Shown: one piece after another, positions 1 through 64,000 of the stretch | How the letters are laid out: each line of letters opens with the position of its first letter | How positions within the stretch are numbered: position 1 is the stretch's first letter | Virus record (IMG/VR): IMGVR_UViG_3300038463_000177 | Length of the DNA stretch: 64,000 nucleotides | Reading direction: 5' to 3' (one strand) | Source: a virus | Notes under the pieces: model-generated | Told to the model about the DNA's origin: nothing | The model's database searches: none | Seen by the model: the letters and a program-made list of their open reading frames with translations, nothing else | Made by a program: the position numbers and the translations under genes

Positions 1-149
1 TCGAGCGCATCGCTGCTGCCGCCAAGCAGGCCGAGCCGATGATTAACCAGCTTCTCCCCATCGTCACCAAGGCGTATCCCGACATCGTTGCCGTCACGCC
101 ACTCATCCAGGAACTCATTGCGTTCGCGAAACAGAAGGAAACCGAATAA
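1..149 (+). CDS. hypothetical protein, C-terminal fragment (5' end outside window)
   Basis: Open frame from window edge (..ERIAAAAKQAEPMINQLL..KQKETE*); TAA at 147-149 overlaps next ATG (TAATG). Confidence 0.45.
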   Translation, partial: ERIAAAAKQAEPMINQLLPIVTKAYPDIVAVTPLIQELIAFAKQKETE

Positions 150-562
150 TGGCCATCAGCCTCCTCACCCTCGAAAACTGGATCAGCGAAACCGAGACCG
201 ATGTGCTGGTGGTGATCGCCGACATCAAGCAAGGCATTGCTGTCCTCAAATCCGACGTCGACGCCGCGCTGACATGGATTGCAAACAATGCACCGGCCAT
301 CGCCTCGGACATCCAGGAAGTGCTGGGCATTGTCACCACGATCGGCATTGGCGCCAATCCGGAAGTGGCTGCCGCGGTCGTAGCGGCCAATGCCGCGGTA
401 TCCGCACTGAACGCTTTCGCCAGTGCCAAGAACTCCGGCGCTTCAAACACGGCCTCGGTGCTGGCCGGTTATACGGCCGTCCAGCAGGCCCAAGCCGCTG
501 TCGCCAGCGCCAAGGCGGCCGTGGTTTCAGCGCCAACCGCAGCAACCCCCGCAACCGCGTAA
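149..562 (+). CDS. hypothetical Ala-rich phage protein
   Basis: 137-aa ORF, high third-position GC, start coupled to upstream stop; no motif recognised. Confidence 0.6.
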   Translation: MAISLLTLENWISETETDVLVVIADIKQGIAVLKSDVDAALTWIANNAPAIASDIQEVLGIVTTIGIGANPEVAAAVVAANAAVSALNAFASAKNSGASNTASVLAGYTAVQQAQAAVASAKAAVVSAPTAATPATA

Positions 563-574
563 AAGGAACACATC

Positions 575-907
575 ATGAGTTTCAATTGGTCTTCCGTAGG
601 ATCCACCCTCTCCGGCCTTACCAGCGCGTTGTCGGCGGCCGGCGTCTCCTCATCCTCGATGGGAAGCATTCTCAATGAAATAGGCCTGTCCTCGAATCCC
701 AATCAATCCGCCGAGATCGCGATTTGCGGCCAAATACTGACCGCAATGGGGAATCCTCAATTGACGGAAGCGCTCGCCATGAAGCTGGCGACTGAACAGG
801 GCATCCCGCCGTCGGCAGCAGCGCTCGCCATGACCCTGGGCCAACCCGGGGTGAACACCGCGCAGGTCGTTATCGAAATCGAGCAGTTGATAAAACAGGG
901 GGGTTGA
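575..907 (+). CDS. hypothetical phage protein
   Basis: 110-aa ORF 12 nt after previous stop, preceded by AAGGAA; no motif recognised. Confidence 0.6.
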   Translation: MSFNWSSVGSTLSGLTSALSAAGVSSSSMGSILNEIGLSSNPNQSAEIAICGQILTAMGNPQLTEALAMKLATEQGIPPSAAALAMTLGQPGVNTAQVVIEIEQLIKQGG

Positions 908-939
908 TTGCGGGCACTTAAAGTAGTCGGGAATGCCGA

Positions 940-1239
940 ATGTCGATCGAACCTACTATCAGGGTTGGAGATATAGCGACCCTGATAGCCTTCATCGTCG
1001 GAGGCCTGGGTTTTGTCTGGAGTATGCGAGGCGATTTGAAAATGCTTGCGCGTGACATAAAGTTGCAAGGCACAAAGATCGAAAAGCTGGAAGCGGTCAT
1101 CACCGCACAGGCTGTTCAAGGGCAACGCATGGATGATCTCGACCGTCGCATCGAGGAGATGCGGCACGGGCGTGGATTCATACAATGCGGCGTCGACGGG
1201 CTTTACGGCGAGTACGGCAAAGCCAAATTTCCCAAATAA
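940..1239 (+). CDS. membrane-anchored coiled-coil protein (possible lysis accessory: holin/spanin-type)
   Basis: N-terminal TM segment IATLIAFIVGGLGFVWSM followed by a heptad-like charged helix; sits directly upstream of a cell-wall hydrolase. Confidence 0.5.
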   Translation: MSIEPTIRVGDIATLIAFIVGGLGFVWSMRGDLKMLARDIKLQGTKIEKLEAVITAQAVQGQRMDDLDRRIEEMRHGRGFIQCGVDGLYGEYGKAKFPK

Positions 1240-1253
1240 CCACAGGAGTTGAA

Positions 1254-1934
1254 ATGCTGCGCATCACCAGCATCACCAGCATCATCGCGCTTGTGTTCTT
1301 GTTGGCCGCTCCGGCGGAAGCCCGGCACCGCCAGAGTTCGCCTGCGCCCTGTATCGAAACCGGTACCCTGATGGCGCCGGCCTGCATGGGGCAAGCGGGC
1401 AATCCATTTTCCGGCGCGCGGTCGATGCGAATCACCATGAAGCGGGAGCGACCGCAACGACTGAAGCGGCGCGTCGTGACCGTCCTGCCGAGCATCGGCC
1501 TCGTCAGAGCATCAAGCGGCGCGGTTGCGCGGGTCGCGGCTCACGCCACGGAAGCCTTTCAGTGCATCGTCAACAGGCTGGAACAGCGCGGGTACCCGGT
1601 CCGGTTCATGGGCGGCCTGTCGAGCGGCCACATGCGCAACAGCCTGCACCATGTCGGCCTGGCGCTCGACGTCAATCAGGTCGCGCGCAACGTGACGAAG
1701 CCGCGGATGCCGGGCAACGAGATCGAACTGGCCAATTCGTGCGGACTGGTAAGCGGTGCGCAGTGGCGAAATGCCGATTCTGGACATTTCCAGCTTGGCG
1801 GGTACACCGGCCGAACCGGTGCGGTCGTCACTTCGCGGGCAAGTGTTCCAGAAAGGCGGCAAGGGCGACGCATTGTCCGGGCGTCATTGCAGCGATTTGC
1901 CTCGCAAGCCGGACACCGTGCGGCTGGACCATGA
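1254..1934 (+). CDS. peptidase M15-family (VanY/DD-peptidase-like) cell wall hydrolase with signal peptide
   Basis: ATG 1254 after CAGGAG; signal-like MLRITSITSIIALVFLLAAPAEA; zinc-site motifs SLHHVGLALDV and DSGHFQ typical of M15 peptidases. Confidence 0.75.
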   Translation: MLRITSITSIIALVFLLAAPAEARHRQSSPAPCIETGTLMAPACMGQAGNPFSGARSMRITMKRERPQRLKRRVVTVLPSIGLVRASSGAVARVAAHATEAFQCIVNRLEQRGYPVRFMGGLSSGHMRNSLHHVGLALDVNQVARNVTKPRMPGNEIELANSCGLVSGAQWRNADSGHFQLGGYTGRTGAVVTSRASVPERRQGRRIVRASLQRFASQAGHRAAGP

Positions 1935-2205
1935 ACGCCAGGATCTCGCTGACGTCACCCGAGGTTTCTACGACGTTCCCGCCGAGAAGGTCGTCGGTGC
2001 TGACTTCCAGTATCCTGGAAATCTGCTTCAGCCGGGCGGCGCCGACCCGGTTGACACCCTGCTCGTATTTTTGGACCTGCTGGAAGCTGATCCCCAACTG
2101 GTCGCCAAGGGCATCCTGGCTCAGTCCCTTGGCGCGGCGCTGGATCTTGATGCGCTGACCGATCTTCACGTCCTCGGCGGTGTGTGCCCGCGGTGATTTC
2201 GCCAT
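1828..2205 (-). CDS. XRE-family helix-turn-helix transcriptional regulator
   Basis: IGQRIKIQRRAKGLSQDALGDQLGISFQQVQKYEQGVNR is a canonical HTH_3/XRE motif; last gene of the leftward operon. Confidence 0.8.
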   Translation of the reverse strand: MAKSPRAHTAEDVKIGQRIKIQRRAKGLSQDALGDQLGISFQQVQKYEQGVNRVGAARLKQISRILEVSTDDLLGGNVVETSGDVSEILAFMVQPHGVRLARQIAAMTPGQCVALAAFLEHLPAK

Positions 2206-3542
2206 CAGGTCTGTCCTCCGAAGAAGTTATCCAGCATCCCCTTGACCTCCGGGCTGGCGGCGGCGTCCTGGCCGGGCCCAATGCCGAATTCGAGCTGCTG
2301 CGGATTAGCCCCCTGCGCCTGGGAGCCCGCATTCGCGACACCCCCACCGAACGGAGTACCGCCCGCGGCATTGGGGGCGCTGTGCGTAAAAGGGCCGGTC
2401 TGCGGCACCTCCTGCCCCGGATGCGGGAACGGAGCCTGCTGGGGCCCGCCCGGCGCGCCGCCGTTGGCCGCGGCAATCTCGGCGGCGGTGCGGCGCTTCC
2501 GGCGACCCTGTTGAGGTTCAGTAGGCGCAGTTACGGCAGATGCCTGTGGTGTTGGCTGCGTCGAGGGGAATACCGCAGCCGGGGCATTCGGCTGGTTCGC
2601 GAAAGGGCCGGGCTGTTGCACCTGCTGGCTACCCTGCGCGGGCCGTTGCTGCCCACTCGGCTGCTGAAATGCGCCGCCCTGCTGAGTCTGTTGCGGCACA
2701 TTCGGAACAAATTGTTGTGCCTGCGCCACAGCGGGGGCAGGGCCCTGGACGAAAGGGATCTGGCCCTGCGTCATGGGCTGCTGGTGCGTCGGAGCGTAAG
2801 CCGCCTGCGGAGCGTTGATCTGCTGCGCGGGCGCCGCGATCTGGTGCGCCGGCTTGGCGATGTCGCCCCGGCCGACGATGGTGTCAGTGAGTTTGGCGAC
2901 GTAGGCCTCCTGCCGGAGCCTGGCGACCGCCTCGTCGATGTAGCTGACCGGCCGGAAGCCCAGCACGCCCTGCGACACGAACCACATGCGGGTGACGAGA
3001 TTGGCCACCAGCGCGCCGTTGCCTTTGCACAAGGCGGTGTACTCACGGAGCGGCCCGTGGCTGGCCGGCGGCACCGCCAGCAAGAATACGGTCTGGAAAC
3101 CGGGAACCAAAAGCGCGATCTTGTACTTCTCCGTGCACCACGGAACCTTGTTGCCGTTGGCATTGATCTTGGTCCACTCGGCACGCGGGCAGGCGGCACA
3201 GGTCGGGGCCTGCGGAATACTGGATCCGATCGACGGCCCGATACCGTTATCTGAATAGCATACGGGACGCTTGCCTTCTTGCTTCTTGTCGTAGTTGCCT
3301 TCGTAGTAAATACGGCTTTTGACATCGGCGACATCGACGATGCAGGCGTCGAGGTACACGCCGATTTGCGGGTCATGCGTGGGGACCATGATCTCGTCGC
3401 CGGCCGCGTCGACAAGCGTGAAGCGCCCGTCGCCGATATTGACGTGCGGCGGCATTGCCGCGCCGAGATTGCCCAACATCGTCGAGCCGAGGTCGGGGAC
3501 TTGATACTGCTGGAGGTAGGCCGGGAGGTTGTTCTGGGTCAA
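2205..3542 (-). CDS. replication-module protein, possible ssDNA-binding protein with Cys cluster and Q/P-rich C-terminal half
   Basis: 445 aa; folded N-terminal ~230 aa with CYSDNG..CAACPRAEW..WCTEKYK; then ~190 aa Q/P/A low complexity ending MLDNFFGGQT; function is a guess from position and architecture. Confidence 0.55.
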   Translation of the reverse strand: MTQNNLPAYLQQYQVPDLGSTMLGNLGAAMPPHVNIGDGRFTLVDAAGDEIMVPTHDPQIGVYLDACIVDVADVKSRIYYEGNYDKKQEGKRPVCYSDNGIGPSIGSSIPQAPTCAACPRAEWTKINANGNKVPWCTEKYKIALLVPGFQTVFLLAVPPASHGPLREYTALCKGNGALVANLVTRMWFVSQGVLGFRPVSYIDEAVARLRQEAYVAKLTDTIVGRGDIAKPAHQIAAPAQQINAPQAAYAPTHQQPMTQGQIPFVQGPAPAVAQAQQFVPNVPQQTQQGGAFQQPSGQQRPAQGSQQVQQPGPFANQPNAPAAVFPSTQPTPQASAVTAPTEPQQGRRKRRTAAEIAAANGGAPGGPQQAPFPHPGQEVPQTGPFTHSAPNAAGGTPFGGGVANAGSQAQGANPQQLEFGIGPGQDAAASPEVKGMLDNFFGGQT

Positions 3543-3576
3543 TGGGTTAGCTCCTGTTGATGTTACGATTTGGATA

Positions 3577-3951
3577 TTAGCGCAATTCCACCGACGGGAG
3601 AATCGAAGTCGGCTTGAACGTTACGCGGTAGAAATACACGCCGACTTTGGCTTCATCGATCTGCTCGGAAAAATAAGTGACATTGTCACTGAGTCCGAGA
3701 AAATGTTTCTTGTAGGCATCGTTGCCAGTCTTGCAAGTGACAACCAGCTTCTTATCGCTCGGCTCCTGCGAACACAGGCCCTCGATCGTCAGCATGTAGT
3801 CGCCGGTGATGCCATTGTAGAACACGATGCGACGGTTGATCCTAAAATTATCCGCGGCCTGCGACAAGTTCTGTGATGCGATCTGTGCATCGTTGGCGCA
3901 CGAGGCTAAGCCGATCGCCGCGACAGTCACGAACACAATGTACTTCAGCAT
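3577..3951 (-). CDS. lipoprotein
   Basis: Signal peptide plus lipobox MLKYIVFVTVAAIGLASC; lower GC than neighbours. Confidence 0.75.
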   Translation of the reverse strand: MLKYIVFVTVAAIGLASCANDAQIASQNLSQAADNFRINRRIVFYNGITGDYMLTIEGLCSQEPSDKKLVVTCKTGNDAYKKHFLGLSDNVTYFSEQIDEAKVGVYFYRVTFKPTSILPSVELR

Positions 3952-3952
3952 G

Positions 3953-4411
3953 TTAGCTCCTGTTGATGTTGAGGCGAGAATATTTGCTCAGGGAGATGCC
4001 GGGCGGCAGTTGGCCGTTGTTGTCGTCCATGAACTGGCGCACCGCCTTGATGCCGATGGACAGCTTGATCTCGTCGCCGTACTGCTCCCAGTGGTCGGCC
4101 GCGAAGTCGAACAGCGCCTCCGGCTGCTCGATCTTGACCGACTCCAGCCGGGAGATGTAGGCGGTGCCGGCATCGGTCTTGGTGGAGTCGGCGCCGCGGG
4201 CGACGAGGCGCGCGAAGATGTCGTCCTCGATCTGCTTGATGCGCTCCTTCAGCGGCTTGGCCCACTCGTTGAACTTGGCCAGCCCAGCCTTGATCTGGTC
4301 CTCCAGCTTGTGGTTCTCGGCGATCAGGTCGTTGTCGGTGACGGCGCTGTTGTGGCCGATGGCGGGCGCCGGTGATTCGGTCGGTTGTTCGGTTCGTTTG
4401 GTGCGGGGCAT
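3953..4411 (-). CDS. Gp157-like phage protein (tentative)
   Basis: 152 aa, coiled-coil N-terminus, IGHNS motif, size and position resemble siphovirus Gp157-family proteins; weak by-eye call. Confidence 0.5.
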   Translation of the reverse strand: MPRTKRTEQPTESPAPAIGHNSAVTDNDLIAENHKLEDQIKAGLAKFNEWAKPLKERIKQIEDDIFARLVARGADSTKTDAGTAYISRLESVKIEQPEALFDFAADHWEQYGDEIKLSIGIKAVRQFMDDNNGQLPPGISLSKYSRLNINRS

Positions 4412-4593
4412 CAGGTTCCTTCGTACATTGCTAAATGAAACTTTAATCGTTCCACAACTTTGTCGATCGTAGCGCCCGGAATGCTAAGTATCATGTTGGC
4501 TACCAGTTGGCACATAAGCTCCATAGCCAACGGTCCGTCCGCAGGTAACGCGTTCAAAATAATTTCTTGGATATCCGCCTCTATAGTGCCCAT
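4411..4593 (-). CDS. hypothetical small protein
   Basis: 60-aa ORF in an AT-richer patch; stop overlaps next start. Confidence 0.4.
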   Translation of the reverse strand: MGTIEADIQEIILNALPADGPLAMELMCQLVANMILSIPGATIDKVVERLKFHLAMYEGT

Positions 4594-4647
4594 CCCTTGT
4601 CTCCTTACGGCTGCTTGTTTCTACAAAGCATATTTAGCGTTGTCAAC

Positions 4648-6414
4648 CTAAAAATCTCCCCTCCTGATAGCATCAAGCATTATGCCCTGCATAGAGGTAT
4701 TGCTTTCCAGCCGGTCGAATATCTCGTCTTCCAGCTTGTTGGACACGATCTGGAAGCAGTTGGTCGGGTATTTCTGCCCCGGCCGCCGCAGGCGGGCATT
4801 GCCCTGCACCCACAGTTCGGCCTTGTCGGTGGCGCCGAACCAGATGCAGGTATCCGCTTCCACGAACTCGTTGATTCCGTGGGCGGTCACGCCGGGGTCG
4901 ACGACGATAGCCTTGAAGTCCGGCTCGTTGACGTAAGCCTGAATGATCTTCTGGCGCTCGCCGCGCTTACTGACCTCGCCGTTAATGAAGTCGCAGGTGT
5001 ACGGCAAATCTGCCTTCTTCCACACCGCGCGCAGGTACTTCACGACAATGTGTACTACGGAGGTGATGGGGACGAAAATGACGACCTTGCGCTCGGTGCT
5101 CTCAATGATCTCCTCCAGCTCCTTGTAGCGCGGCGAGGCGTCGACCAGGTGAGCAAAGTGGTCGCCATCGTAGACCGCCCCCAGCGACAGCTGGATCAGC
5201 TTCTGGCGGGCCGCCGACTCGTTCATGGCGGTGATGGCCTGCCCGGACTTGACGATCATCTGAAGCTCGTTCTTGAGCTTCTTCATGTGCTCCTTCTGCT
5301 CGGCCGTGAGGTCGACCCGCCGGCGCTGGGTGGTCATCGGCGGGCCATTCCAGACGTCGGACAGGGCGAAGCGGACCGCGGGCGACAGCAGCCGCTTGGC
5401 CTGAGCGTAGCCGTCCTTCTGCGGCACCCATTTGAACTCGCTGACCTTTATCATGGTCTCGGCCTGGAACCGCTTGAAGGACTTGCCGTAGGCGTCGTTG
5501 GACAGCTTGGCCATCCCATAGGCGTCGGTCGGGCGGTTGGGCGTCGGCGAGCCCGTCAGCTGCCAGAGCCAGCGCTTCTTGCCGAAAATGAGCGTGGCGC
5601 AGGCGTGCCGGGCGGTGTCGACCGCCTTGAAGCTCGATGCTTCGTCGATGATGACCATCTTGATGTCGTCGCGCGCGGCCAGCGCCTTGGAGAAGCCGTC
5701 AAGCTCGACCCGCTTCTGGTGCGGCTTCCGGGGATCCACCTTGCGGCGGATGTGCGCGCCGACCTTCAGGCCGTCGGGGTTGATGATGTAGCAGTCGACG
5801 TCTTTTTCCAATTGCTTCGTCCGCTTGTCGCCGTCGCCGATCAGCAATGCATAGGAGCGGCGGGACAGAAAGTTGCGGAAGATGGCTGCCGCCCAGACGG
5901 TGTCGATCAGGGTCAGGGGGGCGATGATCAGCGCGCGGAATCGATCGGTCGGGTCGTCCAGACCGGTGTTCATGCAGTTTTCACACGGCCCGTGACCGCA
6001 ATATGCGCAAGGCTTTCGGCTGTTCTCATGCTGCTGCATCAAGAAGTCCATGGCCCAGAGCGTGCTTATGGTTTTCATAGTTCCGGGGTCGCCCAGATTA
6101 AAGCAGCGCGGGTGCAGCGCCTGGAAGTTTGCATATATTTTCTGGTGCGGCAGCGGCGTCTTGCCGGGCTCGATTGGCCAGTCGTAGTTCTGCATCGGCG
6201 CCGGGGTCGGCCAGTTATACCACGCCAGCACCTGGAGATTGGCGAGGGTGTTCGGGACGGCAAAGTAGGAGCCATTCAAGGGTTTCAGGTCGGGGATGTA
6301 TTGCGGGAGGATGCCGGGCTGGCCGGGGTAGACGATCAGGTTTCGCGCGTCGTCAAGCCAAAACTCAGACATCGCCGCCCATCGGACATCCGCCCATGGA
6401 GCAGGTTTCGCCAT
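4648..6414 (-). CDS. SNF2-family DEAD/DEAH-box helicase
   Basis: Motif I GDPGTMKT, Ia LIIAPLTLIDTVW, II VIIDEASSFK, C-terminal helicase lobe; alternative start MSEFW at 6372. Confidence 0.85.
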   Translation of the reverse strand: MAKPAPWADVRWAAMSEFWLDDARNLIVYPGQPGILPQYIPDLKPLNGSYFAVPNTLANLQVLAWYNWPTPAPMQNYDWPIEPGKTPLPHQKIYANFQALHPRCFNLGDPGTMKTISTLWAMDFLMQQHENSRKPCAYCGHGPCENCMNTGLDDPTDRFRALIIAPLTLIDTVWAAAIFRNFLSRRSYALLIGDGDKRTKQLEKDVDCYIINPDGLKVGAHIRRKVDPRKPHQKRVELDGFSKALAARDDIKMVIIDEASSFKAVDTARHACATLIFGKKRWLWQLTGSPTPNRPTDAYGMAKLSNDAYGKSFKRFQAETMIKVSEFKWVPQKDGYAQAKRLLSPAVRFALSDVWNGPPMTTQRRRVDLTAEQKEHMKKLKNELQMIVKSGQAITAMNESAARQKLIQLSLGAVYDGDHFAHLVDASPRYKELEEIIESTERKVVIFVPITSVVHIVVKYLRAVWKKADLPYTCDFINGEVSKRGERQKIIQAYVNEPDFKAIVVDPGVTAHGINEFVEADTCIWFGATDKAELWVQGNARLRRPGQKYPTNCFQIVSNKLEDEIFDRLESNTSMQGIMLDAIRRGDF

Positions 6415-6775
6415 CCTTGAACATGCGTTTACATGACGGGCATTTGTTGATGTTGCTATAGGGCCCGACCGCGATTCCGCGGACAGCTAGCCAGTCTCTC
6501 AGCACCTGAATCACCACCTCGGCGGTGCCGGCAACCGCGTGGCCGCCGGCCTCCCGCACTTCCTTCATGCGCCGGTACTGGATCGCCGTCGGTTCCTTGC
6601 CTGGGCGCTTGACCTCGATGTTCCAGAATGCCCCGCACAGGCAGACCACCTTGTCCCCGGCGCCCGACGCGCCGTAGCCGCCAGTGCGCGGGTTTATCCA
6701 CCACGCGACCGTCGGGCCGAGGCCTTTCAGGAAGGTTTCGATTTCCTGCTTTTCGTAGAATTCCGGACCTTTCAT
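6365..6775 (-). CDS. VRR-NUC domain nuclease with C-terminal zinc ribbon
   Basis: GAGDKVV..WNIEVKRPGKEPTAIQ matches the VRR-NUC D..ExK..Q core; tail CPSCKR..CSMGGCP. Confidence 0.8.
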   Translation of the reverse strand: MKGPEFYEKQEIETFLKGLGPTVAWWINPRTGGYGASGAGDKVVCLCGAFWNIEVKRPGKEPTAIQYRRMKEVREAGGHAVAGTAEVVIQVLRDWLAVRGIAVGPYSNINKCPSCKRMFKDGETCSMGGCPMGGDV

Positions 6776-7512
6776 ACTGGCCCCCCACTATTTTTTCTTG
6801 GGTTGTTCTCGCAATCGAAAACACCACACCATCCACAAAGCGGGTTCTTGGTCTTGGGCCAGTCACCCGACTCCATGCAGTCCTCGATCACTCCGACCTT
6901 GTTGTTGATCTTGGCCCAGGTGGCATTGAAGTCGCTCAGGTCATGCGGCTCGCCGATCCGGTTTTCCTTGAGCCAAGCGTAGTGCCCGAACACCTTGGTG
7001 ATCGCCGGGATGGCGGCCTTCAGCGTCAGCGCCTGGATCTCCAACTCGAACGGGTCCTCGTACTTGGAATTCCCGGTCTTGAAGTCCGAGATGAACACCG
7101 CGCTGCCGTGCAGCATGGTGACGTCGATCTTGCACCGAAGCCAGACGTCCTTGTCCCAGAAACCGGTCGGCTTGCACTCGCTGGTGATGCCGGTCTGCTT
7201 CTCCGGCTTCGCCTTCCGCTCGACATAAGCCGCCACGATCGGCTCCCAGTGCAGCATCTTCTGCGGCAGCGGCTTGCCGCCGATGCGGAGCTCCATCGCC
7301 TTGTGGACCTCGTTGCCCCATTCGATTTCCGGCGTCTTGTCGAACAGGAGGTCTCGCTTGACGTACTGCCGGTAGCACTTGTACAGGCAGGTGTCGGCGG
7401 TCTTCAGCAGGGTGTAACTGTAGACGATCGGCTTGATCTGCGCCGGGAGGTTGGGCATGTTGTTGTCCTTGTCTCGGCGCAAATAATCGGGGATATCGAG
7501 GGGGTCGCTCAC
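6772..7512 (-). CDS. PD-(D/E)XK exonuclease, Cas4/RecB-like with Fe-S type Cys cluster
   Basis: N-terminal CLYKC, IDV..ISDFKTG (D..DxK), QALTL, C-terminal CGWCGVFDC. Confidence 0.8.
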   Translation of the reverse strand: MSDPLDIPDYLRRDKDNNMPNLPAQIKPIVYSYTLLKTADTCLYKCYRQYVKRDLLFDKTPEIEWGNEVHKAMELRIGGKPLPQKMLHWEPIVAAYVERKAKPEKQTGITSECKPTGFWDKDVWLRCKIDVTMLHGSAVFISDFKTGNSKYEDPFELEIQALTLKAAIPAITKVFGHYAWLKENRIGEPHDLSDFNATWAKINNKVGVIEDCMESGDWPKTKNPLCGWCGVFDCENNPRKNSGGPV

Positions 7513-7514
7513 GG

Positions 7515-7871
7515 CTACGCCAGCTGCCCCACGCGCGCGAGGATGCGCTTCTTGACGTCGGCGTCGTAGTTGGCGAGCCGGTCGAGGATCGCCAGCACCG
7601 TCTCGGCTTCGCCGGGCTTGGGGGGGACCTGCGCAGCCTTGTAGCGTGTCATGGCCTCCTGCGCATTGGTGACTGACGCCTGTCGAAACGCCTTGGTGCG
7701 CCGGTCAACCTTCTTGTGGCGCTTCACGGCGCGGGGCGGCTTAGCCGCGGTCGCGCGCGGCGCGCTCGGCTTCCGAGAGCTGATACGCTGGGATTTCCTT
7801 CGGGCTTTCTTGGGCGCCGGCGCCTCCGGAACGGTCGTCGGGATGTCGAAGTCGGGCAGGGTCTCGGTCAT
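7515..7871 (-). CDS. hypothetical basic protein
   Basis: 118 aa, K/R/P-rich centre; AAGGAGAA 6 nt upstream of ATG. Confidence 0.6.
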   Translation of the reverse strand: MTETLPDFDIPTTVPEAPAPKKARRKSQRISSRKPSAPRATAAKPPRAVKRHKKVDRRTKAFRQASVTNAQEAMTRYKAAQVPPKPGEAETVLAILDRLANYDADVKKRILARVGQLA

Positions 7872-8001
7872 CGGGGTTCTCCTTGGGCAAGCGCTTCTGC
7901 AGCGCGGATATCAGGGCTTCAAGCTCCTGAACTTGGGTGAGCGGGTTGATAACCGCCCGCACATTGATGTTCGGTTCGTCGTCGGTGAGGGTCCAGGTCA
8001 C
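7741..8001 (-). CDS. hypothetical small protein (uncertain; 131-nt out-of-frame overlap with next gene)
   Basis: GTG start overlaps HD-gene stop (GTGA); the first ~43 codons look coding, the rest overlaps 7515-7871. Confidence 0.3.
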   Translation of the reverse strand: MTWTLTDDEPNINVRAVINPLTQVQELEALISALQKRLPKENPDDRDPARLRHPDDRSGGAGAQESPKEIPAYQLSEAERAARDRG

Positions 8002-8525
8002 ACAAACTCCTTAAACCGTCGCAGGAACTCTTCCTCTGCTCGTGTCGACGTCCAAAACTGTAAAGTGACGCCAAGCTTAGGTTCAGGAAGACACCAATCT
8101 TTGGGCGGATCAGCCATCGCCTGAACACTCTCATCTGCCAGCATAGCGTCGTCCATTCGCTTCACGAACGGAGGCATAGGCCATTCAAGCTCGAACCGAT
8201 CGGCGATGGCGCGCTCTATAGCTTTCTCGCATTCCAAATAGTTCCCTAAATACCGCTTGATCGGCCTTATCACGTCAGAAAGATACGCTTCGCTTGCGTC
8301 GTGCAGCAGAGCAGCACGCGCCAGTCCAAGCGGTGCTGCATCGGCCATGAGAACGCAGTGCTCTGCTACGCTGTAGAAACGCACGCAGTGACCACCGTAC
8401 CGGCAGAGCAGGGACAGCGCGTGCGCTATATCCTCGATGAAAACTTCTTCCGGGCGCGGATCGAGCGGCCAAAATTGCCGGCCTGAAAAAGTCTGCATCC
8501 AATCGCCTGTGCGTGCGTTCACCAC
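7998..8525 (-). CDS. HD-domain phosphohydrolase (YfbR-type 5'-nucleotidase-like)
   Basis: SVAEH..LLHDASEAYLSD gives the H..HD..E/D metal-binding pattern. Confidence 0.8.
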   Translation of the reverse strand: MVNARTGDWMQTFSGRQFWPLDPRPEEVFIEDIAHALSLLCRYGGHCVRFYSVAEHCVLMADAAPLGLARAALLHDASEAYLSDVIRPIKRYLGNYLECEKAIERAIADRFELEWPMPPFVKRMDDAMLADESVQAMADPPKDWCLPEPKLGVTLQFWTSTRAEEEFLRRFKEFV

Positions 8526-10420
8526 ATAATCCTTTCCGCCGGCCCGTCACCCTTGAACTCGGAAGCCAGCGGGCATCCCGGCAACCATGGCAATTCCCGG
8601 TTCATCTCGCGCAGGATGACCGCCTTGTGCTCCTCCAGCCGGCCGTCCCCTTTGGGGATCAGCAGCCACAGCGAGTCGTGCTTGGTGTTCTTGCAGCGGT
8701 ACCCCAGCTTCTTCAACCGAATCATCGCCTGAGACACGACGACGCGCGCCAGGGCCTGAATCAAGTTCTCGACCAGCTTCGCGCCGTACATCTTGACCCA
8801 CCCCTTGCGGGTTTTCAAGCGCCAATAGCGATCGCCATCGTCCGGGTCACTATAAAATTCGAGCGTGTCGTAGATAAGCTGGATACCGTTGGGCAGCACG
8901 ATCCGTTTAGTGCCCTTGGCCACGTCGCACTTGAAACCGAGCGGTCCCATCTCGCCCGCGCCGCAACGCACATCCATGTTATTGGCAGACATCACGCTCA
9001 GCATCGTTTCGGCCAACCGCCAAAACTTCACGACCTCGGGATGCGTCGACCGATAAGCGTCGCGCGCCTCCACGCCTTCCGCCGGCGACAGGATGATCTC
9101 GCCGAAGGACTTGACCCGCACCGTGCTCCGGATCTTATTGCCGCCGCTGCCGTAACCTGCCTGCAGTTCCACGATCTTGCCGAGCTGGCGCTCCAGCGGA
9201 TGATCTTTTTTGTTGATCGGCTTCTTGTAGAAGGCGCTGGCGACGCCGACGTAGGGATCGGCGCCGGTGCGGAATTCCTCGACCTTATCCCACTGGCCGG
9301 CGCAGAAGTTCAGCAGCCGGCACTCAATCTGGCTGCAGTCCGGCTCGGCGATCAGGTATCCATCAGGTGCGACAACGCCTGAATTAATCTCGGATCCATT
9401 GGTCCAGTTCTGAAAATTCGTGTCGTCCCCGCCCGACCAGCGGCTCGTATGAGCCCCACAGTAGTGCAAGTAAACGCACAGAGGTCCCCGGCTTGCCATC
9501 CAGCCCATCGTCGCCGAGCGGGTCTGCAGCAGCGATGATTTCGTTCCCAGGCGAGCTTCCGCAAGAGCGCGCACCTCTGGATCTTCGTCAAACTTAAGCT
9601 CCTCCATGAACGGATCGTCTTTGGCGAACGCAAACTTGGTGTTGCCCTTCTCGGTGATCTTGGTTTCGGGTTCCACGCCGCGGGCGCGCAGCAGGCTGGC
9701 GAACGTGTCGTCCGATCCCAGGTCCTTGGCGGTCAGGTTCAGCTTGTCCAACATCGCCTGCTTGCGGGTCGCTTCTTCCGTCCACACCTTGGCGAATACC
9801 GCGCCGTCGCCGATCAACTCCGGCTGCGTGAACATCTTGATAGTGGAGTCGACCACCTCGAACTCCTCGGGCGGGAAGTCCCGGGCCAGAATGCCGAACA
9901 GCTTCCAGATCGACTCCACTTCATCGATCGCGCCGGCCGCCACCTGGCGCTGGACGTCGACCGTCATTTCGTTCCAGTGCTTGCCTTTGAACAGGTGGTA
10001 GGGGGTAATTTTTTCAGGCAGGCCGAAGTTCTTACGAACGGAGTCGAGGGAGACAGATATGTGATTGCCAAGCAGGAGGCGCGCCATGGACAGCGTGCAT
10101 CCGGACATTCCAGGACGCACACCATACCAGTGGTTAAGTACAAGGTGGTCGAACTGAGCGTGGTGACTAATAAGAAAGACATCGGACCAGTCCGTTTCCT
10201 TGGCGATGTAGCGGAATTCGCGGTCGTCGTACCACTGCGGCAGCGTCTTGGCATCCCACTTGACGGCGATACCGTGCATCTCGAACCGCTTGTCCCGGCA
10301 ATAGGACTCAGTGTTCATCGAGCGGATCCAGTACGGGTCGGGCGAGCCATCCGGCTTGAAGCAACCCGCTAGGTTCTCCGGGTCGTAGTACGATTCGAGG
10401 TCGGCGACGACGGGGCGCAT
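8519..10420 (-). CDS. family A DNA polymerase with 3'-5' exonuclease domain
   Basis: Exo motif VADLESYY; pol motif A DCSQIECRLL, motif B RQLGKIVELQAGYGSG, motif C KHDSLWLL. Confidence 0.92.
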   Translation of the reverse strand: MRPVVADLESYYDPENLAGCFKPDGSPDPYWIRSMNTESYCRDKRFEMHGIAVKWDAKTLPQWYDDREFRYIAKETDWSDVFLISHHAQFDHLVLNHWYGVRPGMSGCTLSMARLLLGNHISVSLDSVRKNFGLPEKITPYHLFKGKHWNEMTVDVQRQVAAGAIDEVESIWKLFGILARDFPPEEFEVVDSTIKMFTQPELIGDGAVFAKVWTEEATRKQAMLDKLNLTAKDLGSDDTFASLLRARGVEPETKITEKGNTKFAFAKDDPFMEELKFDEDPEVRALAEARLGTKSSLLQTRSATMGWMASRGPLCVYLHYCGAHTSRWSGGDDTNFQNWTNGSEINSGVVAPDGYLIAEPDCSQIECRLLNFCAGQWDKVEEFRTGADPYVGVASAFYKKPINKKDHPLERQLGKIVELQAGYGSGGNKIRSTVRVKSFGEIILSPAEGVEARDAYRSTHPEVVKFWRLAETMLSVMSANNMDVRCGAGEMGPLGFKCDVAKGTKRIVLPNGIQLIYDTLEFYSDPDDGDRYWRLKTRKGWVKMYGAKLVENLIQALARVVVSQAMIRLKKLGYRCKNTKHDSLWLLIPKGDGRLEEHKAVILREMNRELPWLPGCPLASEFKGDGPAERIMW

Positions 10421-10737
10421 TACCGGTTCGCCCTCATCAACTCGTCGATAATAGGCAACAGCGTGGCGTCGTCGTCCGAAATGGTCTCGTCGGCGAAGGC
10501 CAGCATGGGGATCCGGAGGATGGTGTTGGGGTGCGTCGGGTGGTCGGGCTCGGTGCGCCAGACCAGTATCCGGCGCCTGGAAGTGTCGTGGGCCCCAAGG
10601 GAGCGGAATTGCAGTTCGTCCTCGGCCAGGTACCGGACAGCGCGCTGGGCGTCCCGCATCGGCTTCGGGCCCTCGGGCATGCGGATGCGGGCGCGGCGGT
10701 CCGGGTGCTGGCGGAAGAACTGCTCGTCCGGGTTCAT
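10420..10737 (-). CDS. hypothetical protein
   Basis: 105-aa ORF, start/stop coupled on both sides. Confidence 0.6.
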   Translation of the reverse strand: MNPDEQFFRQHPDRRARIRMPEGPKPMRDAQRAVRYLAEDELQFRSLGAHDTSRRRILVWRTEPDHPTHPNTILRIPMLAFADETISDDDATLLPIIDELMRANR

Positions 10738-11153
10738 GTTGTTACCCCCAGCAATTCCAGCGCTCGTTCCAGCACAGTCTTACCCCACTTCCTCAGGGCC
10801 TTGACCTTGTCATCTCCCGTCACCGAACTGGAATAGGTGGCGAGCTGGGCCAGCAGCACCGCCAGTTCCTCGGCGCGCGCCGCCGCGATTTTCCGGCGTG
10901 CTTGGGCGGTCTCGTTGACGACGCCAACCAGTGCCCTCATGTCGTCCTCGCCTTCCGCGCAGGCCCGGCGTCCCTGCTCAGTGATCGTCAGGTTGTACAC
11001 CCCGGACGGATCTTGCGGCGACACGTTGCGCTGCAGGTAGCCCTTGGTCAGCAGCGACTGCGCCGGCGCTTCCCAGCGGCCGATCGGCATCATCCGCTCG
11101 CCCTCGGCGGCGATCAGGAGGACGGCCAATTCATCTTGCGTGAGATCAGCCAC
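10734..11153 (-). CDS. hypothetical protein
   Basis: 139-aa ORF, coupled overlaps; no motif recognised. Confidence 0.6.
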   Translation of the reverse strand: MADLTQDELAVLLIAAEGERMMPIGRWEAPAQSLLTKGYLQRNVSPQDPSGVYNLTITEQGRRACAEGEDDMRALVGVVNETAQARRKIAAARAEELAVLLAQLATYSSSVTGDDKVKALRKWGKTVLERALELLGVTT

Positions 11154-11445
11154 TGATTGCCTCCACCCGCCAATGCGAATCGGGGCCGGTGCGGCAAACC
11201 AGCTTCAGGCCGTGCTTCGCCAGCTTCGGCTGCATCTTGACTTTCATGACGCTGACTATATTGCGGTTCGGACCGCCATCTTTCTGGCTATACATCAATT
11301 CAAATATGCCATCCCGGGTAATGCCGCCCCGCCCGGCGCGCTGTATGATTTGAAAAAGCCGACGCTCCTGACGCGTCATGTCGAACATTATTTCCGAATC
11401 GGGCAACGGATGCCCGCAGCATTCACAAGTCCGGACCTTCACCAT
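11146..11445 (-). CDS. OmpR/PhoB-type winged-helix DNA-binding protein with N-terminal Cys pair
   Basis: MVKVRTCECCGH..; MTRQERRLFQII..NIVSVMKVKMQPKLAKHG resembles the trans_reg_C pattern; start taken at internal ATG 11445. Confidence 0.55.
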   Translation of the reverse strand: MVKVRTCECCGHPLPDSEIMFDMTRQERRLFQIIQRAGRGGITRDGIFELMYSQKDGGPNRNIVSVMKVKMQPKLAKHGLKLVCRTGPDSHWRVEAISG

Positions 11446-11660
11446 TCGAACGTCCTCCCGCTGCGCAGCTCGGCATCGATCCCGGCGCACACCAGCCGAT
11501 ACCGCTGCATCACGAATTCGGAATGCTGCACGCCCGGGCGCTGGAAACCGGCCTCGAACTTATAGATCATCGACAGCGTGTAGCCGGACATCTCGGCCAG
11601 CTGCTCGCGGGTCAGTTTGCGTCGCTCTCGCCACGCTCGGGCGCGTTCGTGGGGTTTCAT
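11439..11660 (-). CDS. XRE/Cro-like HTH regulator (first gene of replication operon)
   Basis: MKPHERARAWRERRKLTREQLAEMSGYTLSMIYKFEAG; start at ATG 11660 rather than ORF-track 11873. Confidence 0.75.
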   Translation of the reverse strand: MKPHERARAWRERRKLTREQLAEMSGYTLSMIYKFEAGFQRPGVQHSEFVMQRYRLVCAGIDAELRSGRTFEW

Positions 11661-11934
11661 GCTGTTTCCCTTGCCGATGCGTAATGCATAGCATACCCGC
11701 GCCGCTTGTAAATAGCAGAGTCGTAAAAAATTTGTTTTGATCGCGCGGCCCGTCAAATTGCGCTTGACAGCAAAGGCTTGCCGGAAGCAGTCTGCGCGCC
11801 TTGCGCCCGTTTCACCCAAGAGAAAGGCCGCCGGCGGGGGTATCGCCAGCGGCCCGGTCGAGGGGGCGCCCAAGGGGATTAAACGCCATGGCCTTCATAG
11901 CATCGGCGACCGCGCGCGGCAAGAGGCTGGCGAC
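11661..11934. promoter_or_regulatory. divergent intergenic control region between Cro-like gene and primase
   Basis: AT-rich stretch TTGTAAATAGCAGAGTCGTAAAAAATTTGTTTTGATCG, a TTGACA hexamer at 11764, ATGCAT-centred repeats; promoters not mapped. Confidence 0.4.
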
Positions 11935-14235
11935 GTGAACGTAAAGCTTGAAGCGGCGTTGGCATATGGCCGCATGGGCTGGCGGATTTTCCCCTGCCAC
12001 TCGGTCGTGCAGACCGCGACGGGCCCGGCGTGCAGCTGCGGCAAAGCCTCCTGCAAATCGCCAGCTAAACATCCGAGAACAAAAAGAGGACTGCTCGATG
12101 CGACCGACGACGAATCAACCATCCGCCGGTACTGGACCCGCTGGCCCGACGCCAACATCGCACTCGCGACCGGATCCGGTCTCGCCGTGTTCGACATCGA
12201 CGGGCCGGAAGGTGCGGAGGAATTCAAGCAGCTGGTGGCGACTCACGGGCCTGTGCCTGCGACGCTGGCGGCTGCCACGGGACGCGGTCTCCATCTTGTA
12301 TTTGCAACGCAACCTGGAAGCCCTAGCGTTCGGTCTTCGGCAATGGGTAAGGTCCACGTTCGAGGCGAAGGGGGCTACATCATCGTCGCCCCCTCCGACC
12401 ACATCACCGGGCGAAAATATCAATGGGTGAACAGGCTTGCGCCGGCACCTTTACCTGGTTGGTTAAGACAATGGGGGGCCGGGTATAATGTTACTGCGAA
12501 TGCCGTACAAGCCGTGCAGAATAGTCCCTTTGAAGCTCTCGGTGCGCTACCGGCCTATTTGCAAATACGTCAGCAGAGCCAACCCGATGTCACGAAAAGT
12601 GCAAGCGACGCATTACGTACAGTATGGAGTCCGGCCGAAGAGGCGCGGCTGATCTCGGCGCTGGCGGCGATTCCGGCTAACCAGTACGACTCCTGGTACC
12701 AGATAGGCATGGCGCTGCATGGACTTGGCTGGGACCGCTCAGATGGAACTTCAATAGGCTTTGACATCTGGGACCAGTGGAGCCAGACCTGCCCCGAGAA
12801 ATACGCCCTCGGCGCCTGCGAAGCCAAGTGGCGATCGTTTGACCGGTCGGCGCGCGGGGAACTGACGCTCGGGACGATCTACCACCTGGCGCAACGCTCG
12901 GGGTGGAATGGAGGGGCCCCCGCGCCAATGGGCTGGGGTGAAGTGCAGGCCCCTCCGGTAAGCGCCGACCCACCTGCCGGCAACAGCGGGCACCTTAACG
13001 GCCACGCCAACGGGCATCAAGTGCTCCCGGTCGCCTTTGGCGGCCTCAAGCCCATCACCTTCCCCGACACCAACGACAAGGGCCTGCCCCGGGCCACCAT
13101 GACCAACGCCAAGGTCGCGGTCGCCGCGCTCGGGCTGGATTGCCGGTACGACCTGTTCCATAACCGGATGCTGGTCGGCGGCGAAGTCATTAACAAGTGG
13201 CATTCCAAGGAGTTGTCCGATCACGTGGTGACCATGCTGCGCAACATGATCCGTTACCGCTTCGGCTTCGATCCCGGCAAGCAGCATACTCAGGATGCCA
13301 GCGAGTCACTCGCCCTCGAGTTCCGGTTTGACCCGGTGCTGGACTACCTGGACGGCCTGCGCTGGGACGGCCGGCCACGGCTCGACCGCTGGATGGTCGA
13401 CTATCTCGGCGCCGACGACACCGAGCTGAACCGGGCGATCGGGCGCCTGTCGCTGCTCGCCGCGGTCCGCCGCGCGCGCCAGCCCGGAACCAAATTCGAT
13501 CAAATTATTGTGCTCGAAGGGCGGCAGGGACAGGGCAAGAGCGAGGCGATCGAGATCCTGGCAGGCAAGGAAAACTTCTCCGATCAAAGCATCCTCGGCG
13601 TCGACGACCGCAAGCAGCAGGAGTTAACCGAAGGCGTGTGGCTGTATGAGATCGGCGAGCTCAACGGCATTCGCCGCACCGACATCGAGCACATCAAGGC
13701 TTTTGCCTCCCGCAAGGTTGACCGTGCCAGGCCGGCCTATGGGCGCTACACGGTCAGCCAGCCCCGCCGAACCGTGTTCTTTGCCAGCTGCAACAGAGAC
13801 GATTACCTGCAGGACGACACCGGCAACCGCCGCTTTTGGCCGGTAGCGGTCCGGTTTGCCGACCACGATGGCTTGCGGCGCGACCGCGACCAGCTATGGG
13901 CCGAGGCCAGCGCCCGCGAAGCCCGCGGCGAGTCGCACGTGCTCGAACAACGGCTATGGGCGGTGGCCGGCGAGGAGCAGGAGAAGCGGGTGGCGGCCGA
14001 CAGCTGGGTGGAACTAATCCACCGCTACCTCAACATGCCCGACAAGCACCGGGACGATGTCAGCATCGCCGACGTGCTGTGCGACAACCAGTTTATCGCC
14101 ATGCGCCCGGACGCCATCGGCAAGTCCGAGGAGATCAAGGCCGGGCGGGTGATGGCCGCGCTGAAGTTCGAGCGCTACCAGAAGCGCCTGGCCGACGGCA
14201 CGCGGGTTTACCGCTACCGTCGGCCAAGGGACTGA
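11935..14235 (+). CDS. bifunctional primase-polymerase (prim-pol) / VirE-D5-type P-loop helicase
   Basis: GWRIFPCH..CSCGKASCKSPAKHPR..LAVFDIDGPEG (prim-pol), WYQIGMALHG (PriCT-like), VLEGRQGQGKSEAIEIL Walker A; GTG 11935 after AGAGG preferred, TTG 11737 possible. Confidence 0.88.
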   Translation: MNVKLEAALAYGRMGWRIFPCHSVVQTATGPACSCGKASCKSPAKHPRTKRGLLDATDDESTIRRYWTRWPDANIALATGSGLAVFDIDGPEGAEEFKQLVATHGPVPATLAAATGRGLHLVFATQPGSPSVRSSAMGKVHVRGEGGYIIVAPSDHITGRKYQWVNRLAPAPLPGWLRQWGAGYNVTANAVQAVQNSPFEALGALPAYLQIRQQSQPDVTKSASDALRTVWSPAEEARLISALAAIPANQYDSWYQIGMALHGLGWDRSDGTSIGFDIWDQWSQTCPEKYALGACEAKWRSFDRSARGELTLGTIYHLAQRSGWNGGAPAPMGWGEVQAPPVSADPPAGNSGHLNGHANGHQVLPVAFGGLKPITFPDTNDKGLPRATMTNAKVAVAALGLDCRYDLFHNRMLVGGEVINKWHSKELSDHVVTMLRNMIRYRFGFDPGKQHTQDASESLALEFRFDPVLDYLDGLRWDGRPRLDRWMVDYLGADDTELNRAIGRLSLLAAVRRARQPGTKFDQIIVLEGRQGQGKSEAIEILAGKENFSDQSILGVDDRKQQELTEGVWLYEIGELNGIRRTDIEHIKAFASRKVDRARPAYGRYTVSQPRRTVFFASCNRDDYLQDDTGNRRFWPVAVRFADHDGLRRDRDQLWAEASAREARGESHVLEQRLWAVAGEEQEKRVAADSWVELIHRYLNMPDKHRDDVSIADVLCDNQFIAMRPDAIGKSEEIKAGRVMAALKFERYQKRLADGTRVYRYRRPRD

Positions 14236-14301
14236 GAAGGGATCAGGGCGCCGAGGTGACCGGGGGCAGGCTGACCGGAGCGGGGGTCGGCGTCAGCGTA
14301 A

Positions 14302-14541
14302 TCAGCCCTCGTCGCGAAATTCACGCTGCTGGGCTATCGCAACCGGCGTTTTCGTTGGCCGGCGAACACGCCGCCAGATCGCAACGGCGATGAGATAGGC
14401 GACATAAATCGCGCCGGACACTGCCAAGACCACGACCGTGCCGGCGACGATCGGCGAGACGATGACTAGACCCTGCATTTCATTCTCCAATGCTTTGCCG
14501 AGGTCGTCGCTGTGGCGCTCGGCGGGTTCTTTCCACGGCAT
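14302..14541 (-). CDS. small membrane protein
   Basis: 79 aa with ~33-residue hydrophobic core GLVIVSPIVAGTVVVLAVSGAIYVAYLIAVAIW. Confidence 0.6.
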   Translation of the reverse strand: MPWKEPAERHSDDLGKALENEMQGLVIVSPIVAGTVVVLAVSGAIYVAYLIAVAIWRRVRRPTKTPVAIAQQREFRDEG

Positions 14542-14575
14542 TAGGGGGTTCTCGGGTGTGAGCGAGAACCCCCTA
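14542..14575. promoter_or_regulatory. perfect 13-bp stem-loop abutting the start codon of 14302-14541
   Basis: TAGGGGGTTCTCG-ggtgtgag-CGAGAACCCCCTA; followed on + strand by GCACGGCTTTTGTT. Confidence 0.55.
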
Positions 14576-14595
14576 GCACGGCTTTTGTTCCCTGG

Positions 14596-15099
14596 CTATA
14601 GCCGCAAGAACTGCCCTTTGATGCTGCAGGCTTCGAGGATATCGGCATCGGCCGAGCCGTAGGCGACCAGCACCGAGGGGGCGCCGGCATTGGCGCCGGC
14701 TTGTTGCCCATCGACGTAGTGAAAATAGAGCCGTCCGCGCAGGAACAGCACCGCGGCGGCGCGGTTCCACACGGTTTCGAAAAACAAATCGGTCTCAGTG
14801 CGGGCGAAGATCAGCGCCGTTCCCTGGTTGTGCAGCGCCATGCGTTTCATCCACGGGCCGACGATCGGCGGGGGACCGTAAGGCGGATTCAAGAACACGC
14901 GACCGCGCCACGGCTGCAGCAAGCCGTTGTCGGTGGACGTGTAGTGCCTGGCAGCCGTCGGCCACGGGCGCACGATCGGCGCGCACGGGTCGAGATCGAA
15001 CGGGCCAAGCGCCGCCAACACGCTCGGCGGCGTCAGCCATTCGTCGTTCTTCATGGCGGCCGACTGATGGCCGCCCATGCCGGCAACGCGCCTGCTCAT
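14596..15099 (-). CDS. phage Dam-type DNA N6-adenine methyltransferase
   Basis: DEWLTPPSVL..FDLDPCA..VFLNPPYG..ARTETDLFF..LRGRLYF matches the phage Dam family pattern including NPPY. Confidence 0.88.
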   Translation of the reverse strand: MSRRVAGMGGHQSAAMKNDEWLTPPSVLAALGPFDLDPCAPIVRPWPTAARHYTSTDNGLLQPWRGRVFLNPPYGPPPIVGPWMKRMALHNQGTALIFARTETDLFFETVWNRAAAVLFLRGRLYFHYVDGQQAGANAGAPSVLVAYGSADADILEACSIKGQFLRL

Positions 15100-15230
15100 T
15101 CGAGCATGTCGGCGATAAACTGCATCGCGGCCGGGATGTGGCTATAGTCGCGCAACAGAGCCACGATCGCGCGGTGGTCGTAATAACCAACAGCCATGAA
15201 GAACCTGTTTTTTGGGATGTAAACGCGCAT
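15096..15230 (-). CDS. hypothetical 44-aa peptide
   Basis: MRVYIPKNRFFMAVGYYDHRAIVALLRDYSHIPAAMQFIADMLE; stop overlaps Dam start (ATGA); below ORF-track cutoff. Confidence 0.3.
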   Translation of the reverse strand: MRVYIPKNRFFMAVGYYDHRAIVALLRDYSHIPAAMQFIADMLE

Positions 15231-15233
15231 CTG

Positions 15234-15323
15234 TCATTTCCCCTTGATGGTCGGCGGGCTGATCTTCCATAGCAGCCAGCCGAGGAAGACGCCTGCCAGG
15301 ATGTGGGCGAGGAAGCTGGTCAC
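15234..15323 (-). CDS. hypothetical 29-aa hydrophobic peptide
   Basis: VTSFLAHILAGVFLGWLLWKISPPTIKGK; GTG overlaps upstream stop (GTGA). Confidence 0.25.
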   Translation of the reverse strand: MTSFLAHILAGVFLGWLLWKISPPTIKGK

Positions 15324-15574
15324 GAGGCGGGCTTGCCGGCGAGCGGGTCGAACGCCTGGCGCTGCTTGCACAGTTCGAGCGCCTTTGCCGCCTCGAGCGC
15401 GTTAACCTCGTCAGCTTTGCGGCGCGCGGCTTCGAAGCTGAAGCAATACCAGGTCCGCCCCGAAAGGGTCTGGTATTCCTGGCTGCCCGCCGGGTTGGCT
15501 TCCTTCCAAAGACGCCAACGCCCGCCGGGTAAGCCCGATCCAGGGCGCCAAATGTAATGTTCGGGGTACATCAT
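15320..15574 (-). CDS. hypothetical protein
   Basis: Start at MMYPEHYIWRP after GGGAGA; 84 aa. Confidence 0.6.
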   Translation of the reverse strand: MMYPEHYIWRPGSGLPGGRWRLWKEANPAGSQEYQTLSGRTWYCFSFEAARRKADEVNALEAAKALELCKQRQAFDPLAGKPAS

Positions 15575-15798
15575 GCTAGATTCTCCCTTCCTGCTGTTGC
15601 AAAGGCGTGTCGTATGAGGTCTGTGGCTTCCTGGCGCGTCCGGAAGGTCCGGGAGCCCCAAGACACCCGGGAGCCGATCCGCCAGCACCCGGAAGCGTCG
15701 TAGGCGACCAGCGGGGGTTCATGGCCGGGACTAACGACCAGTTCGAACATGCTGGGGGAGTGGCAGAGGTATTGCATTCCGGAGAGGGTGATTTTCAC
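15571..15798 (-). CDS. hypothetical protein
   Basis: 75-aa ORF, stop overlaps next start. Confidence 0.55.
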   Translation of the reverse strand: MKITLSGMQYLCHSPSMFELVVSPGHEPPLVAYDASGCWRIGSRVSWGSRTFRTRQEATDLIRHAFATAGRENLA

Positions 15799-15807
15799 AG
15801 TCCGCCC

Positions 15808-16296
15808 CTATCGGTAAACGGCAATGCCGCGGGTATAGCACGAGTCGGCCGTGCTGCCGTCCGGGATGTCGCCCGGCCGCAGAATGTACAGCGCGCAGCC
15901 GCGCGGATCGCCTTGGACGTAGTAGCCAAAGCCTGGATAGTTGGTGATGATCGCCCGCAGGCGCTTGAGGGCACCGCGCTCTCGATCGGGTAGGGATCCA
16001 TGGGTGACGTAATCCTTGCCGTGGCCGTGCAGGTAGTGGTGGTGTTCCATGAACGGCTTGCCGTCGTCATCGTGCTCAAAGGTTTTGCGCTTGCCGGTCA
16101 GTGTCGGGATATGATCCTTAAGGCGCTTTACCTTGCGCCCGCGCACGATCGACCAAGACCCGTAGCTGTTGCCATCGCCGCATTCGAGCTCGTGCCAGCG
16201 GTGCAGGGTCATCGATATGCGGCGCAAGGCGATTGCGTCATGATAGGAGATGCCGGCGGATTGCAGGGCATCGATGCAGGTTTGTTTGTGGAGCAT
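15808..16296 (-). CDS. hypothetical protein (His-rich centre)
   Basis: 162 aa; HRWHELECGDGNSYG..EHHHYLHGHGKDY; no family recognised. Confidence 0.7.
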   Translation of the reverse strand: MLHKQTCIDALQSAGISYHDAIALRRISMTLHRWHELECGDGNSYGSWSIVRGRKVKRLKDHIPTLTGKRKTFEHDDDGKPFMEHHHYLHGHGKDYVTHGSLPDRERGALKRLRAIITNYPGFGYYVQGDPRGCALYILRPGDIPDGSTADSCYTRGIAVYR

Positions 16297-16338
16297 TTGC
16301 CTAGTTCCCTTGTGTTTGCGCGTTGGCGCGGTTGGTGG

Positions 16339-16641
16339 TTACTCGAATGAAGCGACGATGTGGTCGATGTGGCGCGCGGTCCCGCCGCAATCCAGGATGT
16401 ATTGCACCTGGTCGCGGACGCGGTCGACCTGCCGTGCGGCCATGCGGTCGAGAAGCGCGCGGCAGGAATAGCCGTTCGGGTGCGTAGCAAGCAAAGTCTC
16501 GCCTGCATCGCTTTTGTAAAACAGCCCGTGCGTATCGAGCTCCGCAATAACGCGGACCTGCAAAACGCCGTGCGGCGTTGCGACGGGCTTCAGGATGCGC
16601 GAGTCGTTTGATGGCAGGATTGATCCGCCGACGTGTCGCAT
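16339..16641 (-). CDS. hypothetical protein
   Basis: Start taken at MRHVGGSIL (16641), 3 nt after upstream stop. Confidence 0.6.
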   Translation of the reverse strand: MRHVGGSILPSNDSRILKPVATPHGVLQVRVIAELDTHGLFYKSDAGETLLATHPNGYSCRALLDRMAARQVDRVRDQVQYILDCGGTARHIDHIVASFE

Positions 16642-16643
16642 TG

Positions 16644-16952
16644 TCAAAGCCTCTCGTTTGAGGGTTGGTAGGTGTACTTGCCGGCGCCGCTCAGTTCGTC
16701 CTGGCTCGGCGCTGTTGCATTGATGGCGCGGAGCGCACAAGCGAGCAATGGCCCGGTGAACGCCGCGCAAATGGCATCGCGCGGGCTGGCGCCCTTGGCG
16801 ATATCCTCGCACAAGTCATCAATACGTTTGAAGTATTGGGCGAGCGCATAGGGGTTATAGTGCTTACCGCGCGACTGGCGGATGTCGTATTGCGTCAAGG
16901 CGTGCACAAGCGCGTTGCGCACGGTCCCGCCGAACATTCGGAATTCTGGCAT
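16644..16952 (-). CDS. hypothetical protein
   Basis: 102-aa ORF; no motif recognised. Confidence 0.65.
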   Translation of the reverse strand: MPEFRMFGGTVRNALVHALTQYDIRQSRGKHYNPYALAQYFKRIDDLCEDIAKGASPRDAICAAFTGPLLACALRAINATAPSQDELSGAGKYTYQPSNERL

Positions 16953-16985
16953 TGCTTAGACTCCCTTGGTTAGCTTCTACCGCCC

Positions 16986-17016
16986 TATGCCCGGTATCCT
17001 TTCGGAGCCGGGCATA
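16986..17016. promoter_or_regulatory. 9-bp stem-loop between two leftward genes
   Basis: TATGCCCGG-tatcctttcggag-CCGGGCATA; no clear U-tract. Confidence 0.35.
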
Positions 17017-17049
17017 AGCGCGTCGTTTGGGTTTGGTTGCTGGTGCCTC

Positions 17050-17640
17050 CTATTCGTTGCCGATGGGTCTCGCCCAAAGCGAGAAATTGATATCGAATTG
17101 TCCGGTTGAGTCGATGGAAAACAGGAACTCATGGTCCGGGTGCTCCGCTTGCGCGGCTTTCAAGATCTTGGCCGGGTTGTCTGTCTGCCCAGGATGAAAG
17201 CCGGACTCGAAAGCATCATCGTTGAGCTTGCGAAAGCCGTGCTTTGTCCAATCGACATCGAAGGTATCGGCGCGACGCGCGTCGTCGAGCAGGTATTCAA
17301 TATAGGTGTCGACTTCGTCGCCGGCTTCGATTTCATCGGCGCCGATAACCTCACCGTCCTCCGTTATGAAATAAGAGCGCTTCCACCCATAGGAGTCGGG
17401 CGAGCTGCGATACGCCTTCCCGGTTTCGTGGCTGATAATCCATTCATCCGACCATTCCAGGGCATACCCGTGGTTTTCGAGCCACGAATAGACCGGCTTG
17501 GAAACGTGATTCCAATTGGCGAATATGATACCGCGTTCCGGGTCGGAATAACCCGGTTCACCGTAGGAACTGCACCAATCGACGTCTTGGTTACAGCGCT
17601 TGTACAGTAATGCTTCGATAGCTTGAGCGGGTATGTTCAT
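17050..17640 (-). CDS. hypothetical acidic protein
   Basis: 196 aa, Asp/Glu/Trp-rich, lower GC; no family recognised. Confidence 0.75.
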   Translation of the reverse strand: MNIPAQAIEALLYKRCNQDVDWCSSYGEPGYSDPERGIIFANWNHVSKPVYSWLENHGYALEWSDEWIISHETGKAYRSSPDSYGWKRSYFITEDGEVIGADEIEAGDEVDTYIEYLLDDARRADTFDVDWTKHGFRKLNDDAFESGFHPGQTDNPAKILKAAQAEHPDHEFLFSIDSTGQFDINFSLWARPIGNE

Positions 17641-17651
17641 GGCTGTTGCTC

Positions 17652-17834
17652 CTATTCCGGCAGGTTAGCGAATGCTGCACGGAGCGCCTGGATCTCCGCG
17701 TAGCGTTCGGGGAAAGTGATTCGCAGGGTCGACCAATCCATGCCGAACTGCAGTCCGCCGGCCATGTCCCGGAAACACTGGCGCAGGATTGCGTTGTAGC
17801 GGCGCAAGGCGCCTCGTTTGGTTCGGACGGTCAT
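17652..17834 (-). CDS. hypothetical small protein
   Basis: 60-aa ORF 11 nt upstream of the next gene. Confidence 0.5.
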   Translation of the reverse strand: MTVRTKRGALRRYNAILRQCFRDMAGGLQFGMDWSTLRITFPERYAEIQALRAAFANLPE

Positions 17835-17903
17835 TGGTTGTTCTCCCTTGTGGACTCATCAGCTGCAGCTCGACTGCAGGACCGCGCCAGGCGCGGTTTC
17901 GTC

Positions 17904-18272
17904 CTATTCAGTTTCCTCCCCTTCTGTTTCACGCTCATCCGGCCAATCAAACCCGTCGGTTTCCTCGTTGTACTCCATGCCGTGCGGGATAAGCCAGCAA
18001 TCGCCGTTTTGATAGACGCTGTACTTGACGCCATTGTCATCGGTTACGGTCGCGGTTTGCTCCACATCGGACCACGTGTCCCAATACGCCTCATTGCAGA
18101 CGCAAACGCCGTTCTCATCCTCATAATCCGGGCCGCGTTCCAAAATCGCCCAGTCCTCATCCGATACGCCGCTGACACTCTTGGCGCGGTCGCTGAATGA
18201 TTTGGCGAAGTCTCGCGGGATGTAAACGCCGCGCGCGTCCGAAAGCCAAAGTAGCATGCCGGGTCTGGGCAT
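17904..18272 (-). CDS. hypothetical very acidic protein (first leftward early gene)
   Basis: 122 aa, roughly 29 D/E versus 9 K/R by hand count, C-terminal tail ERETEGEETE; RBS GAGGGGA. Confidence 0.75.
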   Translation of the reverse strand: MPRPGMLLWLSDARGVYIPRDFAKSFSDRAKSVSGVSDEDWAILERGPDYEDENGVCVCNEAYWDTWSDVEQTATVTDDNGVKYSVYQNGDCWLIPHGMEYNEETDGFDWPDERETEGEETE

Positions 18273-18319
18273 CTGAGTCCCCTCTCGTTTCGATCCGTCT
18301 ATTATGCATTTTATAACGG

Positions 18320-18665
18320 ATGGTGCAAGAGGGATTTTATCACGTTTTTGTGATTATAAGCGGCCTGGTCGGTGCCGATTTGCGACATGGTGCCACGGTG
18401 ACAGCATGGTGACGCAAGCTAGCCTACTCTTGCAACCATTGTCACCATGTCACCATATGTCATCATATAAATGTATAGAGAGGTAAGAGGGAATAGAGGA
18501 GTAGAGACATATAGCGTATATAATGCATAGAGTATTCCCTAGGTATGGGGACATTGTATGGTGACATGGTGCCAATGGTGACATTGTTGATATCGTTAAG
18601 CTTTTCGGTTTGGCATATGGTGACAGACATGGTGACATGGTGCCAATATCACGCGTTTGTGACTA
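18320..18665. repeat. iteron-like array of ATGGTG(A/C)C(A) 9-mers flanked by two TATCACG..TTTGTGA.TAT boxes
   Basis: At least 11 GGTG(A/C)C cores: three at 18387-18413, two or three inverted at 18439-18466, three at 18559-18584, three at 18617-18645; AT-rich core at 18457-18540. Confidence 0.7.
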
Positions 18666-18709
18666 TGAATTGCGTAAAAACAAGCGTAGAATTGTGAAAG
18701 TTACAGTAA

Positions 18710-18744
18710 TTGGTATCCCAATATAGGGAGTATTGGGATACCAA
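18710..18744. promoter_or_regulatory. perfect 14-bp inverted repeat (operator-like)
   Basis: TTGGTATCCCAATA-tagggag-TATTGGGATACCAA. Confidence 0.6.
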
Positions 18745-18750
18745 AAGTGG

Positions 18751-18777
18751 TAAAATCCATAAAATGGAGGTTAAAAT
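18751..18777 (+). promoter_or_regulatory. three TAAAAT -10-like hexamers (candidate rightward promoter)
   Basis: TAAAAT at 18751, 18760 and 18772, directly downstream of the palindrome. Confidence 0.35.
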
Positions 18778-18841
18778 GGCTATTAAAGCGTAAGGTGCAA
18801 TCGAGCGAATCAACGGTTTGGATCAAATGGAGGGATTAGAG

Positions 18842-19015
18842 ATGCAAGCGAGAACGCCGGATGAATGCGCGAATCACATGATAGTGCGCTACGGTACCAG
18901 CAACGCTCCCAAGCACGTCGCGGACGCGATACAAAACAATCGCGACAATTCGCAGGCGCTGTTGTACTGGCAAGCCGTCGACCGCGCGCTGATTCTGCTA
19001 TTGCGGGACGTTTAG
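18842..19015 (+). CDS. hypothetical small protein
   Basis: MQARTPDECANHMIVRYG..; GGAGGG 9 nt upstream; the ORF could also start at 18818 or 18827. Confidence 0.45.
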   Translation: MQARTPDECANHMIVRYGTSNAPKHVADAIQNNRDNSQALLYWQAVDRALILLLRDV

Positions 19016-19172
19016 CTAAGGTTTAGGGCGAGCTCGCCACTTCGCCAGATTGAGCGCTCCGGCTTTCAGGCCGGGACGTTCTTTCTCCTATCAAATGTTT
19101 GTGATGGGATTGACTATCGGTATGAAATGCATAATTGTGTGTTTGGTTTTAACGCGCACAAGGGGAAACGAA

Positions 19173-19448
19173 ATGGCTACACACTATTTTGAAACGACCG
19201 GTGAAGCTTACGACGCAACACAGTGTCGCGACGACGTTGCGAGTGGTGACGTTCTTGTCGTCGAGTCTGAATTCGTGGTTGGCGTTGCTGATACTTGGCC
19301 GGTTGCGGTGACGCTCGCTTGCGGGCATCTGCACAGCCCCAGTGCAGGTTTTTCTTTGGCGGAATGCTTGGCCGGTCGCGCCGCAGCTGGCGGAATCGAA
19401 GCGGCGCTGGCCCTTGCTGCAAGCCTTGGCTATCCATGCCGCGCTTGA
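19173..19448 (+). CDS. hypothetical protein
   Basis: MATHYFETTGEAYD.. after AGGGGAAAC; 91 aa. Confidence 0.6.
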   Translation: MATHYFETTGEAYDATQCRDDVASGDVLVVESEFVVGVADTWPVAVTLACGHLHSPSAGFSLAECLAGRAAAGGIEAALALAASLGYPCRA

Positions 19449-19642
19449 AAGTCCCTCGCATTACCTGTTGCTGGTGCGGGACCCGAATTGAACCGAACGC
19501 GCCGCGTATGCGCCTGCATGAATCGGCGGATACGCGGTGCATTACAAAATGCTTGGCAACGTTCCATCCGGAGTGTGGGGACGCTTTGCTTGATTATTGC
19601 GAGCGCAGGGTTAAACGCAAAGCGGTTACCGGCGATTTTTAG
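19436..19642 (+). CDS. small Cys-rich (zinc-finger-like) protein
   Basis: MPRLKVPRITCCWCGTRIE..CITKCLATFHPEC; 68 aa. Confidence 0.5.
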   Translation: MPRLKVPRITCCWCGTRIEPNAPRMRLHESADTRCITKCLATFHPECGDALLDYCERRVKRKAVTGDF

Positions 19643-19940
19643 TCGCGTGATACCTGCGGAGATTGAGAGCGCCAGCCGAGAGGCCTAGGCGCTCTTTTTC
19701 GTTGCGCGCCTCGTTGGCGACCTTGGCGAGCTCGTTGGCGCGGGCTTGGATCTTGTCGGCTAATAGCTGCAGTGCCCATCGGGGAGGCTGGCGCCGTCCG
19801 GCACGCCAATTCAGCACTGCGGCGCGTTTAGCTCTGCCGTCCAGCAAGCGCACGATTGCGCGGCCGCCAGCGCCAGGATGTAGCGCGTCGACGGCGCAAG
19901 AAAACACGGTTACAGGTTTCGAATCCAAATTTGGTTCCAT
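19626..19940 (-). CDS. Cro/YdaS-like DNA-binding protein on the opposite strand (candidate switch regulator)
   Basis: RAKRAAVLNWRAGRRQPPRWALQLLADKI resembles the Cro/YdaS-type HTH pattern; faces a repeat-rich low-GC spacer. Confidence 0.55.
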   Translation of the reverse strand: MEPNLDSKPVTVFSCAVDALHPGAGGRAIVRLLDGRAKRAAVLNWRAGRRQPPRWALQLLADKIQARANELAKVANEARNEKERLGLSAGALNLRRYHATKNRR

Positions 19941-19980
19941 ACCGGGAGAGGCTTTCTATCGTCCTGGGAACCAATAGCAG

Positions 19981-20062
19981 ACCAGGTCGCACCAGGTCGA
20001 CCGCAAGCCCGCATCTAGTCGACCTCAACCCGCCAACCCCTCTCGACCTCGAGCGACCGACC
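19981..20062. repeat. cluster of (G)GTCGACC-type short repeats
   Basis: ACCAGGTCG x2 (19981, 19991), GGTCGACC 19995, AGTCGACC 20017, CTCGACC 20042, CGACCGACC 20054; another GGTCGACG at 20214. Confidence 0.45.
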
Positions 20063-20146
20063 GCTTACAACTCAAGAGTAATAACCATAAACCATAGCGA
20101 ATATTTTTGTTTGCGAGCGCTATCAATAGGTTAGGAGGCGCACCTC

Positions 20147-20647
20147 ATGTACCCATTGCTTTGGCTCGATCCAGGCGCGGCCGGCTGCGGTATAGGGGTA
20201 GTCAAATCCCCGAGGTCGACGGCCCGCGAGGGAAAAGATTCTTGGGCACGCATCCCCATCCCTCCCCAGAAAAAATTCCAAAAACCGCCTTACCCGGTAA
20301 CCAGCCACCACCAACCCCATTGCAATAAGCCACGCCTTATGCCATCCAGAACAGCGTCAGGACCCCGCCCATCAGTTAAAACCGGAGTTTCAGCAAAAAT
20401 GACCAACGTTTACGAAGGCACCCCCGACGCCCGCCAGTCCGCCGACGTCGCGCACCCGGTCTCCAGCTTCCGCCCCACATACCGTGCGCTCACGCCCGAC
20501 GAGAAGGCTCTGCACGACGACCTCAAAGCCAAGGCCGTCGAGCTCGAAGCCCTGTTCGCCAAGGTCAAGCCCGGCCGTTACAACGCCCTGGCGGTCACCA
20601 GCCTGGAGCAGGCGATCATGTGGATCGTCAAGGAGCTGACGTCGTGA
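20147..20647 (+). CDS. hypothetical protein (conserved-looking C-terminal 82 aa; N-terminal part doubtful)
   Basis: Perfect TAGGAGG 7 nt before ATG 20147, but the first 84 codons have only ~54% GC3 and are P/K-rich; internal start MTNVYEG at 20399. Confidence 0.5.
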   Translation: MYPLLWLDPGAAGCGIGVVKSPRSTAREGKDSWARIPIPPQKKFQKPPYPVTSHHQPHCNKPRLMPSRTASGPRPSVKTGVSAKMTNVYEGTPDARQSADVAHPVSSFRPTYRALTPDEKALHDDLKAKAVELEALFAKVKPGRYNALAVTSLEQAIMWIVKELTS

Positions 20648-20799
20648 ATGCAGCGATCGTCATCGCGAGCATCTACTTCGCCATCCCGCTAGGAAGTATC
20701 TGGATTTCCGGGCGGCAGCTCACTTGGCAAGGCTGGCTGCTGTTCATGACGTTGTGGCCGATAGCGTTGCTGTTTATGGGACCGGAGGAATTGCCGTGA
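20644..20799 (+). CDS. 51-aa two-TM membrane peptide
   Basis: VNAAIVIASIYFAIPLGSIWISGRQLTWQGWLLFMTLWPIALLFMGPEELP; GTGA overlap with upstream stop. Confidence 0.4.
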   Translation: MNAAIVIASIYFAIPLGSIWISGRQLTWQGWLLFMTLWPIALLFMGPEELP

Positions 20800-21008
20800 A
20801 AATAGAATCCGCTTTCGCCATCGGCGATCGTGTCAACGTCGATGGCTGCGAGGCTTTGACCGGGTGCATCACCGCGGTGACCTGGCGCCACCCGACCCTG
20901 ATAAATTACGAGGTGTCGTGGGTAACCCAGGGCAAGTCGGAATCTAGTATCATCGAGGGCTGGCGGCTGACGCCGGCTCGCAGCAGCGGGGGCAACGAGC
21001 GTGACTGA
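20796..21008 (+). CDS. hypothetical small protein
   Basis: GTG after GGAGGAA; VKIESAFAIGDRVNVDG.. Confidence 0.55.
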   Translation: MKIESAFAIGDRVNVDGCEALTGCITAVTWRHPTLINYEVSWVTQGKSESSIIEGWRLTPARSSGGNERD

Positions 21009-21180
21009 CCGGGACGCCAAACTATGCGACGTCGCCGTCGAACTACGGCACGAGACCCACGCAGCTTTCCTGATATTCGACGGTTGGCGAACGGTGTGGG
21101 TGCCCAAGAGCCAGGTTGAGTACGCTGACGGGGTATGCACGATGCCCGAGTGGCTGGCCAAGGAGAAGGGGTTGCTATGA
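21001..21180 (+). CDS. hypothetical 59-aa protein
   Basis: VTDRDAKLCDVAVELRHETHAAFLIFDGWRTVWVPKSQVEY..; high GC3; below ORF-track cutoff. Confidence 0.45.
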   Translation: MTDRDAKLCDVAVELRHETHAAFLIFDGWRTVWVPKSQVEYADGVCTMPEWLAKEKGLL

Positions 21181-21563
21181 CGATCAAGGACCGCCTGCTG
21201 GAAGCCATCGGCGACATCCCCGACCTGTCGCAGGATGTGCTGACTGACCTCCTGATTGAGAAAGCCGAACTGCTGCGCGCCGAACTCGCGACGGCCCGCC
21301 TCGCGATAGGCAAGGAACTCCAGCGCGCCGACGACATCGAGAAAGCGTACCAGCGAGAACTTCACGAGATGAGCACCAACCTGCTCGCTGCGGCGGCCGG
21401 GGACTACTATTTTTACGACCAGTCCGCAAACGCCGGGTACGCCGTGACGATTACCGGGCATCGCAATATCAAGTTGGTGAAGCGAACGGGGCGCATCGAT
21501 TACATGCTGCAGAGAATTTCCGCCGATCAGTGGACGAGCAGGGTTTCGAAGGGAATTATATGA
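21177..21563 (+). CDS. hypothetical coiled-coil protein
   Basis: MTIKDRLLEAIGDIPD..; ATGA overlap. Confidence 0.65.
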   Translation: MTIKDRLLEAIGDIPDLSQDVLTDLLIEKAELLRAELATARLAIGKELQRADDIEKAYQRELHEMSTNLLAAAAGDYYFYDQSANAGYAVTITGHRNIKLVKRTGRIDYMLQRISADQWTSRVSKGII

Positions 21564-21685
21564 TTACCCTCGCCTACCTCCATTTCGTCCGCCACATCTG
21601 GACCGACGGCAAGTTTGCAGCCACCGTCAACTTCGGGCTGCTGGCGATCGGGATCGATTTCTACATTGTGGGCTCGTTGCTTTGA
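21560..21685 (+). CDS. 41-aa membrane peptide
   Basis: MITLAYLHFVRHIWTDGKFAATVNFGLLAIGIDFYIVGSLL; ATGA overlap. Confidence 0.35.
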   Translation: MITLAYLHFVRHIWTDGKFAATVNFGLLAIGIDFYIVGSLL

Positions 21686-21698
21686 AGGAAGATACGAA

Positions 21699-21923
21699 AT
21701 GAAAATGCTGACACAGCCGAAAATAGGATCACGGTGGCGCCACTGGAAGAATGGCAAAATTTACACGGTTGTGAAGTTCGCGCTGTTTTGCGACACCGAT
21801 CACGAGGAGCGCTCGCTTGTCATTTACGAAGACGCGGAAGGCGGAAGTTTTGCCCGCTCGGAATACGAATGGCACAACGTGATGCCGGGCGGCACCCGGC
21901 GCTTTACGGAGGTGGAGTTGTGA
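21699..21923 (+). CDS. DUF1653-like protein
   Basis: RWRHWKNGKIYTVV..SLVIYEDAEGGSFARSEYEW fits the DUF1653 pattern by eye. Confidence 0.6.
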   Translation: MKMLTQPKIGSRWRHWKNGKIYTVVKFALFCDTDHEERSLVIYEDAEGGSFARSEYEWHNVMPGGTRRFTEVEL

Positions 21924-22072
21924 CGAGCGAATCATGGCTTCCGCATCAATGCAATTTTTGCAAACAGTACAAGCGCGATACCAAACCGCGATCCGGTTGG
22001 GCACCGCCCATGCCTCTGTGCGACGAGTGCTATGAAAAGTGGTGGAACGAGAACAAAGACGAGTTAGGCTAG
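21920..22072 (+). CDS. small zinc-ribbon-like protein
   Basis: VTSESWLPHQCNFCKQY..PLCDECYEKWW; GTGA overlap. Confidence 0.5.
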   Translation: MTSESWLPHQCNFCKQYKRDTKPRSGWAPPMPLCDECYEKWWNENKDELG

Positions 22073-22435
22073 ATGACCCCCGACGCCTTCCGGGCCGCCG
22101 CCCAGCGCGTCTACAAGCGCCCCGACTGGAAGACGGCCTTGTCCCGGGATCTCGGCGTCAACGTCTGCACCGTGCACCGCATGCTGCATCGCTCCGAGGT
22201 GTCGGGCCCGTGGGCGATCGCCATCAAGGCCATGCTGGACAAGCGCCAGGCGCAGGACCGGCTGGACCGGGAAGTCAGGAAGCTGATGCCCAAAAAGCCG
22301 AGGAAGCGGTCCCGCAAGGCCATCCAGAAACGGAAGCAGAAGAATGCCGAGCGAGCCGCGAGCATGGTACAACGAGATCGACCCCTATGCGGCGCAGTGG
22401 CTGCGCAACCTGATCCAGAAAAAGCTGATACCTGA
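22073..22435 (+). CDS. HTH protein with Lys/Arg-rich tail
   Basis: LSRDLGVNVCTVHRMLHRSE; 3' end overlaps the methyltransferase start by 92 nt. Confidence 0.6.
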   Translation: MTPDAFRAAAQRVYKRPDWKTALSRDLGVNVCTVHRMLHRSEVSGPWAIAIKAMLDKRQAQDRLDREVRKLMPKKPRKRSRKAIQKRKQKNAERAASMVQRDRPLCGAVAAQPDPEKADT

Positions 22436-23393
22436 TGGAGATGTCGATACCCGGTCGATCGCCGACGTCTGCCCCGCCGATTTGCGCGGCTACACCCAGT
22501 GCCATTTTTTTGCCGGCCTCGGCGGCTGGCCCGCGGCTTTGCGACGCTCAGGCGTTTGGCTGGATCATCGCCCGGTTTGGACGGGCAGCTGTCCTTGCCA
22601 GCCTTTCTCCGTCGCGGGCAAGCAAGGTGGGTTTGCTGACGAGCGGCACCTCTGGCCTTTCTGGCAGTACCTCATCGAGCAGTGCCGCCCTGCAGTCATC
22701 TTTGGAGAGCAGGTTGCGTCCGCTTCTCAATGGCTCCGCCTTGTGCGAGGTGACCTGGAAGCCCTGGAATACGCCGTGGGGTTCATGCCTGTCGAGGCCG
22801 CGAGCGCGGGTGCGTTCCACTTGCGGGACAGGTACTGGTTTGTGGGCCACGATACGCGCGTCGGACGGGGAGAAAGGCGGTCCCAACCAGCAGTTCACGA
22901 GCGGCGAGGGACAGCCGCTGCCGGCGATGGTGGCGCAAGCGCTGTGGCCAACAACAACAACAACAACAACAAGGGACCACAAGGACGGTTCGTATTGCCC
23001 GAACGTGCCGATCAACGGGTTGCTGGGCAGGACGGTCTGGCCGACGCCGCGCGCGCAGAGTGCTTTGAACAGTGGCCCAAGCCGAACAGGTTGCCGGGCG
23101 GATATACAGACGGTAGCGTTATGGAGCACGGCGCGCGCGTCGCCGAACGAGAACCGTACGACGAGAGCGACGCCATCTCAGATGGACGGCAAGCACGGGC
23201 AGTATCTGGCGGTGCAAGCCTCGAATGGGTCCTCGGAGCCGACGGAAAAGCGAGGGTCGTTAAATCCGGAATTCGTCTGCTGGCTCATGGGGTACCCCAG
23301 CGAGTGGCTAAGCTGCGCGCCCTCGGAAATGCCATCGACCTCCGCCCGGCGACCGCGTTCATCCAAGCCGTCCACGAAAGCCTGAGCCAGTGA
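22344..23393 (+). CDS. DNA (cytosine-5) methyltransferase; central target-recognition part appears to be encoded in the +1 frame (see findings)
   Basis: Motif I HFFAGLGGW, IV SCPCQPFSVAGK, VI IFGEQV, VIII HLRDRYWFVG, X LRALGNAI in this frame; WPT..RDHKDG and LNPEFVCWLMGYPSEW motifs lie in frame +1. Confidence 0.8.
   Translation: MPSEPRAWYNEIDPYAAQWLRNLIQKKLIPDGDVDTRSIADVCPADLRGYTQCHFFAGLGGWPAALRRSGVWLDHRPVWTGSCPCQPFSVAGKQGGFADERHLWPFWQYLIEQCRPAVIFGEQVASASQWLRLVRGDLEALEYAVGFMPVEAASAGAFHLRDRYWFVGHDTRVGRGERRSQPAVHERRGTAAAGDGGASAVANNNNNNNKGPQGRFVLPERADQRVAGQDGLADAARAECFEQWPKPNRLPGGYTDGSVMEHGARVAEREPYDESDAISDGRQARAVSGGASLEWVLGADGKARVVKSGIRLLAHGVPQRVAKLRALGNAIDLRPATAFIQAVHESLSQ
22949..22972 (+). 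repeat. (CAA)8 trinucleotide microsatellite inside the methyltransferase gene
   Basis: caacaacaacaacaacaacaacaa read directly; gives Asn7 in the annotated frame and Thr7 in the +1 frame. Confidence 0.95.
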
Positions 23394-23848
23394 CCCGCTT
23401 CAAACTGCTAACCCACATCGAACGCGACATCCGCAACCAGGTCCTGTTCGACTCCTACCGACGACCAACCCGGAGAACCCGACTGATGATACATTTGCGT
23501 GACTACCACCGCGTCTACCTCGCCACCGCCGCTTTTGCCGCTGCGCTGGCCATCTCATGCTACACCGTCGCGCGCGCCGACGAGCTCCCCAAGTGCCCCG
23601 ACCCCGGCGTCAAGTGCAAGATCCTGTACCTCACGGAACAGGAAGAACAGATGCTGATGACCAAGAACGGCATCCTCGACACCGCAGCCCAGGCCCGGGC
23701 GATCGACCTCGGGCAATTCAGCGTCTACCTGAAGACCCGCATTGCCGCGGCGCCGGCGGGCGTTGTTACTCCGGTCCCGCCTTCCCCACCCCCGGTGCCG
23801 GTCACGCAAAATAATTCGCCGGCGCCTGTTGACAATCCCGCCAAGTAG
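23390..23848 (+). CDS. signal-anchored or secreted protein with Pro-rich tail
   Basis: Hydrophobic segment VYLATAAFAAALAISCYTVARA; tail PVPPSPPPVPV; GTG 23390 overlaps MTase stop; alternative ATG 23486 after GGAGAA. Confidence 0.6.
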   Translation: MTRFKLLTHIERDIRNQVLFDSYRRPTRRTRLMIHLRDYHRVYLATAAFAAALAISCYTVARADELPKCPDPGVKCKILYLTEQEEQMLMTKNGILDTAAQARAIDLGQFSVYLKTRIAAAPAGVVTPVPPSPPPVPVTQNNSPAPVDNPAK

Positions 23849-23909
23849 TACAATGTAGTACCCAGTCGATGCATGGAGATAAAAACCGCAGAGAGACGCA
23901 AAAACTACA

Positions 23910-23984
23910 GCAGCGATAGCTCACTGGTAGAGCATCTGAATTGTAATCAGAAGGTCGCGGGTTCGACTCCCGTTTGCAGCACCA
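23910..23984 (+). tRNA. tRNA-Thr: tRNA-Thr (anticodon UGU), CCA encoded
   Basis: Hand-folded cloverleaf: acceptor GCAGCGA/TTGCAGC (one A-A mismatch at 3:70), D arm GCTC-ACTGGTA-GAGC, anticodon arm TCTGA-ATTGTAA-TCAGA, T arm GCGGG-TTCGACT-CCCGT, ACCA end. Confidence 0.8.
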
Positions 23985-24167
23985 AAAGTGCCCTGAAGAT
24001 CGCAAGGTTCAACGCTCACGGATGCAAGGATTAAATCCGGCAAGGTGGCAAAGCTGAAGTGGTAAGGATGCGACCAGAATGACCTCGGGCGAGTTTAGTG
24101 GCGATTCGAAGCGGAGCTTCCGAGGCTTCCTGTGCAGGCGACGTGGTTCTAACAAGGGAAAGACAGT

Positions 24168-24692
24168 ATGAAGATCATCGAGGCAATGAAGCGCGTCAAG
24201 GCCAACAAGGAGAAGATTGCCGACCTGCAGAAGCAAATCGGGCAGTTCTGCACCAATTACGACTTTGAGGCGCCGACCTACGGCATGGAGACCCCGAACA
24301 AGATCGCGGAGTGGCTGCAGGGCTGCGACGACATCTCGCGACAGAATGCCAAATTGCTGGTGGCTATCCAGCGCACCAACCTGGTGACGTCGGTGACCAT
24401 CACGCTGGGCGACAACAACATCACCAAGTCGATCGCCGAGTGGATATGGCGCCGGCGCGAGTACGCCGCGCTGGACCTGAAGACGTGGCAGGCGCTGACC
24501 GATCGCGGGTTGAAGGATGGCATGCACACCAATTCCCAAGGCACGCCGACCATGGTCAAGGTCGTCCGCCATTTCGACCCCGTCAAGCGTGACCGCATGA
24601 CGGCGATGTATAAGTCCGAGCCGCACGAGATTGATGCCGCGTTGGAAGTTATTAACGCGGTCACCGACCTGGTCGAGGAAAACGCCCACTAG
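24168..24692 (+). CDS. DIP1984-family (septicolysin-like) protein, function unknown
   Basis: MKIIEAMKRVKANKEKIADLQKQI.., IQRTNLVT, SIAEWIWRRREYAALDLK, EIDAALEVINAVTDL track the DIP1984 family pattern as I remember it. Confidence 0.6.
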   Translation: MKIIEAMKRVKANKEKIADLQKQIGQFCTNYDFEAPTYGMETPNKIAEWLQGCDDISRQNAKLLVAIQRTNLVTSVTITLGDNNITKSIAEWIWRRREYAALDLKTWQALTDRGLKDGMHTNSQGTPTMVKVVRHFDPVKRDRMTAMYKSEPHEIDAALEVINAVTDLVEENAH

Positions 24693-24735
24693 CAACACCC
24701 ACCCCCCGCTTTCCTCCCCCTGCGGGGCAGACTTG

Positions 24736-24780
24736 GCGGGGCGCCGAGAACGAGAGTTTTACGACGCCCCGCTCTTTATC
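24736..24780 (+). terminator. rho-independent terminator-like hairpin
   Basis: GCGGGGCG (24736-43) pairs with CGCCCCGC (24765-72), then TCTTTATC; a smaller CCCCGC/GCGGGG hairpin lies at 24704-24727. Confidence 0.5.
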
Positions 24781-24790
24781 AGGATACCGA

Positions 24791-25000
24791 ATGCCCAAGC
24801 GCCAACCCAAACGCCGGGAAGTGATGCGGTCCTTCCGGATCCCCATCGCCCTCGACCGCCAGCTGGGCGTCGCCGCCCGCAAGCGGGGCTTCGGCAAGAG
24901 CTTGATGCTTCGGGAGATCGTCACCAGTTGGCTGACTTATGAGCGCGGGCAGCCGCCGCTGACGCAGGCCGAGATCAAGGAGATCGTCGATGGCGAGTGA
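24791..25000 (+). CDS. ribbon-helix-helix (CopG/Arc-like) DNA-binding protein
   Basis: MRSFRIPIALDRQLGVAARKRGFGKSLMLREIV shows a beta-strand then helix-helix pattern. Confidence 0.7.
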   Translation: MPKRQPKRREVMRSFRIPIALDRQLGVAARKRGFGKSLMLREIVTSWLTYERGQPPLTQAEIKEIVDGE

Positions 25001-25304
25001 CCTTGGCATTTGCACGACAACGGACTGGTGGGTCAGCACCAAGAGTCCCTCCAGTATCCTACGGATGTTTCCGGTGCCTTTGGAGGCTGAGGTCAAGATC
25101 CGGGAGTTGGCCGGCATCGACGCCGCCCTGATTGCCGCCGAGCTCGGCATCGCCACCGCCAAAGTAATTCGTTACCAGCGCCAGCTTGGCCTGCGCCCGC
25201 TGGCCGCCAACAGCAAGTGCCATCGTTACCCCGTCAACATGCGCGGGCATAACCGCAAGCGGAAGTCGGGCGTCTGCATATCGAGGATCGAGGGGACACT
25301 GTGA
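24990..25304 (+). CDS. small HTH protein
   Basis: IRELAGIDAALIAAELGIATAKVIRYQRQLG; basic C-terminus. Confidence 0.55.
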   Translation: MASDLGICTTTDWWVSTKSPSSILRMFPVPLEAEVKIRELAGIDAALIAAELGIATAKVIRYQRQLGLRPLAANSKCHRYPVNMRGHNRKRKSGVCISRIEGTL

Positions 25305-26296
25305 AAATAGCTTTGGCGACCACAACCATCCACATCCCGCACGCCCTCAAACTGATGCGGGAGATCGGCCCGGACGTCCGGTTTTTTGTGGCGGTCGATA
25401 AGAAAACGCCGGATGACATTGCGAGCATCGTCGATGCCAATACGAAATTGCTGAGCGAGGTTATCCAAAACGATTGGAAGTGCTCCGAAGCCATCGGCTG
25501 GAACACGCTGGCCCGCCGCAACATCGTCTTCCTGGAAGCTCTCAAATGGGGCGCCGACGTGATCTATAGCTGGGACAACGATAACATCCCGACCAGCCCT
25601 TACCACTTCGCCCCGTTCGACGGCCCGTGGGAATTCAGCGGCATCAAGGTCACCGGCACCGACGGCTGGTTCGACCCGGGCCAGCTCCTGATCCCGCCGA
25701 CCCGTCACCGCGGATTCCCCTATGACAAGCCCGTCAGCAAGACTGCCTATCCCGTCACCGGCGCCAAGGTCGGTGTGGCTGCAGGACTCGTTATTGGTGA
25801 TCCCGACTGCGACGCTGTCACCCGCATGGAGCACCGCCCCGACATCGGTAGCGTTCACATCCTCGGTTCAACCGGCGTTGTTGTCGATCCCCACACCTGG
25901 ACCGTCTTCAATAGCCAGAACACCGCAGTCATCCGGGAACTGATCCCGTCGTGGTTCATGATGCCGGGCGTCGGCCGCCACGACGACATATACGCGTCGC
26001 TTATAGTTCAGCGTGTGGCGCGCGAGCGGGGGTACCATACTCATTTTGGTCCCCCGTTCACCTATCAGCAGCGCAACGAGCACAACCTCGTCACCGACCT
26101 CCGCAAGGAGATCGACGGGATGGAGAACGTGCAGAAGATCGCGCGGGTGCTGGACATGATCGAGCTGGACGGCGAGTCGGTGATCGGCGACACGCAGATC
26201 ATATACGCCACCCTGCACGGCGACAGCCTGATCCCCGACAAGGCGCATGCCGCGGCGCAGACTTGGTTGCTCGATTGCGAGGAGGCGATGAAGTGA
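25301..26296 (+). CDS. RGP/GT75-like glycosyltransferase or nucleotide-sugar mutase
   Basis: SWDNDN, HRGFPY, GLVIGDPDCDAVTR, FNSQNTAVIRELIP, GRHDDIYASLIVQ parallel the plant RGP blocks DDDC, RGYPF, GLWLNIPDYDAPTQ, MNLAFDRELIGP, GRYDDMWAG. Confidence 0.7.
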   Translation: MKIALATTTIHIPHALKLMREIGPDVRFFVAVDKKTPDDIASIVDANTKLLSEVIQNDWKCSEAIGWNTLARRNIVFLEALKWGADVIYSWDNDNIPTSPYHFAPFDGPWEFSGIKVTGTDGWFDPGQLLIPPTRHRGFPYDKPVSKTAYPVTGAKVGVAAGLVIGDPDCDAVTRMEHRPDIGSVHILGSTGVVVDPHTWTVFNSQNTAVIRELIPSWFMMPGVGRHDDIYASLIVQRVARERGYHTHFGPPFTYQQRNEHNLVTDLRKEIDGMENVQKIARVLDMIELDGESVIGDTQIIYATLHGDSLIPDKAHAAAQTWLLDCEEAMK

Positions 26297-27525
26297 AACT
26301 AGCAGTCGGTTTTTCAACCAAGGACCAGGTCGATCTCACCAGGCAGACCTTCGCCCGCCTCAAATTCCCCGCGCACGGCGACCTCTATTGGTGCGACGGC
26401 AGCCGGACCGACGAGGGCCGGGAGTTGCCGGGCCAACTCGGCCATCGCGCCGACCGGGTATTCGGCGGCGCCGACGCCGGCATCGCCTGGAAGCTGTCCT
26501 ACATCCTGAACCATGGACCGCCGCAGCACCCGCCCTACACCCACATCATGCTGCTCGAGAATGACGTCCTCCTGGACGAGGACTGGTACGAGCCGACGAT
26601 CAACCTGTTCAGGGAGGGCCTGCGAGATGGACTCGAAGTCGGGGCGGTCAGCCCGCGGTCTTACGTTGATCGTGTTCTTGTGCAGCGTGATGGCTACGCC
26701 GTTATGCACAATATCGGTGCTGGCGCTGTGGTATTCACGCGACAAGCCGCCCAGATCGTGCTCCGAACTTTCCGGACCCACTGGTGGCCCGACAACGTCA
26801 AGCTATTCGCCCAGCTGGCGGGCATCGATCTTCGCACCTATGCCGCTTTCCGGGGCAATGAGCAGTGGGTCACTACGGATTGGGGGTGGGAAGCCCAGCT
26901 GGCTCGTCACGGACTCGCCTCTCTTGCTCTCACCCCCGCCAAGTGTCAGATGATCGGACAGAACCCGCCGCTGAAAGAGCAGGGACTGGAGCTGACGCAA
27001 GGGCCGGTCGAGGTGCGGCGAGACGAACGGGCGTTCATCCAGTACCGTAACACGTTGGCGTATCTGCGTCGCGGGGACTGGAAATTCGAACTCCCCGGCA
27101 CGTTCGCCCGCGACGGCGCCGCCATGCTTTTCTTTCCTCACCAACTGGGAGCGCTGTATACAAAATGGCAAGGCACTTTGGAATTACAGTGGAGCCAGGG
27201 CTACGGCCCGTTCGCCTACCGCGCTGGTCCGGGCGGCGCGTCTCTTTCTGTGCACATTTCTGGTTCTGCCTCGTTCCAGTGCAGTGGCGGCATCGCCGGC
27301 GCGACGGTGACGATCGAGGACCACCGCTCTGGATTTAGGGCGAGCCCGCACTTGCCTCCCGCCACCGAGGTGATATCCATCGCCGTCCCCGGCGGCCCGA
27401 TCCCGCGGCAGGTGACCATGCAGCTGGCCGAGGGGGCGGTGTTCTACGGGCTGCTGTGCAACGACCCGCAGATGATCGACACCACCTGGAAGTTTGATTG
27501 GTCGCAGTTGCCGGAGGCGAAATGA
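26293..27525 (+). CDS. GT-A fold (GT2-like) glycosyltransferase with unknown beta-rich C-terminal domain
   Basis: GTG 26293 overlaps upstream stop; KLAVGFSTKD, WCDGSRTDEG, IMLLENDVLLDEDW resemble the GT2 N-terminal blocks. Confidence 0.6.
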   Translation: MKLAVGFSTKDQVDLTRQTFARLKFPAHGDLYWCDGSRTDEGRELPGQLGHRADRVFGGADAGIAWKLSYILNHGPPQHPPYTHIMLLENDVLLDEDWYEPTINLFREGLRDGLEVGAVSPRSYVDRVLVQRDGYAVMHNIGAGAVVFTRQAAQIVLRTFRTHWWPDNVKLFAQLAGIDLRTYAAFRGNEQWVTTDWGWEAQLARHGLASLALTPAKCQMIGQNPPLKEQGLELTQGPVEVRRDERAFIQYRNTLAYLRRGDWKFELPGTFARDGAAMLFFPHQLGALYTKWQGTLELQWSQGYGPFAYRAGPGGASLSVHISGSASFQCSGGIAGATVTIEDHRSGFRASPHLPPATEVISIAVPGGPIPRQVTMQLAEGAVFYGLLCNDPQMIDTTWKFDWSQLPEAK

Positions 27526-27992
27526 AAATCTGGTTTGATACTGAGTTCATCGAGGACGGCAAGACGATTGACCTCATCAGCATCGGCATGGTGCGCGAGG
27601 ACGGCGCGGCGCTGTACTTGGAAAATTTGTCTGCCGACCTGAAGCGGGCAAGCCCGTGGGTGTACGCGAACGTCATTTCGAAATTGAACATGCCGGTACA
27701 CGGAGTCGCCCGCGAGGAGATCGGTCCGAAGGTCCTGGCGTTCGCCGGCGAAAAGCCAGAGTTCTGGGCGTACTATGCCGATTACGACTGGGTCGTGCTG
27801 TGCCAGCTGTTCGGGACGATGATGGACCTGCCGAAGGGCTGGCCGATGTGTTGTCGGGATGTCAAGCAGCTATGCGACAGCGTCGGCAACCCGAAGCTCG
27901 TCCAGCAGGATGAAGGCAGTGAGCACAACGCCCTCGCCGATGCGATCTGGACCAAGAAAGCGTGGGAATTTTTGATGGAGCAGATCGGGTGA
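27522..27992 (+). CDS. DEDDh 3'-5' exonuclease (Rv2179c/DnaQ-like)
   Basis: IWFDTEFIEDG, YYADYDWVVL, EHNALADA give the DEDDh motifs. Confidence 0.8.
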   Translation: MKIWFDTEFIEDGKTIDLISIGMVREDGAALYLENLSADLKRASPWVYANVISKLNMPVHGVAREEIGPKVLAFAGEKPEFWAYYADYDWVVLCQLFGTMMDLPKGWPMCCRDVKQLCDSVGNPKLVQQDEGSEHNALADAIWTKKAWEFLMEQIG

Positions 27993-28984
27993 AGAAAGTT
28001 CTGGTTCTAGGCGCCGCCGGCTTCATCGGCAGCCACCTCGCCCGCCGCCTCAAGGCCGAAGGCAATTACGTCGTTGCAGTCGCCCGCGGTTTTCCGAAAT
28101 ACTGCAAGACGCCGGAGATCGCCAATGAGTGGAACATCCTGGATCTTACCAACCCTGTCGATTTTCACGCTCACTGGTGGCGTCATGATTTTGACGAATG
28201 CTACCAGCTATCTTCCGAGAGCGGCGGACTGGGCTTTATCGGTACTGGCGATCATGATGTCGATATCCTGACCAACTCGGTCAAGATCAACCTGAACACC
28301 CTAGACGCCATGCGCAAGTCCAACTCGCACGCCCGCATCCTGTTTGCCTCCTCGCAGTGCGTCTACCCCGACATTGGCATCGACCCATTCGCCCAGGAGC
28401 GCATCGCCGAGGTGCATCCGTTCCGCGAGTCGGAGGCTTCCTTCAACACCTTCCCGTTCGCCCAGGAGAAGCTGTTCAGCGAGCAGCTGTACGCCGCCTA
28501 CGCGCGCAATCTCGACTTTGACGTCCGGATCGCCCGGCTCGGCAATACCTACGGCCCCGGCTGCATCTGGGATGGCCCGCGCGCCAAGGCGCCGGCGGCC
28601 ATTTGCCGGAAGGTGGCGCAGGGCGCTCCGGCCGGCATTGTCGAACTCTGGGGCGACGGGTGGTCGGTGCGGAACTATACCTACATCGACGACGCCGTCG
28701 AGGGACTGATTCGGTTGATGGCGTCCAGCTACAACAAGCCGGTCAACATTTCCTCGCCGGAAGAAACCTCGGTGGCCGAGTTGTTTGCCGCGGTGTGCAA
28801 GGCGGCGGGCAAGGACATGCTGTGGCGGCAGGCGGCCGGGCCGACGGGGGTTTCCTACCGGAGCAGTGACAACTCCATCAGTCGGCACGTCCTGAATTGG
28901 GAGCCGCCGACGTCGCTCTGGAACGGCCTGCGGGAGACCTATCCGTGGGTCGAGCAGCAGGTGTTGACAAGGACAAAAGCCTGA
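27989..28984 (+). CDS. NAD-dependent sugar epimerase, GDP-mannose 3,5-epimerase-like SDR
   Basis: VLGAAGFIGSHL, FASSQCVYP, RAKAPAAICRK, LWGDGWSVRNYTYIDDAVEG, KPVNISS track GME blocks; YxxxK reads FAQEK. Confidence 0.82.
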   Translation: MKKVLVLGAAGFIGSHLARRLKAEGNYVVAVARGFPKYCKTPEIANEWNILDLTNPVDFHAHWWRHDFDECYQLSSESGGLGFIGTGDHDVDILTNSVKINLNTLDAMRKSNSHARILFASSQCVYPDIGIDPFAQERIAEVHPFRESEASFNTFPFAQEKLFSEQLYAAYARNLDFDVRIARLGNTYGPGCIWDGPRAKAPAAICRKVAQGAPAGIVELWGDGWSVRNYTYIDDAVEGLIRLMASSYNKPVNISSPEETSVAELFAAVCKAAGKDMLWRQAAGPTGVSYRSSDNSISRHVLNWEPPTSLWNGLRETYPWVEQQVLTRTKA

Positions 28985-29003
28985 TGTACTAATTTGTAGT
29001 ACA
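28985..29003. promoter_or_regulatory. 7-bp inverted repeat directly after the epimerase stop
   Basis: TGTACTA-atttg-TAGTACA; shares GTAGTACAA with 23845 and 48454. Confidence 0.45.
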
Positions 29004-29022
29004 AACAAGGGAGGCCCTGTTT

Positions 29023-29223
29023 ATGGCCATGATTGAGTTTTACATTGGACACGAGGCGCCTTGTATTTCGGTCGTAGTTGACTCTGCCGTCCCCCGTGCC
29101 GGGGAGTTTGTCAACATTCGGAAAGTGACTTACTTGATAAAGCGTGTCACGTGGGCAGTAGACTGGCCGGATTCGATGGGCGCCAAACTTCGTGCAACCG
29201 TCGAGATGGAAATAGCGCCATGA
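29023..29223 (+). CDS. hypothetical small protein
   Basis: 66 aa after GGGAGG; ATGA overlap with recombinase start. Confidence 0.5.
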   Translation: MAMIEFYIGHEAPCISVVVDSAVPRAGEFVNIRKVTYLIKRVTWAVDWPDSMGAKLRATVEMEIAP

Positions 29224-29912
29224 TTCTTGGGTACATTCGCTGCTCCACTGCTGACCAGGCCAACGAGAACCGCTCGTCTTTGCAGGTCCAGACTGACATC
29301 ATCGAGGGCTTCGCCCGCACCCGCGGCATCGACAAGTACGGGGTGCAGATTTTCACGGATGCCGGTGTATCCGGCGCGGTCAAGCTGGCCTTCCGCCCGG
29401 CCGGCGCCGAACTCCTTGCCGCCATGGCCCCGGGCGACACGGTGATCGCGTCCAAGCTTGACCGCATGTTTCGCTCGGCCGGCGACGCCATCGCCATGTT
29501 CGAGGTGTTCAAGGAGAAGGGCGTCAACCTCGTGCTGTTCGACATCAGCCACGAGCCGGTGTCCTCGGGGGTCGGCAAGCTGATCATGACCATCCTGGCG
29601 GCGGTCGCCGACATGGAGCGCATACGGATCAAGGAGCGCACCGCCGAGGGCCGCAAGGCCAAGAAGGCCAAGGGCGGCCCGGTCGGCAAGGTCCCCTTCG
29701 GGTACCGGAAGGTCGGTGTCGGGCACGACTCGACGCTCGAGGTTGACGAGCGGGAGATGGAGGCGCTGGCGTTGATGCGGGAGGCGTATCAGGCCGGTGT
29801 TGGCGTCAGCGCCATCCCGGCGGCGCTGGCTGCGCGAGGGTACCTGTCGCGGGCCGGCAAGCCGTTCGACCGGAGCTCGGTACGCAACGCGGTCAAGGAG
29901 GCGAGGCAGTGA
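29220..29912 (+). CDS. serine recombinase (resolvase/invertase catalytic domain plus partial recombinase domain)
   Basis: MILGYIRCSTADQ catalytic Ser motif, ASKLDRMFRS, then GKVPFGYRK..LEVDEREMEAL as in large serine recombinases, but only 230 aa. Confidence 0.88.
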   Translation: MILGYIRCSTADQANENRSSLQVQTDIIEGFARTRGIDKYGVQIFTDAGVSGAVKLAFRPAGAELLAAMAPGDTVIASKLDRMFRSAGDAIAMFEVFKEKGVNLVLFDISHEPVSSGVGKLIMTILAAVADMERIRIKERTAEGRKAKKAKGGPVGKVPFGYRKVGVGHDSTLEVDEREMEALALMREAYQAGVGVSAIPAALAARGYLSRAGKPFDRSSVRNAVKEARQ

Positions 29913-30124
29913 CGCTACTGGAATTCGAGACCAAGTGCCGAGACCTGTGCCCGCACTGCGCCGCCGGCGAGCATGTCCGCCAGCGCACCGACACTTCCGA
30001 ATGGGTTCACGATTGGTCCTTCGGCGGCATGGACCCCAAGATCGGCAGGCGCACCGGCATCGGGCACGGCATCTGTCTGGCGCATGATTTGAGGCTGAAG
30101 CAGAAGGATCTGGTGGATGGGTGA
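29909..30124 (+). CDS. small Cys/His-rich protein
   Basis: CRDLCPHCAAGEH..HGICLAH; 71 aa, coupled on both sides. Confidence 0.5.
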   Translation: MTLLEFETKCRDLCPHCAAGEHVRQRTDTSEWVHDWSFGGMDPKIGRRTGIGHGICLAHDLRLKQKDLVDG

Positions 30125-31508
30125 CCGCGAGGGCGCGATGCGACTCCTGATCAAAGGCCAGGAGACGGCGCACGACAAGTCGACCAGCAACGACCACGCT
30201 TACCAGCTCATGGCATCCGCCTGTTTCGCCGACCCCACCTATGGCGCGGCCTTTTACGCCAACGGCGGAGCGGCCGGTGACCTGCTTCGCCCGCACGCTT
30301 CCGTCGCGCTGTACCGCCGCGCGCTTGAATGCGAGCTCGACGATGACGGCAAAGTGCGCGCGCTGACCAACCTGGCGTGGGAGCTGATGCAGATCGGCGG
30401 GCACAAGGAAGCCGTCGTTCACCTGCACGAGGCTTTGCGCATCGACCCCAAGCGCCCGCTTCCTTACATGCATCTGTCGCTTTGCCACCAGGTCTGGGGC
30501 GAGACCAGCATCGCCGTCGGCTACTCCAGGAAGTGCCTCGACCTGACCGACCCCAACGATGGCGTCGGCTACCCGACCGCCGAGTTCGCCTACGCCTTCG
30601 CATTGCTGTTCGACCGCCAGTACGCCGCGGGCCTGAAGCACTTCGAGTCGCGCTTTCCCGCGCGCCTGCCGCAATTCCTGTTGTATCCGTATTCCAAGTG
30701 GAGGGGTGAAAGTGGCAAGACGCTGTTCCTGGTGGCCGATCAAGGTCTCGGTGACACGCTTTCATACGCTCGATTTGTCGAAGCCGCGTCCAAGCGGTGT
30801 CGATATATCCATATGTGCGTGCAGGCGGAGCTTCGACGTGTGTTTGAACACGCGTTTCGCCACCTGGACAATATCAATTTCATACCCTCGCCGTCGAGTT
30901 TCCCCGGCGACGCTGATGTGTGGAGCACCTTCGTTAGTCTGCCCTACGCTCTTGGTCTATCAGATGCGGAAATTATCGGAGCTCCAAACATCGACATGCC
31001 CCGCCCGCCGATGTCGACCGCGTGGAAGGTGCCCGACCGCAAGTTCCACATCGGCATCGCTTGGGCCGGTAGCCCGCTGAACGACATCGACAAGCATCGC
31101 AACATCCCGATCCATCACTTTATGGAGTTGTATCGTGTTCCCGGGGTTCAACTATATGCTTTGCAGTGCGATCAACGAAAAGATCAGCTTAATTTATGGG
31201 GATTTGCGCCTCTCATCAGGGACTTGTCCGGATATATACGCGATGTTGCCGATACCGTTTCGATCCTCTCTGGCTTGGATCTTGTGGTGTCATGCGAATC
31301 CGCGCTCGGTCATATATGCTCTATGTCCGGACATGAATGCTGGATTCCTTACAGTTGGTTGGGGCGAGATTATCGAGCGGGAGTATCTGGCAACGCGAAA
31401 TTGTGGACGCCAAAAACTACTTTCTTCCAGCAGTCCGACGACATGCGCTGGGAGCCCGTGTTCGAGCGGATCGTTGAAGCCTTGAAGGAGAAGGTACATG
31501 GCGGTTGA
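30117..31508 (+). CDS. TPR-repeat protein fused to a GT-B (GT9/GT41-like) glycosyltransferase
   Basis: N-terminal TPR-like helices (ALYRRALECE.., HLHEALRIDP..); KTLFLVADQGLGDTLSYARFV resembles the GT9 signature; the C-terminal half has lower GC. Confidence 0.65.
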   Translation: MGDREGAMRLLIKGQETAHDKSTSNDHAYQLMASACFADPTYGAAFYANGGAAGDLLRPHASVALYRRALECELDDDGKVRALTNLAWELMQIGGHKEAVVHLHEALRIDPKRPLPYMHLSLCHQVWGETSIAVGYSRKCLDLTDPNDGVGYPTAEFAYAFALLFDRQYAAGLKHFESRFPARLPQFLLYPYSKWRGESGKTLFLVADQGLGDTLSYARFVEAASKRCRYIHMCVQAELRRVFEHAFRHLDNINFIPSPSSFPGDADVWSTFVSLPYALGLSDAEIIGAPNIDMPRPPMSTAWKVPDRKFHIGIAWAGSPLNDIDKHRNIPIHHFMELYRVPGVQLYALQCDQRKDQLNLWGFAPLIRDLSGYIRDVADTVSILSGLDLVVSCESALGHICSMSGHECWIPYSWLGRDYRAGVSGNAKLWTPKTTFFQQSDDMRWEPVFERIVEALKEKVHGG

Positions 31509-31698
31509 TTCAGTTGTCGAAGCGGTGCGCGCTGATCTCCTGCGCCGTTCCCAGTTCGGCATTGCCAAGTATGGCGTGACGCTCGATCGCACGGATCTTA
31601 ATTTGCGCGATTGGCTTCAGCATGCCTACGAGGAATGCCTGGATCAGGCCAACTATCTGAAGCGCAGCATCATGGAGATCGACAGTGGAACGAGTTGA
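31498..31698 (+). CDS. small all-alpha protein, possibly MazG-like NTP pyrophosphohydrolase
   Basis: RRSQFGIAKYG..WLQHAYEECLDQANYL resembles the MazG-type EExxD helix pair; weak. Confidence 0.4.
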   Translation: MAVDSVVEAVRADLLRRSQFGIAKYGVTLDRTDLNLRDWLQHAYEECLDQANYLKRSIMEIDSGTS

Positions 31699-32350
31699 CG
31701 TTCTTGATCACGGTTTTGTTCGCTTGGTCGATAGCATGGGATCGGATTTGTCAGTCGTTCGTGCCGCGCGCGTATCTTACGACGCTGCGTGGCGCGCAGG
31801 GGAAGATCAGGGATCGGATGCGAAGCTGCTTCGATATTTGTGGAAGAATCATCACACGACGCCATTCGAGGCAGTGGCGTTCACGTTCGAGATAAAGGCG
31901 CCGATATTCGTGTTCCGGCAGTGGCACCGGCATCGAACTTGGTCCTACAACGAACTCAGCGCTCGTTACCGCGAGCTTCCGGAAGAGTTCTACGTGCCGC
32001 GTCCGGAGGATATCGGGGCGCAGAGCGCAAGCAGTAAACAGGCGCGGGTTTGGACCGGCGCTACTGACGAAGTGTCGTCGGGGCTAATCCGAAAGTCGTG
32101 CGAGGACGCTTTTGAGATATATCGTGGATTGCTGGAGCGAGGCGTGCCACGCGAACTAGCGCGTTCGGTGCTGCCAGTGGCGGCTTACAGCCACATGTTC
32201 GCGACGGTCGATCTTTTGAATTTGCTCAAGTTCCTGACGCTTCGATGCGACGGGCACGCGCAATACGAGATTCGTGTTTACGCCGATGCAATGCGCGAAT
32301 TGATCCGCCCGATCGTACCGGTTTGCGTTGCTGCGTGGGAGAATCGGTGA
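31685..32350 (+). CDS. thyX: FAD-dependent thymidylate synthase ThyX
   Basis: ThyX signature FRQWHRHRTWSYNELSARY (RHRxxS), HTTPFE, LRCDGHAQYEIR. Confidence 0.9.
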   Translation: MERVDVLDHGFVRLVDSMGSDLSVVRAARVSYDAAWRAGEDQGSDAKLLRYLWKNHHTTPFEAVAFTFEIKAPIFVFRQWHRHRTWSYNELSARYRELPEEFYVPRPEDIGAQSASSKQARVWTGATDEVSSGLIRKSCEDAFEIYRGLLERGVPRELARSVLPVAAYSHMFATVDLLNLLKFLTLRCDGHAQYEIRVYADAMRELIRPIVPVCVAAWENR

Positions 32351-32568
32351 TGTCCTGGTCCAAACCAGTTTTCTCCTCCCTGCTGTCCGAAGTAGGCTGG
32401 GACGAAGACAATCAGGAACTGGTTGTCACGTTCGCCAAAAACGGCAAAACGGCGGCCTACAAGGGGTTCGACGAGGGCAAGGCGGTGCAGCTGTCCAATG
32501 CGGCGTCGGCCGGGTCGATGTTCCTCGGGGAGATTAAGCCGTTTGCATCGGCGTGGAGGTACGTGTGA
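32350..32568 (+). CDS. KTSC-domain protein
   Basis: SLLSEVGWDEDNQELVVTFAKNGKTAAYKGFDEGKAVQLSNAASAGSMF fits the KTSC pattern. Confidence 0.6.
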   Translation: MSWSKPVFSSLLSEVGWDEDNQELVVTFAKNGKTAAYKGFDEGKAVQLSNAASAGSMFLGEIKPFASAWRYV

Positions 32569-32771
32569 TCGTTTCAGAAGCGTCTACGAAAGACCTCGTT
32601 ATGATCCTGCGGCGTTGCCGAACAGTGCTCGGCAACATGGCGGAGGAGCGCGAGGGTTTGTTGGAGGCGCTGACGGGTCGTCGCTGGCCGGTCAATCACG
32701 AGCCGTTGCGTGCGGATGCCAAGAATCTTGTTCCGCTTATCGACGACGTTCTTGAGGCGGTAGATGTCTGA
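32565..32771 (+). CDS. hypothetical small protein
   Basis: GTG overlapping KTSC stop; 68 aa. Confidence 0.45.
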   Translation: MIVSEASTKDLVMILRRCRTVLGNMAEEREGLLEALTGRRWPVNHEPLRADAKNLVPLIDDVLEAVDV

Positions 32772-33027
32772 CGAACCCCCTGACCCCGTCGAGACGCGAG
32801 CTCGCCTGTTCGAGTCGATGGCCGCCCAGATCCGCCTGAACAAGGATGCCAAGTTCGGCGGCGCGCTGCTGGCGATCCCGCCCGGCGACGATGGCGAGCC
32901 GTTCTCATTCATCGCTTTCAACCAGGACGAGGCCGCCATTTTCTGGAGCATCGTTCAGACGCTCGGTCAGATGGCGCAGGCTGCCATGGAGCAGGCGAGT
33001 CGCGGACAGGGGTTCGGTCGCCGTTGA
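32764..33027 (+). CDS. hypothetical protein
   Basis: 87-aa ORF, 8-nt overlap with upstream gene. Confidence 0.55.
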   Translation: MSDEPPDPVETRARLFESMAAQIRLNKDAKFGGALLAIPPGDDGEPFSFIAFNQDEAAIFWSIVQTLGQMAQAAMEQASRGQGFGRR

Positions 33028-33032
33028 CCTGA

Positions 33033-33605
33033 TTGGTCTATTCCGCCTATGGTCTCCGGGAACCCGGAGACCAGCCAGTGCTGCTAGGCGACCAGCTTGA
33101 CGCTCAGGGCGTCTTCACCGCCGTCTGTTATGACAAGGACGGCAACGCCAAGTGGGAGGACACGTTCGACAACGTGGTCACCACCCCCGGCAAGAACCTC
33201 GCCTTCAACACCTTCCTGAATGGCTCGGCCTACACCGTCACCGGTCCCTATATGGGCCTGATTTCAAATACTTCCTTCACCGCCGTCTCCGCCGCCGACA
33301 CCATGACCAGTCACGCCGGCTGGCTCGAGGCGGGCAACGCCAACGCCCCGACCTATTCCGGCACCCGGAACACCTGCGCATGGGCCGCGGCGTCCGGCGG
33401 AGCGATCGCTTTGTCAGCCTCCCTGACCTTTACCTTCACAGGTGCCGGCACCGTCACCGGTGCCTTCATCGTCTACGGATCCGGAGCGCTGAACACCATC
33501 GACAATACCGGCGGCACGCTCTGGTCGGCCGGTCAGTTCACCGGGGGCAACAAGACGGTAGCGTCCACCGACCAGGTGGTGGTGTCGTACACCGTGAGCA
33601 TGTAG
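33033..33605 (+). CDS. beta-rich virion-associated protein (fibre cluster 1)
   Basis: S/T/G/A-rich beta-type sequence; TTG 33033, or GTG 33078 after GGAGA. Confidence 0.55.
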   Translation: MVYSAYGLREPGDQPVLLGDQLDAQGVFTAVCYDKDGNAKWEDTFDNVVTTPGKNLAFNTFLNGSAYTVTGPYMGLISNTSFTAVSAADTMTSHAGWLEAGNANAPTYSGTRNTCAWAAASGGAIALSASLTFTFTGAGTVTGAFIVYGSGALNTIDNTGGTLWSAGQFTGGNKTVASTDQVVVSYTVSM

Positions 33606-34301
33606 GTGCTGATTCTCAGCAGCACCTCGGCGCTGATCTCGGTCACCACCGGGTCGGCCGGGGCGGTTTCGGTCCATGCTTCCTACCTCGACAACAACGC
33701 CGGCACCATTACCCCGACCGGGCTGAATACGGCGTCGATCACGGGCGCCACCACGACCACCGTGGTGGGCTCGCCCGGCGCCTCGGTGCAGCGCAACATA
33801 AACACACTGATCATCCTGAACACCTCGGCCTCTGTCACCAACCTGATCACCGTCAACCTGAACGATGGCACCAACACCAACAAAATATACAGCTCGACAT
33901 TGCAGCCCGGCGAGATGTGCGAGTTCGTGTACGGGCAGGGTTGGCGCACGTTCGATGCCAGCGGCGAGCTCAAGGTCACCGCCGCCAATCCGGTGTCGGC
34001 GTATCCGCAGGTTCGGATTGTCTCTACCGGCACGACCGACGCCGGGCCAGCCTCGATGTCGTCCGGGAGTTGCTTGATCCTGTGGAACAGTGCTACGGCG
34101 GGCGCCAAGACATCGACGATTCCGACGGCGGCGGGGTCGAACAACAAGGTGACGATCGTCGATTACGCGCAGACAGCACAGACGAACGCGATCACGGCGT
34201 CGCCGGCGACCGGCAGCATCACGGGGAATAACGAGGTCTACACCAAGGGGGGAGCGCAGACCTGGGTTGATACGAGTTTAGGATGGGTGGCGGAAGTATG
34301 A
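33606..34301 (+). CDS. fibre-like structural protein
   Basis: 231 aa, S/T/N/G-rich, GTG immediately after upstream stop. Confidence 0.6.
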   Translation: MLILSSTSALISVTTGSAGAVSVHASYLDNNAGTITPTGLNTASITGATTTTVVGSPGASVQRNINTLIILNTSASVTNLITVNLNDGTNTNKIYSSTLQPGEMCEFVYGQGWRTFDASGELKVTAANPVSAYPQVRIVSTGTTDAGPASMSSGSCLILWNSATAGAKTSTIPTAAGSNNKVTIVDYAQTAQTNAITASPATGSITGNNEVYTKGGAQTWVDTSLGWVAEV

Positions 34302-36862
34302 AAAAGGTTCTCGTATTATTGCTTTGCTTGTTGGGCACCCCGGCGCTGGCGCAGAACACCCCGCCTGGCAGTTCAGAGGGCCTGATCGAAAACAACGGAG
34401 GATCGCCGGCGCGGTTCGGGATAGTGACGATCGCCTCGGGCTGCACGCTATCGAGCGGCACGCTGAATTGCCCCGGAACCGGCATCAGCTCCTATCCCGC
34501 CTCAGGCATCCCGCAATCGACGGGGTCGGCGTGGGGCACGAGCATTACTCCGGGTACGGGCGTGGCTACTGCCCTCGCGCTTGCTGTCAATGCATCCGGC
34601 GGATTTCTGACTTACGGCGGCATTCCCTACGCCGCATTGCCTGCCCTCAGTGCAAATCAATGGCTGGGCGCACTGACGGGCACTACGCCGAGTGGCCAGA
34701 GCTGGCCCTCGTGTTCGGCCACTGGTAACTGGCTTCAATATACGTCAGGAACCGGCGTCGGTTGCATCACCACGGGATATCCTGCTGGTAGTTTGTCTGG
34801 CTCGTCTCTGCCAGCAGGCATCACTGGGTCGTCCCTGACTTCATTGGGGACGATAGCTACCGGCGTCTGGAACGGCACCGCAATAGGCGCACAATGGGGC
34901 GGCACCGGCCAAAACACGTCCGCGAGCACGGGCATCCCGTCGATATCGAGCGGAACGTGGTCGGTCACCACTACCCCGTCGTTCACGGGCACCAACATCA
35001 GCGGGACCGCCGCGAGCCTGACCGCCGGAATCGCGAATGCGGTCGCCAGCGCCACGACCACGGTCAACGTGTCGAGCGCGACCGCACCGACCCTCGGACA
35101 GAACCTCACGGCAACCAGCAGCACCACTGCGACATGGCAGACCCCGCTTAACACCGTTGGCCCATCTCTGGCCTCGCTCTATCGCGTGTGGAATGCAATC
35201 GGCTCTGGAATAGTGCGGATCGAAAACCTTGGCGATTCGATCATCACCTGTAATCAGCAGGCTCCTTGCACGTTCGGTCCGATCCGGCTCGGTAGCACGT
35301 TCGCCTTGCAGTTGATCAACGAACTTTCTCAGCGTTACCCGCAATACTCGACTGGCGCTCGGCCAATCGTTCGGCTGTCGAACGCAACCACGACGGTTTC
35401 GGCTGGCGATGGCTACACGCTAACGTCGGGCACTATCACGAACTCGACATTACTGGGGCCGCAGGAAAGCGGGGTCTCGCTCAACGGCGGCTCACTGATG
35501 ACGCTTTCGAGTGGCGGCGTCATCACGATCAACGTCGGTCAACCCTATTCGAGCGTGAACATCTATTGCGTGCCGGGCGCGAGCATCAACGGTTACACGG
35601 TGACGATCAACGGATCGTCCGTCGGCAGTGCATGCAACGCCAACAGCGGTACGGCCGCTGTCGCGATCCAGAACTTTGCGAACCCGGTAGCCTTCGCCAG
35701 CCAGCCGGCTACGGGATCGACGCTGACGCTGACGGCGCTTGGCGCGACGAACTATCTTTATGCCTATGAGGGCGTGCTGTTTTGCACTGCATCTAACACC
35801 GCCTGCACCACGGGCTTTGCTGTCGATAACATGGGCGTCGGCGGCGCATCGTCACCATGGTTCGCATCTGGCACCAAGACTGGCGTCACTGATGGCGGGA
35901 TGGCTTGGGTAAAGATTCTACCCGGCAAGATCGCCCTTGGCACGCTGGAAAACGGCGAGAACGATGCCAACGCCAGCTCTGCCATCACCTCGACGCAGCA
36001 GAACGCACAGAATCAGATCGTCGCTACCGATCTGATCAACCTCGGCGCGAGCGTGATGTTTTGGGTGCCACCACCCTACAATTCGGGTGGTGCCCCTGCG
36101 ACGTATGCCGCGCTTCAGCAAGGTTCGCTGACGTATTGCCAAGCACAAGGCTGGGCCTGCCTGAATATGGCGGACATCTTCATGGGCAGTATCAGCGGCA
36201 CCACGTCGAGCGCCTTTCCATTCACGGCGCAGAACACCGGAATGGGGCTGACCCCACCATGGGGAGTGGCGCAAGGACTCGTGAACAGCAGCGACGCGCA
36301 GCATCTAAACGACTGCGGCGAATTGCTGGCGACGCAACAATTTCTCGCAACCGTGTTCCCACATATCATCTTTAACTACACGACTACAGGTGCATGCTCC
36401 CAGAACCCACAGGGATCAGGCATCGCGTCGGCGTACACGAATGCCACGACAGGCTTTACCATTGTCGCTGGCGCGACATCCAACACCGGGCAGTTGGAGT
36501 TTGTCGCGCCGATCGGTCAGACGTTCCACGCGGTTTGCAGCGGCTATATGCAGGTCGGAACCACGGGCATCGTATCTTTTGAAGTGGTGGGATCAGCGGC
36601 GATCAGCAGTGTCGTCAGCGTTCTGACTTATCAAACGGCGTCGGCCAGCGCCTATTCAAACACGGCAGCAGCTACGGCTCTATCATCAGCCATGGCTACG
36701 GCAAGTATCACGGCAGCCAGCAATTTGCAGTGGTCGCTGGACATTCACGGCGTCAACAGCACCAGCTCCAATTCATTCGCGGTTGAAGCCCATGAGGCTT
36801 CCGGCACGTTGACGATACCGGCTGGGGCTACGTGCCTTAACCAGATGAACGGGCCGCAGTAG
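34298..36862 (+). CDS. tail fibre/spike protein with SGNH (GDSL) esterase-like domain and signal-peptide-like N-terminus
   Basis: MKKVLVLLLCLLGTPALAQ; fibre repeats LTSLGTIATGVWNGTAIGAQWGGTG; IENLGDSII (block I) and SSDAQHLNDCG (DxxH block V). Confidence 0.72.
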   Translation: MKKVLVLLLCLLGTPALAQNTPPGSSEGLIENNGGSPARFGIVTIASGCTLSSGTLNCPGTGISSYPASGIPQSTGSAWGTSITPGTGVATALALAVNASGGFLTYGGIPYAALPALSANQWLGALTGTTPSGQSWPSCSATGNWLQYTSGTGVGCITTGYPAGSLSGSSLPAGITGSSLTSLGTIATGVWNGTAIGAQWGGTGQNTSASTGIPSISSGTWSVTTTPSFTGTNISGTAASLTAGIANAVASATTTVNVSSATAPTLGQNLTATSSTTATWQTPLNTVGPSLASLYRVWNAIGSGIVRIENLGDSIITCNQQAPCTFGPIRLGSTFALQLINELSQRYPQYSTGARPIVRLSNATTTVSAGDGYTLTSGTITNSTLLGPQESGVSLNGGSLMTLSSGGVITINVGQPYSSVNIYCVPGASINGYTVTINGSSVGSACNANSGTAAVAIQNFANPVAFASQPATGSTLTLTALGATNYLYAYEGVLFCTASNTACTTGFAVDNMGVGGASSPWFASGTKTGVTDGGMAWVKILPGKIALGTLENGENDANASSAITSTQQNAQNQIVATDLINLGASVMFWVPPPYNSGGAPATYAALQQGSLTYCQAQGWACLNMADIFMGSISGTTSSAFPFTAQNTGMGLTPPWGVAQGLVNSSDAQHLNDCGELLATQQFLATVFPHIIFNYTTTGACSQNPQGSGIASAYTNATTGFTIVAGATSNTGQLEFVAPIGQTFHAVCSGYMQVGTTGIVSFEVVGSAAISSVVSVLTYQTASASAYSNTAAATALSSAMATASITAASNLQWSLDIHGVNSTSSNSFAVEAHEASGTLTIPAGATCLNQMNGPQ

Positions 36863-36863
36863 C

Positions 36864-37781
36864 GTGGCCCTCAATTCGGTCTACGAGCCGCCGCTCAATG
36901 CCAAGAAGTGGTTCGACCCGCAGATCACGGTGCAGGGCTGGTTCGACGCGCAGTTGCTTGCTCAAAGCGGCAACATTTACAACGTCTCGATTTCGGAAGC
37001 GGCGACTGCGGTTGACACGGTAGCCGCCAAAGCGATTTTCAAGCCGGCGATCAGTGAGGCTGCAAGCGCCGTCGACACTGTCTCGACCCGCGCCATTTTC
37101 AGGCCCGCCATTAGCGAAGTCGCCAACGCGGTCGACACGCCCAGCACCCGCGCCATTTTCCGCCCGGCGGTTTCCGAAGCCGCCAACGCGGTCGACACGC
37201 CCTCGACCCGCGCCATTTTCCGCCCCGCCATCAGCGAGGCCGCCAGCGCCGCTGACAACGTCACGTCCAGCGGCAAGTTCAGGCTGGCGCTGATTGAGGC
37301 CGCCGCGGCGGCCGATAGCGTCACGGGCATAAAACGGTTCGTCGTCTCGACGATCGACGTCATGGCCGCGCTCGACGCCCTTGGCGTCAGTGAGTACGCG
37401 ACGTGGGAGCGGTCGCAATTCATTGCCTTGCAGACCGACTACGGCTCCTCGGCGGTCGGCCGCTTCCTCCAGATCGCCTTGCCCCCTGCGGTCGACCATA
37501 CCCAGGCTATTTCTTTTTTCATCTCCGTAGGGTACCAGATAGTTCCCGGCCAGGTGTTCACGGCGACCCTGACCCGCCCCGATGGGACCAGCATCAGTGT
37601 CAACTCGCTCCGCGTCCAGCCTCAATTCACCGACGTCTACACCGCGCTCGGGCGCTTCCACGGCGGCACCTATGTTTTCTGTTTCCTCAATGCGGGCGTA
37701 CTCAACCAGATCGGCCAGTGGTCGATCAACGTCGTCACCGGCACCAGCGTGTCGGCGCCGGCCTATTTCACGGTGACCTGA
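36864..37781 (+). CDS. structural protein with six 20-aa tandem repeats and a beta-rich C-terminal domain
   Basis: GTG start; repeats ISEAA(S/N)AVDT(V/P)STRAIFRPA. Confidence 0.65.
   Translation: MALNSVYEPPLNAKKWFDPQITVQGWFDAQLLAQSGNIYNVSISEAATAVDTVAAKAIFKPAISEAASAVDTVSTRAIFRPAISEVANAVDTPSTRAIFRPAVSEAANAVDTPSTRAIFRPAISEAASAADNVTSSGKFRLALIEAAAAADSVTGIKRFVVSTIDVMAALDALGVSEYATWERSQFIALQTDYGSSAVGRFLQIALPPAVDHTQAISFFISVGYQIVPGQVFTATLTRPDGTSISVNSLRVQPQFTDVYTALGRFHGGTYVFCFLNAGVLNQIGQWSINVVTGTSVSAPAYFTVT
36990..37349 (+). repeat. six tandem 60-bp coding repeats (last two degenerate)
   Basis: Read directly; unit boundaries at 36990, 37050, 37110, 37170, 37230 and 37290. Confidence 0.85.
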
Positions 37782-39700
37782 TGGCAGGCTGGTCTCATCA
37801 AAAGCGGGTCGCGTTCGAGCAGGCGTTCTACGCCTTCCTCTCGCAATGCCACATAAATTCCAAAGACGATGCCTTCATATCGCTGGGGGACAACATCTAC
37901 TACGGCCAGCGCTTGTTCATCACCGCGATCATGGACGGCCTGGAAAAGGACATTCATGATTTCTACTGTTTGAAGTCTCGCCAGCTTGGCATCACCACTA
38001 TCTGCCGCGCGCTTTCCACGTTCTACCTGGGGGTTCACCGCGGACTGTCCGGCGCGCTGGTGTTCGATTCGAACGAGAACAAGAACCTGGCGCGTGCCGA
38101 GTTGACGACGATGATTGCCGATTTGCCGGATACGCTGAAGTTTCCGGCGGTCAAGAAGGGCGGCGATAACCGGGACGGGCTGACCCTGGTCAATAATTCC
38201 AAGATTTTGTTCAAGTCAGCGGGCGTCAAAAAGACGAAGACCAGCGGCACTCTCGGTCGATCGGCAGGTTTGTCGATGACCCACATGAGCGAACTTTGTT
38301 CTTACGACAACAAAGAAGGCTTGGTGTCGTTCAGGCGTTCGCTGTCGCAGTTCAATCCTGATCGTCTTTACATTTACGAGTCAACTGCGCGCGGTCCCAA
38401 TCAGTGGAAGGACATGTGGGATATCGCGCGGGCCGATACGGACCACTGCGTCTGTGTTTTTATTGGGTGGTGGGCGCACGACAAGCAACGGATCGAGCGG
38501 ACCGACGAGAAGGACTGGCCGCTGTACGGTGTGCAACCTCCGACCAAGGAGGAGCAGGCCAAGATCGACGCGGTCAAGGAGCAGTACAATTTTGAAATCC
38601 AGCAGGAGCAGTTGGCTTGGTACCGCAAGCTGGTCGATCCGGCTGCACGCATCGAAGGCGATGTTGATGCGGGGTTCGAAGGCGATTCCCTGCAGAAGCA
38701 GGAAGATCCGTGGACTGAGGATGAGGCGTTTCAGCAAACAGGCAGCACTTTTTTTGCCGGCCAGTCACTGAAGGAACAGACCGACAAGTTTGTGCAGCGT
38801 AAGTACACGCCGTACATGTTCATCGGTGGCCGAGAATTCTCGGATATGAAGGTTTACCGCGCCGAAACCACACGGAATATCGAGCTAAAGGTGTGGGAGC
38901 CGCCAGTAGCGGAAGCGGTTTACGTGGTAAGTATTGACCCGGCGTTCGGCGAGAATGAGAACAACGACCGGTCGGCGATCGAGGTGCTTCGTTGTTTCGC
39001 AGACGGTGTTGACCAGGTTGCCGAGTACGCTTTCCCGATGATTTCGACCAAACATCTGGCGCACGTCGCGGCAGGGATCATGGCGTGGTACGGTAACGAG
39101 CCGTTGAATGAGATTTACTACATCCTTGAAATCAACGGGCCGGGTGGCGCGGTGCTGCAGGAATTGAAGTCGCTGAAATTCCAGATCGAGAATGGCTACG
39201 CGCCGATGCAAGAGCAGGGCCTTCGCAATATCTTTGCGAACGTCAAGCAGTTCATGTACGCGCGCCCCGACTCGCTGACGGGAGGTGCCTCGGTATGGCA
39301 TTGGAAAACTTCGCCTAATAACAAAGAGGCGATTATGGAGGAGCTTCGCGGGTTCGTTTCGAATGGCCAGTTTAGGATTCGTTCAAACGATCTGGTCGAG
39401 GAGATGAAAAACGTCACGCGAGACGGTGCGTCAATTGGCGCCGAAGGCGGGCAAAAAGACGATCGCGTTGTTGCGGCAGCGATGGGGGCACACTACTGGG
39501 ATTCTAAGATCCGCCGAAACCTGATCGTCCAGAAGCGGACCCGGGAGGCGGAAGCCGCCAAGAAGATGAAGTCTATTGTTGACCAGACCGCCCTGTTCAA
39601 TGCAAACATGCTATCGGCCTTCATGGGGCAGAAGGCCAAGGGGCGGCTGGACCAGCAGCGGCTGGCGGCCAAGCAGGCTTGGCGATACGGACGGAGGTAG
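37781..39700 (+). CDS. terL: terminase large subunit
   Basis: Walker A-like CLKSRQLGITT; nuclease motif VVSIDPAFGENENNDRSAI; ATG 37781 overlaps upstream TGA. Confidence 0.88.
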   Translation: MAGWSHQKRVAFEQAFYAFLSQCHINSKDDAFISLGDNIYYGQRLFITAIMDGLEKDIHDFYCLKSRQLGITTICRALSTFYLGVHRGLSGALVFDSNENKNLARAELTTMIADLPDTLKFPAVKKGGDNRDGLTLVNNSKILFKSAGVKKTKTSGTLGRSAGLSMTHMSELCSYDNKEGLVSFRRSLSQFNPDRLYIYESTARGPNQWKDMWDIARADTDHCVCVFIGWWAHDKQRIERTDEKDWPLYGVQPPTKEEQAKIDAVKEQYNFEIQQEQLAWYRKLVDPAARIEGDVDAGFEGDSLQKQEDPWTEDEAFQQTGSTFFAGQSLKEQTDKFVQRKYTPYMFIGGREFSDMKVYRAETTRNIELKVWEPPVAEAVYVVSIDPAFGENENNDRSAIEVLRCFADGVDQVAEYAFPMISTKHLAHVAAGIMAWYGNEPLNEIYYILEINGPGGAVLQELKSLKFQIENGYAPMQEQGLRNIFANVKQFMYARPDSLTGGASVWHWKTSPNNKEAIMEELRGFVSNGQFRIRSNDLVEEMKNVTRDGASIGAEGGQKDDRVVAAAMGAHYWDSKIRRNLIVQKRTREAEAAKKMKSIVDQTALFNANMLSAFMGQKAKGRLDQQRLAAKQAWRYGRR

Positions 39701-39826
39701 AATCGTGGTCGAACGTATGCCGGTTATTTGGGAAGGCCGAGTTTCTGCGGTTCCGGTTTTAGGCCCGAGCTGCATCATTCCGCCGGGGCATCCGATCTGG
39801 CAGTATCATCCGGCGCGGAGATCCTG

Positions 39827-40411
39827 ATGGCAGTGATCCTGAAGTGTCCGGTATGCCGGGGCAAATTTAAGTACGACGTCAGCGTCGGTTGGCCGGATTT
39901 TTGTCAGATTCCCGAGTGTGGCGCCGACATCAACAACCGCCGTGCCGATGATGAAATATGCATGCCGGCTTTCTTGTCGCAGAAATCCAAGAACAACGAC
40001 AAGGTCGCCCGCGACATCATGGATGGCTCGGTGCAGCGCGCCGAGATGGCTGCTGCCATGGCCGGCACCTCGCCCGAGGAAATGTCGAGCCTGAAGATCA
40101 CCGACCTGAACGACCGCAACGACACCCAGTTCGCCACCAAGGACATCGTCAATCCCGTCACCCAGCACATGGATGCGATGCAGCGCGCGGGAATGCCCGT
40201 CGGGTTTGGCGCAGGGAATTCGGACGCGATGGCGCGCGCCGCTCAGGCGCATGCGCCTATGGTGCTGCCCGACGGAAGGGTAATGCAGAACAAGGATACT
40301 TACGCCGGCCTGCGCGAGCGCAACCGCCTGCAGCGGATAATGACCCCGGTCGGGCAGGCTCCCCTGCCGCTTCAGATCAGCAATAATCCGAACTACAGGT
40401 CGCCGGTATGA
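39827..40411 (+). CDS. hypothetical protein with N-terminal zinc ribbon
   Basis: MAVILKCPVCRGKFKYD..CQIPECGAD; lies between terL and portal. Confidence 0.55.
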   Translation: MAVILKCPVCRGKFKYDVSVGWPDFCQIPECGADINNRRADDEICMPAFLSQKSKNNDKVARDIMDGSVQRAEMAAAMAGTSPEEMSSLKITDLNDRNDTQFATKDIVNPVTQHMDAMQRAGMPVGFGAGNSDAMARAAQAHAPMVLPDGRVMQNKDTYAGLRERNRLQRIMTPVGQAPLPLQISNNPNYRSPV

Positions 40412-42129
40412 TCCAGATTCCGACAGGCGAGAAAGAGCTCGTTCCCTTTGCGAACGAACTGATCGAGACCTGCCGGATCAGCCAGAGTGTGCGCGCCGCC
40501 TACTACCGGATTTTGAACACCGTCGCCGAGACCGGCACGGTGACCGGGCAAAAGGCGCTCATCAATACGATGAATTATCACCTCGAGCGCACGGCGTCGC
40601 ACCTGTTTTCCCCTACCGACCTCAAATTCGCCTGCGATTTCGACAACGCTTACAAGTCGGACGTCATCAAGCGTGGCGAGGTGTTTGCAAAGCATCTGAC
40701 CCGCCAGTGGGAGCACTCCTCGACCGACATGCTGTTCGGTCAGGGCGTGTACGAGGCGCTTAAGTACGGCCTTGTCGCCCTGAAGCAGTGGCCGCGCAAC
40801 GAGGGACCGGAGGGCAAGCCGCGGATCGTTTACGAGAAGAAGGTGGTGATGCCGTGGAATCTCGGTTTCTACAAGGAAAGCGAGACCGACATTGCCAACC
40901 AGGAGGTCATCTGCGAGACCTCGCAGCTCACCGGCCCCGAGGTGTGGCAGCGCATCTGGCGTTTCCCCAAGGCCAAGGATCTGTACGAGAAGATCATGAC
41001 GCACTCCAAGAAGGGTGCGGGTGGTTCGGGTCCCGACAGCTTCGTCCACAACGTTCTGTCGTCGTCGATCCTGCAAACCGGCGTTCAATCATCGACGCGC
41101 CCGTTGCCGGGAGGCGTCGTGCAGATCGGCAACGATCCAAACTACCCGATGATGGGGCCGACCGACGGTGCCCCGACGGTGGAATTCCACGAACTGTGGA
41201 TCAAGGGCGAGGAGGACTACGCGACGATCCAGATCGTCAATCCCGACATCCTGGTGACACGCTTCAAGACGTCCAACCTGATGGGCATCGAGCGGGTGCA
41301 GCCTTACCGGATCATCCAGCCGAACCCGATGACCGGGTACATCTGGGGGCGGAGCGAGTTGATCGACCTGATGGAGCCGCAGGCTTTCCTGGCGCAGATG
41401 TGCGACGACCTGAAGCGGCTGATCGGCTTGCAGATCGACAAGATCATCGCTTTCAAGGGCGACAACACCATCACCGACGAGGGCTACGCGCAGTTTCGGC
41501 AGTCCGGGTACCTGAACCTGGGAATGAACGGCGGCGCCGAGGATCTGACGCCCAAATTCCCGCCCGAACTGCTCAAGATCATCGAGTGGCTGATCCAGCA
41601 GGTCAACACGCTCGGCTCATTCCCCGAGATCATGCAGGGCAAGGGCGAGTCGGGCGTCCGTGCCGGCGCCCACGCCGAGACTTTGATGAAAACGGCATCG
41701 CCGACCCTGCGCGATCGCGCCCTGCTGATCGAGCGCCAGTGCGCCGTGTGCGCGGACCTCACGGCGACGATGATGGAGGCCAAGGAGGATCGGAAATACT
41801 GGGTCGACCCCGAAAAGATGGAGGACAACTTCATGATTTCGGATTTGCCGGAGGATTGGCGCATCACGGTGGACAGCCACCGCTCGTCGCCGATCTTTGT
41901 TGATGACGCGCAGCAACTGATCTTCGCGCTCGGCAAGATGGGCGTCGTCGATGGGCTCTATCTGATCGACAACTCGTCGGTACCCGACAAGGAAGCTGCC
42001 AAGGCGGCCTTCATCGAGCACAAGAAGTCGGGGCAGGCGATGCAGGAGAAACTGTTCGCCCAGCTATCGCCCGAGGGCAAGGACAAGGCGATCGAGAAGA
42101 TGCTGGGTGGACACGGGCAGCATCACTAG
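40408..42129 (+). CDS. portal protein (by size and position)
   Basis: 573 aa, immediately after terL region and before scaffold/capsid; no motif verified. Confidence 0.68.
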   Translation: MIQIPTGEKELVPFANELIETCRISQSVRAAYYRILNTVAETGTVTGQKALINTMNYHLERTASHLFSPTDLKFACDFDNAYKSDVIKRGEVFAKHLTRQWEHSSTDMLFGQGVYEALKYGLVALKQWPRNEGPEGKPRIVYEKKVVMPWNLGFYKESETDIANQEVICETSQLTGPEVWQRIWRFPKAKDLYEKIMTHSKKGAGGSGPDSFVHNVLSSSILQTGVQSSTRPLPGGVVQIGNDPNYPMMGPTDGAPTVEFHELWIKGEEDYATIQIVNPDILVTRFKTSNLMGIERVQPYRIIQPNPMTGYIWGRSELIDLMEPQAFLAQMCDDLKRLIGLQIDKIIAFKGDNTITDEGYAQFRQSGYLNLGMNGGAEDLTPKFPPELLKIIEWLIQQVNTLGSFPEIMQGKGESGVRAGAHAETLMKTASPTLRDRALLIERQCAVCADLTATMMEAKEDRKYWVDPEKMEDNFMISDLPEDWRITVDSHRSSPIFVDDAQQLIFALGKMGVVDGLYLIDNSSVPDKEAAKAAFIEHKKSGQAMQEKLFAQLSPEGKDKAIEKMLGGHGQHH

Positions 42130-42485
42130 CCTCTTCCAAACGGCGTCATGATCGGCGCCTGCTGACCCTGGATCGCCTGCCGAATCACCGGGTCCGATTT
42201 CGCCGCAACCATGAACTTCGCCTTGACCCGTTCGTCGGCGAGCGCGCGCTGGATGCGGGCCTGTTCGATCTGGTCGAGGTCTTCGAGAAGTATGGCGTGG
42301 ATGTTTTCAAACGGAATTGCGTAACTTTGCCCGAAGTCGTCAGTGCCGCTTAGTATGCCTTCGCCAGCCTGTTTGCCGTGGACCGACACGACGGTGCTGA
42401 GTAGCTCGACAGCTTTTTCCTCGGTTTTGAACAGCAGCGCCCACACCGTTCCGACAGGTCCGTGCGAGATCGACACGTTGAACAT
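42126..42485 (-). CDS. hypothetical protein (antisense moron, gene 2)
   Basis: 119-aa ORF on the opposite strand inside the head module; stop overlaps the portal stop region. Confidence 0.65.
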   Translation of the reverse strand: MFNVSISHGPVGTVWALLFKTEEKAVELLSTVVSVHGKQAGEGILSGTDDFGQSYAIPFENIHAILLEDLDQIEQARIQRALADERVKAKFMVAAKSDPVIRQAIQGQQAPIMTPFGRG

Positions 42486-42490
42486 TCAGG

Positions 42491-42691
42491 TCATCCTTTT
42501 TTGGTCGGACCGTCGGCCCACTCGATGAATTGCTCTTTGGGGAATCGATACGGACCGTGATCGGTGAACCGCTTGAATGGCGGCCGGTTCTTCTTGCGCT
42601 TGATGTAGTTGTAGATCGTGTCGCGATGGACGCCGATGTAGGCGGCAGCCTCTTTCAGGGTGAACCAGTTGCGATCATGGCCGTTTTTCAT
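42491..42691 (-). CDS. excisionase/AlpA-type (HTH_17) DNA-binding protein (antisense moron, gene 1)
   Basis: WFTLKEAAAYIGVHRDTIYNYIKRKK..F is a typical MerR/Xis-type HTH; ATG 42691 (TTG 42697 possible). Confidence 0.75.
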   Translation of the reverse strand: MKNGHDRNWFTLKEAAAYIGVHRDTIYNYIKRKKNRPPFKRFTDHGPYRFPKEQFIEWADGPTKKG

Positions 42692-42699
42692 GAGCAAAC

Positions 42700-42728
42700 C
42701 TTATAGTTCCGCAAATTACTAGACGCAA
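42700..42728 (-). promoter_or_regulatory. sigma70-like promoter for the antisense moron
   Basis: On the minus strand TTGCGT-N17-TATAAG, with the -10 ending 8 nt before ATG 42691 (near-leaderless). Confidence 0.4.
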
Positions 42729-42887
42729 CTGAAAAGTTCATGAGGCTTCCGTTCCGTTCGGTCTGGCCTTCCCTTGGGAACCCGTCGAGGTTGGCCGCGC
42801 ACGATACTGTGCGAATTGACAACCAGGAGAATGGCCATGATCGTTCGCAACCGCGGTCGTAAGCATCGCCGGAAGTAAGCTTCCAAG

Positions 42888-43289
42888 ATGCCGATCCCAG
42901 CTCCTGCTCCCCCCGGCGCACCTCCATCGCAGCCCCCTTTCGGTCAATCCCCGGCAACGGGGCCGACGCCGAACAAGGGCTTCGAAGCGCAAGGGATGCA
43001 GCAGCTGGGCGTCGTCGTTAAGCACTTGGAGTCCCTGCTTCCGCAGCTCGGTGCTTCGTCCGAGGCGGGCCAAGAGGTTTTGAAAGCCCTGAAGGGATTG
43101 TCCAAGTTTGTCCCCAACGGCTCGGTCACCCCGGCCGCCCAGAAGAATTCCATCGAAGCCCAGCAGCGCAACATGGCGCAGAACAACCAGCAAATGCAGG
43201 CGCTACAGGCCATGCGACAGAAGATGGCGCAGGGCGGCGGCGCACCGGGAGGCGGGCAACCGCAGCCCCAGCCAGGAGCAGCGGCATGA
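42888..43289 (+). CDS. hypothetical head-module protein, Pro/Gln-rich ends
   Basis: 133 aa. Confidence 0.6.
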   Translation: MPIPAPAPPGAPPSQPPFGQSPATGPTPNKGFEAQGMQQLGVVVKHLESLLPQLGASSEAGQEVLKALKGLSKFVPNGSVTPAAQKNSIEAQQRNMAQNNQQMQALQAMRQKMAQGGGAPGGGQPQPQPGAAA

Positions 43290-43462
43290 GCATTTTCGAG
43301 ACCAAGGTGGAAATGCCGCCGAAAGAGAACAACCCCGAGGTCGTGTGCGTCCCGATGACGATGGCCGAGGTGCAGTTGCGCAATTTCACGCCCGCGTCCG
43401 GTCCCGGCCGCGACATCGGCACCCAGAACCTCGCGCCCGTCTACCGCGGCAAGCACTACTGA
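43286..43462 (+). CDS. hypothetical 58-aa protein
   Basis: MSIFETKVEMPPKENNPEVVCVPMTMAEVQLRNF..; ATGA overlap; below ORF-track cutoff. Confidence 0.4.
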   Translation: MSIFETKVEMPPKENNPEVVCVPMTMAEVQLRNFTPASGPGRDIGTQNLAPVYRGKHY

Positions 43463-43471
43463 GGAGCATCC

Positions 43472-43654
43472 ATGCCCAACATCTTCCAGAACCCCACCAA
43501 GGCGATCCCGACCTCCGATGAGCAGATCATCCGGGTCGATCTGGACCGTTCCGACATCGGCGGCCGGCCGTCGCACATGCCGGCCCAGCAGAAGGCGCCG
43601 GGGATGGGCATCAGCCACGTCCCGAACGCCGGATCTTCGCCGGGGAGCAAGTAA
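43472..43654 (+). CDS. hypothetical small protein
   Basis: 60 aa after GAGGAG. Confidence 0.45.
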   Translation: MPNIFQNPTKAIPTSDEQIIRVDLDRSDIGGRPSHMPAQQKAPGMGISHVPNAGSSPGSK

Positions 43655-43657
43655 GCG

Positions 43658-44248
43658 ATGCCGAAGATCGAGGTCGACGAGGCCGAGTACAACCGGATGC
43701 ACGCGCTGGCGGTCGTCGCCAATCGCATGGTCCAGAATCCCGCCGCGCGCCGCCGCCTCGAGGAGGCGCACAAGATCGTCGAGCCCAACGCTCCGACCCC
43801 CTTCCTCGACCAGGAGCGCCTGCGCGAGGAACCGATCAACGCTCTCAAGACCGAGATGCAGGCCAAGCTTGATGCGCTCCAGAAGGAGCGCGACGACGAG
43901 CGGCGCGAAGCCAGCATCCGCAGCACGCTCGACAAGCAGGAGCGCGCCTTCGCCAAGCTCAAGCGCGAGCACCGGTACACCGATGAGGGCGTCAAGGCGG
44001 TCCGTGAGCTGATGGAGGCCAAGGGCCTTCTCGACGTGGACGATGCCGTCGCTATTTTCGAGCGCTCCAATCCGCCGCAGATGCCCGCCACGCCGGCCGG
44101 CGGGATCACCGGATCCTCGTGGGGCTTCGCGGACACCGAGGAAAAGACGGACGCGCTGATCAAGGAGCTGATCGCCAACAAGGGCGAAGGCAACACCGTC
44201 GATCGGCTGGCCAATCAGGCGTTACAGGATTTCCGCGCAGGGCGCTGA
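43658..44248 (+). CDS. scaffolding protein (by position and coiled-coil character)
   Basis: 196 aa, charged helical, directly upstream of the capsid gene. Confidence 0.6.
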   Translation: MPKIEVDEAEYNRMHALAVVANRMVQNPAARRRLEEAHKIVEPNAPTPFLDQERLREEPINALKTEMQAKLDALQKERDDERREASIRSTLDKQERAFAKLKREHRYTDEGVKAVRELMEAKGLLDVDDAVAIFERSNPPQMPATPAGGITGSSWGFADTEEKTDALIKELIANKGEGNTVDRLANQALQDFRAGR

Positions 44249-44262
44249 TTTAGGAGTTTGAA

Positions 44263-45309
44263 ATGCCACTTCCCGGTCTTGGCGTAGCGCCTGCTGCAGG
44301 GTCACTTTATACAGAGTTGTCAAGTGTAACTCGTAGGGCATTCGTCCCAAAGTTGTTTGTCCAAATCTATTTTGGTTCACCAACTTTGTTTTACATGACC
44401 GGCAACGCCCAGCGCGCGGCAGGCGGCTTGAACCAGGTCACGATTCCATTGCAGGGCCAGTCGATGGTCCAAGGTCAATGGACCGGCTACGGCGGCGCGT
44501 TCAATAGCCCCGTCGTCACCCCCGGCGTCCAGAACGGCCAATGGAATCTGGCCTACTGGGTGGTCCCGGTCCCGCTCCCGTTCGGCGAGACGATCATCCA
44601 GGCCACCGATCGCGAGCTATCGCTGCTCAAGACCCGGATGAATGACGTCTACGCGGTCACCCGCCAGAACATGGCGCGGCTGTCGTTCACGAGCAACGCC
44701 GCCAACTCGCAGATGCCGGATTCGTTTTACAACGCGTTCGACGACGGCACCAACGTGCCGACCTACGGTGGCATCAACCGCAACGCCCCCGGCAACTCGG
44801 CCTTCAAGGGCCAATACATCAATCTCAACAGCGGCACCTACAGTCAGGGCCCCGCGGGCTTCACACGCGCGGGCATGGCCACCTTGCTGGCGGGCACCAC
44901 CGACGCGGCCGGCGGCGAGTGCGTCACCTTCGTCGTGATGAACCCCGGCGACTACGCCACCCTCAACAACACCTTCATCGGCATCGAGCAGATTCATCAG
45001 GTCCCGCAGCTCGGCAATGTCATGTCGATGGATACGGCGGTGCGGTCGTCCTTCACGAACCTCGTCGTTTCCGGCGTTCCCATTTTCTCCGACCACTTCT
45101 GTCCCAAGGGCGAGATATTCGGCATCAACGTCAAGTACACCTCGATGTACATGTCCGAGGACGCCGCCTTCGACTTCAGCGGGTTCTACTCGTTGGTGCC
45201 GCTGGGCCAGATGGGCCAGCAGGGCGTGGTCGTCGTCGGGTACGACATTCTTTCCGCCAAGTCGGTTTCCGGCTTCCACGGCTACAACTTGCAGGGCGCT
45301 GCATTCTAA
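44263..45309 (+). CDS. major capsid protein
   Basis: 348 aa after AGGAG, follows scaffold; size and position typical; the first ~140 nt are unusually AT-rich. Confidence 0.78.
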   Translation: MPLPGLGVAPAAGSLYTELSSVTRRAFVPKLFVQIYFGSPTLFYMTGNAQRAAGGLNQVTIPLQGQSMVQGQWTGYGGAFNSPVVTPGVQNGQWNLAYWVVPVPLPFGETIIQATDRELSLLKTRMNDVYAVTRQNMARLSFTSNAANSQMPDSFYNAFDDGTNVPTYGGINRNAPGNSAFKGQYINLNSGTYSQGPAGFTRAGMATLLAGTTDAAGGECVTFVVMNPGDYATLNNTFIGIEQIHQVPQLGNVMSMDTAVRSSFTNLVVSGVPIFSDHFCPKGEIFGINVKYTSMYMSEDAAFDFSGFYSLVPLGQMGQQGVVVVGYDILSAKSVSGFHGYNLQGAAF

Positions 45310-45321
45310 CAGGAGACTTGG

Positions 45322-46491
45322 ATGCCAGGTAATCTTTCAGGTCCCGGGGTAGGTCTTCCGATCCCGCAGAACCTCTACCCGTCGCAGCTTCAGAACGCGC
45401 CTGCCGATCCGTCGAGCAACCGGCTTGGACTGGCGCCGGGCGAGGTTTTCGTCATCCCCGCCGGTGACTGGATCATCAGCCTCGGGATGTACAACGTCCT
45501 CCAGTTTCTGGATCCGGTTAACAACACGTGGGCGTTCGGTTCGGGCTCGGCGCTCAATCGCGGCGCAATTCTGGTGTCGGCCGACGGCTTTACCGTCCGC
45601 GTCGCCAACCTGACTGGCTGTGTGGTCAGCGCCTCGGTGGCCAACGCCGGCACCGGTTACGTGCAGGCAACCACCACCATTACCGCCGTCGGCACCTTCG
45701 CCGGTGCGGCTCCGACCCTGCTGCCGATCGTCGGTGGGGCGCTCAACATTTCCGGCGGCACGCTGGTCGCCAACGGTGCCGGCTATGGTGTGGCGCCGAT
45801 TGTCATGATCCCGCCGCCCCCGCAGGCGCAGAACAACGCCAACGGCGTCGGCGGTATCCAGGCATCGGCGATCGCGGTGATCGCCAGCGGCACGGTGTCC
45901 TCGGTGTCGATCACCAACCCGGGCGCCGGCTACCCGACCGCTCCGGTCGCGGTGATCGTGCCCTCGCCGTTCGATCCCAACCTCTCGGTCGGCATCACCA
46001 ATGCCACCGTGGCCTTCACGCTGGCTTCTGCCGGTCTGATCATGGGCGCGCTGGTCACCAACCACGGCTCGCCGCTCAACAACGGCTCGCTGGCGTCGAT
46101 CACGCTGACGGTCGGTGGTGCGGGCAATTCCGGGTCGCTGACGGCCAACGTCATGCAGACAGTGGTGTCGTCCTCGCTGAGCACCGCAGGGGTCGGGTAC
46201 ACCACGGCCATGATGACGACGGCGGGCGGCGGACCGGTTGCGGGTGCGATCGCCAACTCGCCGGAAGCCAGCTTCCTTGCGTGGCTGCCGCGCCCGGCGA
46301 ACATCGTCTACGGCGCGTCGGTCAGTGTGGGCACCCCGGCGACCGTTTACGATGGCGGGCTGTTCCTCTCGGCGCCGACGATCGTACAAATTCCCACGCC
46401 TTTCCCGGCTGCTGGCGCGTTCACGCTGGCCACGCCGACGAACGTCATGGGCAGCAAGTTCGACATCGCCATCATCCAGCCGGGACCGTAA
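45322..46491 (+). CDS. virion structural protein with repeated GxGY modules
   Basis: ANAGTGYVQ, ANGAGYGVAP, TNPGAGYPTAP, TAGVGYTTA. Confidence 0.62.
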   Translation: MPGNLSGPGVGLPIPQNLYPSQLQNAPADPSSNRLGLAPGEVFVIPAGDWIISLGMYNVLQFLDPVNNTWAFGSGSALNRGAILVSADGFTVRVANLTGCVVSASVANAGTGYVQATTTITAVGTFAGAAPTLLPIVGGALNISGGTLVANGAGYGVAPIVMIPPPPQAQNNANGVGGIQASAIAVIASGTVSSVSITNPGAGYPTAPVAVIVPSPFDPNLSVGITNATVAFTLASAGLIMGALVTNHGSPLNNGSLASITLTVGGAGNSGSLTANVMQTVVSSSLSTAGVGYTTAMMTTAGGGPVAGAIANSPEASFLAWLPRPANIVYGASVSVGTPATVYDGGLFLSAPTIVQIPTPFPAAGAFTLATPTNVMGSKFDIAIIQPGP

Positions 46492-46752
46492 ATGGCGACC
46501 TACAGCCAGTCCCTGACGGGGGTGAGCGCGAATGCGCGCTACAACGTCGCCAAGGTGATGACGGTACCGGATACCGACATCGCCGGCAACGCCGTCGCGA
46601 TCGGCAACGCCAATGCGGTGGGTGCGCAGCAGGGTGCGATGATGCGCAACGACTACCTGCTGACCAAGGGCCCGGACGGGCTGTTCAGTTATCATGTGAT
46701 CGACGCCGAACGGTCCATCCTGCCCAACTACATCGTCCTGCGGAAGGTGTAG
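46492..46752 (+). CDS. hypothetical structural-module protein
   Basis: 86 aa, ATG directly after upstream TAA. Confidence 0.55.
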   Translation: MATYSQSLTGVSANARYNVAKVMTVPDTDIAGNAVAIGNANAVGAQQGAMMRNDYLLTKGPDGLFSYHVIDAERSILPNYIVLRKV

Positions 46753-46776
46753 GCTGCTCGGCAAAGGAGTTTTGCT

Positions 46777-47541
46777 TTGCTCACAGCCTACCTCGCACAG
46801 ACTCGTCGCCTCCTGCAGCTTCCCGGTTCGCAGTCGACGGGGTTGTACGCCGATTCGGATCTGACTTACTTCGTCAACGTCGCTCGCGGCCAGATCGCCG
46901 GTGAGGGCGAGTGCATCCGGGTGATGGCGACCATCCCTACGGTGGCCGCGCAGAATGTCTACCGCTTCCAGGACGCTGCTCTTGGCGTCCCCGCGACCAC
47001 CGGCGTGCAGGGTATCATCAACATCCGGAGCATGAGCTACCAGGTCGGTCAGGGCGCGCTGTGGATGACGCCGCGGCCATGGCCGTGGTTCTCGCTGTAT
47101 GAATTGAACACGCCGGTGCCTTCTTCCGGTCCCCCGACCGTGTGGGCGCAGTTCGGCCAGGGCGCGGCGCCGAGCGGCGTCGCCAACACCTCGATCAATG
47201 GCGGCAGCTTCTATCTCTCGCCAATTCCCGATGACGTCTACACGCTGAACCTGAACTCGGTCTGCTATCCGCAGGCGCTGGCGCTGGACACTGATGTGGA
47301 GGCGCTGCCGTATTTCTGGACCGACTGCGTGCCGTTCTTTGCCGCCTACTTTGCCCTGATGTCCGCGCAGACCAACGCCCGAATGGCGGAAGCCGCCAAT
47401 ATGTACAAGGGCCACTACGAAGAATTCATGGACCGCGCGCGCAAGCAGTCCAACGCTTCGACCAACCGCTGGCAGTATGACGGCGCCGGAGATCCCGCGC
47501 AGGGTCCGAAGATGGGGATTTCCAAGGCAGGTGGGCAGTGA
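46777..47541 (+). CDS. virion protein (adaptor/tail-tubular-like), paralog of 47538-48482
   Basis: TTG after AAGGAG; N- and C-terminal blocks shared with the next gene. Confidence 0.58.
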   Translation: MLTAYLAQTRRLLQLPGSQSTGLYADSDLTYFVNVARGQIAGEGECIRVMATIPTVAAQNVYRFQDAALGVPATTGVQGIINIRSMSYQVGQGALWMTPRPWPWFSLYELNTPVPSSGPPTVWAQFGQGAAPSGVANTSINGGSFYLSPIPDDVYTLNLNSVCYPQALALDTDVEALPYFWTDCVPFFAAYFALMSAQTNARMAEAANMYKGHYEEFMDRARKQSNASTNRWQYDGAGDPAQGPKMGISKAGGQ

Positions 47542-48482
47542 GCACCATCAATTGGCAATTCTACAGCAAGGCGGTGCAGCGCTTCCTGCGCGAGCAAAAG
47601 CAGGAATTCGAGAACCCTGCCGATCTGCTTGAGTACATCAACATCGCCCGCCGCGAGGTTGCCGGCCGCACCCAGTCGGTGCGCCGCCTGACGCCCATTT
47701 CCGGCCAGATTGTCGGTGCGCAGGTGACCGCGGGCGGCACCGGCTACGTGCATCCCATTGCCAACATCACGACGCCCGATTGGGCCAGCGGGGCGCCGCC
47801 AAACCCCAACGGGCGGCAGGCGGTCATCAACCTGACCCTCTCGGCAGGCGTGGTGACCGGCGCCGATGTCGCCGACGGCGGCGACGGCTATTTTCAGCCG
47901 GTCATCACGGTGGTTGATGCCAACGGTCCGGGCACCGGGGCGGTCGTGGTGCCGACGGTGTCGCCGATCAATGTGCTCAACGGCGGACAGGAGGTCTACA
48001 ATTTCAGCGACATCAATGTGGCGATCTGGCCGGGTGTCGATGTGGTGCACGCCGTCAAGTCGGTGTCGATCGTCTACGCTCAGTACCGCTACTCGGTGCC
48101 GATGTACGCCTTCTCGGTCTACCAGGCCATGGTGCGCAATTATTCGACGGCGACCTATCAGTACGTCCCGTCCTTTGGTGCGCAGTACGGCCAGGGCGCC
48201 GGCGGGTCGTTTTATCTGTACCCCCCGCCCAACAGCACCTACCAGATGGAATTCGACTGCTTCTGCCTGCCGCAGGATATGCGGCTCGACAATTCCATCC
48301 CCGAGGTGATCCCGCAGCCGTGGACCGACGCCGTCAAGTACATGGCCGCGCAGCTTGCCTACATGGAGCTCGGCAATTTCAACGCCGCGCGCTACTACGA
48401 GGATCAGTTCGACAAGCGCACGCTCGGCTATTCGACGCAGGCCCGCCCGGGGCGTAGTACAAATCAATACGGGCGGTACTGA
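47538..48482 (+). CDS. virion protein (adaptor/tail-tubular-like), paralog with GxGY insert
   Basis: LEYINIARREVAGRTQSVRR versus TYFVNVARGQIAGEGECIR; PWTDAVKYMAAQLAYME versus FWTDCVPFFAAYFALMS. Confidence 0.62.
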   Translation: MSTINWQFYSKAVQRFLREQKQEFENPADLLEYINIARREVAGRTQSVRRLTPISGQIVGAQVTAGGTGYVHPIANITTPDWASGAPPNPNGRQAVINLTLSAGVVTGADVADGGDGYFQPVITVVDANGPGTGAVVVPTVSPINVLNGGQEVYNFSDINVAIWPGVDVVHAVKSVSIVYAQYRYSVPMYAFSVYQAMVRNYSTATYQYVPSFGAQYGQGAGGSFYLYPPPNSTYQMEFDCFCLPQDMRLDNSIPEVIPQPWTDAVKYMAAQLAYMELGNFNAARYYEDQFDKRTLGYSTQARPGRSTNQYGRY

Positions 48483-50092
48483 TGATCGAAGCCCAGCCCC
48501 CCGCCGGCGAACAGTCCAACCCGTACACCCCTGCCGGTCCGCCCGACCCGCTCGTCTTTGAGGACTTCGAGGGCATCAACACCGCGACCACGCGCGCCGG
48601 TGTCGAGGACAAGAAAGCCTACTGGCTTGACGGTTTCATGCCGCTCGGCCCGAAGCGCAACCTGCGCACCATGTACGGCATCGGTCCCGCACTGTTCACG
48701 CTGACCGGCGGCAGTCGCGTGGTGTTCTTCGACTTCTTCAACATCGGTTCGACGCCCTACATGCTCGCCGTGACGTCGCTGGGTGGTATCTACGCGGTCA
48801 ACACCAATACTTCCAGCTCGAACCTGATCGCCGCCAACGGCACGATCTCCAATCCGGCACGCGCCGCGGTCGGCTTGACTCAATACGGCAGCAAATACGT
48901 CCTCATCGTCGCCCAGCAGACCAACGGCTATTTCATCTGGGACGGCACGACATTTTACGCTCCCGGTGCATCGTTCTCGGGCGGCACGATACCGACCGCT
49001 ATCGGCGGCACCGCGATTGAGACGTATCAAGGCCGCGTGTGGATCGCGAACGGCCCGACGATCACCTATTCGGCGCCCGGCTCGGTCTACGATTTCAGCT
49101 CTGCTGACGGCGGCGGCAGTTTCGCGTCCACCGATTCGTTCCTGCGTGTCTCGTACATTCAGCTGAAACAGACCAACGGCTTCCTCTATCTGATCGGCGA
49201 CTCGTCGGTCAATTATATCTCGGGCGTGCAGACGTCGGGCACTCCGCCTGTGACGACGTTCACCAACTCGAACGTCGATCCGGAAGTGGGCTCGCCGTGG
49301 CCCGCCACTGTCGATGTGTTCGATCGCAACATCCTGTTTGCCAACGCCTTCGGCGCGCATGTGTCCTACGGCGGGGCGGTGACGAAAATCAGCGAAGTGC
49401 TGGACGGCGTCTACAACTCGGTTCCGAATTTCGGCAATATCACACCGTCGGCCGCCAAGGCGATCATCTTCGGCAAAAAATGCTGGATCCTGCTCCTGCC
49501 GATTATTGACCCCGTGAGCGGGCAGCAGGTGAACAAGCTGCTGCTGTGGAACGGCAAGAATATCTGGTGGGCGTGCCAACAGGAAGTGGCGCTGTCGTAT
49601 ATTCAGCACCAGGAGATCAACTCGGTGCTGACTGCTTACGGAACATCGGGCGCGGCCGTCTATCCGCTTTTCGCCCAGCCTTCGACCGGGTTCAGCAAGA
49701 CAGCACAGACGAAGTTGTGGGACGCGCCAGGTGGCTACCAGCTAATAAAATGGGTCAATCGCCTATGGGGCATCGTCAAATTCTATAGTGCGCTGGCGGC
49801 AAACATCAGTGTATCGATCGACAACGAGATCAGCTCCATAGCCAACGCTATCTCGATCGCTTCCAACCTCGCGACGTGGACTACTCCAAGTGGCGCGCTG
49901 TCGACGTGGACCACGCCGGCTGGCGCGGTTTCGACGTGGACGGCGGGTGGCGGATCGGCCTTCTCCGTGCTGGCGCCCGAGGCGGTTGCAGGGCAAGGTG
50001 TGCTGATCGGCTTCACCTTGACGACCAACGCTGCCGATATGACGCTGGTGACGATGATGATTCAGGCGAACATAGCTGCGTACCGAGGGTAG
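48482..50092 (+). CDS. tail structural protein (nozzle/tubular B-like by position)
   Basis: 536 aa, beta-rich. Confidence 0.6.
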   Translation: MIEAQPPAGEQSNPYTPAGPPDPLVFEDFEGINTATTRAGVEDKKAYWLDGFMPLGPKRNLRTMYGIGPALFTLTGGSRVVFFDFFNIGSTPYMLAVTSLGGIYAVNTNTSSSNLIAANGTISNPARAAVGLTQYGSKYVLIVAQQTNGYFIWDGTTFYAPGASFSGGTIPTAIGGTAIETYQGRVWIANGPTITYSAPGSVYDFSSADGGGSFASTDSFLRVSYIQLKQTNGFLYLIGDSSVNYISGVQTSGTPPVTTFTNSNVDPEVGSPWPATVDVFDRNILFANAFGAHVSYGGAVTKISEVLDGVYNSVPNFGNITPSAAKAIIFGKKCWILLLPIIDPVSGQQVNKLLLWNGKNIWWACQQEVALSYIQHQEINSVLTAYGTSGAAVYPLFAQPSTGFSKTAQTKLWDAPGGYQLIKWVNRLWGIVKFYSALAANISVSIDNEISSIANAISIASNLATWTTPSGALSTWTTPAGAVSTWTAGGGSAFSVLAPEAVAGQGVLIGFTLTTNAADMTLVTMMIQANIAAYRG

Positions 50093-50095
50093 CGG

Positions 50096-50872
50096 ATGGC
50101 TTACAGCATTACCCAGTTCGAGAACAACCTGACCAACCCGCTGCAGGCGCTCGACAATAATTTCACGACGTTCGGCGCGCTGGTGCCGATCCCCTGCAGC
50201 GTTGCCGGTACGAACACGCTGACGCTGACCCAGAACGCCGCGTCCGTGGTGCCGACCCCGACGATCTCGGGCTACACGACCAACATGTTCTTCACCGGCG
50301 TCGCAGCCGCGACGAACACCGCCTCGGTGACCGCGACGGTGGGCGCCGCGGGCGCGCTGACGGTCTACAAGGACGGCCCGACCGGCCCGGTGGCGCTGTC
50401 CGGAGGCGAGATTGTCGCCGGCAACGCCATTTCGCTGATTTACGACGCCGCTCTGGCGTCCGGTGCGGGCGGGTTCCATCTGATATCGAACACCGCGCTG
50501 AATCAGACGCAGCTCAACCCGTCTTCGGTAAAAATCGGATCCGCCAGCGGCAATTCGACGATCACCAACCTGCTTTCCGGCTCGATCTCCCTGACGTTCA
50601 CCGCCACGCCGGGCTGGTCGTCGCAGGATCAGACCTTCACACTGACCGGCCTGCCGCCGTCGATCCCCGCGCCCGGCGACTTCGTCCAGATCAGCCCGCC
50701 GTCGCTGCCGTCGGCCGGCGCGGCGTACTGGGGCATGTGCACCGCGATCGGCTCGCTGTCGTCCACCTCAAGCGTGGCGACCATGAACGTGCGGCTGGTC
50801 AACTCGGCCTCGGCGTCGCTGGCGTCGACCGCGGGTGTTTACCGGTGGTGGGCTGAAAGGACCGTACCATGA
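50096..50872 (+). CDS. fibre-like structural protein
   Basis: 258 aa, S/T/A/G-rich. Confidence 0.6.
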   Translation: MAYSITQFENNLTNPLQALDNNFTTFGALVPIPCSVAGTNTLTLTQNAASVVPTPTISGYTTNMFFTGVAAATNTASVTATVGAAGALTVYKDGPTGPVALSGGEIVAGNAISLIYDAALASGAGGFHLISNTALNQTQLNPSSVKIGSASGNSTITNLLSGSISLTFTATPGWSSQDQTFTLTGLPPSIPAPGDFVQISPPSLPSAGAAYWGMCTAIGSLSSTSSVATMNVRLVNSASASLASTAGVYRWWAERTVP

Positions 50873-51210
50873 GCGGGCTGGCGTCGCTCTACAACGTCCC
50901 GTCGACCGACCAGGAACGGTCCCAGTGGTCGTTCGCGCACATGGCGCACCATCGCGACATCAATTTCAAGATTTACCAGCTGATCGACGTGGCATTACCA
51001 GAATACCTGCTCGACCCGCTCGACCCGAACGATACCGGCACCTGGGAGTATCAACATCAGCTGATGCATGATAATCAGAACCAGCTGTTGGGCATTCAAG
51101 GGCAGGATCTGACCGGCGTGGACTGGAAAAACCAGCAGATTTTGGCGGCTTGGATCTTCTTAAATTCGAGCGAACATTATCAGGCTTCGTCGATATTGGA
51201 GATAGGGTAG
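50869..51210 (+). CDS. hypothetical protein with His-rich motifs
   Basis: FAHMAHHRD..YQHQLMHDNQN. Confidence 0.55.
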   Translation: MSGLASLYNVPSTDQERSQWSFAHMAHHRDINFKIYQLIDVALPEYLLDPLDPNDTGTWEYQHQLMHDNQNQLLGIQGQDLTGVDWKNQQILAAWIFLNSSEHYQASSILEIG

Positions 51211-51212
51211 AC

Positions 51213-51677
51213 ATGGCGGATGTAGCAGTCAAGGAAGTCCCCCGCGAGCCGGCCACCGTGCGGCGGTTCGAGACCGCCGACCTCAACACGCACGGCCCGT
51301 GGCTGCTGAAGCGCTTTCAGGCGAAATTCCCGGCCTTCACCGAGCGCGAGATCGCCGGCTACCTGTCAGGCATGATCTACAACAACGAGCACCTGTTCCT
51401 TTATCAGGACAACGCGGTCACGCTCGCGCAGATGACGTTCTCGGCCGGTATCCGGCCCGAGCGAGTGGTGCAGGAGCGATTTGTCTGGGTGCGCGATCGC
51501 AAGGATCAGGATCAGTTGGAAGCCGCCGCCGACTTCTATACCGAGATCAAGACCTGGGCGAAGCGGCAGGACGCCCAGCGCATCATCGTCTGCGAGGATT
51601 CGGACATTCCCAAGCCGCTGATCATTGCCCGGATCGGACGCATCTTCGACACCGCGATCTGCCATGTGAGGATGTGA
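51213..51677 (+). CDS. acetyltransferase-fold-like protein (tentative)
   Basis: 154 aa; GNAT-like secondary-structure pattern but no Q/RxxGxG/A motif. Confidence 0.45.
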   Translation: MADVAVKEVPREPATVRRFETADLNTHGPWLLKRFQAKFPAFTEREIAGYLSGMIYNNEHLFLYQDNAVTLAQMTFSAGIRPERVVQERFVWVRDRKDQDQLEAAADFYTEIKTWAKRQDAQRIIVCEDSDIPKPLIIARIGRIFDTAICHVRM

Positions 51678-52129
51678 TGGACGCTGATTCAGCGGAGATT
51701 TATCCCACTGACGATTCCCGACGGCAAATTATCCGACGGGCCGTGCCAGAAGATTTGTCGAGACTGCTCGACATCATGGATCCGTGCTACCCCGGACGGA
51801 GCATCCGCCGAGGCGCAAGGTGGATCGCTTGGCACATCAATAACCCGGATTCGATTGTGCTGCTGGGCCCCGCTTCTGTCAGCATCGGCTGTATCGCGAC
51901 AAGATTTGGGTATGAGAAAGTAGCCCGGATGGAAGTTCTATGCACGACGAAAGGCAAAGCTACTGCAATCGAGCCCCTGCGGCATATGCGGATTATGACT
52001 GCTTGGGCGCGAGAGCATAATCTGCCGCTTCACATCGCTTCGGACACCGGTGTCGATTTAGGGCCTATAGCGAGGCGCTTGGGCGGGCGCGAGATACCCA
52101 CTACCCCGCGGTATTTGGTAGGGATTTGA
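51677..52129 (+). CDS. GNAT-like acetyltransferase (tentative)
   Basis: IIRRAVPEDLSRLLDIM..; lower GC; weak by-eye call. Confidence 0.5.
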   Translation: MDADSAEIYPTDDSRRQIIRRAVPEDLSRLLDIMDPCYPGRSIRRGARWIAWHINNPDSIVLLGPASVSIGCIATRFGYEKVARMEVLCTTKGKATAIEPLRHMRIMTAWAREHNLPLHIASDTGVDLGPIARRLGGREIPTTPRYLVGI

Positions 52130-53538
52130 TCATGTGCGATGTTGGTTCTGGTGATGATTCTCCTTCTTTCGACGGGGGCGGCGGGTACGTACCCGCCGCA
52201 GGCCCAGGGTTATCGTCGGACTACAACTATTCGTCGCCGATTGCCGGGATCGACCCATCAAGTTTTTCGGGCGCAGCGCCTGCAGCGGGCGATAGCGGCG
52301 GGTCGGCTGTGCCGGGGGTGGTCAATAGCGCGTTTGACATCAACAGTATCGGCTCCGGAGGGAACACACCGTTTGGCTTTGCCGGTTCCGGCTCGTCGGT
52401 TGCCGGTTCCGGCTCGTCGATTGCCGATATGGCAAACGCCGCGGTTTCCAGTGGGACCAGTAACGGCCTCGATTTTTCCTCCCTGTTTTCGGGCGGCAGC
52501 GCGGGCGGCGGCCCCGGCGTGCTCGACCCTTCGGTTTCAGCTCCGACACAACCCACTTCGATCGGCGGTGTGACCAGTTCGAATCCGCTCGACGCGTTTG
52601 CATTGGCGCCGGGTGGGGCGAACAATCCCGCGGTGCAGGGGGCTGCCGGGTCAGTTTCGCCGGGCGGCGCGAGCGCTGGCGCCCTCGCTGGCTCCGCAGG
52701 CGTCGGCGGCTTTGATCCAACTTCGCTTGACGCGCAAGCGGTTAATAATTCTGTCAACAACCCGGGGACCGGTTCTCCGACGAACATCACGCCTTCGTCT
52801 TCGCAGTCCCCGACTATTGACACCCTGCTTGGTAAACCGCCAGCGGCCAATAGCGGCTCGGGCGGCACAAGTTCTGGAATCTCGTCGCTGCTTGGCAACA
52901 GCCCGCTGACCTCTATCGCTTCGATCGCTGGTCTTGGTTACAACATTTATCAGGGACAAAAACAGACGGCGAACCAGAATGCGTTGACCGCCGCTGCGCA
53001 GCAGCAGGCAGCGACCGGGCAGCAAGCGTTCAACGCTGGCGCTCCGATCGCGACAGCAAACGCCAGCACCGGGCAACAGATCACAGCTCAGGGACAGGCC
53101 CTGCAGCAGTATTTGACGACTGGCCAGCTGCCGCCGAACTACCAAGCCCAAGTTGACCAGGCGATCAACTCGTACAAGCAGCAGGCGATCTCGGCGGCGG
53201 TTGCGAAAGGGCAGCCGGGCGATCCAAACATGAACTCGTCGCTGGCTCAGACGCTGGCAGGCATCGACCAGCAGCGCGCGACGTTGACCGCCAACCTCGC
53301 CACCACCCTGTTCAGCGCCGGCTCGGCCGACATCTCCGCCGGCGGCGCGCTGTCCTCATCGTCCGCGCAGTCCCTGCTCGGCGCCGGCCAGAACGCGTCC
53401 GGCCTGTCCGCGCAGCTCTATCAGACGCTGGTGCAGAACGACACCACGCAGGCGGCCAACACCGGCAAGGCGATCGCCTCGCTGGCGGCGGCGCTCAATA
53501 GCAAGGGCTCGAACACCGGGACCACGGCGACCTCGTAA
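52126..53538 (+). CDS. internal virion/ejection protein, low-complexity
   Basis: N-terminal half S/G/A/P-rich, C-terminal half Q/A-rich coiled coil; TTG 52126 or ATG 52132. Confidence 0.62.
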   Translation: MIMCDVGSGDDSPSFDGGGGYVPAAGPGLSSDYNYSSPIAGIDPSSFSGAAPAAGDSGGSAVPGVVNSAFDINSIGSGGNTPFGFAGSGSSVAGSGSSIADMANAAVSSGTSNGLDFSSLFSGGSAGGGPGVLDPSVSAPTQPTSIGGVTSSNPLDAFALAPGGANNPAVQGAAGSVSPGGASAGALAGSAGVGGFDPTSLDAQAVNNSVNNPGTGSPTNITPSSSQSPTIDTLLGKPPAANSGSGGTSSGISSLLGNSPLTSIASIAGLGYNIYQGQKQTANQNALTAAAQQQAATGQQAFNAGAPIATANASTGQQITAQGQALQQYLTTGQLPPNYQAQVDQAINSYKQQAISAAVAKGQPGDPNMNSSLAQTLAGIDQQRATLTANLATTLFSAGSADISAGGALSSSSAQSLLGAGQNASGLSAQLYQTLVQNDTTQAANTGKAIASLAAALNSKGSNTGTTATS

Positions 53539-55428
53539 ATGGCCGACACCCAGACCCAAGACCCGCCCTCCGCCAGTTCTCCGTTCGACGCGGGAGCGGC
53601 GCCCGTCGCTAACCTCGCAGGCTCCAGTGCATGGGGCTCATCGATCGCCTCGCTTGCCGGTAGCGGGGATGACAGAGAGATGTCCGGGCTGATCTCGGGC
53701 CTGCGCGACCTGCAGCGCAAGAAGCTGCAGAAGGACGACGAGATGACCGTCCAGATGAACGCCACCATGGCCAAGGACAAGGAGATTCGCGAGAAGGCGT
53801 TCGCACAAGAAGGCGTCGACATCGCCGAGATGCCGCAAAAGTGGGATGCGGACAAGGAGCATAAGAAGTTCGAGACCAACCCGATCGAGGGCTTCGGCTC
53901 GCTCGGCGGCATGTTCGCCATGGTCGCTTCCGCGTTCACCAAGGCGCCGATGGAGAACGCCATCAACGGCATGGCCGGTGCGATCACCGCGATCAAGGAC
54001 GGCAAGGAGCAGGACTACCAGCGCGCGTTCACCGCGTTCAAGGAGAACGTCAAGCTCGCCGACCAGCGATTCAAGATGCAGCACGGACTTTATACCGACG
54101 CGCTCAGCCTCGCCCAGACCGACATGGCGGCGATGGAAGCGAAGATGCGCAACGCCGCGGTGCGGTTTGGCGACCAGCACGTCCTGATGCTGGCCGACCA
54201 CGGCATGGTCAAGGAAATCTACGAGTTGCAGGAGGCCCGCGCCAAGGCGCACGAGCAGATGATGAAGTCGACGGAAGCTCTCACCGAGCACCGCATGCGG
54301 CAGGACGTCTACGACCTCATGACCAAGGAGATTCCGCAGGGCCTGCCGCCCGCGATCGCAGCGGCGCACAAGCTGGCGGCGTGGAACAAGGCGCATGACG
54401 TCAAGGACACCACGACGCCGGAGCAGGCGGTCGCCGGCCGGCTCATCAACGAGAACCCGCAGGCGACGGGCCAGGAACTGGCCCAGATATTCAGGGACAA
54501 CGGCGTCCAGGTCGGTCGGCAGCCCGAGCGCGACCGCCTCATGGAGGAGCGCATCTACTACGAGGAGCAGGCTATCCGTGACCGCGAGGGGCGCGAGCCG
54601 ACTGCTGCCGAGAGCGCCAAGATCCGGGAGAGTGCTGCGGCCATGGGGCGAGCGCCGACGGGCACTGGTCCGGGCGGCGTCACCAACATGGGCAAGGAGC
54701 AGGCGCTGGCGGTCGAGGAGGAGATGAAGAAGGACCCCAAGCTGTCGCGCGTGGAAGCCATCGAGAAGGTCAAGCGCGCGGCTTCCACCCCGTCAGGCAA
54801 CCGCCTCGACGATCTCTCGAGCAAGATCGACCAGACCGACAACATCATCCGGGGCTCCGAGAAGCAGCTGGACTTCCTGCACACCTTCAAGGGCGGTGCC
54901 GGCCTGATGGGCAAGATCATGCGCGGCGAGGAAATCGCGTCCAACATCGTCGGCGCCGGCACCCAGTCGGAGCGCGTGGAGTTCAGGCGGCGGGTGCACG
55001 AGTTGCAGGAGATGGTGCCGCGCATCATCACCGACAGTAATGGGCGCCCGTTGAAGTCCGCGCAGGACAAGGTCGACGACTTCGTTGCCGGTCTCAACGC
55101 GGGCGACACCGGACCCAACACCATCAGGGCCTATGAAGAACTCATCGCGGAGATGCAGAAGCGCCAGGCCGACTATCGCGCACGGCGGAGCGGCGGCTTC
55201 AGCCCCGATGCCGCATCGTCCGGGGCCGGCGCACCGGCGGCGACCGCGAAGACGGAAGGCAAGCGGCCTCTGTGGGAAAGCGCGCCGATTGATTCTGGAG
55301 CAGGCGGAAAACAGTCCAGCGCTTCCGAGGCGCCGCCGGTCGAAGGTGCCCGGAAGGCGCCCGACGGTAGCTGGTACGTGAACGACCCTGACCGCCCCGG
55401 AAAATTTCTGAAGGTAATGGTATCATAG
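53539..55428 (+). CDS. internal virion protein, long coiled coil
   Basis: 629 aa, E/K/A/M-rich helical; ATG directly after upstream TAA. Confidence 0.62.
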   Translation: MADTQTQDPPSASSPFDAGAAPVANLAGSSAWGSSIASLAGSGDDREMSGLISGLRDLQRKKLQKDDEMTVQMNATMAKDKEIREKAFAQEGVDIAEMPQKWDADKEHKKFETNPIEGFGSLGGMFAMVASAFTKAPMENAINGMAGAITAIKDGKEQDYQRAFTAFKENVKLADQRFKMQHGLYTDALSLAQTDMAAMEAKMRNAAVRFGDQHVLMLADHGMVKEIYELQEARAKAHEQMMKSTEALTEHRMRQDVYDLMTKEIPQGLPPAIAAAHKLAAWNKAHDVKDTTTPEQAVAGRLINENPQATGQELAQIFRDNGVQVGRQPERDRLMEERIYYEEQAIRDREGREPTAAESAKIRESAAAMGRAPTGTGPGGVTNMGKEQALAVEEEMKKDPKLSRVEAIEKVKRAASTPSGNRLDDLSSKIDQTDNIIRGSEKQLDFLHTFKGGAGLMGKIMRGEEIASNIVGAGTQSERVEFRRRVHELQEMVPRIITDSNGRPLKSAQDKVDDFVAGLNAGDTGPNTIRAYEELIAEMQKRQADYRARRSGGFSPDAASSGAGAPAATAKTEGKRPLWESAPIDSGAGGKQSSASEAPPVEGARKAPDGSWYVNDPDRPGKFLKVMVS

Positions 55429-55429
55429 T

Positions 55430-56482
55430 ATGGAAATGATCCCCGTCGACCATGATCCGTTTGCTCACGGGGTGAAACCTCTTCAGATAGACCCGCTGAT
55501 CGGCGCGGAATCCAAGCTGGGGCTGACGACGTTCGGTGCGGCGCCGATGCGACAACCGAAGCTGGAACGGGTCGAGCATGATCCTTTTACTAAGGAACCT
55601 GCGTCACCCGCCCTTACGAAGCTGGAGCGGGTCGAGCACGACCCTTTCAAAGAAGCACCGGCACCCGATCTTGCGAAGCTGGCGCAGTTTGAACGGCTGG
55701 AGAAAAAGGGAGCTCCGGAAAACATCACCCGCGTGATTACCGGGCTGTACCGCGACGAAAGCGGTCAAGTGCGCGTGATGGGATCGAAAGAAGAACCCAA
55801 ATCAAAAATAGCGGCCGAGCAGCAGATGCCGCGCATCGAAACAAAACCGACACTTCAGGCAGAAACCAAAGTGCCTGAGATGAAGTACCCGCCCAAGATC
55901 ATCGCTCACGCGAGCGCTCAACCGGAGTTCGTTCGCCAGGTCGAGGGGTTCTACCAAAAGCTGCCAGAGTTTCCGCAGCGCGTTTTGCGTGACGGCGGCA
56001 GCGGCGTGTACATTGGGGAAAAGCTTACTGACCACAGCCCGTGGCTGGCAGGGCAGACCCCGCGAGGCTGGCCGGCAGGGACGTCGTGGGAAAATGCGGA
56101 AGGGCTGGCGCGCAACGGCGACGTTCATATCGCCAGGACTCGCCTGGATCGTTTTAGCCGGGAGTGGGTTCCCACGCACCGAGCAGAAGGCGTGTATAAC
56201 CACGAGACGGGACACGCTTTCGACTTCCACAATGATTGGCTCAGCTCGCGAGATAGGTTTTTGAAGGAATACAAGCGGGACCGGGACAAGATAGTGTTCG
56301 ACAACGAGCACGCACAGGATTTAGCCTATTATTTGCAGCGAGAAGACGCGGGACCAAAAGAAGCGTTCGCGGAAGTTTTTGCGCAGATAATCGGGCCGGG
56401 CAGCCAAGGTGAACTGGTGCTCCAGCATTTTCCGCGCGTCGAGGCTTACATGAGAGACCTGCTGAGCAGAGGGATCAAGTGA
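55430..56482 (+). CDS. internal virion protein with ATLF-like HExxH zinc-metallopeptidase domain and VEHDPF repeats
   Basis: YNHETGHAFDFH (HExxH at 56201-56215), downstream EAFAEVFAQ; N-terminal VDHDPF plus 2x KLERVEHDPF. Confidence 0.68.
   Translation: MEMIPVDHDPFAHGVKPLQIDPLIGAESKLGLTTFGAAPMRQPKLERVEHDPFTKEPASPALTKLERVEHDPFKEAPAPDLAKLAQFERLEKKGAPENITRVITGLYRDESGQVRVMGSKEEPKSKIAAEQQMPRIETKPTLQAETKVPEMKYPPKIIAHASAQPEFVRQVEGFYQKLPEFPQRVLRDGGSGVYIGEKLTDHSPWLAGQTPRGWPAGTSWENAEGLARNGDVHIARTRLDRFSREWVPTHRAEGVYNHETGHAFDFHNDWLSSRDRFLKEYKRDRDKIVFDNEHAQDLAYYLQREDAGPKEAFAEVFAQIIGPGSQGELVLQHFPRVEAYMRDLLSRGIK
55559..55678 (+). repeat. tandem 60-bp duplication encoding KLERVEHDPF(T/K)..
   Basis: aagctggaacgggtcgagcatgatcc.. 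/ aagctggagcgggtcgagcacgaccc.. read directly. Confidence 0.8.
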
Positions 56483-56724
56483 TGGCAGAAACGTGGTTCT
56501 TCAACATGGATGGCGATAACGTGCGACTTCGGTCGCAGGTCCAGGGCGACGGCATGATTGGCGATGCTTTCTCGGAGTGCGCGCCGGGCGGCTCGATCCT
56601 GAACCTGTCGTATGCAGATCTGGCAAGCCGCAAGAGCGGTAGGGTCACCATCACAGATGGCGTCGCGCGCATCGAGCCTCAACTACAGCCGGTCGAGCAC
56701 AATCCGTTTGCAGGGACCAGATGA
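56479..56724 (+). CDS. hypothetical protein ending in the VEHNPF motif
   Basis: 81 aa, coupled on both sides; C-terminus QLQPVEHNPFAGTR. Confidence 0.5.
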   Translation: MMAETWFFNMDGDNVRLRSQVQGDGMIGDAFSECAPGGSILNLSYADLASRKSGRVTITDGVARIEPQLQPVEHNPFAGTR

Positions 56725-59700
56725 GCGACACGGATTTCGATACGGAAGCAATGCGAACCGGTGATCCCGGCACGGCGCTTGCCATGGAGCAAGGCAAACA
56801 GGTGCTGCGCCCCGAATTGCCGAAGATTTCAGGCGATGAGGACTACTTGAAATTGCCGCATGGCAAAGCCTTCATCGGTCCGGACGGGCAGACCCATTAC
56901 AAGCCGATCCGCGCCGGCAAGGAAGGCGACCAGGATTACATCGCCCTCGAGGAAGGTGAGCGCTTCGCCGACCCCCAGGGCAACATGCGCACCAAGCCCA
57001 AATACGAGGGTATCGATTTCTCGCCGCAGATGCTCTACGATATCGCTCATTCCGACAAAGGCCGCAAGAAAGCGCTAGAAAAATATTACCCGGGCAAGGT
57101 CAAGGAAGACCCCAACGGCGGCTTCTACATCGAGGACGAGGACGGTAAGCTACGGAAGCCCAGCCGGGGGCTGAGCAAGTTTACCGCCGGTGCCGCATCG
57201 GAAGCTATCCCCATGGTGCTGTCGGGTGGTGGCGCCCTGCTGGGCGGTGCGGTCGGTACTTTGGCTGAACCTGGCGGGGGTACGTTTGTCGGGGGTGCGG
57301 CTGGCGGTTACGGCGGCGGCTACATGGGTCAGCGGATTAACGACATTTTCGCTCAGTTGGCAGGCGTCTATGACCCGGAAGGCGGTGAGGCCAACGCACG
57401 GATGTCTGGTTATGCTGGCGCATTAGGCGACGTTGGCGGCCGAGCGATCGCAGCGGCCGCGCCCGCAGTCAAGGAAATCGTGGGTGCGGGGAGCCGCGGT
57501 GCGGCCAAGACGACGGCCAAGTTCCTGGGCGCTAATCCGGAGAAGCTGGAAACCACGCTGCCGATCGCCGAGAAAGGCGAGCAGCCCGGCGCCGGCCCCT
57601 TTGGCCTATCCAAGCCGGGCACCGCGGTGTCGCCGTCGGCGATATTCGAATCCTCGCCGCATCTGACCAACGTCGCCGAGACCTTGCAGCAGAAGTTCGA
57701 CGCCTCCGACACCTACCTGCAAAATGCCGAGAAGTTCATGGACAAGCGCGCCAAGGACATCCTGGCGCACAAGGACATCGGCAGCATCGTGGAGGACTCG
57801 CTGGTGCACCCCAAGGCGGCGGTGTCGACCGAGGAGGCGGGCTCGCTGCTCAAGGAGTCGGCGCGGCTGCGCGCAGTCAACCAGTCGGTCGAGGCCGACC
57901 GGCAGTTGGCGGAAGCGCTCGCCAACCGGCGTGCGGCGGTCGAGGCCAAGCACGCGCCTGACATCGAGGCGCATCGCGCCCGCAACGAGAGCGTGATCAA
58001 GACCGCCACGCAGGCCAAGACGGCAGCCGACAACCTCGTCAACGAGGGCTTCCAGGCGATCGAGAAGCAGGCCAACGACGCCATCCGGGTGGCCCAGGTC
58101 GGACATAACGCCGGCGACCTTTGGCGCACGGTGGCGGAGAGCTTTGTCGGCCTGCGCAAGAGCATCGGCGTGCGGGCGAGCAAAATGTACGAAGACGCCG
58201 AGACGGCATCGGGCGGGCTGGTGCCGCCGGGAGCTAACGGACTATCGGTGCCCGCATGGCGTCTGCTGGATGAACTGCCCGAGGGCTTTGAGTCGTTGCA
58301 CCCCTCGATCGTCAAGAAGCTGCGCGACATGGCGGGGCTCAAGGACCCTAAGACCGGTGAATGGGTCAAGGAGCCAGTCGATGCAACGTGGGTGCAGTTG
58401 CACAATCTGCGCTCCCAGATTCGGCAGGACATCAAATGGAATGACCTTCCATCTGACATCAAGAACGGTACGCTCAAGCACCTCGACGGCAAGATCAGTG
58501 AAGTGCTGCACCCGCTTGAAGCAGGCGCGCATCCGAATATCAAGGAAGCCTCCCAGCTCCTCAAGTTGGCCGACGCCTTCTACCGCGAGAACATGGGGCC
58601 GCTGAACAACCAGCAGATCAAGTCGCTGGTCAAGGCGCTCGACAGCGGCCTGCAGGCCGATCCCAAGGCGCTGCTGAAAGCGACTATCCGCGAGGGCAAG
58701 ACCGAAGTCGCCGAGACCATCAAGAAAACCGTCGGCCCGCAAACCTGGGACGCCATGCGCGCGGCCGACGTGCAGGACATGCTGCAATCCTCGCGCATGA
58801 CCGACGGCAGTATTGACGCCATGAAATTCGCCAAGCAGGTCGAGGACCGCTTCCAGAACGGCGTGCTCGGCGTGCTGCACGGGCCGGCCGGCGAGGCCCG
58901 CCTGCGGCAGCAGGCCAACTACATCCAGCAACTGCGTGGCAAGATGCCGATCACCCCGCGCCCGGGCGACACCGCCAACGACATCATCCTGCGCGCTCGT
59001 GCCGCGGCGGCGGACGCCGAGAACCTGGCCAAGACCGACCCGCTCAAGGCCATGAACAACGAGATGCGCAAGGTGGAAGCGGCGGTCAAGCGGGAGCTGG
59101 CGGCCGGCCGCAAGCCCGACCCCCTCGCCTTTCTCAACGAGAGCACCGTTGGCGCCAACAAAGCGGTCGACCGCATCCTCGGCGACCCTGACCTCATCGT
59201 GGCGGCCTCCCGCGCCTTCCCGGGCGGCGAGAAGTCGGCCGAATTCCAGCTGCTGCGGCAGGTCTGGACCCAGCGCTTCCTGAGTGAGACGCTGGAGCCC
59301 GGCGAGCGGCTGGCGGCGACCTCCAAGGAGATTCAGGAGCTGATGTTCCCGGGCGTCACGCTCGACGACATGCACATGCTGGCCAAGGAGATGAAGCTCT
59401 TGATGTCCGGCGCCACCGTGCGCGGCGGGGACAACATGGGTGGCTCGATGATGGCGCAGGCGGCGGTCGAGAACCCGGCTGGCCGGATCTCGGGGCTGGG
59501 CAAACTGGCGGGCCCGGCCAAGCTGATCCCGGGCAGCAACTTCGCCATGCGCGCCGGGCTAACCGCCTACTATAACACCGTGCGCGGGCTCCTGACCTCC
59601 CCCTCCACATTGCGCTGGCTGCGGAAAGGGCTAACATCCCGGGATCCGGAGGCCAAGGCCGCCGCGCGCGCCGAGTTGCGGGCTGCCCTGCAGCGGGGCG

Positions 59701-59765
59701 GGGCGCAAGGGGCCATGATCGGGCAGGGCATTAACCAGTGGGCGGGCGGCGAGAACCAGCAATGA
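56721..59765 (+). CDS. large internal virion (ejectosome-type) protein
   Basis: 1014 aa, mostly helical, Gly-rich hydrophobic patch at aa ~150-200; no enzymatic motif recognised. Confidence 0.68.
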   Translation: MSDTDFDTEAMRTGDPGTALAMEQGKQVLRPELPKISGDEDYLKLPHGKAFIGPDGQTHYKPIRAGKEGDQDYIALEEGERFADPQGNMRTKPKYEGIDFSPQMLYDIAHSDKGRKKALEKYYPGKVKEDPNGGFYIEDEDGKLRKPSRGLSKFTAGAASEAIPMVLSGGGALLGGAVGTLAEPGGGTFVGGAAGGYGGGYMGQRINDIFAQLAGVYDPEGGEANARMSGYAGALGDVGGRAIAAAAPAVKEIVGAGSRGAAKTTAKFLGANPEKLETTLPIAEKGEQPGAGPFGLSKPGTAVSPSAIFESSPHLTNVAETLQQKFDASDTYLQNAEKFMDKRAKDILAHKDIGSIVEDSLVHPKAAVSTEEAGSLLKESARLRAVNQSVEADRQLAEALANRRAAVEAKHAPDIEAHRARNESVIKTATQAKTAADNLVNEGFQAIEKQANDAIRVAQVGHNAGDLWRTVAESFVGLRKSIGVRASKMYEDAETASGGLVPPGANGLSVPAWRLLDELPEGFESLHPSIVKKLRDMAGLKDPKTGEWVKEPVDATWVQLHNLRSQIRQDIKWNDLPSDIKNGTLKHLDGKISEVLHPLEAGAHPNIKEASQLLKLADAFYRENMGPLNNQQIKSLVKALDSGLQADPKALLKATIREGKTEVAETIKKTVGPQTWDAMRAADVQDMLQSSRMTDGSIDAMKFAKQVEDRFQNGVLGVLHGPAGEARLRQQANYIQQLRGKMPITPRPGDTANDIILRARAAAADAENLAKTDPLKAMNNEMRKVEAAVKRELAAGRKPDPLAFLNESTVGANKAVDRILGDPDLIVAASRAFPGGEKSAEFQLLRQVWTQRFLSETLEPGERLAATSKEIQELMFPGVTLDDMHMLAKEMKLLMSGATVRGGDNMGGSMMAQAAVENPAGRISGLGKLAGPAKLIPGSNFAMRAGLTAYYNTVRGLLTSPSTLRWLRKGLTSRDPEAKAAARAELRAALQRGGAQGAMIGQGINQWAGGENQQ

Positions 59766-59974
59766 GCGACTTTCTGGACGAATACGAGGGCCTGGCCGCC
59801 GAGCTCGCCAAAGAGGCGCGGGCGGCTTCGGTCGCTTTCGGCGACAAGATCGACGCCCTGAAGGCGCTGACCCCCTTCTACGTCTACAAGATGAAGAACA
59901 TGAAGCCGGTCGACGACAGCGCCGACATGACGTTCGACCGCTTCCAGCGCGACATCCACGCCACGGAGAACTGA
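59762..59974 (+). CDS. hypothetical small protein
   Basis: 70 aa, ATGA overlap. Confidence 0.5.
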   Translation: MSDFLDEYEGLAAELAKEARAASVAFGDKIDALKALTPFYVYKMKNMKPVDDSADMTFDRFQRDIHATEN

Positions 59975-59975
59975 C

Positions 59976-60260
59976 ATGGCCAAGGAAAACCCCGGATTCG
60001 AGATTGTTGGCGGCACCGAGGTCGAACAGCCTCCGGCGCCGGCCGCCAACGGCCTCCACATCGCCATGCTGACGATCGCCCTCAAGGCGCTCAGCCAGCG
60101 CGCGCTGACCGCAGCAACCGACCTGTTCACCCTGATCACCGTCGCCGGTGCCTTTTACCTCTGGTACCTGACGCCCGACCCCAACGACAAGCAGATCATT
60201 TCGCTGTCGATTTATGCGGCGTTCACGCTGGCGGCCAACTGGATCGTGAGGCGGAAGTGA
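59976..60260 (+). CDS. membrane protein with 2-3 TM segments (holin-like candidate)
   Basis: LHIAMLTIALKAL.., LFTLITVAGAFYLWYL, ISLSIYAAFTLAANWIV. Confidence 0.5.
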   Translation: MAKENPGFEIVGGTEVEQPPAPAANGLHIAMLTIALKALSQRALTAATDLFTLITVAGAFYLWYLTPDPNDKQIISLSIYAAFTLAANWIVRRK

Positions 60261-62245
60261 TGAAGAAGGTACTGCTTGGCGCGGCAGCGCTGCTATGGGC
60301 CGTCCCGGCGCTGGCGCAGGTCCAGCAATCCGGCACTGTCACCGCTCGGCACCCCGCCTACTGGGTGACCTCGGGCGCGATCGGGGATCCCGGCGGGGCT
60401 ACCGACAGCGCGCTGTCCAGCCTCGGCGTCACCAACGAGGGCGGGCCCGGGCTCTGCGTCTCCAGCCAGCGGGCATCGGCCGCCGGCCGCCAGCAGTTGT
60501 GCCTGAGCACGGGGACCTCGACCGGCGCCACCATCTCACTGACCAATCTCGGCACCGCGCCCTCGGCGCCGCTCAGTTTTGTCATCGACGGGACGACCTA
60601 TCCGTTCCCCGGCTCGCTGGCCAACATCACCATCGGGACCACGCCAGTTATCAGTGGCACAACCGGACTGTGCCTGTACGTGACGGGCGGCGTCGTGGGA
60701 CAGCAGAACTGCACGCTGTCGGCCATCACCTCTTTGACTGGCGATGTCACGGCAACCGGGCCCGGACCGTCCATCGCGACGCTTGCCGCTTCCGGTGTTG
60801 CCGCCGGCACTTACGGATCAACAACTTTAGTCCCTATCATCACCGTGGATGCCAAGGGGCGAATCACCGCTGTCACCACTACTGCTCCCGGCATCACGGT
60901 CGGCAGCACGGTCGTCAGTTCCGGCATTACCAACGGGTTGCTGTACGCCAACGGCAGCGTGCTAGGTAACCTGGCTACCGGCAATAGCGGGGTGCTGGTT
61001 ACCAGTGCCGGCGGCGCACCTTCCATTGCGACGACACTTCCTTCCGGGTTGTCGATCCCGTCCCCCACTTTTACGGGAACTGAGACCTTCCCCGATGCCG
61101 CAACGTGGACTTCCAGCGGCATCAGTAAAGCGGCAGCTCTTAGTGTCGGCAGCGCTACGCTTCCCGCGGGCGGTAATGTCAGCATTAGCGGCGCGTACCA
61201 GATCAACGGCACTCAGATTTCCGCGACGAGTGCTTTGAGCGATGGAAAGACTGGCACAGGAGCCCTTGCCGGATCGATAGGGCCTACGATTAGCGGCAAT
61301 TGGGCAGGAAATGCCACATTTTCAGGAAACATCGTTCACAGCGGACAGTTAAGCGCGACGGGCACCTCGGCGCCTGCTTCGGCGGGCGGCCAAGTCTACG
61401 TTATGGGCACGATCGCGGTACCCACGTTATCCAATACCGGACAGGGCGCTATCTACGACACGGTGGTTGGCGGGTTGATGCTACAAGGAGACGGATCGAC
61501 CTCGGACTTCACGCTGGCCAACAAGGCGGGCACTACGGTCTTTACGGTGCCGACCGGGACGGCCAAGCTGAATTTCCCCGGGCTTGTGTCCGGCACTTGT
61601 TCCAGCGGCCTCGCGCTTGATTCCGGAGGAAACCTGGTCGAGGACTCATGCCCTGGTGCGGCGGCGGCCATCCAAGTCGGTACTACCACAGTCAACAGCG
61701 GCACCAACAACTTCGTGCTGACTGCGGGCGCTGGTACTTTGGCCAACGTCACGGAAGCCAGTCTCCTGACTGCTGGCACCGGCATCACGATCACCGGGAC
61801 GACGACCGCGACGATCGCGGTAACCGCGCCCGTTTCAGTTTCGGCCACGATCGCGGTACCGAGTCAAACGACCAGCACGACCTTCGTTCAGATGGGGCTC
61901 GGAACCTCTTGTAAATTTACGCCTACCCAGACCGGTACCGTTCTAATATTCATAAATGGCACGCTAACGAACAATACGATCAGCGACGTCACCAGGGCGG
62001 AGTTGACCTACGGTACCGGAACGGCACCTTCGAACGGCGCCGCTCAGACCGGGACGGCCATCGCGGTAACGAACAACTTTTCTGCGCTGGCGGCAAACGC
62101 TCAGACCCCGTCTACCTTGGCTTATGTAATTTCGGGTCTAAGCCTAAGCACGGCGTATTGGTTCGACGCTGCGGTAGATGTTAACGCCGGGACCGGAGGT
62201 TACAGCGGCACCAACGTAGGATGCTCTGCGTTCGAACTTCCGTAG
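60257..62245 (+). CDS. tail fibre protein (cluster 2) with signal-peptide-like N-terminus
   Basis: MMKKVLLGAAALLWAVPALAQ; LTGDVTATGPG..ATLAASGVAAGTYGSTTLVPIITVDAKGRIT is a typical alphaproteobacterial phage fibre repeat. Confidence 0.75.
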   Translation: MMKKVLLGAAALLWAVPALAQVQQSGTVTARHPAYWVTSGAIGDPGGATDSALSSLGVTNEGGPGLCVSSQRASAAGRQQLCLSTGTSTGATISLTNLGTAPSAPLSFVIDGTTYPFPGSLANITIGTTPVISGTTGLCLYVTGGVVGQQNCTLSAITSLTGDVTATGPGPSIATLAASGVAAGTYGSTTLVPIITVDAKGRITAVTTTAPGITVGSTVVSSGITNGLLYANGSVLGNLATGNSGVLVTSAGGAPSIATTLPSGLSIPSPTFTGTETFPDAATWTSSGISKAAALSVGSATLPAGGNVSISGAYQINGTQISATSALSDGKTGTGALAGSIGPTISGNWAGNATFSGNIVHSGQLSATGTSAPASAGGQVYVMGTIAVPTLSNTGQGAIYDTVVGGLMLQGDGSTSDFTLANKAGTTVFTVPTGTAKLNFPGLVSGTCSSGLALDSGGNLVEDSCPGAAAAIQVGTTTVNSGTNNFVLTAGAGTLANVTEASLLTAGTGITITGTTTATIAVTAPVSVSATIAVPSQTTSTTFVQMGLGTSCKFTPTQTGTVLIFINGTLTNNTISDVTRAELTYGTGTAPSNGAAQTGTAIAVTNNFSALAANAQTPSTLAYVISGLSLSTAYWFDAAVDVNAGTGGYSGTNVGCSAFELP

Positions 62246-62254
62246 GGAGAAGAA

Positions 62255-63298
62255 ATGACTAATGTTTTGCAAACCGTAACTGTGTGGTCCTCGTTAGGCG
62301 GTCCATCACTTCCTGCATCAACTGGACAGATACTTGATCAAGTCTCAGCGCAGGCCGTGATCTCCGCCAACATCGCATCCGCTCCGAGCGAGGGCCTTAT
62401 AGTCAACGCTGACAATTCAATTACCGATCCCGTTAGCGGCATCACGATATTGCAGTGGTTCGTTACCGCCGATCCGTTCTACGACGTTCCGCTGCATCCT
62501 TTATGCGGCGGGTCCCCTCCAGTTCCTGCCACTATCGCACCGCAGACATGGGGCGCCGGCACGCTCAAGATTTTCTCGGTTGGTCAATCGCATGCCACCA
62601 ATGCGGGTCGCTTTCGTGCTACGGCGCGCGGGATTGGATCGTGGGAGGGCTGCTATGCTGCCGGCCACTACTACGCCATGAGCGACCCGGTGCCGTTTGC
62701 GGACGGGACGGACGGCAGTATCTGGCCACACTTCGCAGATGCGGCGATCGGCGCGCTCCTGCCGAACGGCAGTAATTGTAACCGGGTTGTCGTCGGCGGC
62801 TATCCTCGTGGCGGCGCATCGGTCGTTGATTTCATGACCGGAGGTGTCTACAGCGCGGCCATGGTTGCGGAGGCGGCCTCGTATCTAAGCATCGTCGGGC
62901 AGCCTACATTTACCCACGTCTGTCAGGGTCCAGCGGACGTCGGCATGCCGGCTACAACTTGGGTCAATAATTGGCTTGCGGTAATCGGCATCTTGCGCGG
63001 CATTGGCATGACGTCGCCTATCATGGTCGATACAGACACGATCTGCAATTTCCGTGACTCGACCACTCCGGCACCAAATACGGCGTCGAATCGAACGGCT
63101 GCGGACCTGATCGCGATCGAGGTCAATCGCCAGATTATGAGATCAGCCCAGGCAACGCTCGGCAGCTACAATGCCAACTTCCGACCCGGCGCCAATATCG
63201 ACCTAATAGATTGGCGTCTGCGGGCCTACTGTGATGGCTGTCACTTCGGAGAGCTGGGCATGGTGGCCCATGCACAGGCGCTGGTTGCTGCGATATAG
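62255..63298 (+). CDS. SASA/SGNH-type carbohydrate esterase-like protein
   Basis: KIFSVGQSHATN (GQS block) and CDGCHF (DxxH block); low-GC 5' region. Confidence 0.6.
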   Translation: MTNVLQTVTVWSSLGGPSLPASTGQILDQVSAQAVISANIASAPSEGLIVNADNSITDPVSGITILQWFVTADPFYDVPLHPLCGGSPPVPATIAPQTWGAGTLKIFSVGQSHATNAGRFRATARGIGSWEGCYAAGHYYAMSDPVPFADGTDGSIWPHFADAAIGALLPNGSNCNRVVVGGYPRGGASVVDFMTGGVYSAAMVAEAASYLSIVGQPTFTHVCQGPADVGMPATTWVNNWLAVIGILRGIGMTSPIMVDTDTICNFRDSTTPAPNTASNRTAADLIAIEVNRQIMRSAQATLGSYNANFRPGANIDLIDWRLRAYCDGCHFGELGMVAHAQALVAAI

Positions 63299-63310
63299 AA
63301 AGAAACCAAA

Positions 63311-63946
63311 ATGGCCTTTATCAACACCCTCTACAATCTCTGGCCCGACGGCGACCACCGCATCCCCGGCCTGCGCGACGGCATCGCCAAGGCGGCGAGC
63401 ACCGTGTTTCCAAAATACGGGATCACGTCCAGTCTTCTGGTCGCCCATGTGATGGCGCAGGGCTCGCTCGAATGCGGGGCTGGTGAGGAGGTCGAGGAAA
63501 ACCTCAGCTACTCGGCACAGCGCATGACGCAGGTCTGGCCGTCCCGCTTTCCGACGATCAACAGCGCCATCCCTTTTGCCCACAACCCGCGCCTACTAGC
63601 CAACAAGGTCTACAACGGGCGAATGGGCAACGCCGTCAACTCCAACGACGGCTGGAACTACCGCGGGCGCGGCTTCACGCAGACCACCGGACTGGAAGGC
63701 TATGTCAAGCTGCAGGCCTTCCTCGCCAAGGGTGGGGTCAATCTCGACCTGCTCCATCATCCCGAACTGGTCAACGATCCCGAGCACTTCCTCGAGTGCG
63801 GCGTCGCCGACTTCGTCCTGTGCGGCTGTCTGCCGTTCGCCCAGGCCGACAACGTCGTCGAGGTAACCCTTCACCTCAATGGCGGTTACACTGATCTCGC
63901 CGATCGGATCACTTGGCTTCGGAAGTGGAAAGCCGCCTTGCACTGA
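63311..63946 (+). CDS. GH19 (chitinase-class) endolysin
   Basis: QGSLECG..EENLSYSA catalytic Glu region and NYRGRGFTQTTG signature. Confidence 0.88.
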   Translation: MAFINTLYNLWPDGDHRIPGLRDGIAKAASTVFPKYGITSSLLVAHVMAQGSLECGAGEEVEENLSYSAQRMTQVWPSRFPTINSAIPFAHNPRLLANKVYNGRMGNAVNSNDGWNYRGRGFTQTTGLEGYVKLQAFLAKGGVNLDLLHHPELVNDPEHFLECGVADFVLCGCLPFAQADNVVEVTLHLNGGYTDLADRITWLRKWKAALH

Positions 63947-63956
63947 GTTTGTAATC

Positions 63957-64000
63957 ATGGCAGGTTCCGCCACAATCAGGAGTATCGCCCATGAATCTCC
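63957..64000 (+). CDS. 5' end of next gene (start ambiguous, truncated by window)
   Basis: ATG 63957 is open to the window end; alternatively ATG 63991, 8 nt after AGGAG, in another frame. Confidence 0.25.
   Translation, partial: MAGSATIRSIAHES

Follow-up and report, generated by a model that had tools for sequence, protein, structure and literature searches.

A block of genes for soluble sugar enzymes in the virus record IMGVR_UViG_3300038463_000177 raises the question of which sugar it activates and onto which acceptor that sugar is placed. We analysed the whole 64,000-nt stretch of this DNA (the window), in which a preliminary description had recognised a glycosylation cassette with a GT75/RGP-like enzyme, a GT-A enzyme, a GME-like epimerase and a TPR-fused GT-B enzyme. 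These four assignments were borne out by profile or structure evidence. In two enzymes of this conserved phage cassette, residues are missing that appear to be essential in characterised homologues. Tentatively, we favour the view that it makes its own activated furanose donor and transfers it in the cytoplasm, with a conserved phage protein as the preferred acceptor; we regard this as possible, somewhat short of probable.

Layout and conservation of the locus

The locus contains the following features.

24791-25304, plus strand: two small ORFs of 69 aa and 104 aa with stop/start overlaps, chained to the cassette start
25301-26296, plus strand: gene 1, GT75-family, probable NDP-pyranose/furanose mutase, MtdL-like (phmmer against PDB, clade profile)
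26293-27525, plus strand: gene 2, GT2-like GT-A domain (N-terminal ~230 aa) and CBM-like beta-sandwich (C-terminal ~140 aa) (hhalign, AF2 model)
27522-27992, plus strand: gene 3, Rv2179c-like 3'-5' exonuclease (PF16473, E 7e-13; phrog_2259, E 2e-50)
27989-28984, plus strand: gene 4, extended SDR nearest to GDP-mannose 3,5-epimerase (GME), with Phe at the catalytic Tyr (PDB matches)
28986-29002, no strand: palindrome GTACTAATTTGTAGTAC, intergenic, just 5' of the recombinase operon
29023-29223, plus strand: 66-aa ORF without family matches
29220-29912, plus strand: small serine recombinase, resolvase/invertase type (PF00239, E 9e-31)
29909-30124, plus strand: 71-aa Cys/His-rich ORF that overlaps the TPR-GT start, conserved in the clade, without family match
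30117-31508, plus strand: gene 8, soluble GT with N-terminal TPR (residues ~1-185) and C-terminal GT9-like GT-B domain (~190-463) (AF2 model, Foldseek)
31498-32350, plus strand: 66-aa ORF (phrog_11184) and ThyX, variable, outside the core block; no ThyX in the related loci that were searched
32350-32568, plus strand: KTSC-domain protein of 72 aa (PF13619, existing annotation)

The ORFs reported earlier at 25301-26296, 26293-27525, 27522-27992, 27989-28984 and 30117-31508 were confirmed, together with the stop/start overlaps GTGA (26293-26296), ATGA (27522-27525) and GTGA (27989-27992). GAGG/GGAGG-like Shine-Dalgarno sequences precede each start of the chained cassette genes. The chain continues upstream, where ORF 24990-25304 terminates in a GTGA overlapping the gene 1 start. 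The 69-aa ORF upstream of gene 1 is kept in many relatives, and its homologue in one related locus (L001) gave a faint RHH_1 match.

Two readings in the preliminary description had to be revised. The third of the four chained genes encodes the exonuclease and no sugar enzyme. Nearly all relatives lack it here, and in loci L010 and L032 it lies elsewhere; with Tunturiibacter phages Tunturi_1/2 it shares 75% nucleotide identity. Gene 3 is a variable passenger within the operon, outside its glycosylation function. The supposed short insert at 28985-30116 consists of the 66-aa ORF, the serine recombinase and the 71-aa ORF, which are conserved in the clade; because nearly all related loci have the recombinase in its place between SDR and TPR-GT, and most of them also have the 71-aa ORF there, this region is not an insert. 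No convincing invertible segment for the recombinase was found. The 8-mer TGTAGTAC is confined to two intergenic sites, the palindrome (28986-29002) and 23854-23861.

A search for the same neighbourhood found the block of GT75, GT-A, SDR, recombinase, TPR-GT and KTSC genes in every checkable related phage contig. All 14 TerL-anchored loci that extend far enough upstream contained the whole block, with TerL identities as low as 55%. The block has the same orientation as TerL and, as a rule, immediately precedes it; the KTSC gene always follows TPR-GT and is ~1 kb upstream of TerL in most relatives. Because of this presence in all checkable relatives, usually just upstream of the terminase gene, the block is core and not accessory. 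It forms a core operon in a clade of ~63-65 kb podovirus-like uncultured soil phages, a group in which no integrase was recognisable. No cultured phage carries gene 2 or gene 8, and we found no publication on this cassette and, as stated previously, no described phage system with this enzyme combination.

The earlier observation that membrane components are absent also held. No transmembrane segment was predicted in any cassette protein, and there is no genuine multi-TM gene anywhere in the 64,000-nt window. ORFs with at least three hydrophobic segments in the window were rejected as genes, being antisense shadows inside larger genes.

The two transferases and their proposed acceptor

Gene 8 is the best-conserved cassette protein (70-80% identity where gene 2 has 60-65%), and its AF2 model reached a pLDDT of 91.3 and a pTM of 0.87. 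Foldseek placed SPY, XcOGT and OGT at the top of the PDB matches (E 5e-11 to 1e-7), with TM scores of only 0.27-0.38. Like SPY (GDP-fucose), OGT/XcOGT (GT41) and Caulobacter FlmG, gene 8 joins an N-terminal TPR superhelix to a C-terminal GT-B domain. However, its catalytic domain is small (~270 aa) and GT9-like compared with the GT41 enzymes, and no sequence match to these TPR-GTs was found outside the TPRs. In BFVD, a TPR protein of cyanophage S-SRM01 matched over its full length (TM 0.69/0.71), and the GT domain matched phage proteins annotated as glycosyl transferase family 9 (TMt 0.70-0.72) and named GT9/RfaF. Kinship to GT9 is weak at the sequence level: Pfam GT9 was weakly detected in 8 of 27 gene 8 homologues (best E 0.0044), and hhalign gave 31% probability over an ESAxxHI motif.

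Gene 2 had no sequence match in Pfam, PHROG, NCBIfam or PDB. Its N-domain profile aligned to GT2 domains with 92.9% probability (E 3.7e-7, hhalign), pairing WxDGS with the GT2 DxGS and ENDV with DxD. D35, S37, E89 and D91 are invariant within the phage clade; across the distant family there is no variation at W33, D35, E89 and N90, and hardly any at S37 and D91. In the AF2 model the C-terminal domain (pLDDT >90) matches CBM6/29/35, the N-domain is poor (pLDDT 30-75), and the whole model gave weak matches to the GT-A enzymes LH3 and chondroitin synthase. Gene 2, from an otherwise uncharacterised family, thus combines a divergent GT2-like GT-A domain and a beta-sandwich of CBM-like type. In giant cellular proteins its N-domain is fused to GT9, TPR, GT2, GT4 and methyltransferase domains, and the fusions with GT9, TPR and GT2 link gene 2 functionally to gene 8.

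As judged from their folds, both soluble transferases would use the furanose donor, and the TPR arm of gene 8 would pick the protein partner. Our guess, from architecture and gene position, is that this acceptor is a conserved phage protein of the virion, i.e. virion glycosylation. Cyanophage S-SRM01 offers a precedent, in that the structural twin of gene 8 adjoins a tail-fibre gene in a cluster with a sulfotransferase, a GT and an epimerase. The S/T/G-rich composition for which fibre proteins had been proposed as substrates is ordinary for such proteins. Mycobacteriophages Che8, Corndog and Myrna reportedly glycosylate their virions with soluble phage-encoded GTs, simple GT-A/GT-B enzymes that use common host-made donors. 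The cassette likewise encodes soluble GTs, but its structural-protein target is only proposed, and we know of no sugar-nucleotide pathway, GT75 or TPR arm described for the mycobacteriophage type.

The absence of a flippase had been taken to indicate a cytoplasmic acceptor. This argument is weak, because GT2- and GT9-type enzymes normally work at the inner membrane face on lipid-linked acceptors, and host machinery exports the product. The cassette might in this way remodel a glycan of the host envelope (LPS core, O-antigen, capsule or EPS), with export by host flippases or ABC transporters, and could then block superinfection or stop progeny sticking to debris. We consider this unlikely, even though it is compatible with the lack of a phage flippase. 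GT9, in whose phage members the GT domain of gene 8 finds its matches, is the LPS heptosyltransferase family; the cellular fusions of the gene 2 N-domain (GT2, GT9, GT4, methyltransferase) typify polysaccharide assembly lines, and gene 2 carries a CBM-like domain. In addition, cyanophage S-T4 has its GT75 homologue in an LPS-like sugar island, together with heptose-pathway genes and fucosyltransferases. The TPR arm, which points to a protein partner, argues against the envelope, although TPR domains are found also in polysaccharide-building enzymes. Modules for envelope conversion mostly belong to the accessory genes of temperate phages, whereas this block is strictly core, directly upstream of TerL and in phages without a recognisable integrase.

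The proposed sugar donor

Gene 1 matched MtdL in the PDB (7xpr/7yua) with an E value of 1e-29 (phmmer), and the clade profile aligned with MtdL over the full length (E 5e-38); the score against Pfam RGP (21.4 bits) was under the 23.8 cutoff. Its conserved residues R137, D169, S205/Q206, R226, D229, R258, H261 and D92/D94 correspond to R159, D195, S228/Q229, R257, D260, R289, H292 and D109/D111 of MtdL. Gene 1 retains the nucleophile Arg, the general-base Asp and the DxD aspartates, whose roles in MtdL are described (PMC9937993). On the guanine side, the T13 and S86 positions are occupied by T8 and T69 instead of Pro and Asp, and resemble a GDP-type rather than a UDP-type site. Two departures from MtdL are conserved clade-wide, L70 (Leu/Ile) at D87 and Q256 at the Mn ligand H287. 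The D87N and D87S changes abolish MtdL activity, although active plant mutases carry Ser at that position (PMC9937993). From its sequence, gene 1 is probably an NDP-pyranose/furanose mutase.

Gene 4 matched GME in the PDB (2c5a, 8sg0) with E values of 4e-56 to 8e-56, and the next family gave 4e-24. Its conserved S122, C124, K161, N186, K200, R228 and R291 are equivalent to GME S143, C145, K178, N203, K217, R243 and R306, so that it has the GME-specific Cys/Lys/Arg set, not the GMER His/Lys set. However, F157 replaces GME Y174 in gene 4 of the window and in the 15 relatives with this SDR type, and beta2 no longer ends in Asp (A32 instead), next to an invariant R33. Because the catalytic Tyr for initial C4 oxidation is missing and the NAD-selecting Asp is lost, the reaction of gene 4 may differ from that of GME.

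In the furanose pathway that we favour, homology suggests that the GME-like SDR would act on an NDP-hexose of the host, with GDP-D-mannose as the most plausible substrate, and yield a galacto-configured epimer of GDP-L-galactose type. The GT75 enzyme, by its homology and catalytic residues, would then contract the ring to a furanose through the conserved Arg/Asp machinery, as does MtdL in A201A biosynthesis. Distant clade members have a 4-epimerase-like SDR in place of the GME-like enzyme, which would likewise give a galacto-configured sugar, the configuration used by known pyranose mutases. The pairing of genes 1 and 4 matches MtdM/MtdL, the characterised route to GDP-L-galactofuranose (PMC9937993), and strengthens the earlier suggestion of an unusual L-sugar or furanose donor. 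In the actinomycete A201A/hygromycin A pathways, MtdM/MtdL (and Hyg20) also combine GME with a GT75 GDP-L-galactose/fucose pyranose mutase in one operon. MtdL resembles gene 1 over its full length, and the Cys/Lys/Arg set of gene 4 is of the GME type. Unlike the phage cassette with its putative macromolecular acceptor, that operon belongs to an antibiotic gene cluster and serves a nucleoside antibiotic.

The donor assignment could also be wrong in kind, which we likewise hold to be unlikely. Three types of arginine glycosyltransferase are known, and GT75 enzymes, which make up one of them, glycosylate their own Arg; gene 1 might act mainly as such an enzyme or as a self-glycosylating primer, and the Tyr-less SDR as a redox-independent 4-keto-sugar epimerase or only a sugar-nucleotide-binding subunit. 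In that case the cassette would yield another kind of glycoconjugate, perhaps assembled on the GT75 protein or on a protein of the host. The departures at D87 and H287 are consistent with this, as are the SDR changes Y174F and Asp-loss/Arg33, which are correlated. On the other hand, plant GT75 mutases with Ser at position 87 are active, Gln is able to ligate Mn, the SDR retains every epimerisation-specific residue, and the SDR-type swap in distant relatives agrees with mutase substrate logic.

Phages with related sugar genes

Arabinofuranosyl and proposed galactofuranosyl 5-hydroxycytosine occur in the DNA of phages RB69, DLP3 and RL38J1, the last encoding its own NDP-sugar pyranose mutase (PMC13326640). 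These phages, like the cassette, combine a phage-made furanose donor with soluble GTs, but they use FAD-type UGM or an arabinose pathway instead of GT75, and they need a ThyA-homologue 5hodCMP synthase, a dCTPase and kinases (PMC13326640). Glycosylation of phage DNA by the cassette is improbable because no modified-pyrimidine synthase is present: no ThyA-type 5hodCMP/hydroxymethyl-pyrimidine synthase, dCTPase, dNMP kinase or TET/JBP was recognisable among the checked called genes. A core anti-restriction role would account for the strict conservation, and the cassette sits among nucleotide-metabolism passengers (exonuclease, ThyX, Dcm-like methyltransferase), but ThyX and the Dcm-like gene are missing from most relatives that retain it, and we know of no DNA glycosyltransferase with a TPR arm.

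The sugar clusters of S-T4, with its GT75 homologue (33% identity), and of S-SRM01 are uncharacterised. The gene 2 family and the same enzyme combination are absent from both phages. They are large myoviruses in which the sugar genes look accessory, whereas the cassette is core in its clade.

Operon structure and conservation of the cassette

The window nearly fills a 64.8-kb metagenomic contig and belongs to a phage: it contains genes for a family-A DNA polymerase, an SNF2-related helicase, a primase-helicase, a terminase-like protein, a major head protein and an SU10-type adaptor. The glycosylation cassette within it is a real operon, made up of the following genes together with the small ORFs described below.

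Cassette genes in the ORF map (coordinates, strand, product)
25301-26296 (+): gene 1, GT75/MtdL-like protein, 331 aa
26293-27525 (+): gene 2, putative GT-A with CBM-like domain, 410 aa with GTG at 26293 as start
27522-27992 (+): gene 3, Rv2179c-like exonuclease, 156 aa
27989-28984 (+): gene 4, GME-like SDR, 331 aa
30117-31508 (+): gene 8, TPR-containing putative glycosyltransferase (TPR-GT), 463 aa

The chained stop/start codons proposed in the preliminary description can be read directly in the sequence (GTGA, ATGA and GTGA), and its assignments of the glycosylation genes to enzyme families were correct. A GAGG-like ribosome-binding sequence precedes each chained start. The chain extends upstream of gene 1, where the stop codon of a 104-aa ORF overlaps the gene 1 start. 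The short insert noted ahead of gene 8 consists of a small serine recombinase gene and two small ORFs. Scanning for promoters and terminators gave signals no higher than background. No genuine multi-TM ORF that could serve as the GtrA/flippase-type partner of a Gtr/Wzx-dependent module was found within the window.

The 8-mer TGTAGTAC occurs just twice in the 64 kb, both times between genes. At 23845-23861 it forms a tandem GTAGTAC-AAT-GTAGTAC ahead of a tRNA-Thr gene, and at 28986-29002 it forms a palindrome just ahead of the recombinase operon; the two sites flank a 5.1-kb stretch with genes 1-4. The motif may serve a recombinase or have a regulatory role; it was not detected in relatives with about 60% identity. 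A recombinase-controlled invertible segment was rejected, with inverted repeats at chance level. This single tRNA-Thr gene (TGT; 23910-23984, +) comes immediately before the cassette region. Another gene encodes a 174-aa protein (24168-24692, +) with a weak DIP1984 match (NF038048, 32 bits, under the cutoff), and a 69%-identical copy of this protein is found upstream of the cassette in the related phage locus L019.

Other genes ahead of the cassette include an 82-aa gene (20399-20647, +) placed in the Acb2_Tad1_hairpin family by the precomputed annotation, a family that includes anti-CBASS/Thoeris nucleotide sponges. A divergent C5-cytosine methyltransferase-like gene with a run of seven Asn codons lies at 22344-23393 (+) and matches TIGR00675 with only 32 bits. 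The public gene call takes an overlapping 316-aa frame there; the 349-aa frame is conserved in two related loci, L018 (47%) and L020 (61%). Since a Dam-type methyltransferase (PF05869) is also encoded at 14596-15099 (-), the phage has at least two DNA methyltransferase-like genes.

The preliminary description had suggested a search for the same neighborhood in other phages, and this search found it as a core feature of a clade of uncultured soil phages. In 26 IMG/VR loci retrieved with gene 2, the order GT75, gene 2, SDR, recombinase, (71-aa ORF), TPR-GT and KTSC (a small KTSC-domain gene) was held down to 38% gene 2 identity. The exonuclease, ThyX and Dcm-like methyltransferase genes were not conserved in these loci. 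With the large terminase (TerL) as an independent anchor, and the count limited to loci with enough upstream DNA, the whole block was present in 14 of 14 loci, the most divergent of which has 55% TerL identity. Among the cassette proteins, the TPR-GT is the best conserved. Close homologues number in the hundreds for gene 2 and likewise for gene 8, and the contigs that carry them reach 63-65 kb.

In most of the TerL-anchored loci, KTSC and TerL are about 1 kb apart, with KTSC upstream; in the window a tail-fibre block is inserted between the two. This block (33033-37781) contains S/T-rich fibre-like genes of 190, 231, 859 and 305 aa. It is shared, with 81-97% identity for parts, by the related loci L045 and L047, and the gap is about 1 kb in most other relatives. 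The block resembles a receptor-binding module brought in by exchange or insertion.

Among cultured phages, gene 2 had no match by tblastn, gene 8 matched only distant cyanophage TPR proteins by tblastn, and in a DNA-level search of the cassette only the exonuclease gene was matched. By DNA polymerase, the closest cultured phages share about 30% identity. The exonuclease gene (27522-27992) shows 75% nucleotide identity to the Tunturiibacter phages Tunturi_1 and Tunturi_2. Tunturi_1 was rejected as a cassette-less relative, as its genome organization shows no relation to that of the window and the exonuclease is all that they share. Such a match between otherwise unrelated genomes suggests that Acidobacteriota phages exchange genes within a common pool, and it gives a clue to the host. 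A scan of a genome collection with gene 2 found one 1.5-kb cassette fragment, in a Terracidiphilus MAG; this fragment alone gives no useful cellular context for gene 2. Together, the exonuclease identity and the Terracidiphilus fragment hint at Acidobacteriota hosts.

Active-site changes in the GME-like and GT75 proteins

Gene 4, an extended SDR, matched plant GDP-mannose 3,5-epimerase (GME) with an E-value of about 1e-56, and the next family, UDP-xylose synthase, with 1e-24. GME uses a Cys145/Lys217 acid-base pair and Arg306, where GMER (GDP-fucose synthase) has His and Lys instead (PMC8787198). All three distinguishing residues are present in gene 4 (C124, K200 and R291). S122 and K161 of its SDR triad are also present, but F157 takes the place of Tyr174, the catalytic residue in the Yx3K motif. 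The same Phe is found in the 15 relatives of this SDR type, from independent metagenomes; the GME-like protein of locus L017 keeps Tyr174, as does the alternative SDR type. In the cofactor site, the glycine motif GAAGFIG is present, the Asp at the end of β2 is lost (A32) and R33 follows. This loss and an invariant Arg33 are seen in the same Phe-type proteins. Loss of the Asp with an adjacent Arg usually accompanies NADP(H). The sharing of Phe among relatives from independent metagenomes, with the accompanying Asp loss and invariant Arg, argues that Tyr174Phe is a trait of the lineage rather than damage. Distant clade members have the GME-like gene replaced by another SDR, which is structurally closest to 4-epimerases.

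Gene 1 matched crystal structures labelled "Transglycosylse" with an E-value of 1e-29 (phmmer). They show MtdL, the enzyme of family GT75 that acts in the A201A pathway as a GDP-L-galactose/GDP-L-fucose pyranose-furanose mutase (PMC9937993). A clade profile built from 15 members aligned over residues 4-321 with MtdL 9-337, that is, over the full length (E = 5e-38). The Pfam RGP model gave gene 1 only 21.4 bits, under the cutoff of 23.8.

The residues reported to matter in MtdL (PMC9937993) were mapped onto 26 phage homologues. Arg159, the autoglycosylated nucleophile of MtdL, and Asp260, its general base (PMC9937993), correspond to R137 and D229 of gene 1; both are invariant in all 26, as is D169 (Asp195). 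Gene 1 keeps the outer aspartates of the DxD motif (D92 and D94 for D109 and D111), with the middle D110 changed to N93 in the window. The sugar and phosphate binders Q206 (Q229), R226 (R257), R258 (R289) and H261 (H292) are kept as well, and the equivalents of Ser228 and His292 are conserved in most of the homologues. Two other positions are altered. The Mn ligand His287 is Gln in most of the clade (Q256 in the window), and Asp87 is L70 in the window, mostly Leu or Ile in the clade and Ser in two loci. Both residues are kept in only 3 of the 26 loci, all distant members. MtdL loses activity when D87 is mutated, and plant mutases with Ser at this position are active (PMC9937993).

The loss of the SDR tyrosine, the changed cofactor site and the His287Gln and Asp87Leu changes in GT75 mean that the textbook reactions may not apply. 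Therefore gene 4 is not filed as a GME, and gene 1 is regarded as a GT75 homologue of the MtdL type and not as a proven mutase. A GT75 homologue also occurs in the Synechococcus phage S-T4 (MH412654.1; locus L036, 7001-7909), where it is annotated as "putative membrane protein". Around it is a sugar island that also encodes an epimerase, heptose-pathway functions, a methyltransferase and two fucosyltransferases.

Putative transferases encoded by genes 2 and 8

Gene 2 had no match in Pfam, PHROGs, NCBIfam or PDB, and a profile of its N-terminal domain had none among PDB sequences. This domain of about 230 residues bears WxDGS and ENDV motifs, with D35/S37 and E89/D91 conserved. Its profile aligned with GT2 domains over 108 columns (hhalign probability 92.9%, E = 3.7e-7); the predicted model has low confidence in the N-domain. 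The C-terminal 140 residues gave a confident β-sandwich model matching CBM6/29/35 modules. Three cellular proteins of 1,461-2,881 aa (P0346, P0364 and P0387) start with the gene 2 N-domain, followed by GT9, TPR, several GT2, GT4 and methyltransferase domains. The N-domain appears to represent an unannotated GT-A family without a Pfam model. Among 1.84 billion proteins the gene 2 family is narrow, with 221 representative clusters, and the present data could serve to define it.

In the confident model of gene 8 (pLDDT 91), about five TPRs precede a two-Rossmann GT-B domain. SPY, XcOGT and OGT were the best PDB structures, with global TM scores of 0.27-0.38. Among viral models, the full-length protein matched a TPR protein of cyanophage S-SRM01 (TM about 0.7), and the catalytic domain matched phage proteins annotated as GT9/RfaF (TMt 0.70-0.72). 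The GT41 (OGT/SPY) catalytic domain is absent from gene 8: the sequence match covers the TPRs only, and the catalytic domain, of about 270 aa, is GT9-like. At sequence level the link to GT9 is weak: Pfam GT9 was detected in only 8 of 27 gene 8 homologues (best E = 0.0044, under the cutoff), hhalign of the C-domain with GT9 gave 31% probability, and the C-domain profile found nothing in PDB. A relationship of the C-domain to the GT9-containing giant proteins was not significant by hmmsearch.

Proposed pathway and acceptor

By homology, the GME-like and GT75 pair would convert GDP-mannose to GDP-L-galactose and then to GDP-L-galactofuranose, as MtdM and MtdL do. The 4-epimerase-type SDR of distant relatives would likewise give a galacto-configured sugar, and a swap of SDR that still gives such a sugar fits ring contraction by GT75 as the constant element. 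The furanose donor would then serve the two soluble transferases. MtdM/MtdL have the same enzyme pairing as genes 4 and 1. The donor pathway is clearer than it was in the preliminary description, and some of the cassette's enzymology is unusual for phage-encoded glycosylation.

Known cases of phage-encoded glycosylation concern DNA, O-antigen conversion and the virions of a few actinophages. We found no description of the cassette in the literature on GT75, MtdL, galactofuranose and virion glycosylation in phages. A self-contained GT75 and GME-like pathway to a putative furanose donor, core to a large clade of uncultured soil phages, appears not to have been described previously.

The favored acceptor is a conserved phage protein. 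The block is core, it adjoins and is co-oriented with packaging and structural genes, its TPR-GT is the most conserved member, and the S-SRM01 structural twin of gene 8 adjoins a tail-fibre gene. The earlier argument from the missing flippase to a cytoplasmic acceptor fails, since lipid-linked acceptors that the host exports are the usual targets of GT2 and GT9 enzymes. The S/T-richness of structural proteins was uninformative as a clue to the substrate.

A live but weaker alternative is that the cassette glycosylates phage DNA with a furanose, a type of modification that does occur in phages and that needs a ThyA-type 5-hydroxy-dCMP synthase, a dCTPase and kinases (PMC13326640). But the synthase, dCTPase and kinase set of RB69, DLP3 and RL38J1 was not seen here: no ThyA-type 5hodCMP/hydroxymethyl-pyrimidine synthase, dCTPase or dNMP kinase was recognizable with Pfam among the called genes checked on the 64.8-kb contig. 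Only ThyX is present, and there are relatives without it.

It is possible, if on balance doubtful, that in a whole clade of podoviruses, probably infecting Acidobacteriota, virions or some other essential target carry a rare furanose, L-galactofuranose or a related sugar, which the phages make themselves through a Tyr-less SDR epimerase and a GT75 mutase with an altered metal/sugar site. If so, both enzyme families would gain novel enzymology, and the product would be a phage glycoconjugate of a new kind. Should the virion be the target, virion glycosylation would reach soil phages of the Gram-negative type and a rare class of sugars. The clade-wide Tyr to Phe change in the GME-like protein and the His to Gln and Asp to Leu changes in GT75 are natural experiments on the mechanisms proposed for both families, and they could supply new biocatalysts for NDP-furanoses.
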